Source of the DNA: Jimgerdemannia flammicorona
Lineage: Eukaryota
Direction: 5' to 3'
Length of the DNA stretch: 39,591 bases
Assembly: GCA_003990765.1 (NCBI GenBank)
Contig: RBNJ01000138.1
Span: forward strand, 1-39,591
Shown: piece by piece, positions 1 to 39,591 of the stretch
Numbering within the stretch: the stretch's first letter is position 1
Layout: every line of letters starts with the position of its first letter
Notes under the pieces: model-generated
Databases searched by the model: none
Told to the model about the DNA's origin: nothing
Seen by the model: only the letters and a program-made list of their open reading frames with translations
Translations under genes and position numbers: made by a program

Positions 1-203
1 TGAACCAATAATTTTTTTTTTTTAGATTTTTTTTTAAAGATAAAATAAAAATTTAAAAACAATAAATTTAATATTTTTAAATATCTCTAATATAAAACTA
101 TAATATATTATAATATAAAATATATTTATTTAGAGTATTTTTATTTAAATAATTAAAATATAAAATTTAATAAAACATTGGTTCAGTTTTGGAACATACT
201 ATA
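1..203. mobile_element. Possible Tc1/mariner-type MITE end (AT-rich core with inverted repeat)
   Basis: TGAACCAAT (1-9) is the reverse complement of ATTGGTTCA (177-185), around an extremely AT-rich core. The minus strand at 203-180 reads TA-TAGTATGTTCCAAAACTGAACC, resembling a TA|CAGT... Tc1 TIR with one C>T change. The left end is cut by the window edge. Confidence 0.3.
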
Positions 204-477
204 TTGAAAGTAATTCTGATATCATTCACTACTGGAGAATTTCCTCTAAGAAATCTTCTTAAATATCTATGTCTTGTTTCCCACCAGTGGTATAGGGAGA
301 ATAGGCTTGCTTTCAGTTTTACTATTTTTTCTAGAGAGTTAGTATTCTTTTGTCTTAATTGCTGAGTTCTTGATTTTGTTCATGATAATTATAATGTTCA
401 GGAGGGTAATATATAGTATGTACTGATAGGTGCTGGGTATTCAGTTTTAGTTGTTCAAGGAATCATATTCCTAAACT

Positions 478-620
478 AAGTCAGTGATATTCTGGAGATT
501 GGTCTTAGGTTCCCAGGTTGCATCATAGATTGGGTAACCTTTCTATTTGACAAGGTACTCAGGATGATTCTTATGGCTACATTTGTTGAAGATTTGTTCA
601 ACTTCATATTCTTCTTGGTC
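478..620 (-). pseudogene. Chromodomain at integrase C-terminus
   Basis: Manual translation DQEEYEVEQIFNKCSHKNHPEYLVK*KGYPIYDATWEPKTNLQN matches the chromodomain pattern Y.VE.I...YLVKWKGY....TWEP..NL. Confidence 0.9.
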
Positions 621-1760
621 ATTAATAATAACAGATACAGGTGGTTCTGTAGTTTGGTTTAGGAATAGCTCATTATCATTCTCATTATATTACTTGAGAC
701 ATTGGACATTAAAGACTGGATAAATCTTAATAGTATCTGGTAGTATCAATTTGTAAGAAGTAGGAGAGACTTGTACAATGACTTTGAATGGTCCAATAAA
801 CTTGTTATTTAATTTTGTAGATAATCTGTACTTAAGGTTATCAACTCAATATCTTCAGATGTCTAGTAGAACTTTTTCTCCAATATTGAAAGTTTCTTCT
901 TGGCAATGTTGATTGACATACTATAACTATTGTTCTTGAGCTCATGATAAATTCTTGATTGCAATCTGGCTTAGATTGCACATTTGGAGTAGGAATTCTT
1001 CAATAGCTTCAACAGTGGAAGATTCATCAGTAGTTCAGATAAGTGTCAGAGGAGTGTTTGGATTTTATCCAGTATTGGCAAAGAATGGAGTCATTCTAAG
1101 AGAGGCTTACTTACTATTGTTATAGGCAAAATCAACTGCAGTGAAGTGTTCATACCAATCATCTTGTCTGTAGGAAATATAGTTCCTTAGTATTTATTTT
1201 AAAGTTTGGTTTATTCTTTTAGTTTGGCCATCAGTTTTGGAGTGAAAGGCTATGGATAGTGCAAGTTTTATTCCAAGGTATGCATAGAGGGCTTTCCAAA
1301 AATAGCTGGTAAATTTTGGATCTTAGTCACTAACAATGATCTTAGAAAGACCATGATAGTGGAAGATGTTGTCAAACAAGAGTATGGCTATGTCTGGTAC
1401 TGTTGCAGTAGTAGTAGTTGGTACAAAGTAGGCTTGTTTGCTGAGATAGTCTACAAAGACAACAATTGTATCTTTCCTATTCTTAGTCCAGAGTAGTTGT
1501 ATAATGAAGTCTATAGAAATTTGTTCCCAATTAGTAGATGGTACTATGATGGGGTGGAGTAGGCCAGGTTTTGCTAGAGTTGAGGACTTATTGCATTGGT
1601 AGGTATCACAGGAAGTAATGTAGGTCTTTGCTGATCTGTTATACAGGGCCAATAAAAGTTTCAGAAAATAACTTTGTAATATTTGTCAAATTCTAAATAT
1701 CCAGCAGTAGGGGCATCATGATATTCAAATAGAATAGTCCTTCAGAGGTCTTGGTTATTT
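621..1760 (-). pseudogene. Retrotransposon integrase (decayed)
   Basis: ORF 1323-1652: CDTYQCNK..KPGLLHPI.VP..NWEQISIDFI...IVVFVDYLSKQAYFVP...HGLSKIIVSD. Downstream [17 protein letters not shown] (decayed D,D-35-E region) and KFIGPFKVI (GPY/F motif). Confidence 0.92.
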
Positions 1761-1949
1761 GAAATATATAATCTGTCCTTATAGTAGATAGTATTATCCT
1801 TCAGTTGATATTGATGGTACTGGGTATGCTTATTAGCATCATCACTACTTAGAATTTCTTGGAGTACTTGAGCTTTCTTATTATCAGCATATGCTATGAT
1901 AATTTGTTCCATAATAGAGTTTGTAACCAAGGTGAGAGTTTAGATAACT

Positions 1950-3200
1950 TCTTCAATTGGTGATCTGGAGATTATATCAGCAACAATATTTTCCTTACTA
2001 GGGTGATACTGGATTTTATAGTCAAAGTTGGTGAGAACTTTCATCTATCTGGCTTACTTTCAGAAAAGGGTAGCCTGGGTCTTGATGTTGACTAATGACT
2101 TGTGGTCAGTCAATATGATGAAGTGTGCTCCTTTTAGGTATAGTCACCATTTGATCAGAGTATCTACAATAGCTAACATTTCTTTCTCATAAGTTATATA
2201 GTTAATTTCAGTATCATTGAACTTGTAAGAGTGATAGACCACAGGGTGTCCTTCTTGCATGAGCACTGCTCCAAGAGCTAGATCAGAGGTATCAGTCATA
2301 ACTTTATATAGTAGGGCAGAATTTACTGCTTGAAGTACTGGAGTAGTTATCAAAGCATCCTTTAGTACTTGAAAGGTGGTATCTTATTCAGGTCTCTAAT
2401 TTATAAGATTGTTGAAGTCTTTTTCTTATTTTATAGTCCAGGGCTGTTCTTCTTTCTTACTATGCTTGGTCATTTGGGTAAGGGCAGTAGTAATCTTAAC
2501 AAAGTTGGCAACAAATTACCTATAATAGTTTGCTAATTCTAGGAATGACTAGAGGTCTTCCAGCTTTTTGGGTCTGGGCCAATTCTTGATTGTGGAGATT
2601 TTGCTGGGGTCTACTTTGATTCCATTTGGTATGACAATATGTTTAAGAAATTGAATTTTCTTCAGAAGGAATTCACATTTGCTGAGTTTTGCAAAGAGTT
2701 GGTTTTCTTGGAGTTTCAGTAGTACTAGTTCAAGGTGTTTGAGATGTTCCTCTAGAGTTTTACTGAAGACTAGTATATTGCCAATATAAATAATAATAAA
2801 TTTGTTCAGATATAGGTGCAGGATAATATTCATCAGGGTCTGGAAGGTTGTTGGGCATTAGTTAAGCCAAAGGACATAACCAGGAACTCAAAGTGTCCAT
2901 AGTGAGTTTGAAAGGCTGTCTTGTAGATGTCTTCTTCTTTCATGACAATTTGCTAGTAATCATTTCACAGGTCAAAAGTACTTATAAATTGTAGATTGGT
3001 AAGTCTATTGAATATATCATCAATTCTGAGTAGTGGACAATAGTTCTTGATGGTCTGTTCATTGAGGTCACAGTAATCAATGCACATTTACAGATCTTCT
3101 TCTTTTTTTACAATAAAGAGGACTAGTACATCAATTTCTCTTAGAAATATATGGTAGATTGACTTGAAGGCTGGCTTAACATCTGGAATAGTCTTGATGG
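1950..3200 (-). pseudogene. Reverse transcriptase and RNase H (decayed)
   Basis: [43 protein letters not shown]...LFAKLSKCEF (YLDD mutated); RNase H VMTDTSDLALGAVLMQ...NYITYEKEMLAIV. Confidence 0.93.
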
Positions 3201-3479
3201 TGTGGTCTACTACTTGTTTAGAAGATAGGCCTTTCAGGAGTTTCTTCAGGAATATATCTCAGAATTTCTAGAATAGGGGTCTAACATGGCTGTTAACTTT
3301 GGAAAAGTCTTCTTCAGAGTTCTTGAGTTCTCCTTTGGATGGGCAGATGGAGATGGCAAAGAGAGGGCATTTCTTAGCTAATTTCTTAAGCTATAGCTTA
3401 TTGATATGAGTGATCTTTGGTCCAGAGTCACTAGAGCTAAGTGGGTCCTTTTCACTTTGCAGTTTGAAGTTATGACATT

Positions 3480-3830
3480 CTTTCTTAATGGTCAGAGAAT
3501 GGTTTACCCAATTGATCATGGAGTTCTCTTGTTTCAACTATAAGGTTCTAAGGATAATTTCATTATCAGAAAGTAGTATGATTTAGAGAGTAATATATAC
3601 ATAGTAGTCACCAATTTGGAAGGATAGGTTGCAGACTTTCTTACTAATGACATAAGAGATTCTATCAGCTGTGGCAACTACTTGAGTCTGTTGTATCAGA
3701 GATATCAGAACCTTGAGTCTGTTGGCTATTTCTTTATTAATAAAGTTACCTAAGACACTACTGTCTATTATAATTTTGACAGGTGCTCAGTTGATAAAAG
3801 CTTGAAGTATAAGTAGTTTGTCTGATCCAA
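3480..3830 (-). pseudogene. Retrotransposon aspartic protease (decayed)
   Basis: Manual translation PVKIIIDSSVLGNFINKEIAN (decayed DSGA..NFI), located upstream of RT. Confidence 0.8.
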
Positions 3831-4029
3831 TAGCAGTAATTTTGGTTATAGGAGCTTTCCTTCTGTTGGTTCTTCTTTGAGCCAGTTCATTGACACAAGA
3901 GAAGCAATTGTCAATTATTCAGGAAGAGTATATTCCAATACCATGGGGGTATCAGCCACTTGGTATATATCTGTCTTTGATTTTCTTATAAAATTATTCT
4001 TCTTTATTCATGGTAGATTGAGCTGGGGC

Positions 4030-4445
4030 CTTGTTTGATGAGCCAAATCCTTTGGATCCTTGGATGGTGGGTAGTAGTTCAGAGACTTCCTTGACTGTCA
4101 GAGTTGATTCAATTTTCTCAAATAAGATCTGCATGATGCAGAAACCAATAGAGATCTTGAAGGGTGTCCAACTATGGTTTCAGATGAGAACAATAATTTC
4201 ACCTATATAATCTTTGTTAATGACTCCTCCTTCTACTGAGAGTCCTTTCAATGCTAGACTACTGTAACAGCATATTCTTCCAACATGTCCTTCAGGGATT
4301 TGAATACTGATTTCTGTATAGACTTGCTTGACTTCTTGGTTGGAAACTGTAGCTTTTTCAGCTACATATAGGTCATATTCAGCTGCTTTTTGACTTCCTT
4401 TGGTTGAGACCTTGGCAGTTTGTCTTAACTTGACAAAGTCCAGTA
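4030..4445 (-). pseudogene. dUTPase inside the retrotransposon polyprotein
   Basis: DFVKLRQTAKVSTKGSQKAAEYDLY...IQIPEGHVGRICCYSSLALKGLSVEGGVINKDYIGEIIVLI*NHS..PFKISIGFCIMQILFEKI...TIQGSKGFGSS: all five dUTPase motifs recognisable in decayed form. Confidence 0.9.
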
Positions 4446-5510
4446 TTCTAGTAGTTAGGTTATTGAGGTGGTACAGAGTAGTAACAGTTGCTCATAATGC
4501 TGTTTGGGATTTTCAGTTGAGGTAGATACTAGCTATGTGTTCTGTCTTTTGACAATAGAAGTATGCTCCACTTCTTTGAAGTTTATTCCTTTCTCCTTCA
4601 GTAAGTTTCTTGAAGGTACTCAGCTAGGTAGATTTATGATTTCTGGGTGACTATGAGGTGGGTATTGAGAGAGCTCAGGATGCTTTATGCTTAAGTTCTT
4701 CTTTCTTGGTCCAAGTCTTTTTCTTGTTGTTGAATTGTCTTCGAGGCAGAATTGGTTCAGCTATTAGAATTTGCTTAACTATAGTCTTGATTTTTACCAG
4801 GCATCATTGTTGATAATCACAATCAACTGAGTATTCTTGTTCTCAGATTTTTCTTGTAAGCCAGTTAGGTAGTACATTGAATAGATGGTCTGCTCTTGTA
4901 CCATTTTGTACTTCATCATTGGCAATATATCCTAGACCAACAGTATTCAGAAGTAACTCAAGTTTTATACAGAAGGTTTTGAATTCTTTCTTATTATATA
5001 TATTAAATTTGAGATTGCAGAGTTTTACTTGAGATTTGGTAATCATGGTTTTGCTGTGATATTGAGCAATCATAAGTTGTTTCAGTCCAGGGACTGCAGA
5101 ATAGGCTCTATATCCTGGGGCATTGTTTGCTGCATTCTGAGTAATTACTACAGGTTGGGTATCACATATGAGAGGTTTTTCAGAAAGAGTTCACCACTAT
5201 TCTTCAGCAGATCCTTGGAAGAATGTAACAACTTAACAGATATAGGCTGTTGTAGTAGCAAAGAGTTGTTCCAGAGTGTGGTCTTAATTGTTTGTCAGGA
5301 GGCAGTCAGCAACTTACTCATTGGTCTATTGATTGGCTTCAAAGTTAGTGTCAACTATACTAATAAAGCTTTGGACTTCTTGTGCAGTACCATTGAAGGT
5401 AGGTAGGCTCAGATTTTTAGTAAATTGGGTCTATTCAGCTAAGGCAGTAATGGTTGCTGTCATTATTACTACCTGGGCTATAAGGTCTAGAATCTGTTAG
5501 TTTGCCATAT
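4446..5510 (-). pseudogene. gag with degenerate CCHC zinc knuckle
   Basis: Knuckle GAYFYCQKTEHIASIY near 4520-4570 (decayed CX2CX4HX4C). N-terminal LPTFNGTAQEVQSFI near 5400 resembles a retrotransposon gag start. The coding-like region may extend upstream to ~6530. Confidence 0.65.
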
Positions 5511-6729
5511 TGTTTACTGGAGGTAGTTAGACTGCTGGTAGTGGTATTACTAGTACTACTTGAGGTATTGGTACAGAATGTAAGAGTATTCTTTGAGTCT
5601 ATATAAGTTACTAGAGTAGTAGTTGTAGATCTGAAGTGAGGGCTTGATAAATAGCTATTTGTTGCTATATAGGTGTGTTCTGTCCTGATGGAGGTGTGTC
5701 TTCTTTGGTGGTATATTTAGGATTAAATTCACTAAGATACTCCTCCTTCTCTTCAGCTTGGTCTCCATGTAGGTGGGTTTGCTTAGCATCGAAGTAGATA
5801 GAGTCAGTTGTATATCTGATTTCAGATAGACTTAATTCAAAGTCAAGTTCTGGTTCAGTATTGATTTCAGATTTAGATAGAGCTATAGTAGAGCCTGCTT
5901 CTAGTTTGGGGTCAGGTTGTTGGTGAAGGGTTTCTCTTGCTTCTTCCTTAAGAATATGGTGGGCCTTGCTGTTCTGGAATCAGTAGTATAATGTGGTCTT
6001 AGTCCTGGTGCAGTAAAAGTCAGTAGAGTTGAGCCACTTAGCTATGGAGGCTTGGGCTTCATGAGGAACTAAGGCTAGAAAGACTACTGCTGGTTATTCT
6101 AGATTGCTCAGATTTATAGAGCTGATAAAACTCTTATTGAGAAGAGTAAAGAAGGCTTCTATAAGATCTTCTTTATCTTAGTTTGCTGGGTGTAGTGCAA
6201 GGAGTTTGATATATAGAATTTCACCTATCTGCTAATTTAACTAGAGTACTTCTTTTCTTAAATGAAGTTTGTCCCATTTGTTGTAGGTGTAGAGGTCAAA
6301 TTGTCCTTATACATCAGGTTCAATTTTCTCCAGATTGTCAGATAGTTCAGGATAAATTCCAGTTCAGAGATTGGGCTTTATACCAACTTGTAGAAATTCT
6401 CAGAGGGGTTGGTAGTGGAGTGAGAAAGTATCTTGAAGTAGAATTGGATTGTAAACTACTGCTACTAAGTTGTAAGAGGGTTACTTGTTAAGATAACTAT
6501 TATGTAGTTCTGGAAGGGTTTTCTGGAAGTTCTGGATATTCTAGAAGACTGTTTTCTTAAGGTCAAGATCAATTTCATATAGAGTATATCCTCTACACTT
6601 ATTGATTTCAAGATTGGATTAATGTCTCAACTAAAGTCCTTTTTCAGATTAGTTCTAGATGTTCAGGATTTTTCATATTTCAGAAAGTTCAAGAAACTAA
6701 GATCAGCTTAGTTGAATTGGCATATCACT

Positions 6730-7200
6730 ACAGACAATATCTAATTAGGAAATTTCATGATAGGGTTAGGAGTGAGACTTAATAGAGAGCAGATTTACTT
6801 AAGAGTGATTTGTAGATTATTAAATAGGTTTAATCACTATTTATGATATTACTATACTAGAAGTAGTTATGTGAAGGAATATTGTGGAGAAGTATTTAGG
6901 AATATTCTTATATATTCAAGTCTTTTAAGTCTGAGATTCTGAGGTCTAGAGAAGGGAGTATTTATACTAGTGAGGGGCTATCTAGACTATACTGAATATA
7001 GATATAGTACTTTAGTACCTTGCTGAGTCAGAATGCAGTTATATAGTATAAGTATAATCTGACATATCAAGGGATCATCTGACTGCTGAGTCAGTTTACA
7101 GTCACATCATATAAGACTAATCTAACTATACTATAACTGCTAAGCTATCTATAGATTTAGATACTATCTGGATAGTCTTTGATAATATCACTATTGATGA
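6730..7200 (-). repeat. Putative 5' LTR of the Gypsy element
   Basis: Non-coding stretch upstream of gag with a minus-strand TATAAATA box (~6959-6966) and two TGCTGAGTCAG copies (7021, 7084). No second LTR copy found in the window, so limits are unverified. Confidence 0.4.
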
Positions 7201-7229
7201 TATCATCTCTGATGAAATAGTTATCTAAG

Positions 7230-9428
7230 AAGAGTTGTTTGTAGATTAATTCTTCTTATTCACTGAGGTAATAATATATTGAGACTTTGTCACTATCCTA
7301 TAGGATAGCATCATCTGTCTCATATGCTAAGTAAGGTATTGGTGGGTAAAGGAGGGGTATATTATCTTCACTTTTATCAGATTTGCTGTCTGTATACCTC
7401 TTATAAGTTATGGCACTATGAGTTGCTAGGTTGTAGTAAGCTGGTAGCTGTAGTTCATGTTGCTTGTACTCAGGTAGCAGAGTTGTTAGTTCAATCTTGA
7501 GAGTTATCTGGAGATATAGATTGTGTTCTCTAGTTTCTTCATTATAGTTGAAGTAATCAGAGGTGAATGTAGATTAGTACTCATACCAGTGGTCATTGTC
7601 TCAATAAGTCTTATAGGTAGTTATGAACTATTGTAAGTTCATCAGCAAGGTTGGTAGAGTGATCAGGATTGGTAGGGATCCTTGGCTAGAGGTTATGTCA
7701 GTGTCAGAGAGATCATTGTCTTTGGCTTCATCTTCATCAAATCAGATTATATTATAGATATCCTTCATGGTATATCTAACTTGAAACATCTGCAGAATGT
7801 GGTCATTGGGGTGTGAGAAGGTTCTGTCTGTGGTCTGAACATACTCGAGATACTTGTGGTTGAGTTCTTGTATCATGTTGTCTATTTGGCTATAGGATAT
7901 AGTAGTGACCATTTCAGCAGTAGTAACTCAGAGACAGGAAATAACAGTACTATACTTATAGAAGAGTTCTCAATTTTTGCAGGCAATGAGTTTCTGGTGT
8001 TGAGACATCTGAATAATATCTATATCATAGTGGTGTTCAACTATGTCTTCTAAAAGACAGCCAATCTGGTAGTAGCTTGAGATTTGTCTGATTTGGTGAG
8101 CTTTGCTAAGTATGTTTAGGGTATTCCATCAGGCTTTCATGAAGTAGAGGGGTACTAAGCTATGGATATTTATAAGGAGTAGAGGGGGTGTGGTTCAGTT
8201 GATAATAGCATTCCAAATATCAGTGCAGATATGGTTGTAGATCTCAGTAGTCATGTTTGTGTATATTTAGAAGTTAGGGTTATTTGTTTGGTTTGTTTTG
8301 GTTCTTTGTTTCAATGTATCTCAGTGCTTAGTATATATGCATTTGGTTCTGATTGGTAAGATTCTGTTTGTGTGAATCTTATGTTCTATAACTTTGAGTT
8401 GACTCAGCTTTGTGTGCTATAACTTCAGTTTAACTCAGCTTTGTGATCTTGCAGGTGATTTCCAGATTTGTTCAGAGGTTATGTGTGATTTTGGTGACTT
8501 GTTTGGAGGGTGATATATGATTTCAGTATCTTAGAGGTTATATGCTTACATCTTCAGTAGTCTCTCCAATCTCTGTGAGGCTCACCTTATATGACTTCTT
8601 CTCTAGACCCCCCTCTCTCTCTCAACCTTACCTCAGAACTGCTGAGCATTAGATTTCAAATATTGCCAATAATCCCCAATCTCTAACCCCTGTGCCCTCT
8701 AGCTAATAATCCTAGTACTAATATCTACTATCCATTTATCCTATAAGATATAATCTCTCAGTAATAAAGTATTCATATATCAATATCTAGGTCTCTCTCC
8801 ACTTCTCCCAAATCTTCCACAGTCTAGCTAACCCCAGTGGTCAGACCAAGGGCACTAGACTATCTCAATCATATTCTAGATATTTACTTCATACTCAACA
8901 GTTAATACCTAGTCAATCCTTGATCCCAGCCTTATTATCTAGCTGATGATCTCTCTACTCAAGTCATCCTGTATTTACCAGTGAGCTCAATCTCTCAATC
9001 TTCTCCCAGTCTTCCATTCCTCCACTCCTACCCATCATCCTCTTCTCTCTATCTATCCTGTCCAGCAATCTATTATATATTATATTAAAGTTACTCCTCA
9101 GACAGTCAATCTTCTCAGCTACTATAATATCTACATCTCTTAGTCCTCTTATCCACTCCACATACTCCCCCTTTCTACTGGATAATAATATGACCTAACA
9201 GTCAAGGGACTCCAGTCCAGCCTCCTCCATACTCCCCACACCACTCTGCCCCTCTAATGTCCAATGTCCCCAATATCTCTCTTACTCTTCTTAACTGAAA
9301 TATCTATCTGATCCTACTATACAATTATACCTTCCTATTCTCTTATTCAATCTTATATATCTAAGCCAGTATCATAGTCTATATCCTACAATAAGAACAG
9401 ATCCACATCCAGCCTCTTCAACTAGCTG
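7230..9428 (-). mobile_element. Further heavily decayed repeat/TE-derived DNA
   Basis: CpG nearly absent, strong strand skew that flips near 8570, decayed minus-strand coding-like frame from ATG ~8255, ~31-bp tandem duplication at 8386-8445. Abuts and truncates the CRN gene. Confidence 0.5.
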
Positions 9429-11997
9429 AAGAATCATGCGATAAACTCCATCAAACTGGAGATCCATCACATATGCTCTTCCTAAGAAACCTAATAATAC
9501 ATCTGTTGTCAGCAGTAATAATATCATTCATTTGTCAATAGAGTTTTGAAAAGATCCAAACTACTTACCAACTATATGCAGACCACAGATGACAAGATTC
9601 AGTACACCATCTTCGGTTGACTTATCTATAGCATTTTTCATTACTTTACCAAGACTGACTAGATCCTGTTTAACCAATCTGATCTTTGCATTGAGTGGTT
9701 TTACCTTACCGACTAGCAGTTCAATATGCTTTTGGTCATGTGCTGTCCTGATAATAAAATCTGGCTTCATACCTCAGAGGGCTGGATCAAATCTCTTTTT
9801 CATCATTGATGATGATGTAGATGTGCTATTCGCCCTTTTGAATTAATAGAACAGTATTTATATCCCATTAGTACTATTATATAATATGGAGAATATTCTA
9901 TACCTACCATTCAAATATAGTTCTCCTGTTCTTAAAGAATGGTCCCAATACCGGAGCAATAATGGAGTGAATATGAGTGTCTTCGATATTATGGCTTTGT
10001 GTAAATGATGGCCGCTCATTGTTGACCCTTATATATCATGAGCAGTTTGAGAAAATAATATATTGTTTTTAAGCAAATATCATTATATATCTTGGTATAC
10101 ATATAGGTTTTGAATGATCTCTCTCATCAATTTACTGTTGTTTGTAGTTTGCAAGCTTTGAAGGTAGTTGTGTATAGCAGCCTTTTGCCTAGGATAATTT
10201 GGATTCTTACATGCAATCTAACAAATCATTATTAAACTAGAACAGGTATATATATGCTAAGGATAGATATGTTATATACATCCACCTTGATGGTATTGGC
10301 AAACATCTGAATGATATCATCTGAGATAAATATATATGGGTACATTTTTCGAAATTCAATGAACAAAGTACCCCAGAGCTCATCATCAAAATATCCATCT
10401 AGATCATATGGATTCTCTTCTTGGAAAACAAATACATGGCTTAAGACTCTGTAAAGACATTAAGTAGCTGTATTATTAAATATTCGTCATAATCTGATAT
10501 TGTAAAACAATAATACAGATAACACACAGTTCTTCAAGAGCTGTCAAGTAAGCCTGTATAGTCTCACACTTCTTGATGATTGCCATTCAATATTCACGGC
10601 ATTTACTAGAGATGTCATTTTTTCCTATCATCCACTGATTCAAAAGATAGATGACAATATAAACATATATGCTGGCATATTATAACATATGGTGCAAAAT
10701 AATATTCATTTACCCGAGAGAGATAATCATCCAGGTTCCATTCAATAATTCCAGGACCAATGAAATAGTCCATACAACTATCATTGCTTGCCTTGGAGAC
10801 AGTTGCATCACTATAAGGTGAAGAGAGGATGTAGGATGAATCGGTCACTACTGTATTTGGGCTGTCTGGAATCATATAGTCGACTCTTAATGGTCTTTTT
10901 CTTAGCACTATGGCTGGAGAATCTTTCTAATAGATATATACAGCTATTAATATCTAGACCTCTTTTTATAAATCTGAATAGTAATAAACTTACATTATCT
11001 TGTCTAGGAATGACTGGATAGTCAGATATATCATCGTACTCTTGATAGTGAATACCTGATATTTTGGAGGAAAAAGATATAACACCATTTGTTAAATGGG
11101 CTATTGGCTGGAAGGACCAATACAGCTATGAATAGGCACATCTTTTATTTACTACCCAGCCATCATCAAATCTGCCCCATTTTTACTTATGCCCTAGCAT
11201 AGCTTTACATGCCACCATCACACCAACAACCAATAATTATTTATGCAAATCCACCTCTTTATATGTCATATGTAGTGAATTGATTTTGCTATGAGAAATG
11301 AGCAGAGCTCTTCTACCTGTATCTTCAGCACCCCTTGAACATTTTGATGGCGATGATATAGCTGATATCATATGACCTATTTGAACCAAATATAATAAAT
11401 TCATATATATTTATAATACCTATGAGATAATTACATATTTTCAAATATACATACTTGGAGTTGGTATTGTTTCTCGTAGTACTCGCTTTGACATATATGG
11501 TCTGATGGATGGGGGTGGTGGGATATCGAGGTCTGAATGCCAAATAAACATCTGTTAGATAGGTATATATCGAAATAAACAAATATTACAGCAAATAACA
11601 TACACTGAAATAGTGGTGGTGTGACATCTGGCAGAGCTCGTTTGCTGGCATGAGGGCATTCAACAATGATATGGATGTGTCCATCATCAAGAGGTTCAGA
11701 AAAATACTTCTGGACCTTATGGGCTACTGGCAGATTAACTCCTTTTAACACAGTATCAATAGTAGCCATTGGATCAGCTTTGAGTGCGGTCAATAGAACA
11801 TTGGGGTTATCAAGTGGAATGTCAACCATCCATAGTTCGAGGTTTTTGGCTGTAATATGATCAAGTTCCGGTGAACATTTTTCTTTGATGAGGTCCTTCA
11901 GTGTACCGAAACTTTTAGTCTTCCTAATCTCCATAGGAAAGTTTTGGTGTAATGGGCTGGAATCACCGTAGATAAGATAGTTGAGAGTGATGGACAT
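9429..11997 (-). pseudogene. Crinkler (CRN) effector-like gene with C-terminal PD-(D/E)xK (REase-like) domain, multi-exon, 3' truncated
   Basis: N-terminus MSITLNYLIYGD...LKDLIKEK...LELWMVDIP...HIHIIVECP (CRN LxLxxx and HVLVxxP motifs). Downstream exons give KPDFIIR...ELLVGKVK and VMDLQFDGVYRMIL; GT-AG introns. Confidence 0.8.
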
Positions 11998-12984
11998 ATT
12001 GAATGCTGTATAAATGATCTGGTGAGATAATAGTACTAGTAGCAGTGGGTCCAAGATGCAGTATTTACTTACAGTTAGGCAGGCACACTATTATAGGTAG
12101 AGTAAGAGGGAAAACAATGCATGTTACACTTTTAATCAGACAGTAGATCCGAGATACTGGTAAACCTATGTCACACATCAGCTGCTTACCAATATAATGC
12201 CTATTTGGGTGCTGGCGCAGCATACATCCCTTAATCTATCATACTTTTCCAAAGAATCTTACCATCAGGCAATTTGTCCGCCTTTGTGCGGGGAATTGTT
12301 TTATCACCATCAAATGAATTATCTAATATGTCTGATGCCACAATCTTAATCATAATCATGTTTTCTACAAAATATATGCCATGTCTGGAATGAGACATAT
12401 GTTGTGTATAAGATCCTTAGTATATATACTGGCCAACAAAGGGAATCCCCACATCCTTAACACTACAATTGATCATGCAAGGCCTCTTTGCAAAAAGGTA
12501 TCAAGTCTACATTTAGGTGCCAATATTTTTTATATCCATCTTCAAATATGGCTATAAGAAATATCGATGCTTAATTCTGGGCTAAACATTTAAAACCCCC
12601 AACATGACCAGTACCCTCTGTACAAGTCTCTGAGAATATAATTTACTATATGTATAGACCCATATTCAAATAAAGTGCAGTTGCAGCATACTTTATACCA
12701 AAATTTACAATCTGGCTACTGAAGACAAATAACATCACAAATCTATTTGCAAAAATCTCAAATTCCACATTTCCACTCCTTACTGAAATCCTATAATATA
12801 TAACATACTATCAAACTATAGATATAATGTCAATCTAACTATAGTATAACTTTTGTCAGTATTGCCTTTTGCAATAGACAATTCACCACAGTCAGACTTT
12901 TTCAAGGATCCTGCTAGACTACTAGTTATATGCAAACTGGCTCTAGTAGAGCAACCATTTTTACATGTCATTACAGCCAGATCC

Positions 12985-15079
12985 CTACTCATCCATGACA
13001 ACAGGAACCATTGACATGACTGTGCTCTGCAGCAGCAGGTTCTCTGATACATATTTGGCCCTGATGCTGATGGTATACGTTTTACCAACTATGTCGTGGA
13101 ATACATCATCATATGCACTGGGATTTTCAGTCTATATAGGGGAAGGAGAATAAATTATACTTAAAGGACTTGACAAAAAAAAAAAAAAGGGAATAATGAA
13201 TATATATCAACATACTGCGAGATTGGCCAGTTCCTCAGTACTCATCTTGAACAAAGATTCGCCAACTGACTCAAATGCTGTTGTATTCATCTGATTGTCA
13301 GCTTCACCTATTGTGATTTTAAGAAGATACCTAAAACCAAACCTATATGTCAATATATATAAGAAAAAAGGGTTGCTGATTCATATTCAATTTTAATTTT
13401 CATACCTTGTATATATCTTGCCAATGTTATACATATCCATGTGCAGGACACTCTCCACTGTCTTTAATCTTCTTCTTGTACATGCCACAGGATGTATATG
13501 ATATCTCACTATCATTGATACTGATCACAACGACTTCTAACTTGAAGCAGATGTCTTCATTTTCATTGCTACAGGCCTTTTCAACTGCATCTACCAATGT
13601 CATCAATAGGTAGTTGACTGAATATGCAAGCTCCTCTGGTACACCATTTATCTTTACAGAGTCTTCATACCACCTGTGTAGCCCTTCATATTTCAGAAAG
13701 GCAGGATCCAGAAGTATACATGGATAGCTTGGGAGCTATAGAGATATAATTGCATGCGGTGAATTAATAAATATTTCTGTATCTGAAAGCCAGTTTTCAA
13801 AATCGGAGGACTTGACTACACTTACATCCTTTATATTCCTGGATAGATACCCCACAGAGCAAGGCCACATTTCCCACTGAGCCCTTGAATGACTCTACAG
13901 TGCTGCCCCACAGAGTGACAGCAATCTTTCCATCTGCATTGGCAATGGTAAACTTCCATCGCACCCACTTATTCCCATTCTTTGTACCACATGTAGCATT
14001 TTCATCACATTGAATGATAACTCTAATGACATCTGGAGAAAACAAAAAAGATGTCAACTATCTCCGTATTTTGCTAAAAATTCCAATATGACATATTGTC
14101 ATACTCACTTAGACCCCTCTGACTGGCATGTAAGTCAGATAACAGTGCAAGATCGAGCAACAGTCCTGCTGACTTCTCCTCAGATTTTTTAATAACTGTG
14201 TCCAAGGTGACAGTGTATTCCTGTGGTTTGCCCGGAATTATAGTGATTTTGAGGCCATTGATGCTATAGTGCTGTCCGGCTACAATATGTCTAAGCTTCG
14301 GCACATTGTCACTAAAGGCCTTGATTGAAATTGGACAGCCCTGCAGAATAATAAAAAATGTGAATAAAAAACACCTGTGAAATACACTCTCGATTGAGCA
14401 TCATCATTACCCTCACCTTTTTAACAGAGCACCAAGCTTCAGCATACTCCTCCTCCTTGCCAGCCTGCTTTAACTTTGTCAGTTTTATTGACAATGCAAA
14501 GGCTGCATCAAAGGCAGCAACCCTGGGTGCCACTGCAACTGGGGGGTAGCTGGCAATAAACACCTTCTTAGGGCATTGATCAGGAGTATCTGACTCAGTA
14601 TGGGCATGCTTGCGGGTGATCTCCTTAAACTCTACCAGATTCCCAATCATTCTTTTGGGGGTAGATGTAATTCTATATGTCTGTATGTCCATATGTCTGG
14701 GGCAGTATGTTGAAACAAATGAGATTACCTCATCATAACAAATCTACATGCAAGTCCATAATACTCACCCAGTAGAATGCCCATCTCACTTGAATTTCAT
14801 AACAGAGATAATTGAAAACAACTTTGGTGTCTGAGGGGTAGTTGAAATAACAGCTGTTGCCAAAATAATAGATTAGACTGACTTCACTGCCTGGTTACTG
14901 ACAAGGGGTCCCTGTTCCAAAAAAAACATGCCTGATATCCAATGCTCTCTATCGGAAATGTGCAGCACATATCCACGTCCTTCAGACATGACTTTGATTA
15001 TCTGCAGGCTGGGTTTGTAAGTGGTTATATGGTCTGGAGAACTGTAGTTTGCAATGAAGTTGATTGACAGGGTTGCCAT
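12985..15079 (-). pseudogene. RPA1: RPA1/RFA1-like ssDNA-binding protein, copy A (multi-exon)
   Basis: RPA70N-like YVLHISDREHWISGMF; DBD-B DVIRVIIQC...KIAVTLWGSTVESFKG...VALLCGVSIQEYKG; DPAFLKYEGLHRWY; DBD-C ISYTSC...YLLKITIGEADNQMNTTAFESVGESLF...KTYTISIRAK...STVMSMVPV; stop TAG at 12987-12985; internal stops. Confidence 0.8.
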
Positions 15080-15333
15080 TGTGGATATAGGTGTGGAATA
15101 GTATAATAAGATAATTGCATACCTTTTATATTTGAATCAGATGCGGATGGCCATCCTGACATGGAAAGTACAGAACACATGACATTGCTGGGCCTGACAG
15201 ATTTGCCCATGTAATTGTCCATGATGCATTGATCTGTCTTGAACCACAACAAGCATGCCTACCATTCAATGGATTTGAATCTCTACACAGACCTCTGCGC
15301 TGCCTGCTGTATTATCTCCTTGTTAACATATTT

Positions 15334-16383
15334 TTATTCTTTGACTATGGTTGCAAGTGACTTATCAACCTCTTCAAAGAATTCCTTAATCAGTCTAGCT
15401 ATCCTCTGTCGAAAGCCTAATTGTGGCTTCACTGTAATAAAATGAATATCTACAAGCTTGTATGGCATAATCCCTACATGTCTATAACTGCCCAAACTAT
15501 GCCATAGAGGATACCGTATAGTTGTACCATCCCAAAGACTAATGCTGGCCAGAGATGTAGTATAGGTCCTTTCTCTCTCACTTATCACAGCCAATACAAA
15601 ATCTATAGACTTATTTTCTACAGCACCAAAGTCTACCAAGGGGCTATTGTGTTGGTCAGCCTTCTTAAAAACATTCAGTATTCCCCATGCTCTAGGCCAT
15701 GCTGTCTGTATTGCTGCACTATTGTGATTGTGAAATGATGTATTGTACCCAGATATATTATCAAGATTGTCCACCTTACACAGCCGGAAAACTGCATCAA
15801 TAAAGATACATTGCTGCATAAGCCCTTCAGTAGCAACCAGTCCACCCCATATCTGTGGCTCGTACTTTCGGGGGACTGCACCATCTGGTTCACGTGTTAT
15901 AGGGCACTTGATCTCAAAGAGATTACATTCAGCAGAGACTCTAGCCTGTCGGCCATTTTGCATAGCTGTTGTCCACAAAGCATCATTGGCAGTATGCCAC
16001 ACCACGCCAATGTCATTGGGCAAGTATCTGAAATGATCCACATCTGGAATTTTCACTATGCAGATCTCACGACAGTATATCCAGCACCCCAGTCATAGCT
16101 CAGCAAATGCAATGGCGACTGACTCGAATGCTGTCCCAAATCCACAGGCTGCACTACTGAATGGCTTGCCCCAACCAAGCAGTCTTTCCACAAAGTTCTC
16201 TATGAATTTGATGGGAGTACAGTATCGGTTGTTCAAACCCCACATAGTTCCAAGGTCTGAACCACCGACGGTGGTATTTAGAAGCTTATACCATCTTGGA
16301 TTGTGCTGTTTGATGGCACTGTGTTGGTGCTGAAACTCTTCGACCGATCTCACCAGCTCTTTTATATCTGTGATGGCTGACAT
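15334..16383 (-). pseudogene. YqaJ/lambda-type exonuclease, Asfarviridae D345L-like (349 codons, one internal stop)
   Basis: ORFs 16093-16383 and 15334-16056 are in the same frame, joined across TGA at 16095-16093. Motifs Q...RW....TTVGGSDL, AACGFGTAFE, YLPND (decayed SPDG), EIKCP..R...VP..Y.PQI..GL, AVFRLC, PRAWGI, VDFG. Intronless. Confidence 0.88.
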
Positions 16384-16522
16384 ATTGTCTAAGATAATAC
16401 CAAAGGAGTTGTGGGATACCTTTATAGTGATTGAAGATGAACCTAATATGTCAGGATGGTGTCTGAGTTATGGTATCTACAATTGTCACTGATATAATCA
16501 TATATTCTATATCTACAATATC

Positions 16523-18459
16523 TTAATTCATTATAGCATGAGCTGTGCATGTAATATGATAATGGTGATCAGCGATAGATTCAAACAATGCACTGTGCTC
16601 AACTTCAGACAAATGTATCCAATCATCTGCCAAGACCCCCAGCAATATAACAGCAGCCTTTCTAAACACCTTCATATTTGTATTATAGTGCCCATCATCA
16701 ATGCAAACATGAAGCACATATTGAAGTGATAGACTAGAACATGCAATACCACAGTTATTGCATAACCACTGTCCAGCATATTTTGTGAGCTGTCTATTGT
16801 ACAAGCTGCATGTGTTATATATGATCTTCCCTTGTTTGATAATAGTGATATAGCCCACAATGGCACTGTAGTAGGGCTCATCCAGTGGAATCTCAGTATC
16901 CAGAAGAGTTCGCAGTGATGAGATTGCCATAACTCTCCGATAATCAGTCTTGTCATGACTCTGTGTAGTCCACCACTGCTGCAGAGCATTACTCTCAGCA
17001 TTGTCGAGATTCTGCCCAACACAGCTGATATCAGTGCATGTCAGGGTATACTGAGCATGGAATACCTTTGGCAGCACATTACTGATCACCAGGACATCAC
17101 CTGTTGCAACTGTCAGGTCAATGGCATGCTGTCCCCAAAATGTAACTGAAACAATATAACCATCTCTGCCAACTACCTCAAGTGAACGTTGACTTGTAGT
17201 ACTACCTCCAACATCTGTAGTGACCAGCTCACCACCATCTACCACCATACAAAGAATGTCAATAGATGTCTTTTTGCAAATATCTTCCAATGGTGTAAAG
17301 GAATACACCATCTCCAGATAGTCATCAGACTCACATGTCATTATGATTGCAGTATCTCTCATATCCAGGAATCGGGTTGGCACACACTGTAGCCTGGCAC
17401 CAGTGATGTAGCAACTGCACCCCGGTACCAGATCTCTGAATACTGCATCACTATTCTTTCCACTGACATGTATTTTAATAATATCCTATCGTTATAGAGA
17501 TAGTTAGGAAGCTATTCAAATGTTCAGCTCAATGCTATCTGCTAGATACTCACCCCACTCTGGTCATGGACTGTTAGACTGAACTTCTCATTCACAATAC
17601 CAGTTTGGCTTATAACTAGCACATGAACTGTAATACCAGATGTATGTGGCATTAGCTCACTGATAGAGGTGATTTTGGAGAATGGCACCACCTTCTGGCG
17701 CTTGACCTTTATTGCTGTATTCTCCTCTAGAGACCGCTTCGGAGACCTGGGAGCTTCACCCATTGCAATTTTGTCGAATTCTCGAATCACAAGGTAGCTA
17801 TTATACATATATACATACAAATTCCAATTATGCTCATATATAATACAATTACAAAAGGCCAAATACCAATAGGATACATATATAGATTTATGCTTAGTCC
17901 CATACTCATATTCACTGATGCGAATAATTGCGAATTCCTCTATATCGATAGAATTCATAGATATTGCTACATGTAATAATCTCACATTAGCCACAAAATG
18001 TCACTGCAATCTTTATCTACAAAGATGGACATACATACCCAGTATAGTCTGGTCGCTATCAGAGACAATGCATACTGTTTTGGCAAGGACTGGAACCTGG
18101 TCCCCATAGCTCAATATATCATCTACTGGAACCTGCTCAACCTTAAGTACCTGCAGAATAATATCGTCAGAAAGAGTGAAATGCCCCTTTCCAACACCTG
18201 CAACAAATCCTTTAGTTAGAGCAGTTGGGAGTATAGAAGAGATATTTGTGAGAGGTGGAGTCTCAGCACTGATAATAGGAGGTGCTGGCTCATCTTGAAC
18301 AAAGACCAGCTTGTTAATTCTCTCGGCTGGAGTTCGGATCACAGTGAATTCAAGAATTAAACAGAAACTACAGATTATCATGAAATAACGGAATATTGTT
18401 AATTCTAGTGTCGAAAATGCCAGAATAGTGTAAATGGCATACATACACATGGTCATCAA
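16523..18459 (-). CDS. RPA1: RPA1/RFA1-like ssDNA-binding protein, copy B (multi-exon; start uncertain, possibly pseudogene)
   Basis: RPA70N-like LTKGFVA...IILQVLKV...IVSD; DBD-A ITSISELMPH...FSLTVHDQSG; DBD-B IDILCMVVD...RSLEVVGRDGYIVSVTFWG...NAESNALQQWW; DBD-C IYNTCSLYNRQL...WLCNNC...YVLHVCIDD...KVFRKAAVILLG. Confidence 0.85.
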
Positions 18460-18878
18460 TCACCAAAGGTTCATATTTATCGATACGAATAACTGAATTC
18501 AGGACAACTCCATCTAGAACAGTATAGGTTGTTGCATGCATATAATGTACACCATCCGAGATAACCAGGCTATCGATATTATATGGTATTGGTAAATAGA
18601 CCTCATGGTATATATATTTTGAATAGAAATGAAATTATAATGGAATAACTTACATTGGTGGCAGTATTTTTAATATCTGTACAACAGGTGTCAATACTAC
18701 ACCCAAATTATGATAGAGTGAGTATACTGAGGAATTATCAAGTGGAGATTCAGAAGCAGAAGCCATGATATAAAGAAAACACCAACCAGATTGAAAAAGA
18801 AAGAAAGAGAGGGTATATATAACAAATTGTGGCCACAAGTGGCTATATTAAGTACTGAATGGAATCTTAGCAAATAGG

Positions 18879-19180
18879 TTGTATTAGTATAGTTAATAGT
18901 ATATAAGAGCAAATGCACTTTTTGCTCAAAACCCTACTAAGTGACTTCGATATTTTTGCCCAGCCAATGAGCTGTCATTTAGCGTATCCTTTTTATTGAA
19001 AGGGATATGCTAAATGTGATTTCATTGGTCCAAAAAATATCAGGTGTCACCAATGAGCTATCATCTGGCATAATGCTAAATGTGGTTTCATTGGCCGGAC
19101 AAAATATTCGAAGTCACTTAGGAGGTTTTTGAGCAAAAAGTATGTTTGCTCCTATATACTATTAACTATACTAATAACAA
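18879..19180. repeat. ~300-bp nested inverted repeat (~92-bp arms)
   Basis: Arm 18879-18970 (TTGTATTAGTATAGTTAATAGTATATAAGAGCAAA...AAGTGACTTCGA...CCAATGA) pairs with 19088-19180 with few mismatches. Inner hairpin CATTTAGCGTATCCTTT / AAAGGGATATGCTAAATG. Sub-repeats CCAATGAGCTrTCAT and TGCTAAATGTGrTTTCATTGG each occur twice. Confidence 0.92.
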
Positions 19181-19299
19181 AGTATTCTCTTTGATCATTG
19201 TAGGATTGTCAGATAAATATTCTATATTTGTTAAATCCCAATATATATAAAGCAGCTCCCCAACCATACCTGCTTTCATTTTATTCAAAAAATATTACG

Positions 19300-20957
19300 A
19301 TGCCTGATGATTATAACCCTGATGATTTTAAAATCTCTTGCATTCCAGCTGCAACCATAGGCAAGCTTGACCGATTTTTACTAGAGCAAAGATATGGCAA
19401 CAATCTGAGTATGGAGCAGAATAATGTATTATATGCTGTAGTAGACAATGGTCAGAATGTGTTCTGTACAGGCTCTGCAGATAAATATAGTTCTTGTCTG
19501 AGTTTGTTTGCAATCATAGTATACAAAGCTGATATATCCTTTATCAGGGACAGGGAAAACATGGCTACTCCTGCGAATGATTGCCCTTCTCTGCAAGAAG
19601 CATGGCAAAGAGAAAGTTGCTATAACTGCAACAACTGGTATCGCAGCCTCGCATATCAATGGTCAAATGATTCACAGCTTTGCAGGGATTAGCAATGGTG
19701 CAAAAAGTATAGGAGAGCTTACATCCAATATTATGAAAAATGCTACAGTGCAAGATTGATGGAAGACTGCTGTAGTGCTTATTATTGATGAGATATCAAT
19801 GTTGAGTTGTGAGCTATTTGAAAAGCTCGAGAAAATTGTGTGAAATGTTCATGGAGGAGATGTACCATAGGGTGGTCTCAAAATTATCATTATGGGTAAT
19901 TTCTATCAACTCCCCCCTGTTGTGGTTGAACAAGACACCAGAGGAATATATACTTTCCAGGCTACATCATGGACAGCATCCATTCACCTGACATTTGTTC
20001 TCAAAGAGGTGTACAGACAAAAGGATCCTGGTATGTATATATTTTCATTGGCCGTTCTAGTATTTCTTGAGTCTCTTTTATTAATGACTATCTTCATAGG
20101 CTTTATCCAGATATTAAATGAATTGCATGTTGGCCAAGTGACCAAAAAAACAGGGGATATAATGAGGTCTTTGAAACATCTGCTAGCCCTTCCTGACCAA
20201 AGGATCATTCCAGTATCACTGTAGGCATTTCGTTTCTTATGGTCCTCCTTTTGAATCCATCTGGGATTTGGACCCTTTCCTTAATGGAACTTGCTTTTGT
20301 CTAGCTTCCCAACCCATAAGAAGATGCAAGAAGCAAATTGTCATCAGCTCCAAAAGTTGACGGGCGAAGCCCATCGCTATTTTGCAATTGACAGTGGAGA
20401 TATGACAATGGTTGGGAAGCTGTGTTTGTTTCCTCAGACCTTAGACATAAAGGTGGGTGCACAGGTGATCTTGCTGAAAAACATGACAGAAAAACTGGTA
20501 AATGGCAGTGCAGGAATCATCAAGAGTTTTGTCAAGGACCAGGGTGAGAGCATATCATATCCTAGCATACATTTTGATAATAGAATGATACAAACAATCT
20601 GGCCAGAAGCATGGGAAAATGAAGACAGACGTATGTAGAATTTGCCTTTCGTCATTTGGTTTATTTTACAACTCTCTGACTGATAACCTACTCTCAAACA
20701 CATTAGATGGACTAATCCTGGCCAGGCATATGCAGCTGCCACTAGATCTGGCATGGGCATTGTCAATACACAAATCACAGGGAATGACCATTGAATATGT
20801 TGTAATTGATTGTACGCAGATATTTGCAGCCAGGCAGTTGTATGTGGGTGTATCTCATGCAAAGTCTCCCAATGAGTTGCAGATACTGAACTTCAGTTGT
20901 GTGAAATATATTGTGGATACTGCTGTCACAGCCTTCTATGAAGGTCTAAACAGCTGA
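19300..20957 (+). pseudogene. PIF1: PIF1-family 5'-3' DNA helicase (4 introns, premature stops)
   Basis: NVFCTGSA|GTGKT (Walker A split by intron 19481-19547, donor mutated GT>AT), TATTGIAASHINGQMIHSFAGI, LIIDEISML, GNFYQLPPV, LKEVYRQKD, KVGAQVILLKN..LVNGS, QLPLDLAWALSIHKSQGMTI, QLYVGVSH; stops at 19757, 19841, 19868. Confidence 0.95.
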
Positions 20958-20963
20958 TGTGGT

Positions 20964-22469
20964 TTATTTATCAGCTTTAAAGTATACCTCATAAATTCTT
21001 GCACTTATCCCCGCCATAACCTTTGGTCCCATTGCACTGTATATCATCATCTGTTGTTTGTCATCACTATTTAAAATGCTATATGCTGCAAACAGATTGC
21101 TGAGTGTATGGTAATATGCAGCTATCTTCTGTGCCTTGGCAAATGAAACTCCATGTACAGTTGCGAGCATTGCTGTAAAGACATGCTGAAGTGTGGCAGC
21201 ATTGGACTTATTGTTCAGTGTGCAATATGCCTGATAGATAATGAAGTATGGTGTTGTGAGATGTTTCTGGAGTGTAAGATATGTGGCTTGGTCGATGTAT
21301 TTGTCTGAGATGCCATCCAGTTGCTGGGTTTCCATTTTCTTCAGCTCATTGTGCAGTGTGGTAAGATAGGTAATAGTGTGATCAGTGCTGGATGTACACT
21401 TGACGAAGAAGCCATCTCTGGTCTGTATGGTGGAGATTGCCGATGTGATTGCCTGTGGATTGAATGCATCGACCACCACAGAATCATATTCCTCAATGAT
21501 ATACACAACCCGGTCTGCACCAGAGCACCTCAGCTGTGCCTTCTGCTCTGCAAAGCATCCATCCTTCATACTGGCCACCAGATCATCCATGTGCTTCCAT
21601 TCAATGATCCAGTTCAGCACCAGTTCCATCTTGTCACTATGCCGACGTGCGATCCACACAATGTCTCCAAGCTCCAGTGCATGCACCTCCACCTTGACAT
21701 GATGTTTCTGCAATTGTGTATAGATATAGTTGTGGTTGGCAATGGACCTGATCTTGTGGGAATCGAGGATGAGCACCATATCAAATGTGCCAGGGTAGAA
21801 TATAGTGGGTGTGATGGACGGGAATGATGGCCTGCCTTCCTCTCCTACTACCTCTGTCTTTTCCGCTGCTTGGGGCTGTCTGGTCAGGTGCTGTACCAGC
21901 AGTGCTCCAGCATCTGTCAGAAAATACTTGGCTGGATTGCTGTTTTTGATAACCAATCCTTTTGTCACCAGACTACTCAGTCCTGACAATGCAGCTCTAT
22001 CACAGTATAGCTGTGCAAGGGTTTCGAGCTCCTTCTTGGCAATGTGGACATCAGCAGCATGCAGAGCCACAAGAATAGCATATGGACTACTGCGTAGCCT
22101 GGGAGTGTAGGAATGGGGTATGCTACTAGCAGCAGGTAAAATGGAGGTACATTTGTTGTGATCCAAGAGCCATTTAGTCAGCTTGCTGACTATCTGTAGA
22201 CCAATACCATTCAGATGGCATGTATCTTGTAGTGATGTGAAGGGAGAGGGATGGTGTAGAATGACATTGTGGACCTGTAGAGCTTGAAGAATATCAGTAT
22301 TAAAGATTATGTTTAAAATATTACATTTTGCAGTATGTATATTGACCTTTTGATATAAATAGTATGCCTTAGATCCAGTGGCCTGTGCTTTGTGTATGTG
22401 CTCTGCAAGACATGCCAGATAGAGTGGGTTTGCACAGGACACATGGGTTGATTTTGGTATTGGTGGCAT
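20964..22469 (-). CDS. MUS81: MUS81 crossover-junction endonuclease (catalytic motif decayed; likely non-functional)
   Basis: CANPLY...HhH LNGIG; winged helix YTPRLRSSPYAILVAL; ERCC4 LILDSHK, LELGDIVW, IIEWKHMDDLVASMKDGCFAEQKAQL (ERK..DL..S..DGRF.EQK.RL with Arg>Trp/His/Cys/Gln); C-terminal HhH GVSFAKAQKI. In-frame 72-nt intron at 22275-22346. Confidence 0.95.
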   Translation of the reverse strand: MPPIPKSTHVSCANPLYLACLAEHIHKAQATGSKAYYLYQKVNIHTAKCNILNIIFNTDILQALQVHNVILHHPSPFTSLQDTCHLNGIGLQIVSKLTKWLLDHNKCTSILPAASSIPHSYTPRLRSSPYAILVALHAADVHIAKKELETLAQLYCDRAALSGLSSLVTKGLVIKNSNPAKYFLTDAGALLVQHLTRQPQAAEKTEVVGEEGRPSFPSITPTIFYPGTFDMVLILDSHKIRSIANHNYIYTQLQKHHVKVEVHALELGDIVWIARRHSDKMELVLNWIIEWKHMDDLVASMKDGCFAEQKAQLRCSGADRVVYIIEEYDSVVVDAFNPQAITSAISTIQTRDGFFVKCTSSTDHTITYLTTLHNELKKMETQQLDGISDKYIDQATYLTLQKHLTTPYFIIYQAYCTLNNKSNAATLQHVFTAMLATVHGVSFAKAQKIAAYYHTLSNLFAAYSILNSDDKQQMMIYSAMGPKVMAGISARIYEVYFKADK

Positions 22470-22503
22470 ACTGATTATTGCACAAGAGTCTGGCCACCAT
22501 GAC

Positions 22504-22513
22504 TATTTAAATA
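22504..22513. promoter_or_regulatory. Palindromic TATA element between divergent MUS81 and dUTPase-like ORF
   Basis: TATTTAAATA is a perfect palindrome, 35 bp from the MUS81 ATG and 18 bp from the opposite ORF start. Confidence 0.45.
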
Positions 22514-22530
22514 CTGCAAGTATCCCCACC

Positions 22531-22992
22531 ATATCTGCACTAGACATACATCTATATTACTACCACCCCTTAAAGTCTATTGCCTGCCCCCCTTGCGATC
22601 AACAGCATACTCCAAAGAGGGACTGTATAAGTGACAATGTTCAGAGCTACCCTCTACTTCACATAATACCAAAGACAAAATATGCATTTAATAGCTCTGA
22701 AGCCATAACAATTAACCCACATACACGAGCCCATATTACGATTGAAACTGCCATCAGCATTCCAGACAATCACTATAGATATATTATACTGCTATCTGGG
22801 TTACTGCCTCACATTAAGATGGAAACTACAACTACCTGCTTGGGATATACTGGTGTACTGAGTTTGGAAATATATAATAACCATTCTACTCCATATATAA
22901 TTGACATAGGGGGTTGTCTCTGTGAGCTTGTCACCAAGCATAGATATAGTAAGATTATATTTCCATTTTCATCTTCTTTTTTAATTGCATGA
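22531..22992 (+). pseudogene. Divergent dUTPase-like ORF (not in ORF track)
   Basis: Stop-free frame from CACC-ATA (likely ATG>ATA): YAFNSSEAITINPHTRAHITIETAISIPDNHYRYIILLSGLLPHIKMETTTTCLGYTGVLSLEIYNNHSTPYIIDIGGCLCELV follows the dUTPase beta-strand pattern but lacks the GVID catalytic motif. Possible intron from 22949. Confidence 0.55.
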
Positions 22993-23148
22993 TATACCTG
23001 TCTCACTCTCTAATATGGTCTATAGGACAGAGGCCCATCAAGTCACAAAGGCAACTACACAGAATGTCACCTATCTTAAAGCTCTGCTAGAAGCAGTATA
23101 TACCCATCTACTGTATTTATTTGAACACTAATAAAATCAGAAGTACTA

Positions 23149-23559
23149 CTATTTATTTATATATGGCATCTCACCACAGATGCGGCGGGCAAGAACCATA
23201 TCCTTTGGTACAAGTGTAACACGTTTGGCATGAATTGTAGCCAGGTAAGAATCTTCAAAAAGCTCGATAATATATGTCTCCGCTGCCTCCTGCAATGCAC
23301 CGAGAGCTGGTTTCTGGACACGAAACTCCATCCTGGCATCCTCTAGTATCTCACGGACCAAGCGCATAAAGGGAGCCTTTCTTATGAGCAGTTCTGTAGA
23401 TCTTTGGTATTTTTGGATCTCCTGAAGGGCCACTGTCCCAGGACGATAACGATGGGGCTTCTTGATTCCACCTCCTATAGGGACCGTTTTGCATGGAGCT
23501 GAGACTGTTTTGCGAGGTATCTTCATATGCTTCTGGGGGTTGGGTTGCTTTTGATGCAT
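23149..23559 (-). CDS. Divergent histone H3 variant, intronless
   Basis: [39 protein letters not shown]...[40 protein letters not shown]; first ATG at 23559; rewritten N-terminal tail. Confidence 0.95.
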
Positions 23560-23955
23560 TTTGTAATCATTTTTTGGAGTGTGATCCAATGTATTGGATA
23601 AAAGATATTTCTTGACAGTTTAAATAGCATTTGGCTGGCTAGTGTCCTGCTGTGTTTCTTTATTCATGTGACAGTTCCCCTGAATCCACTTCCATCAGCA
23701 GAGAATGGCCACCACAGGGTTGTATCTTGCCTGTGAATGGAGATATGTTAATTCCATTAGAGGTTTACTGAAATCAGAACCAGACTGGTAAACATCCCAA
23801 CATGATATGGGGCCCTTAAACCATAGTTGTTTATTATTCTAATAAATCAATTCTGCTCAAAGGTACATGTGATTAATATGGCAGAAAGTCTGACTGGATT
23901 GTTACAAGTATATAAGGACCTCTCATACATTTCACATTCATCATCTTTGAAAACG

Positions 23956-25167
23956 ATGGAGACACCTAAATGCAAGAAGAGAAAAAATGGTCCATGCAAG
24001 CAACCAATGCCAGATGGTATGTACATAGTACACCCTGTTTGTTATATCCTGAAAACTCTTCTCATTGCTATTTGAATGGCACAAATCCTTCCAGAGGCTG
24101 CACCAACAGATGTACAGCTTCCTGTTGAAATCTGGTCGATGATAGGTGATCATTTACCGGGCCTGCACCATCTAGCCATCCTGCAAAGCATCAATCATAC
24201 ATTCCACACTTTATTTAAGGACGTCTTTCAAAGCAGACTTCAAAGAATTTGAGATCGACTTGATCCAACAACACAAGATGAAGTACTTGCAGTCTTTAAG
24301 TATGGAGAGGAAGATGATCAAAAGGTACTTGTTCAAAAATGGTATAATTTGCCAGTTCAACCTACCATAGAATTTATAGTAGATTGTCTGTCGAATATGC
24401 TTTACACTACTGTTGTAAGAGCATCTGTACACAAGTATCATCAAAAGACCTTTTGGAGGTAGACAATGCTACATTTTGCAGTATCACATAGCTATGGACA
24501 TATAATTCCAGACCTTCTGGATTGTGATCTTCATATCAATGCAAGAACAGATCTTGGTGAAACACCACTTCATCTTGCACTTGATTGTGTGCAAATAATG
24601 ATGCTACTCATTGGACATGGTGCTACTGTCGATACTCGGGACTTGGCAGATGAAATACCATTGTCTGTTGCTGTAGAGATAGAACAACATGATACTATTC
24701 AATACTTGGTAGATTTAGGAGCAGATGTCAATGCATTGACCTGGAGGGGGTCTTTACTATATATTGCTGCAAGAAATGGAGATACTGCTACTGTGACAAT
24801 CCTTGTATCTAAAAATACTCTAGATGTTAATATTCAAAATCCTAATGATAAAATACCATTGCATTTTGCAGTAGTGTATAGATATGAAGATATAATAAGG
24901 AATCTTCTAGAGGCCAGTGCAAATGTCAATACTGTTGATAGATATAACAAGACCCCATTACATTATGCAGCTAATCACCCATTCCTAGTCTCACTAAGAA
25001 TAGCAGAAATGCTGGTTAGTAGTGGTGCATATGGAGATATCAGAGATACTAGCGGTAATACAGCATTTGATGTGTTATTTGATGAGTATGGACATACTCG
25101 AAATCGAAAACATAGAATAACTCAGTTGTTAGAAAGAGTGCAGAATAATAGGTTTGGTAAAAAATAG
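23956..25167 (+). pseudogene. F-box plus ankyrin-repeat protein with NLS-like N-terminus
   Basis: Exon 1 METPKCKKRKNG; intron 24017-24094; F-box-like LPVEIWSMIGDHL in frame with ankyrin ORF 24466-25167 (GETPLHLA, KIPLHFAV, KTPLHYAA, GNTAFD) across stops at 24250 and 24460. Confidence 0.8.
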
Positions 25168-25514
25168 TTGATATATGTTCTTTCTGCTGAAAAATGTGAA
25201 TGTTTGAAAATGTAACTATTTTTTATTTTTTTCAATATAAAAAGTATTGGTCCTTTAAGTGGTATCACCAGTTTATATTTTTAAAGGAAGCTTATTCATA
25301 ATGCCATAATTCTAACATATATTTCATGCACAAAGATTTCTGAAACTGTTAAATAATATACCAAATCATTCCAATACAATGATGAAGATATATCTAATGG
25401 ATGTCTCTACTCTTCTTGTATACAGTACATGCACTGCCAACAGGTGATCTCCGTTTCTGAGTATTTATTAATTTATAGCCAGTATTACATATGAAATAGT
25501 ATTATCATGATTTG

Positions 25515-26024
25515 TTACTTTCCATATCTTTGTATTTTCTGTACATTGATTCTTGTTAGCTGTTGTTTATATGTTATTAATGTGCTATGGTCTGCAGGAT
25601 TCATTTCTCCAGCAACTGCTGTAATGCATTCTACCAGGGAGGCTGCAGTATATGCACAATCGACCTGGTCTTTGGAGGGAATAAGTGGCATATTTACAGC
25701 AAACCATGTAGATACTTTCAAATGTTGGTTCAATGCATATGTGTGACACAGTCCAGTTATCTTCCACAGTTGCCAGGATATGCAGAGTACATCTATAAGT
25801 TTTGTTTCTTTCATATCTAGATTTGAAATAAAATGAAATATATACTGTTCGCTATCATTTCGAATCGACAGGCCACATCTTTCACACTGTAGGTATTTCA
25901 ATCTCTTCACTCTGTGCATTTTACATGGCTCTGGTTCATTGTCATCTTCATCTGGAAATGCATCATCCTGATGGTGTTTTCTGGTACCAGGTATATTATT
26001 CTCAGTAGCCACAATAGTTGCCAT
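25515..26024 (-). CDS. Hypothetical protein (acidic/basic N-terminus, CxxC)
   Basis: 169-aa ORF with TATA-like ATATAAG ~45 bp upstream; no family recognised. Confidence 0.5.
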   Translation of the reverse strand: MATIVATENNIPGTRKHHQDDAFPDEDDNEPEPCKMHRVKRLKYLQCERCGLSIRNDSEQYIFHFISNLDMKETKLIDVLCISWQLWKITGLCHTYALNQHLKVSTWFAVNMPLIPSKDQVDCAYTAASLVECITAVAGEMNPADHSTLITYKQQLTRINVQKIQRYGK

Positions 26025-26161
26025 TAGGATAGAAGAGTACTGAGCAGTGGTGAGCAGAACCTGGGGTTCTTATATTTCAGAATGCTGTGTGATGAAAATA
26101 GTCATGCACCTATAAGTAGTGAAGATCTCTCACCATCTGTAAATACCCCCTCTTATAAAAG

Positions 26162-27402
26162 ATGACTCCCATCTCAAAACTCATACTCCTGTTTACATAT
26201 ATGCTTGCTGTAGTCAGCTATGTCAGCAAGAGTATGTCAACCATATCTATGGAGGATAAATACAAGCACGCATTAAGTATGTGGTTTGAAAATAGCATTG
26301 TTTAGATTCAGCACCCACAAAACAGCACTCTTACATATACTGTAAATTACAGATACTCTTCGTCAATATGAGGAGTAGGGAGGCTGCTTCAAGCAGACCA
26401 TGGATGCCATGGGGCCTGATTGTGATATGGTTCTGACAGATGAGGATATTCGCAACAGATGTTAGTGTCTTGTGTTTGTTTCATTTTGCATAATGATGTA
26501 TACCTATATATTAATTATATATGGGAATCCTGTAGATGGTATTGCTCTGGTAGTATGCGATGCTACAACATTGAAGATGTCAATTCCCAGACAGTGCCTA
26601 GGCAAGGGTATCGATACTGATACCTATCTGAAGTACATGGGCAAAAATGCAGTATTGGCTCTAATGTTCGTACACCATAAAACAAACTCGCATTCTGTCT
26701 GCTGGTTCCATAGACAGATGGATCACAAGAAATATAAAAGCTGTATCGCAACATCTGCTCAGTGATCTGATAATATCAACAGATCAGCTGGCTGAAAAGC
26801 AACAAGATGTCATGGATGGACTAGAGGTTGCAAAAAAGGGGGTTGCTCAGCTAACAACTATAACTACCAGTGCATTGAGTGGCATAGGTGTGCAGGTAGA
26901 TGAGTATATCCACAAGGTAGATGATGCTCTCAATAAGACAATTGCAGCAGTTGCCAATGCCAGTGATATTACTGTTGCTCTTATTGAACAGCACTATGCG
27001 GCTTTCATTAAATCGGCAAGTGGATGGATTCCTGGATGGGCCACGGGGGCCATTGTAATACTTCAGACAATCACAGGCCTGAGCTTGGCAGCAGTAATGG
27101 TCCTGCTGGTAGTTGTAGCCATTGTAGCAGGTATCATCTGGAGCTTTGAACTAAACAGGTGCTGGAAGCTGAATGTTGTTGTAATTGGCCTAGTGGTTTA
27201 TTACTGTATGTATAATGTTCAGAGAATCCTGGTGTATCTGCAATGATAATATCACTGGCTGAGTATATTGCTCTACATCATCTTACTCTGTATATATATT
27301 GGGCTTTGTATTTCAACTCTGATGCTGGGCTATCATTCAATGCCAGCAAGCCAAAACAAATGTCAGTTCCCACCCAGGCCAGAGTATTATAATCGGGAAT
27401 AA
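26162..27402 (+). pseudogene. KAR5: KAR5/Tht1/GEX1/Brambleberry-like nuclear membrane fusion protein
   Basis: Signal-like MTPISKLILLFTYMLAVVSYVS; introns 26277-26352 and 26461-26535. Spliced Cys-rich domain LRQYEE*GGCFKQTMDAMGPDCDMVLTDEDIRNRYGIALVVCDATTLKMSIPRQCLGKGIDTDTYLKYMG...SVCWFHR. Frameshift ~26730, helical/coiled region, then three hydrophobic TM segments to TAA at 27400. Confidence 0.78.
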
Positions 27403-27542
27403 ATTTGGCTGGTGTATTTTATATAATAAATCCATTTTATTTCGAGATTACAAAGACTAATCTGATGAGACAGCTACTGGGTATTTGCTATTTAAACCTG
27501 CCCATTTAAAATGACAGCTTGCAATAATTTCACTTCAAAAGA

Positions 27543-28064
27543 ATGGAATATACAATTTTCAACCAAGACCAGGCCATATCACCACTCACATCTTCAGGGA
27601 CTGTTGATCCATGTGAACTTCATATACATGAAGAAACACCCTCGCCATCATTGCCTCCAGTATACTCTCAAAAACACAAATCACCATAGAGGATTCCAAA
27701 CACACCTGACTCACCTTCTCCTCTGGGGCGGTTGCCACCTACAGTTTTAGATGACAGTGTATTTGCTGATGAGCCTGTAGAAGCTGTTTGGGTGTTAGCA
27801 CTCAATATATTCATTGATGCTGTATGTAATTCCAAAGGAGGGTGGGATATCACCTTTCTGGAAATACAATATGGCGAGCAATACATTAGGGATCTTCTTG
27901 GTATGAAGGCAGGTGAATCTGAGTTAGTGTCCCAAGAGTGCATGACACAGGTCTGCAATATGGCAATAGGAGCTGGCTATCTTATTGGTTTCAACTCATA
28001 TTTCGGGGGTAGGGCCAATGGTATTGTATCAATACTTGTTAAGGTTTTAGCTAGATGTATGTAG
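27543..28064 (+). pseudogene. Hypothetical protein (Ser/Pro-rich N-terminus, one internal stop)
   Basis: ATG 27543 is in frame with ORF 27732-28064 across one TAG; TATTTAAA ~50 bp upstream. Confidence 0.45.
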
Positions 28065-28235
28065 AATTTTAAATTTACTTTGACCCTGTTTGGTCATTTT
28101 TCTTTTTGTGAGAGAATGCAATTCACGGTACCAAAATATCCAATAAAGAATGAGAGCTCAGTCAGAACTGCTTTCACAACAGTATAAATAATCGAAAATC
28201 TTATATACAATCAAAATACAACAAAATCTCATACA

Positions 28236-28586
28236 ATGAACTGCAATATGCAGTCAACACCAGCTGAGATAGTTGGACTTATTGTCTGCAATTTTGGATT
28301 TATTGATCTTGCTCACTGCATGCACATTTCACATATACTTCGTTCCGAGACAATCAGACATCTGAATCAACAGTATAATATCAGAGACTTCAAATATTTC
28401 TCCAGGCTCTATCAAGCAATGAAGAGGCACCCACGACTCCCTCCTATAATTCATGAAGTTGTCATCGAGGTATTGCAGATACATATATGTATTCAATCAG
28501 AAATACAAGATATCCTGATACAAAAGACAGCAAGAGAATTTTATGAAGAAGCAGCAGCAAGATTTATGGGCAGATCCATTTTTTGA
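28236..28586 (+). CDS. Small F-box-like protein
   Basis: STPAEIVGLIVCNFGFIDLAHCMHISHILR fits F-box LPxEI...I...L...DL..C..VS..R; TATAAATA at ~28183. Confidence 0.6.
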   Translation: MNCNMQSTPAEIVGLIVCNFGFIDLAHCMHISHILRSETIRHLNQQYNIRDFKYFSRLYQAMKRHPRLPPIIHEVVIEVLQIHICIQSEIQDILIQKTAREFYEEAAARFMGRSIF

Positions 28587-28651
28587 TAATCAAGTTGTAT
28601 TTTTGTATTAAATATAAAATAAATACTTGATGGATTTTCCAATCAAAAATC

Positions 28652-29735
28652 TTACACTACTACAAATTTTCTATTATATATTGTGTAAAATGGCATTGCA
28701 GGCAGTGTACAGGCCAGTTCATATGCAATATATATACAAGAGTATAGCACCCCATACTCTTGTTCTGCTATCAGTTTATCAAAATATGGTGGAAAAATCA
28801 CATTTGTAAGAAAGATTAAATTCTCCAACCCAAAGCATTGTCTGATCTCCTGATTATAACGAGCTCTTTCTGCCCCCCTGAGCGAGCATTGAAACTTTCT
28901 TACTACAACCAGTTGATCCAAAGCACCCTTAAGACCACCTGAAGGGAAAGATATATCAGCTGCTTTCAGGGCTGCTGGAACAGAGCCAAACAGCCTGCTA
29001 AGTATGTCTGGAGAGTACCTCTCCCTCAGAGTAGACATCTGGGCTTGGGAGGGATTGGCTACCACCTCTGCAACAGTAGTTCTGAAGTTCTCCACCAGAG
29101 CTAGCTCTTCTTCTGTGGGCTTGTGGATTAGTGGAGTTGGAGACCTGCTTCTATCAGTTTGTTGAGGTACTTGTTTTTTATTTTTCAAGATACCACGGTA
29201 GTGGCGGCGGGGAGGAGATGGCAGATTTCATAAAATACTAGGATATTACTGAAATGGTCAATATAATTAAGATCTAGTAAACAGAAGATTACCTTGTTGA
29301 AGTAAGCTTGTTTTGGTACAGATGGACCTTCACCACCATCCTCTTCATCCTCTTTACGAGAATGTTTTTGGGTGTATTGTATAGAGGCAGGTATTTCAGG
29401 CTCCTGTAGGTAGACAAAAGATGGTTAAGGGATGACAATTGGATATAACACAATAGTAATAAAAGTCTGTAACTTGCCAGATTCGTCTGTATAGAAACTA
29501 ATATGACTAGTTCCTTGAGCCAGGCATAGAATGTGGTATCCTTGTTCGAAAATAGCATATTGGATTCTAGACATCTTTTGATTGATTCTTCAAGATATTC
29601 ATCTGGGGTACAGAAATGCCCCTGAGCATTTCGCTGATATTTAGTAGATATGGGTAGAGGTATATGCAGAAATATGTATTTAGGTTTGTACAGAAGTATT
29701 GTTTTGGTTTTATATAGCTTTCCAGCCAGAGTCAC
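28652..29735 (-). CDS. Hypothetical protein(s), probably multi-exon
   Basis: 178-aa and 148-aa minus-strand ORFs separated by intron-like sequence; no family recognised. Confidence 0.4.
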
Positions 29736-30299
29736 ATGATGCCAAGCTACAAATCACATAGTGTTTACTACAGCATCACAAGTCACATTATTCTCTATTA
29801 TAGACACAATGATGCACACTCGACAGACTGCAAAACAGTTGAGCTCTGGGCCCAAAGAGGGTCAACTAAGCATACTGCCACCACTCTCTGGCCCTCCGAC
29901 CAGGTATATCTGCATGATGACAGATGGATTGTATATTATATGAATAGCAGCACTGTAAACTGGGTGAATGCCAAATATATGATAGTAGATCTAATACAAA
30001 CACTTGTTATAATTAGAATATGCTATATTGATATCCAGATGATTGAACTTGAATCCTTCGCAGAGTGGGAGTTCCTCAGGACTACAACTGTGTCTTCATT
30101 CGCAATATGTAGGGTACGTGTCTTGATGCTGCTATATTGCAGAGTATGTAAATATCTGATTAACCAATGTGATAATACCAATGCAGAACAGTCAAGTATT
30201 CTTCACAAAAAATTCAATTTCAAATGAAAACACCCTCAGTACAGAAGTAAACAGTATTGCTAAGAGGTAATCTGATTTTGTTCCTTGTGTTTAATATTT

Positions 30300-30963
30300 C
30301 GAATTATGACAACTATCTAATACAATGTTATTCCAATCATCAAGATGATGACCAGAGGCAAGCAAATGGCTTCTGATTCCTAACCACACTAATAATGATG
30401 GCACACTGTGTACTTATGATAGAGATGGACAGCCATGGGCCATCTTATTTGAGAATGTATGTCAAAATTATATTTGGGTATAATTAGTCATACTGTCAAC
30501 AAACATTATACTCATTGCCATATCTATAAGTTCATTAATATTGTAATTGGCAGCCAGCTGAAACACAGAGTCAATCTGGTCCTATTTATCAGTAGAACCT
30601 TGGTCGATTCTACTAAACCAGTAACAAGGAGAAGGCTGCAAAAGGAACTATTACATGTGATAAGTATACTACAGAGGTACAATATCCGTATATTACAATA
30701 TATCATATATGTGATCTTGGCTAGTACATATTTCATACTTCCTTATATTATTATCCAGACCAAACATTGGAAAAGTACTTCTCTTTGTCTGCTATAGTCA
30801 CAATCTGGATCACATCGCCAACAATGTCCTAGTAGCAATTAAGCAGCATGAAATGCATGATGTCCTGCTTGCAAATGCTATACACCAACAGGGTCTATTG
30901 TGTCCTGTCTGGGTACTAGAGGCCAGTGAGGCACCATATTCAATTCACCCACAAAGCATATAA
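30300..30963 (+). pseudogene. Hypothetical multi-exon gene
   Basis: Coding-like segments (NDGTLCTYDRDGQPWAILFEN / FINIVIGSQLKHRV... / PNIGKVLLFVCYSH...) bounded by GT and AG splice signals. Confidence 0.3.
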
Positions 30964-31140
30964 ATTTGATCGGTGCTGTACCGTGGCCTAATGTAGTATG
31001 CAATAAATCAGTGTAATCCTATTTCTAAAACTCAAAAAAAAATTTAAGTTGCCAAATAGTATTCTTTTGATATAGTAGCTAACTAGGATTGTACCAATAT
31101 TATAAATACCAGTCTGCACAGCATTAGATTGTTATTTAAA

Positions 31141-31995
31141 ATGCCATGGAATCTCTACAAAGGTGTACCATCATTTGCCTATGGCTGTTTGATTGCAGAA
31201 GAGCACTGTTTGGCATATGATAGTGATAGTGATAGTGATATAGGCACTACTGCTACCCTTGATACATCTCCGCAATATACTGATACTGAGCAAGAGGAAC
31301 AGTCACCAGTCAGCAATCATATACCAGTAATATCAGATTGGTATATATATATTATCGGTGTCATAGCACTCTGTGCTATTACTGCACTCTATGCAGGGAT
31401 GGTTGTGGATCATCCATCACAATATTCTGCATCTGGGGTTGCCGATAGAAGACATATAAGATTGAATGGGCACACCTCTAGTATAACAGAGTCGCCTAAC
31501 TTTGCACTCTATACAGGAGAAGCAAGTATTATCCATCAGTATATCTCGCCAACATACTTCCCACCACTGTATACTCTCCATCGGGCATTGAAAGGCGATA
31601 TCCATATTCACCCTCCCGAGATAGCCATTATGCCATCTATACATGTAGGCGAGTGCTGGCCAATGGCAGATAGCCAGGGACAGATTGCTATATCTCTGAT
31701 CCAGCCTATAACAGTGACTAGCATAGCTATTGAGCATGCCAGCCAATACAAAGCCATCATGCTCTCAAGTGCTCTGCGTGATATGGAGCTATAGAGCCAG
31801 CCTACAAATGCAAATTGTACAGCAAAGATATATGAATCAGTTTTTATTGAATCCTTCACTTACAATATACTGGGTGAACCGATCCAGAAAATTGTCATCC
31901 TGCCAATGGTGAATATAAAGGCTATTCTTCTATGAATCAATAGTAACTGGGGTCATGAACATTATACCTATATATACAAATTAAGTATATACTGA
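31141..31995 (+). pseudogene. SUN-domain (Sad1/UNC-84, Mps3-like) nuclear envelope protein
   Basis: Acidic N-terminus, one TM (WYIYIIGVIALCAITALYAGMVV), then PNFALYTGEASII..ISPTY..PPEIAI..VGECWPM..SQGQIAI..IEH..SSALRDMEL*..FTYNILG..INSNWGHEHYTYIYK; stops at 31792 and 31933. Confidence 0.92.
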
Positions 31996-32222
31996 TATAA
32001 TATGGACTAGTCTTAATCATTGTCTATAATTTTCCACACTTCTGTGAATACCAATATCCTATAATATATAATATGCTATCAGACTACTATATATATAAAT
32101 ATGCTGAAAAATGATTCATACTTTTTGCCCTCATTTCTGTCCAACCTCTGATCTAATATGTCCAGTCTGCATGACCTTGACTTGTTTATAAGAGTGGCAA
32201 TGGCAATTACTGAACTTCAAAA

Positions 32223-33347
32223 ATGGCGACAAAAACACTCGTCCTTCCACCATTCAACCAGCCTCCAGAAATCATTATCCAGATTTTTCGCAATTTATCA
32301 TACAGTGATCTGGTATCCTGTGCCTGTATTTCTCCATGGCAAGCATTTGCCCTGCTACTACTTGGGGATAAAATCTATCTGAGATTGCACAGAGATCTCA
32401 ACCCACTTGGACAACTAGCAAGAACTGATTCAGCCTTCTTTCGATTCGGTACAGCAACTATCGTGAATCTCAGAATTCGTCTATATACACTCCTGCCCTA
32501 TACAAATCAGTATCTGCTTGAACATAGTTGCCCTAGTATATGTGACATTATTTCCAACCTCCCAGGCCTGGTAACACTCAGTCTCGATGACTATATACCT
32601 CCAGAGTTACCCAATATCTTGGGGAATACCATTCTCAGATGTAAATCACTTGCTAATCTTGAATGGGATGACATCTATAGCATTGATGGACTTGTACAAT
32701 TTATCACTCGAAATACTAGTATCAGGAGTGTTATTATTATGGGTCCTTTGACTGATATTAGGGTGTCTGGTTTAATTAAACTCACCCAGGTCACACACAT
32801 CAGAGAATTAAAAATATCACGTATGTATGCTTCGTTATTCTGAATTTTATAGGTTGGCTGTGACTATACCTAATCTATATATTTTACTACAGGATGGTTC
32901 AAAGATAGGAGGGACTTTTGCTCTCTCAAAGATACTGCAAATCGACGATTGGATGGCTTCCATCTGACAATCAATGATTTTCAAGAGAATGATGACTATT
33001 GGGCAGATTATCAGGAACCAGTATACTGTATATATGGCCATTCATGAGAGATGTGTGACTGTGGCATGTAAATTAGTTTATTGTCTTTAGTTTGGACTGA
33101 GGCTTCTCAGAATGTCACATGAGACTAGTTTTAAGAGCTGATCGCCAGTTTCAGTACTATGGTTAGGTTAGAATTCATTTGCATAAACAACGATGAGAGA
33201 ATTATGCCTGATAACAGATCTGAAACACATAATAATCATCTATCACTAATCTCTCTATCCTCTGCAAATGTTTATTGCTGTCAAATGATACAAATCCTCA
33301 TTGGCTTGAATAACTTATGGTCGAGCTGTACTACTCCCTTTGAGTAA
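32223..33347 (+). pseudogene. F-box / LRR-like protein
   Basis: PPEIIIQIFRNLSYSDLVSCACISPWQ (F-box) then LPGLVTLSL, CKSLANLEW, HIRELKI LRR-like units; intron from ~32822; downstream exons decayed. Confidence 0.7.
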
Positions 33348-34730
33348 TCCAATATGAATGTTTTTAGAAGATAATATATAAAATGTTGATATTTATACAA
33401 TGGCCCCAGTACCATTGAACTGGTGGAACTGGGTCCAGCTGGTCATGAGAAGGCAGGCAAGAGCATCTTGGTCTGCCAGACGACCAGTCTGAGATGCCGA
33501 GTCTACACCCGGCTTTGGCAAGGGTGTCAGACTCAACAAAGGGCTTAGCTAACAACTAGTCACATGAAAAGAGTCCAAAGTCCAGGTAGAGACCAGGTTT
33601 GCAATGCCCCAGCCTGGTGGACTTTTGTGGTCCACTTAGACTGGAGCAATCCTCTGTGGAAGGCAATATACAGACAACTATGCCTAAGTAGCCCACCTTG
33701 GGTCCAGTCTATCAGAGGTGATGGTGGCCAAGAGCTTCTTGGTCCACTGGGTGGGTTGGCCTGAGAATTTGACTCAGCGAGGTATGAGGCAATATGATGC
33801 AGGTCAGAAATGAGGCAGTCAACTGCATCAGAAAATGGGCAGTATGACAAATGTCCTTTATATTACAATATTTTATGGTTGGGGTGGGATTTACAAAAAG
33901 AGGTATAGGATACATTAGCACTAGATTTAACCAAGTATATTTTCAGTACAACCTTGGCTGTATTCATCTTTAATTATCCCACATCCCTGCCAATGACATC
34001 CATCCTGCCGAGTTACATAGATTGCACCAATCTGTGATCATGCGGAGTATGCAGCACCCCTTTATAGCTGGCGGTTGGTATAGCTGCGAGTGCGATAGAT
34101 TACCACTAACTCTGTATCTTACACCTCATTTACAATCCTTTGATTTAATTACAGGTGGCAAGTCTGCTGAATAACAAAACACTACCATTAGGCTCTCTGA
34201 CTTTTGCATTTTTACTGTAAAAATACAAAGAGACATTTTGTATGAGTGCATGTTGATGAGATGAAGGGTGGATTCAATGATATATACATGATATCAGCAG
34301 GGGGTACAGAAATGTGGGATCCGCAGATGATATTATCGAGAGTAAAATGGGGCTATGTCATATCCCACCCCCTGAAAAGCTCAAATGGCACCTGTTTACA
34401 CTGTCAAATCTCTGAGCCCCATGTTCCATGATTAGTAAGACAATCGCCATCAGATTGAACATATTGATCCGATATTACTAATAAACAAATATCTGCAAAA
34501 TTCAATTAAATGGTATTTTTGAGCAGTGTAAGAAGCATTGAAAAATGTTAACACAAATAACCCCCCCAATAACCAGTCTGTCATACATCAGATCCTCATC
34601 ACTCTTCCAAGCAGCAATCTCAAATCCTGCACCTGTATTAAACCACTGCTCCAATAGCTCAGATCACATGATTTGTAAGATCATGCAATCTTTCAGATCT
34701 TTATCTTTTATTATCCAAATACACAGAATT

Positions 34731-36030
34731 TTACAACCTTGCTCCAAGTAATATTTCTAGTGTGCTCCTTACTGCAGTCTGTTCTGCATCTGTTTTTTTG
34801 GAGGCAGTACCACTGCCAACAATATTACCAATTGCACATGTTGTAGTAAAGACTGGTGCATGATGTGTCCCTGTCTGATTATGCTTATACTTTGCACTAT
34901 CAACCACCAATCCACAGTTGTATAGGGTCTGCAGTACCCCTTTGTAGTTGGCAGTTGGTATAAGGCTGGCAACTGCCTGCATTGGTAGAAGTGCGGTAAA
35001 ACCAGCCATGCAGGATGACCTTGGTAGTAGTGGCAGTGAGTTACCTCTCTTATGTTTAAGTGGTTGTTTAGACTCAGGTCCAGTATCACGTTTTTGTACA
35101 AGCTGCAACAAGCATTGACATGCTCTATTCTTGGTCATCTTCCTTATCTGGCCCTTAGCCTCTTATACCAGGTTTTCATCTCTGATTGTAATACTCGCAT
35201 GAGCCATCCACCCATCCCTTGTTATAGTATAGGTAACATCGAGTCCCTTCTCCATACCATCATGGTAATGGCACTGTAGATAGATATCCAGCTCATTGGT
35301 ATATAATATCCTTGGATCCTCTGGTGACACATTTGCAATCTCTGCCTTAATGCTGTCAGAGAGATACCTATCGAACCAGACATGGGCATGGACATCAAAA
35401 CAACTATACAGGAATCGATCCACAGCTTGCTGTCCAAACAGGCGATCTATCACACTAGAGACAGCAGAAACTGTTATACAGAGATTCATTGTACAAAATA
35501 CCAGACCAAATATTTGATTCTGTATACACCTTATCAAACTCTCCATGATGTTTGCCAGCTGTTTGTTTCTGCCTCTACCAGGCTGGACTATGACCCACTT
35601 ATGTACACCAAAGGTCATGGCCAGATCTCTAGCCCCTACTTATTAGCCACCATATACTGTCGCCTGGCTGTCAGGCATCCAACATCCTCGCCAGAGAAGT
35701 GCTGGCTCAACCAGCGAGTTGCTGCCAGGCTTAGTAGCGTATCTCCCTCCCACTTCAAATTCTGCAGAAGGATAAGGCTGTCTCAGTACACTTGCTCCAT
35801 TCACTCGTCCACAACAAAATGAACATTAGTATGCCCACCTTGTTTGTTATCATATCCCCCAGAACTGGTTTGGATGATGGATATGTAAATGCCTCTATAA
35901 ACAGGGGGTCCATACTATCACTGTATATGGGTAAGTTCCCATCCGGTAGTCTGACCAGACCAAGAAAGCTCCATATAAATGATTTGAATCCTTCTGATGC
36001 TCATATAGTTGTATAGAATACTTGAGACAT
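34731..36030 (-). pseudogene. Class-1 RNase III with two dsRNA-binding domains (one intron, one frameshift, stops)
   Basis: Exon 1 FKSFIWSFL...LFIEAFTYPS...ITNK; intron 35762-35838; NLKWEGDTLLSLAATRWLSQHFSGEDVGCLTARRQYMVANK (ERLEFLGD...EG.LT..R..LV.N). Frameshift ~35642, then NKQLANIMESLI; dsRBD-like ..AKGQIRKMTKNRACQCLL; dsRBD NYKGVLQ..GTHHAPVFTTTC..GSGTASKKTDAEQTAVRSTL. Confidence 0.85.
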
Positions 36031-36100
36031 AGTGTGCAGGGTGCGGGGTATATGCAATCCACTGGTATATATATTTGAGAGATATCTGATTATACAAGCA

Positions 36101-39591: not shown

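Follow-up and report, generated by a model that had tools for sequence, protein, structure and literature searches.

Introduction

Fungi usually carry one type of histone H3 in addition to the centromeric variant CenH3 (CENP-A). In plants, H3 variants are known that resist methylation of K27 by means of changes in the residues next to this lysine.

The features by which CENP-A can be told apart from H3 in the Mucoromycota have been set out by Navarro-Mendoza et al. (2019; 10.1101/706580). In the available portion of that study, CENP-A proteins are characterized by an N-terminal tail of variable length and sequence, a lack of Q69 and F84, a loop 1 that is divergent and longer, and a C-terminal tail that is not conserved. 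The same portion reports putative CENP-A for each of the Endogonales examined, and states that sister orders of this lineage have lost CENP-A altogether; moreover, it describes nine H3-like "rare histones" that possess only some of the CENP-A features and that were not classed as CENP-A.

In the present work we analyzed a stretch of DNA of 39,591 nucleotides, corresponding to a whole contig (hereinafter, the window), which harbors a divergent histone H3 gene. A first-pass annotation of the window had described this gene as an H3 with CenH3-like substitutions and had proposed that it was encoded by a genetic element and either evaded silencing or marked the chromatin of the element for segregation. 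The gene is compared below with canonical H3, with CenH3, and with the H3 proteins of viruses, and its state is evaluated against that of the genes surrounding it.

Genomic Context of the Divergent Histone H3 Gene

The features recognized in the window are reported in Table 1. They were detected by means of a Pfam scan of 130 stop-to-stop ORFs of at least 70 amino acids, whose ATG-start versions were scanned too. Every recognizable neighbor of the H3 gene is broken or decayed. The GC content varies between 28% and 46% across 1-kb intervals of the contig.

Table 1. Coordinates of the histone H3 gene and of the other features recognized in the window (positions refer to the first nucleotide of the window).
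Feature	Position	Strand	Remarks
Divergent histone H3 gene	23149..23559	minus	Open 136-codon ATG-to-TAG frame; parts: tail (residues 1-33), alphaN, alpha1, loop 1, alpha2, loop 2, alpha3, 4-residue C-terminal extension
Most rewritten stretch of the fold	23286..23357	minus	Codons for H3 residues 68-91 (alpha1 end, loop 1, alpha2 start); coordinates derived from the ORF start
Possible promoter elements	23593..23626	minus	TATTTAAA at 23619-23626 and CCAAT at 23593-23597; 60-67 and ~35 nt upstream of the ATG; sequence reading only
Dead LTR retroelement (RT, RNase H, dUTPase)	~2.1-4.5 kb		Local CpG o/e 0.00-0.03; the only recognizable transposon; some 18 kb from the H3 gene
Crinkler N-terminal domain	11434-12087		Pfam
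RPA-like OB pieces	13800-14057 and 16526-17485		Pfam; RPA in pieces
PIF1-type helicase	19520-20954	plus	Pfam; split over several frames
Mus81 ORF	20964-22469		Pfam; 501 codons
Ankyrin ORF	24466-25167		Pfam
SUN, F-box and dsRNA-binding ORFs			Pfam
Second ERCC4/EME1-like fragment	36104-36565		Pfam
NIF phosphatase ORF	38931-39509		Pfam

Short motifs such as those given in Table 1 as possible promoter elements of the H3 ORF are common in AT-rich DNA. An out-of-frame ATG is located at 23568-23570, 11 nt upstream of the H3 start.

The first-pass annotation had recommended a search of the flanking regions for genes encoding H4, H2A, and H2B. None was found on the contig, nor any further histone gene: the Pfam Histone family matches the H3 ORF alone among the 130 ORFs, and probing the contig by tblastn with H4, H2A, and H2B sequences from metagenome loci gave a best E-value of 2.4. 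The tblastn self-comparison of all the ORFs of at least 50 amino acids retrieved no paralogous segments except for one short inverted repeat, and neither terminal nor other repeats framing the H3 gene were found on the contig.

The contig has a CpG observed/expected (o/e) ratio of 0.20, together with ratios of 1.27 for TpG, 1.36 for CpA, and 0.94 for TpA; this pattern is the mark of 5-methylcytosine deamination. Mutation of the RIP type was also considered and was rejected, since TpA is unremarkable and CpG is the depleted dinucleotide. The CpG o/e ratio is 0.58 in the H3 ORF and 0.14 and 0.18 in its two flanks, 0.20 in the Mus81 ORF, and 0.22 in the ankyrin ORF.

The Mus81 ORF provides an internal control for decay. 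Its best relatives are two Jimgerdemannia flammicorona proteins, P0121 (partial, 86% identity) and P0122 (44%), followed by proteins from a chytrid and from dermatophytes. The similarity to P0121 runs 246 nt past the ORF, which makes the Mus81 segment, at least, a repeated unit. A search with the ankyrin neighbor, on the other hand, returned other relatives of at most 37% identity, with no sign of repetition on the H3 side of the contig. Compared to P0122, the Mus81 ORF includes an additional in-frame segment of 72 nt that has GT...AG bounds and resembles an intron, which fits a nuclear fungal gene; the contig as a whole looks like nuclear fungal DNA of the Endogonales type (Mucoromycota).

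The alignment of the Mus81 ORF with P0121 revealed that 34 of the 256 aligned residues differ and that 29 of these 34 differences are C>T or G>A on the contig side, 16 of them in a CpG context. Ten out of about 13 CGN arginine codons of this copy now encode Gln, His, Cys, or Trp; furthermore, the catalytic ERK motif, invariant in the five other Mus81 sequences aligned, has become EWK through a C>T-type change. The Mus81 copy is thus almost certainly dead, in spite of a frame that is still open for 501 codons; because of this, an open frame is weak evidence of function in this DNA.

Comparison with Canonical Histone H3

The H3 ORF listed in Table 1 has no stops and no frameshifts across its 136 codons. 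Its residues 11-127 match the Pfam family PF00125 (Histone) with an E-value of 1.7e-36, and its best matches among solved structures are H3.3 chains (4h9n_A at 157 bits). The AF2 monomer model obtained from a 14-row alignment, whose confidence is low (mean pLDDT 53), has helices at residues 40-59, 62-74, 83-113, and 118-127.

The residue-by-residue comparison was carried out against the fungal H3 P0060 (136 amino acids). Out of 132 aligned residues, 79 are identical and 53 differ, so that the description of the protein as a divergent H3 was borne out. By region, the identical residues are 12 of 33 in the tail, 25 of 30 at residues 33-62, 11 of 15 in alpha1, two of eight in loop 1 (78-85), 19 of 29 in alpha2, and seven of 12 in alpha3, the histone fold (63-131) totaling 43 of 69. 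The HAKRVT, PKD, and LARR segments typical of H3 are all retained, and so is the stretch of ten residues that the first-pass annotation had reported as kept.

The most rewritten stretch of the fold (residues 68-91) carries the changes Q68M, A75L, Q76E, F78A, K79R, T80M, D81E, L82F, F84V, S86K, S87P, and I89L with respect to P0060. Three replacements had been singled out beforehand as CenH3-like, and the codon alignment to P0060 confirmed each of them: Q68M (codon ATG, two nucleotide steps needed), F84V (codon GTC, T>G), and T107S (codon TCT, A>T). None of the three is a transition. They are unusual substitutions, since, of the 13 other H3s in the 14-row alignment, all 13 have Q68, 12 have F84, and 12 have T107. 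A further change, N108Y, affects another near-invariant position of H3. Residues 33-133 align without gaps to both H3.3 and P0060, from which it follows that loop 1 has the canonical H3 length, as had been noticed.

The N-terminal tail is rewritten and shortened, in agreement with the first-pass annotation: two deletions of two residues each make it four residues shorter than that of P0060, QKH and CKT stand at the K9 and K27 motifs, respectively, and both ARKS motifs are gone. Lysines 9, 14, 18, 27, 36, and 37 keep their register; K4 is displaced by one position, and K23 has been deleted. The C-terminus reads GEMPYINK, compared to GER plus one residue in canonical H3, and is four residues longer; this extension was absent from the earlier description.

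Selection on the Histone Fold

The residues at which the H3 ORF differs from P0060 number 53 and comprise eight single CpG transitions, eight other C>T or G>A changes, four T>C or A>G changes, about 19 single transversions, and 14 replacements needing at least two steps. The first-pass annotation had considered, as a case against its own proposal, a neutral H3 pseudogene whose differences are all transitions. Such a case did not hold, C>T/G>A and T>C/A>G changes accounting for 16 and four of the 53 differences, respectively.

Neutral evolution was then simulated up to 53 residue differences, starting from 10 canonical H3 coding sequences (12 were found in metagenome loci and two were dropped for a length offset). 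On the assumptions of descent from canonical H3, of a mutation model that was assumed rather than fitted, and of no indels, the frames free of stops were 41 out of 1000 under a generic model and eight out of 1000 under a model dominated by C>T, with 3.6-5.1 stops expected. In BLOSUM62, the simulated replacements scored on average -0.54 (sd 0.23) under the generic model and -0.39 (sd 0.27) under the C>T model, vs. an observed value of +0.04 over the whole H3 ORF and of +0.39 for the 31 differences at residues 35-131. Since an open frame is rare in the neutral simulations and the observed replacements are more conservative than the simulated ones, most of the divergence of the H3 ORF passed the filter of selection for a functional histone fold.

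The distribution of CpG dinucleotides by codon phase was also analyzed. At codon positions 1-2 the CpG o/e ratio of the H3 ORF is 1.5, whereas in the largely silent phases it is 0.24 and 0.28; in five other ORFs of the contig, the ratio at positions 1-2 ranges from 0.17 to 0.45. Nine of the 13 CpGs of the H3 ORF lie in arginine codons, and all nine phase 1-2 CpGs are CGT or CGC. Because the CpGs of arginine codons survive while those of silent phases are depleted, the H3 fold was under selection while CpG was being depleted, in the lineage if not on today's copy.

The fate of the CGN arginines was compared between the H3 and the Mus81 ORFs, and within H3 between the fold and the remaining regions, all of these contrasts resting on small numbers (p 0.03-0.12). 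Nine were kept and six lost in H3, vs. three kept and ten lost in Mus81 (Fisher p 0.067); under a decay of H3 equal to that of Mus81, at most six losses out of 15 would have a probability of 0.002. All six CGN arginines of the fold (R69, R72, R83, R116, R128, and R129; residues 63-130) are kept, compared to three kept and six lost outside it, a post hoc contrast with a Fisher p of 0.028, or of 0.12 with R131 included in the fold. The CpG-phase signature of the ORF could derive from a parent gene that was functional and located elsewhere, in which case it would carry no information on the present copy.

Arginine Losses and Present State of the Gene

Of the six arginines lost, three belong to the tail (R2, R8, and R26) and two to alphaN (R49 and R52), the sixth being R131. 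Each of the corresponding replacements (R2Q, R8Q, R26C, R49Q, R52Q, and R131C) is a single CpG transition, G>A turning Arg into Gln and C>T turning Arg into Cys; T11M and T80M are single CpG transitions as well. This accounts for one part of an earlier suggestion, according to which some Gln, His, and Cys residues are probably decayed arginine codons: the Gln and Cys residues agree with it, and neither His does. Two of the six losses removed the arginine of both ARKS motifs, leaving the lysines K9 and K27 in place.

Since the same type of mutation riddles the dead Mus81 copy (29 of its 34 differences), the simplest reading is that the six losses are deamination damage at weakly constrained or unconstrained sites, and not an evolved escape from marking at K9 and K27. 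The evasion of H3K9/K27 silencing that the first-pass annotation had proposed is, on the same grounds and with both lysines kept, not upheld. Moreover, C>T/G>A changes exceed T>C/A>G changes 16 to 4 in the H3 ORF, which suggests that roughly a dozen of the 53 differences represent recent damage, layered over an older and constrained divergence.

The explanation that we consider best, and hold to be fairly probable, is that we are dealing with a solo gene, devoid of introns, which encodes a lineage-specific and highly divergent H3 variant and which was constrained for a long time and now resides in the CpG-decaying nuclear DNA of an Endogonales-like fungus. According to this explanation, purifying selection would have acted on the histone fold for most of the history of the gene, and we infer that the variant would pair with H4 and enter nucleosomes. 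The alpha1/loop-1 face of the disk of such nucleosomes would be rewritten by the eight changes from A75L to F84V; the patch formed by residues 86-90, which we take to be read by chaperones in other H3s, would be changed as well; and the nucleosome would bear a new C-terminal tail. The loss of R49 and R52 would lead to a weaker grip on the DNA ends. The gene would now be located in DNA that is rich in repeats and heavily methylated at cytosines, and in which the neighboring genes are presumably being destroyed by CpG deamination; the same process would have removed R2, R8, R26, R49, R52, and R131, so that both ARKS motifs would have disappeared without any adaptation. Also the timing of the decay of the H3 gene is something that we infer.

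Two states of the gene are compatible with this explanation. In the first one, to which we assign about half of the weight, the gene was recently silenced and is now an eroding relic of a once-functional variant; in the second one, to which we assign about a third, it still makes a working histone that can do without the arginines of the tail and of alphaN. In favor of a live gene are the open frame and the protection of the arginines in the fold, whereas the six radical arginine losses, the CpG-poor flanks (0.14-0.18, as in dead DNA) including the promoter side, the upstream out-of-frame ATG, and the broken neighbors point to an eroding one.

A different interpretation of the same losses is that the gene encodes a working and specialized H3 variant, in which the loss of the ARKS and alphaN arginines is adaptive and leads to an escape from the writers and readers of K9 and K27, or to loose DNA ends, perhaps on the chromatin of repeats or "elements". 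This corresponds to the idea of the first-pass annotation deprived of the mobile element. The open frame, the retention of six out of six CGN arginines of the fold, the high CpG o/e of the arginine phase (1.5) next to depleted silent phases, and the six tail lysines in register (K9, K14, K18, K27, K36, and K37) would all suit such a protein. We nevertheless regard it as rather unlikely, since all six losses are CpG transitions, that is, the dominant neutral mutation of the contig, and adaptation is not expected to use that path alone; in addition, R26C and R131C are radical changes, no relatives with the same states were found among the matches listed, and decay has affected the flank on the promoter side to the same degree as the surrounding DNA.

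It is less probable still, although conceivable, that the gene represents a still-functional, lineage-restricted third fungal H3, combining a divergence of CenH3 grade in alpha1, loop 1, and alpha2 and a new C-terminal tail with an H3-like N-terminal tail, the fold being selected within methylated repeats. Were this the case, the protein could mark repeat, pericentric, or neo-centromeric chromatin and would bridge H3 and CenH3 as a natural intermediate. It would be unusual for a fungus to possess a third H3 of such strong divergence.

Relatives of the H3 ORF and the Hypothesis of a Viral or Mobile Origin

The H3 ORF is an orphan, having no more than 72% identity to anything listed in the collections searched. 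A word-indexed search of 5.8 billion proteins yielded, in the best 120 of 8000 scored candidates, identities of 40-67%; among the matches listed, there was no protein, from Jimgerdemannia or any other organism, more than 67% identical to the H3 ORF, whereas the neighboring Mus81 did obtain a relative at 86%. The HMMER search of 1.84 billion cluster representatives gave 17,426 hits, the top 150 listed being 53-67% identical, in a database clustered at 50% where a close relative could be hidden. Metagenome contigs contained 200 relatives among 378 pattern matches; the best 80 of them are 58-72% identical and all canonical-like, the value of 72% deriving from a partial match. The ESM Atlas search returned generic H3 clusters only.

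In a quick maximum-likelihood tree of 53 rows, the terminal branch of the H3 ORF has a length of 1.04 vs. a median of 0.09 (11 times the median). No supported partner for the ORF emerged from this tree, which includes no CenH3 rows and in which four out of 50 inner branches are starred. A literature search combining Jimgerdemannia and histones did not reveal any such H3 variant.

According to another hypothesis, the H3 gene would be the leftover of a giant virus or of a very large mobile element, with the replication and repair neighbors as its cargo. The genes proposed as cargo are those for RPA, the PIF1 helicase, Mus81, the EME1-like fragment, the NIF phosphatase, and the dsRNA-binding, ankyrin, and F-box proteins, along with a weak dUTPase match. 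An unusual cluster of DNA-metabolism genes does lie within 30 kb, and at least one segment, that of Mus81, is repeated elsewhere, with a homology that extends past its ORF.

Nonetheless, the 130 ORFs of at least 70 amino acids from the 39.6-kb contig include no transposase, integrase, capsid, polymerase, or packaging ATPase near the H3 gene, and no terminal repeat was detected; a bounded element with hallmark genes around the H3 gene was not found, the hallmarks being confined to the dead LTR retroelement, in a scan that an element larger than the contig could escape. The Mus81 ORF has fungal best relatives and carries its intron-like insert, and no relatives of Mus81 or NIF were found among viral contigs. 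Viral contigs harbor two H3 loci, which are 59-60% identical to the H3 ORF and thus no closer to it than cellular H3s (63-67%), and H4, H2A, and H2B are missing from the surroundings. The literature searched on giant-virus or endogenous histones in Mucoromycota and on transposon-encoded histones contained nothing relevant. A viral or mobile origin is quite improbable, and the proposal of an element-encoded histone advanced by the first-pass annotation finds no counterpart in the genes and repeats around the H3 gene, nor in the viral H3s.

Relationship with CenH3

An identification of the ORF with the centromeric histone of the host, i.e., a CenH3/CENP-A ortholog, would be in line with several of its features. 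The alpha1 glutamine (Q68/69) and F84 are both absent (Q68M, F84V), the C-terminal tail is non-canonical (GEMPYINK), and the identity to H3 within the fold is limited to 43 out of 69 residues. In addition, T107, which we take to be a marker separating CenH3 from H3, is replaced, and Y108, T111, and L119 of the H3 ORF are presumably the states found in human CENP-A too. A published statement of Q68, F84, and T107 jointly as criteria for CenH3 was not found in the literature searched.

The remaining features differ from those expected of a CenH3. Loop 1 is not longer, with no insertion within residues 33-133, and the tail aligns with that of H3, being just four residues shorter and having six lysines in register. 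Furthermore, no listed protein exceeds 67% identity, though the Mus81 relative at 86% was returned by the search, and the H3 gene sits among dead genes. As far as the available portion of the Mucoromycota study goes (10.1101/706580), putative CENP-A proteins were reported in all the Endogonales examined, which would speak for a host CenH3, and the nine "rare histones" having some features only were set aside, which speaks against it.

On these sequence grounds, the ORF appears to be a real divergent H3 variant and not a CenH3, as judged by the length of loop 1 and by the tail; the possibility of a host CenH3, which the first-pass annotation had itself set against its proposal, thus seems very remote. 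As to the idea that the ORF is a neutral dead copy of canonical H3 in which all the differences are accumulated mutations, it can be practically discarded even though the surroundings are a graveyard of decayed genes with a CpG o/e of 0.20, since C>T/G>A changes make up only 16 of 53 differences vs. 29 of 34 in the dead Mus81, no frameshift and no stop interrupt the frame vs. 3.6-5.1 simulated stops, the replacements are conservative, and the arginine-phase CpGs are retained.

Significance and Comparison with Known Systems

The combination of CenH3-like changes in the fold with an H3-like tail bears on the origin and replacement of centromeric histones, for example in the Mucoromycota, where some orders are without CENP-A. 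The locus also represents a within-contig example of how CpG decay driven by methylation can rewrite motifs of the histone tail, ARKS among them. Should the H3 gene already be dying, it would mostly be a warning example and a minor curiosity; its interest would rise if the gene were expressed or conserved in related fungi.

With canonical and replacement H3 (H3 and H3.3), the H3 ORF shares its length (136 amino acids), its collinearity over residues 33-133, and the register of lysines 9, 14, 18, 27, 36, and 37; it departs from them in 40% of the aligned residues, in loop 1 (two of eight residues identical), in the loss of the ARKS motifs, in the replacements Q68M, F84V, T107S, and N108Y, and in the extended C-terminus. 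With CenH3/CENP-A/Cse4 it has in common the absence of Q68 and F84, the replacement of T107, an odd C-terminal tail, and a fold about 62% identical to that of H3, whereas its loop 1 is not longer and its tail aligns with H3.

The mammalian variants H3mm7, H3.6, and H3.8 (PDB chains) are likewise lineage-restricted H3s, whose fold carries few changes. Their scores against the H3 ORF (150.0-153.0 bits) resemble that of canonical H3, none of them being closer to it than H3.3, and the H3 ORF is far more divergent. Viral H3s of Nucleocytoviricota, in the available part of the source (PMC9145170), resemble it as divergent H3 folds encoded outside the normal histone gene set; unlike them, the H3 ORF lies on a contig with neither viral hallmarks nor further histones, and the two H3s from viral contigs are no closer to it than cellular ones. 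Lastly, compared by description, and within the available portion of the study by Navarro-Mendoza et al. (2019; 10.1101/706580), the H3 ORF is like the "rare histones" of early-diverging fungi, which possess several of the CENP-A features but not all of them.

Other genes and gene remnants on the contig

The Mus81-type nuclease ORF bears EWK in place of the catalytic ERK motif. When it was compared with a partial protein from Jimgerdemannia flammicorona, P0121 (86% identical), 29 of the 34 differences could be assigned to C>T or G>A changes in the window's own copy. Similarity to P0121 continues for 246 nt beyond the end of the ORF, which implies that this segment belongs to a repeated unit. 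Within the Mus81 ORF, a 72-nt in-frame stretch (about 22275-22346, minus strand), bordered by GT...AG, is missing in both a 44%-identical J. flammicorona protein (P0122) and a further Mus81 relative (P0123); it is probably an intron that by chance is free of stops when read through. As for the second ERCC4 fragment, tblastn detected no similarity to the Mus81-type ORF, and this piece could be the remnant of an Eme1-type partner rather than of a second Mus81.

The weak dUTPase-like ORF lies directly between Mus81 and the divergent histone H3 gene, and tblastn revealed no relation between it and the retroelement dUTPase. The ATG upstream of the H3 gene opens a frame of 15 codons and could have originated from ACG by a CpG transition; if transcribed, it would be predicted to reduce H3 translation.

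Features identified in the window, with strand and remarks
Feature	Position	Strand	Remarks
LTR retroelement (dead), RNase H	2147-2383	-	
LTR retroelement (dead), RT	2552-2857	-	
LTR retroelement (dead), dUTPase	4183-4491	-	
Crinkler effector N-terminal domain ORF	11434-12087	-	E 1e-17
Separate OB-fold fragment	13800-14057	-	2.5 kb from RPA70-like gene
ORF with EIKCP motif	15337-16092	-	252 codons
RPA70-like gene	16526-18459	-	Broken into three ORFs; Pfam matches in 3' piece
PIF1-type helicase	19520-20954	+	At least four overlapping frames
Mus81-type ERCC4 nuclease ORF	20964-22469	-	501 codons; homology on to ~20690
dUTPase-like ORF	22423-22989	+	Weak, E 7e-4, under Pfam cut-off
Upstream ATG of H3 gene	23568-23570	-	Out of frame, 11 nt before start codon
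Second ERCC4/EME1-MUS81_C fragment	36104-36565	-	

In positions 1-8000, the observed/expected CpG ratio falls to 0.00-0.03 without the TpG/CpA excess found elsewhere on the contig, and the two strands differ strongly in base composition, with a GC skew between +0.10 and +0.28 and an AT skew below zero; together, these data point to possible C>T/G>A hypermutation that was either older or biased towards one strand. In the Crinkler ORF, the part following the N-terminal domain looks degenerate.

The PIF1-type helicase, being split over several frames, is therefore a frameshifted pseudogene. Just upstream of it there is an inverted repeat (18882-19176) of 102 nt, whose arms are 84% complementary and separated by 91 nt. 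A Rep domain of the Helitron type was not detected. In the broken RPA70-like gene, the Pfam matches (REPA_OB_2 and Rep_fac-A_C) lie in the 3' piece. The 252-codon ORF has no Pfam match and adjoins the RPA, PIF1 and Mus81 genes; because of these neighbors, it may be a member of a recombination gene set. Its EIKCP motif is similar to the active site of YqaJ/lambda-exonuclease-type nucleases.

Follow-up and report, generated by a model that had tools for sequence, protein, structure and literature searches.

A decayed spliced gene, tentatively Kar5/GEX1-like, in a probably silenced block of nuclear-function paralogs of an Endogonales fungus

The DNA analysed here is a 39.6-kb stretch of Jimgerdemannia flammicorona (39,591 nucleotides, contig RBNJ01000138.1, hereafter the window), and its forward strand holds, at 26162-27249, what is left of a spliced gene whose product, a membrane protein, would have been ~275-300 residues long. 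From its N-terminus on, this ancestral protein would have had a signal peptide to be cleaved off, a lumenal domain bearing the cysteines and a helical stalk of ~100 residues, and it would have ended in two or three hydrophobic helices. This is the domain order of Kar5/Tht1/GEX1/Brambleberry and, together with cysteines near the positions of those in yeast Kar5, it would point to a very divergent Kar5/GEX1-like gene. The explanation we prefer, tentatively and at just short of an even chance, is a decayed Kar5/GEX1-like gene, very divergent and short, that sits in a silenced block of an Endogonales genome among paralogs with nuclear functions. Homology to Kar5/GEX1 as such is plausible, a little under one half in our estimate, and no formal family membership is claimed. 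The copy in the window is inactivated by a nonsense TAG and, depending on how the exon 3/exon 4 junction is read, by a frame break or by the lack of the last two family cysteines, and the full protein cannot be made from it. The gene model consists of the following parts:

26162..26276, + strand: exon 1 (38 codons and one further base), with the start codon and an N-terminus resembling a signal peptide
26277..26352, + strand: intron 1, 76 nt, GTATGT..CAG, GC 0.34
26353..26460, + strand: exon 2, TLRQYEE-stop-GGCFKQTMDAMGPDC DMVLTDEDIRNR, bearing Cys1 and Cys2 (C-x11-C)
26461..26535, + strand: intron 2, 75 nt, GTTAGT..TAG, GC 0.28
26536..26607, + strand: exon 3 core, YGIALVVCDATTLKMSIPRQCLGK, bearing Cys3 and Cys4
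26608..26782, + strand: ambiguous exon 3/exon 4 junction, either an intron or frame-0 read-on plus a frame change
26783..27243, + strand: exon 4 body, soluble helices over ~100 residues and, after them, hydrophobic helices at 27043-27156 and 27160-27219
27244..27249, + strand: tandem stop TGA TAA, where the reading frame probably ends
27250..27402, + strand: same-frame hydrophobic ORF of 50 codons, the third transmembrane helix (TM) of the sequence-only reading, probably 3' UTR

The ATG at 26162 stands immediately 3' of an in-frame stop and opens MTPISKLILLFTYMLAVVSYVSKS, the N-terminus of the gene, which is signal-peptide-like as judged from hydrophobic 19-mers over residues 1-25 rather than by a dedicated predictor. 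The GC content of the exons (0.38-0.47) lies above that of intron 1 (0.34) and intron 2 (0.28), and a codon-usage log-odds score, for which nine other ORFs of the window served as training set, gives every exon a positive value in its proper frame (between +0.15 and +0.34 bit/codon; +0.19 for exon 1 and +0.34 for exon 4). The 3' half is covered by a 193-codon ORF (26665-27246), in which a helical part of ~100 residues precedes hydrophobic helices. Its length is far beyond chance: the window holds nine ORFs of at least 193 aa, whereas 100 Markov simulations gave 0.01 on average. An AlphaFold2 model of the 175-residue piece at 26719-27243 is all helix at low confidence (mean pLDDT 55), with soluble helices at residues 2-15, 21-53, 60-80 and 86-101 and hydrophobic helices at 103-119, 123-144 and 149-174, all of them before the tandem stop. 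In one-line form, exon 2 reads TLRQYEE-stop-GGCFKQTMDAMGPDCDMVLTDEDIRNR, and the motifs of the translation run from C..C through DEDIRNRYGIALVVC and DATTLKMSIPRQC to a later CWFHR. The cysteine motif quoted in an earlier, sequence-only reading of this DNA is thus present, with the correction that its first spacing, given there as C-x10-C, is in fact C-x11-C. The cysteines of the spliced protein fall at residues 50, 62, 82 and 95, to which a model that reads on in frame 0 adds Tyr105 and Cys130.

Of the three TMs counted in the sequence-only reading, the hydrophobic stretches at 27043-27156 (38 aa) and 27160-27219 stand, and the third candidate, at 27250-27333, lies past the tandem stop. Because the tandem TGA-TAA is upstream of it, its codon score is neutral (+0.04 bit/codon) and an AATAAA follows at 27399-27404, overlapping the end of the 27250..27402 ORF, we regard 27250-27402 as probably 3' UTR and not as a coding third TM.

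The same reading had proposed a hidden gene that becomes visible after splicing of two introns and read-through of stops. Its ATG, signal-peptide-like start, two introns and helical ORF are all found here; splicing and read-through do not suffice to give the protein described, because CWFHR (SVCWFHR, with the last family Cys) lies in frame 0 and the helical part in frame 1. Three options present themselves at the exon 3/exon 4 junction. An intron at 26608-26713 (106 nt) or one at 26633-26717 (85 nt) preserves the frame at the cost of all but four cysteines. A continuation in frame 0 reaches Tyr105, at the position of Cys5, and Cys130, in CWFHR, and needs a frame change, for which the sole bridging GT..AG would be 40 nt long (26743-26782), implausibly short for an intron. 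Codon usage is coding-like in frame 0 over 26607-26663 (+0.36 bit/codon) and neutral in both frames over 26664-26742. The proposed C>Y replacement at the fifth Cys holds only in the read-on model with its frame change, and with the correction that the Tyr lies 10 residues past Cys4.

Relatives of the gene were sought with a full HMMER search of 1.84 billion representatives (E<=0.001), using the 136-residue read-through of exons 2-3 as query. It returned two matches, P0002 (143 aa, E 1.7e-4) and P0003 (67 aa, E 9.1e-4), which are unnamed metagenomic fragments independent of each other. Both match exon 2 alone, the only part of the gene with detectable relatives, with 14 invariant columns that include both Cys, and the start of exon 2 just past intron 1 ([A/N]TL..YE) is conserved in both. 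At the column of the in-frame TAG nonsense codon (26376-26378, + strand, codon 47), P0002 has S and P0003 has K. Because both fragments share exon 2 and are intact at the TAG, a small family exists relative to which the window copy is broken, and within this alignment the TAG is a real break. An alternative intron 1 (26300-26378, GTTTAG..TAG) would skip the TAG in frame; it was rejected because it deletes TLRQYEE, which is conserved in both relatives.

Named relatives did not emerge from any of the searches. Annotated Kar5, GEX1 and Brambleberry proteins were absent from the HMMER matches at this threshold, and no annotated fungal protein matched the Cys domain in the same search. The C-terminal 227 residues had no relatives in a word-based search at near or longer lengths, the C-terminal piece had no match in IMG/VR or in prokaryotic genome contigs, a PDB sequence search gave chance-level rows only, and the ESM Atlas offered no usable lead. 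A check against the Pfam Tht1 model, suggested by the sequence-only reading, also came out negative: none of 10 queries (exon pieces, the exons 2-3 read-through, P0002 and P0003; the gene being represented by exons singly or with intron 2 read through) matched PF04163 at E<=10. We take PF04163 to be a fungal model, of uncertain sensitivity for GEX1-type members.

The case for kinship consequently turns on layout and cysteines. In the available parts of PMC4291462, the Kar5 family is described as having a signal peptide, a Cys-rich domain, one or two coiled coils and, at the C-terminus, two or three TMs, with sequence conservation confined to the Cys-rich domain and six cysteines of this N-terminal domain conserved in every orthologue; in yeast Kar5 these are C56, C68, C91, C105, C116 and C141, and TM2 ends at residue 504. 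With Kar5/Tht1 (PF04163) the window gene shares an N-terminal signal peptide, a C-x11-C Cys domain starting from about residue 50, later cysteines at similar distances, a helical lumenal region and terminal hydrophobic helices. It differs in the missing PF04163 match, in having at most five of the six family cysteines, in its length of ~275-300 residues compared to a yeast protein whose TM2 alone ends at 504 (PMC4291462, as far as available), in its one short helical region and in being broken. The likeness to GEX1 (plants, Chlamydomonas, Plasmodium) and Brambleberry (zebrafish) extends to the general layout, and DEDIRNRYGIALVVC may resemble the GEX1 Cys-rich-domain motif R.R[YF][AG]..L..C; the Cys-rich domain was reportedly defined by Ning et al. 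2013. Three C-terminal TMs are predicted for GEX1 orthologues according to the available parts of PMC7586128, in agreement with the three hydrophobic helices that the low-confidence AlphaFold2 model places before the tandem stop, and GEX1/Brambleberry proteins vary widely in size (same source). The Kar5/GEX1 architecture proposed from the sequence survives in domain order, with Cys positions that resemble those of yeast Kar5, and lacks a Tht1 match, a reading with all six cysteines and a named relative. Among the literature matches listed, none linked Kar5 to viral elements or to Mucoromycota.

The closest competitor is that the window holds an unrelated lineage-specific gene for a secreted or membrane protein, now a pseudogene, whose Kar5 likeness is convergence or chance; we hold this to be possible, though on balance doubtful. 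Its proponents could point out that no profile, sequence or structure links the gene to any named family, that type I-like membrane proteins generically have such a layout, and that the two frame-preserving splice models have four cysteines, short of the six of the family, with even the read-on model filling five of the six positions and Tyr105 standing in place of Cys5. They could add that the four-Cys spacing pattern is common by chance, with 12 occurrences in the six-frame translation of the window versus a shuffle mean of 6 under the tolerances chosen. Spacing alone is weak evidence, because the pattern recurs in the window and in shuffles and was judged after the fact. Chance would, however, have to account for the absolute Cys positions as well as all five spacings, which track yeast Kar5 (12/20/13/10/25 here, in the read-on model with Tyr105 included, versus 12/23/14/11/25, a comparison made post hoc): C-x11-C is exact, and the distance from the Tyr to Cys6 is 25 residues as in yeast. 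The Cys domain is moreover the sole conserved part in the relatives, as the available parts of PMC4291462 state for Kar5, and a SUN-domain gene, whose product would belong to the nuclear-envelope lumen, lies 4 kb away.

Should kinship with Kar5 be true, the gene would stand for a Mucoromycota branch of the nuclear-fusion family that is both very short and divergent, and of which only the window and two metagenomic fragments are known to date. Intact relatives would act in the nuclear-envelope lumen, bringing together or fusing nuclear membranes. For the broken copy in the window, the present-day role in nuclear fusion or viral egress that the sequence-only reading had envisaged is unsupported.

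The surroundings of the gene were characterized by a Pfam scan of 26 ORFs of at least 120 aa (15 with a match) and 66 shorter ORFs (seven with a match). The main features are:

2147-4491, - strand: retrotransposon remnants with reverse transcriptase, RNase H and, at 4183-4491, a dUTPase domain (Pfam)
11434-12087, - strand: ORF with a Crinkler effector N-terminal domain (Pfam 9.8e-18)
15334-16467, - strand: two adjacent ORFs (252 and 124 aa) without Pfam match, beside an RPA-like gene
18882-19176: inverted repeat between the RPA-like gene and PIF1, arms of 102 nt, 84% complementary, 91 nt apart
19204-20957, + strand: PIF1-like helicase pseudogene (Pfam) with stops and frame changes
20967-22502, - strand: MUS81, intact 512-codon ORF
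23152-23559, - strand: H3-like histone with a normal histone fold (Pfam 1.9e-36)
31141-32000 (ORF 31087-31794 and beyond), + strand: minimal SUN-domain gene with a short N-terminus, one TM, a short linker and a Sad1/UNC domain
36101-36565, - strand: EME1, 14 kb from MUS81, so that both subunits of the MUS81-EME1 nuclease are in the window

Further Pfam matches in the window are two RPA-like genes, a dUTPase, an ankyrin-repeat ORF, an F-box gene, a dsRNA-binding gene and a NIF phosphatase. The block holds divergent or decaying paralogs of nuclear genes, namely MUS81, EME1, RPA-like, PIF1, dUTPase, H3-like histone and SUN-domain genes. With 50% of the query covered, the window MUS81 shares 86% identity with a partial Jimgerdemannia flammicorona protein encoded on a contig of 1.7 kb, and it is 42% identical to the 817-aa canonical MUS81 of Jimgerdemannia flammicorona; judged by these identities, it is a divergent second copy, and the window belongs in or near Endogonales, to a Jimgerdemannia-like genome. 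The tail of the H3-like histone is, we believe, unlike that of canonical H3, and the gene may encode a centromeric H3 or an element-borne variant. The SUN-domain gene, the second candidate for a nuclear-envelope lumen gene, is broken by a TGA that stands in frame at 31933, immediately ahead of the SNWG motif; it also carries a Tyr at the position of a presumably conserved Cys. In the PIF1 pseudogene, stops fall in conserved helicase motifs (TGA at 19757 and 19841, TAG at 19868); at both TGA sites we would expect Arg, which fits CGA-to-TGA deamination. A reading of this helicase as part of a Helitron was considered and rejected, since PIF1 starts just before the Walker A motif and no Rep domain lies upstream.

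CpG dinucleotides are strongly depleted, with an observed/expected ratio of 0.20-0.32 over 9-39 kb and 0.00-0.02 over the retrotransposon part at 1-9 kb, and TpG and CpA are in excess (1.2-1.6) across the window. Read within the window alone, this depletion suggests the footprint of long-term cytosine methylation, and the surrounding block is probably methylation-silenced.

The co-location of both MUS81-EME1 subunits, replication/repair paralogs and two candidate lumen genes is unusual, and it is the reason for keeping a bolder element reading alive. The block may descend from a mobile or viral element and not from a duplication that has decayed. In the sequence-only reading, the gene was a karyogamy factor on a virus-like element, intact copies of which would fuse nuclei or remodel the nuclear envelope for spread of the element, a proposal that we consider unlikely. 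It draws on MUS81 and EME1 occurring in one block that also has RPA-like genes, PIF1, a dUTPase, the H3-like histone, the dsRNA-binding gene and the NIF phosphatase, on the pair of candidate lumen genes, on MUS81 being a divergent second copy, and on a CpG depletion that fits a silenced foreign or repeated block. It has to contend with the unproven Kar5 identity, with a copy that cannot encode the full protein and with the gene content: capsid, packaging ATPase/terminase, DNA polymerase, primase and element-type integrase were found in none of the 92 ORFs of the 39.6 kb (Pfam, with 20 ORFs rescanned at E<=1). No relatives on viral contigs were confirmed in IMG/VR, including with MUS81, the 252-aa ORF and the C-terminal piece as queries (a search that detects close relatives only), and no element ends were seen within the window. 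The block resembles the giant endogenous viral elements of fungi (a 1.5-Mb region of Rhizophagus, PMC10640383; Mycodnaviridae, PMC13533422) in being a large foreign-looking DNA-metabolism block in an early-diverging fungus and differs from them, as described in the available parts of these two papers, in that the window has no Nucleocytoviricota hallmark gene; the same parts make no mention of histone, MUS81, Endogonales or Jimgerdemannia. Identity as an integrated large DNA virus (Nucleocytoviricota/Mirusviricota) is unsupported inside the 39.6-kb window.

In its most explicit form, the element reading would take the block at 11-39 kb as a silenced, decaying copy of a large nucleus-resident viral or plasmid-like DNA element of Endogonales, with a recombination/replication set of its own (MUS81-EME1, RPA, PIF1, nuclease, dUTPase and H3-like histone) and a SUN-domain/Kar5-like lumen pair. 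Intact copies of the element would use this pair to promote the fusion or bridging of neighbouring nuclei in a coenocytic hypha and thereby spread from nucleus to nucleus. We rate this scenario as improbable. Under our preferred reading of a decayed Kar5/GEX1-like gene, the SUN-domain neighbour and the duplicated nuclear-maintenance genes would nevertheless raise the question of a selfish element that once manipulated the nuclear envelope of coenocytic fungi.

That the gene is instead the host's own functional KAR5 orthologue (or its single conserved KAR5 locus), with the TAG and the frame problem due to assembly errors or an unusual splice, is very unlikely: the layout fits and the alternative intron 1 would skip the TAG, but that intron removes TLRQYEE, which is coding-conserved in both relatives, the neighbouring PIF1 and SUN genes also have in-frame stops in conserved motifs, the Cys domain matches no annotated fungal protein in the HMMER search, and a broken copy that shares a silenced block with pseudogenes, other decaying genes and a divergent second MUS81 cannot be called a working host locus.

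A few minor observations concern other parts of the window. By eye, an integrase-like stretch is seen at 1323-1685, close to the retrotransposon remnants. Within the two adjacent ORFs at 15334-16467, a PD-(D/E)XK-like EIKCP motif, likewise seen by eye, suggests a nuclease of the YqaJ or lambda-exonuclease type; an AlphaFold2 model of the larger ORF (15337-16092) was unusable (pLDDT 29). Lastly, an F-box, read by eye, lies just upstream of the ankyrin-repeat ORF.

What the first reader, a model, noticed from the sequence alone, without database searches (positions are those of the whole stretch)
31141..31995. Compact intronless SUN protein 4 kb from the KAR5-like gene
A ~284-codon type II membrane protein with only a ~30-residue linker between TM and SUN domain, so no long coiled coil. 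Known: Mps3/Sad1 act in karyogamy, spindle-pole insertion and tethering of telomeres and persistent DNA breaks. Inference: a partner of the KAR5-like protein, a tether for element DNA at the inner nuclear membrane, or a dominant-negative LINC decoy.
Basis: partly seen in the sequence, partly recalled or inferred. Interest (0 to 1): 0.75.

Follow-up and report, generated by a model that had tools for sequence, protein, structure and literature searches.

The report
Stalk-less SUN gene on mobile element
A dead copy of an unusually short nuclear-envelope (SUN) gene sits near a nuclear-fusion-like (KAR5-type) gene in a large repeated DNA element of a soil fungus, which hints that the element once carried its own tools for anchoring to nuclei, or for fusing them.

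Summary
The SUN gene is real: 284 codons, one TM helix, a linker of about 31 residues, then a Sad1_UNC domain. This copy is a pseudogene with two in-frame stops; a sister copy (C26791) is open. It is not a lone retrocopy: four syntenic copies lie in a multi-copy element of about 50 kb, in a genome whose proteins are labelled Jimgerdemannia. The element also carries a KAR5-like gene, a UL9-like helicase, YqaJ, Rad52, RPA, PIF1, Mus81/Eme1 and histone H3. No capsid, PolB or integrase was found. The protein belongs to a supported clade (98/90) of short SUNs that keep the KASH-pocket residues but lack the stalk motif (0 of 13, against 103 of 138 other SUNs). One metagenomic relative lies head-to-head with a KASH-like gene. 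Best reading (0.4): an element-encoded inner-nuclear-membrane organiser that works with the KAR5-like protein at nuclear contact or fusion sites. Binding, expression and localisation are untested, and the host Sad1 gene was not found. The scan had not noted this SUN before; it had noted another KAR5-like relic and a sister island in this genome.

The parts
31141..31995 (+). Short TM+SUN gene, 284 codons, pseudogene (in-frame stops at 31792-31794 and 31933-31935)
31156..31170 (+). N-terminal [YF]x[GN][VI]P motif, specific to the short-SUN clade (inferred nucleoplasmic)
   Evidence: 9 of 13 clade proteins against 1 of 138 others
31336..31404 (+). Single transmembrane helix, residues 66-88
31405..31500 (+). 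Luminal linker of about 31 residues; no helix predicted (low confidence); stalk motif absent
31501..31992 (+). SUN (Sad1_UNC) domain with a clade-specific C-x4-C insert
26162..27402 (+). KAR5/GEX1-like gene (signal-peptide-like start, six-cysteine region, long helix, three C-terminal hydrophobic segments); spliced; broken here by frameshifts and stops; frame open from the second exon on in C29022
9433..39591 (.). Part of a multi-copy element of about 50 kb that continues on C335, C1084 and C127; CpG o/e about 0.2-0.3
18882..19176 (.). Palindrome (102-nt arms, 84% complementary), one of three per unit, each between divergent genes; candidate origin or integration site
15334..16383 (-). YqaJ-like exonuclease (broken here, open in C30999)
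   Evidence: E 8e-6
16523..18456 (-). RPA1-like gene
19300..20957 (+). PIF1-like helicase (pieces)
20964..22469 (-). Mus81
   Evidence: ERCC4 E 5e-25
23149..23559 (-). Histone H3-like gene
32223..32843 (+). F-box gene, downstream neighbour in all four SUN copies
36101..36505 (-). Eme1/Mus81 C-terminal domain gene

Best explanation
A decayed copy of a functional gene of a large mobile element. SHOWN: type II membrane layout, SUN fold, a distinct stalk-less clade, carriage with a KAR5-like gene and a recombination-replication kit. INFERRED mechanism: the protein sits in the inner nuclear membrane. Its short N-terminal tail (conserved [YF]xGVP motif) holds element chromatin or a spindle-pole factor. 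Its SUN head, held within a few nm of the membrane, binds a short KASH-type tail and gathers the element's KAR5-like protein, as Mps3 anchors Kar5 in yeast. This would give a narrow inner/outer membrane contact where neighbouring nuclei of the multinucleate hypha or zygote join. The element's Rad52/YqaJ/RPA/PIF1/Mus81/UL9-like kit would then copy it into the partner nucleus.
For: Four syntenic copies, one open. Clade support 98/90, so the short form is old, not a truncation of this copy. Pocket residues equivalent to SUN2 C601, Y707, C705, H628 and S641 are kept in 11, 11, 10, 9 and 8 (11 with Thr) of 11 aligned clade members (residue roles passages). The KAR5-like neighbour matches the published family layout, and Kar5 localisation needs Mps3 (passages). 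A clade member lies head-to-head, 166 bases apart, with a coiled-coil ORF ending in a TM and the tail YIPT, which fits a published KASH pattern; chance about 1.5e-4 for one given end.
Against: No KASH-like gene was found in this element: 9 of 2958 frames passed the filter, 8 of them frames of under 60 codons and the ninth the L055 ORF. SUN domains without the helical stalk are monomeric and do not recruit KASH (passage), and the stalk motif is absent from 13 of 13 clade proteins. KAR5 membership rests on layout and a sub-threshold Atlas lead (0.89, low recognition score). SUN and KAR5-like genes are 3.7 kb apart with other genes between them, and related elements share the stretch between them without showing either gene. 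Genomic context is known for only 1 of the 9 non-Jimgerdemannia clade proteins. The host Sad1 was not found. All dated changes among copies are neutral decay.
Confidence: 0.4

Rival explanations
1. Tether for element DNA: the protein holds the replicating or recombining element at the inner nuclear membrane, independently of the KAR5-like gene.
For: Conserved N-terminal motif. The cargo is dominated by break-repair and recombination genes. Mps3 tethering of persistent breaks is recalled, not checked here.
Against: It does not explain the kept luminal pocket residues, the KASH-like neighbour in L055, or the KAR5-like gene.
Confidence: 0.2
2. Nuclear entry or exit factor of a nucleus-replicating DNA virus whose capsid and polymerase genes are lost or lie on unlinked contigs.
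For: UL9-like helicase (E 1.8e-7), YqaJ and dUTPase, H3, palindromes and a circularly closing map. L055 is intronless and not CpG-depleted (o/e 1.16).
Against: No capsid or PolB family among 235 frames scanned against Pfam. 0 of 5 IMG/VR scans found a relative; three of these used exact patterns that find close relatives only. The map closes at about 50 kb without room for a virion module.
Confidence: 0.15
3. Dominant-negative decoy: a stalk-less SUN that occupies host KASH or SUN and loosens the host LINC or spindle-pole attachment.
For: Pocket kept, stalk lost.
Against: Stalk-less SUN domains fail to recruit KASH. A relative seems to bring its own KASH-like partner, which a decoy would not need.
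Confidence: 0.1
4. Passenger: an ordinary short SUN gene of some unsampled eukaryote (or of the host), captured once and never used by the element.
For: Changes among copies are neutral (window copy: 10 nonsynonymous to 4 synonymous, against 253 to 100 possible). The host gene was not found, and the origin of 8 clade proteins is unknown.
Against: The clade is deeply divergent (30-55% identity) yet conserved, and lies apart from the long Sad1-type clades in both trees. Neutral change is expected in silenced, integrated copies whatever the gene did before.
Confidence: 0.15

Closest known systems
C-terminal SUN proteins: Sad1/Mps3/UNC-84/SUN1-2 (Pfam PF07738; PDB 4DXT, 4FI9, 6WMG)
   Same: N-terminal tail, one TM, C-terminal SUN domain; fold match E 1e-14, sequence match E 1e-20; pocket residues and internal disulfide kept in the open copy.
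   Different: Linker 31 residues against about 130 (Sad1), 250 (Mps3) and 300 (SUN1/2) (passages); stalk motif and C-terminal YRxR[VI] lost; C-x4-C insert; multi-copy element cargo.
Sperm SUN3-5 (shortest described canonical SUNs)
   Same: Short luminal part; no cysteine at the KASH-disulfide site (passage; Thr here).
   Different: They still have 80-130-residue coiled coils and are chromosomal genes.
Kar5/Tht1/GEX1/Brambleberry with Mps3 (yeast karyogamy; PMC4291462)
   Same: Signal peptide, six-cysteine region, coiled coil and C-terminal TMs in the neighbour; Kar5 anchoring depends on a SUN protein.
   Different: Here both genes ride on one mobile element; no Prm3-like gene was identified; no Tht1 HMM hit.
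Giant endogenous viral element of Rhizophagus irregularis (PMC10640383) and Starships
   Same: Large decaying DNA element in a fungal genome; the Rhizophagus region also lacks a major capsid gene (passage).
   Different: About 50 kb; no captain recombinase or PolB found; 'SUN' does not occur in that paper's main text (supplements not read); Starships are described as limited to filamentous Dikarya (passage).

Membership tests
C-terminal SUN proteins | C-terminal Sad1_UNC domain above the family cut-off | tested here: met
   86.7 bits against cut-off 22 for the open copy; 78.2 bits for the window copy across its stops
C-terminal SUN proteins | Single TM upstream of the SUN domain | tested here: met
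C-terminal SUN proteins | KASH-pocket residues and internal disulfide | tested here: met
   All five kept in the open copy; the window copy has lost one cysteine
C-terminal SUN proteins | Luminal coiled coil or helical stalk before the SUN domain | tested here: not met
   31 residues; no helix in the model, pLDDT under 50 there; stalk motif in 0 of 13 against 103 of 138
C-terminal SUN proteins | Trimer that binds KASH; inner-nuclear-membrane location | not testable with these tools
KAR5/GEX1/Brambleberry (neighbour) | Signal peptide, six N-terminal cysteines, coiled coil, 2-3 C-terminal TMs | tested here: met
   Read exon by exon by eye: 2 cysteines in one exon, 4 in the next; 110-residue helix in a low-confidence model; 3 hydrophobic runs (definition). 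Splicing is inferred.
KAR5/GEX1/Brambleberry (neighbour) | Sequence match to Pfam Tht1 | tested here: inconclusive
   No hit; the genome search rang nowhere, controls included; Atlas lead 0.89, cluster 48% Tht1
KASH proteins (L055 neighbour) | C-terminal TM, 9-40-residue tail, terminal [DTVAMPLIFY][VAPIL]PT | tested here: inconclusive
   Pattern met (YIPT); tail 8-11 residues depending on the TM end; the TM holds Lys and Glu; the pattern was derived from plants
Processed retrocopy of the host SUN gene | Near identity to a host gene; single insertion | tested here: not met
   The DNA search covers the SUN gene only in element copies; long Sad1-types are 47% or less identical. The host gene itself was not found.
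Endogenous DNA virus | Capsid or PolB hallmark genes | tested here: inconclusive
   None among 235 frames scanned, but frames are decayed and spliced and the assembly is fragmented
Starship/Crypton | Tyrosine recombinase at the element end | tested here: inconclusive
   No hit in the same scans; ends were mapped only roughly

The most novel reading that the evidence does not exclude
A family of capsid-less nuclear DNA elements of multinucleate fungi encodes its own nuclear-envelope kit (stalk-less SUN, KAR5-like fusion protein and, in some members, a KASH) with a full recombination-dependent replication set, and spreads between nuclei by forcing them to touch or fuse: a selfish element that drives karyogamy.
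Probability: 0.3. Interest if true: 0.92.

Novelty: new variant of a known kind. Interest (0 to 1): 0.7.

Why it matters
I found no report of SUN, KASH or KAR5 genes on a virus or mobile element (paper searches; term checks; open-access library only, supplements not read). If the module works, it is the nuclear counterpart of virus- and transposon-borne cell fusogens and offers a route for DNA exchange between nuclei in coenocytic mycorrhizal fungi. Independently of that, a natural SUN clade that keeps the KASH pocket without the stalk, and a two-gene SUN/KAR5 set, make two open questions testable: whether the stalk is needed for LINC assembly, and how SUN anchors Kar5 for inner-membrane fusion.

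Tried and rejected
Host Sad1/Mps3: four searches returned only element copies and the Slp1-type gene on C18080; these searches are weak for genes with many introns, so absence is not shown. IMG/VR scans with the SUN alignments, YqaJ, the helicase and the KAR5-like alignment: no relative in 5 of 5. Metagenome scan: 4 loci, 1 of the clade (L055); the other 3 (25-26% identity) were not examined. Names and origins of the closest short SUNs could not be looked up, so their context stays open. Sequencing runs: no RNA holder listed; the one soil DNA run gave three 151-base pieces, too little to use. The KAR5-like model had pLDDT 49.7, so no fold search was run. Tht1 and Herpes_ori_bp family searches of the genome were insensitive. 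The TM-rich frame just upstream of SUN (30459-30797) looks like intron plus exon of a soluble gene, judged by eye, not a KASH. A first stalk pattern with the wrong spacing was replaced. PMC6232973 held none of the salt-bridge terms, so the residue numbers of the stalk salt bridge are recalled, not cited.

Full report
Observation. Window 31141-31995 is one uninterrupted frame of 284 codons encoding an acidic N-terminal tail, a TM helix (residues 66-88), about 31 residues of linker and a SUN domain. It has two premature stops, at codons 218 and 265, so this copy is dead. The window is the whole of contig C138 of a 231-Mb genome; the closest proteins carry the label Jimgerdemannia flammicorona.

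Copies. The Pfam search of the genome gave 6 matches: four are this gene (C138, C26791, C16602, C1084) and two are exons of a Slp1-type mid-SUN gene. All four have the same upstream frame and downstream F-box gene. In register, C26791 is open, C16602 has one premature stop and C1084 three plus a 1-base gap. The window differs from the open copy at 46 of 855 sites, and its 15 private changes are all C>T or G>A, with a nonsynonymous-to-synonymous ratio (10:4) equal to the neutral expectation (253:100). The open copy may simply be less decayed. The host Sad1 gene was not found in four searches, so a direct host comparison is missing.

The element. From 9433 to the contig end the window is collinear with C127, C1084, C335 and many short contigs at 80-96% identity. 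By overlaps the map closes on itself at about 50 kb: C335 continues the window's right end, and its far end abuts window 9433 in both C127 and C34242. A 300-base palindrome occurs three times per unit, each between divergent genes. On C2478 the element stops inside one of them, with CpG o/e jumping from 0.08 to 0.85; on C127 it starts within about 150 bases of the same palindrome; C335 and C30351 read through it. That fits a circular or tandem intermediate (inference). Pfam identifies YqaJ, two RPA-like genes, PIF1, Mus81, Eme1-C, dUTPase, H3, ankyrin, F-box, dsRBD, NIF phosphatase, RCC1, Crinkler-N, Rad52 and a Herpes_ori_bp (UL9-like) helicase; the helicase's nearest Atlas cluster (0.98) is mostly eukaryotic, commonest Mucoromycota. 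Ulp1-like, RING-like, PHD-like and primase-like segments were recognised by eye only. No capsid, PolB or integrase family appeared among 235 frames scanned; one search took 101 of the 198 frames listed, and included flanking frames. Several cargo genes appear spliced, so lack of introns is a property of this gene, not of the element.

The protein family. Searching 1.84 billion representatives with the open copy ranked short TM+SUN proteins first. In a quick tree of 150 SUN domains (2 fragments and 4 other rows left out), 13 proteins of 193-391 residues formed one side of a branch (SH-aLRT 99); a careful tree of 11 of them with 35 of the 137 others gave 98/90. Branches are long and the sample was chosen by similarity to the query, so attraction is not excluded, but shared characters agree: an N-terminal [YF]x[GN][VI]P motif (9 of 13 against 1 of 138) and a C-x4-C insert (9 of 13 against 0 of 138). 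The clade lacks the motif that ends the stalk helix (0 of 13 against 103 of 138) and the C-terminal Y[RQK]xR[VI] (1 of 13 against 110 of 138); that these two form the stalk salt bridge is recalled. It keeps the KASH-pocket residues listed in PMC6527376 (passages; counts), except the Y703 site, which varies. The model of the open copy (mean pLDDT 57.6) folds as SUN and shows no helix in the linker, at low confidence. PMC3585024 (passages) gives 80-130 residues for the shortest canonical SUNs and states that stalk-less SUN domains are monomeric and do not recruit KASH; this counts against a conventional LINC role unless the TM or a partner trimerises the protein.

Partners. The gene at 26162-27402 has a signal-peptide-like start, six cysteines across an inferred intron, a long helix and three hydrophobic segments, the layout given for Kar5/GEX1 in PMC4291462, which also shows that Kar5 needs Mps3 to gather at the spindle pole (passages). 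It has no Tht1 hit, one homologue at 43% and a sub-threshold Atlas lead, so it is KAR5-like, not a proven member. It shares a contig with SUN in the window and C1084. No KASH-like tail was found in the element. The one clade member with known context, P0013 on a 3.2-kb metagenomic contig, lies head-to-head with a 494-codon coiled-coil ORF ending in a TM and GNPLYIPT, which fits the pattern in PMC4050730 (passages). One locus, binding untested, and whether that contig is an element is unknown.

Mechanism and verdict. The best reading is an element-encoded inner-membrane organiser that brings the KAR5-like protein and a short KASH-type tail to a narrow membrane contact, letting the element pass between nuclei (0.4). 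Rivals are a DNA tether (0.2), a viral entry or exit factor (0.15), a passenger (0.15) and a decoy (0.1). Anatomy, clade and carriage are shown; every functional step is inferred. Paper searches (listings and abstract starts) and term checks in four papers (main text only, supplements could bear on this) found no virus- or element-borne SUN, KASH or KAR5. Two unchecked notes of this scan describe another KAR5-like relic and a 29-kb sister island in the same genome; I did not test them. Verdict: a real pseudogene of a new SUN variant, in a context that may be a new kind of system; interest 0.7.

Noticed in passing
L055:36-1520 (-): Coiled-coil ORF with a C-terminal TM and KASH-like tail, head-to-head with a short SUN gene; contig not CpG-depleted.
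   Followed up: partly
L059:2-2623 and L060 (G000:C22957, C27147; C335:20000-24400): Large UL9-like helicase gene, possibly with a primase-like N-terminus (by eye), next to a Rad52 gene; candidate replicase of the element.
   Followed up: partly
window 18882-19176; C335:17407-17618 and 30721-31005; C2478:6470-6635: Palindrome three times per unit between divergent genes; marks an element/host boundary on C2478. Origin, promoter or integration site.
   Followed up: partly
L014, L016, L017, L022-L024 (C8625, C1343, C9738, C7158, C10417): A second repeat family shares part of window 28686-30834 but carries kinase and ankyrin genes instead: module shuffling.
   Followed up: no
window 36912-37880 (-): Unassigned gene with an N-terminal hydrophobic segment and long helical region, a third membrane-protein candidate; a RING-like gene lies upstream (by eye).
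   Followed up: no
window 9433-11997 (-): Crinkler-N gene region with many diverged copies (about 70%) elsewhere in the genome.
   Followed up: no
window 1-9432: Retrotransposon DNA with CpG o/e near 0, much more depleted than the element; retrotransposon DNA also lies at the matching breakpoint on C335.
   Followed up: no
window 31141-31995 against its copies: C>T changes fall mostly on CpA in number (19 of 35) and on CpG in rate (8 of 34 sites), a RIP-like or methylation-driven pattern.
   Followed up: partly
L004 (G000:C18080): Ordinary host Slp1/SUCO-type mid-SUN gene, spliced; not related to this finding.
   Followed up: no
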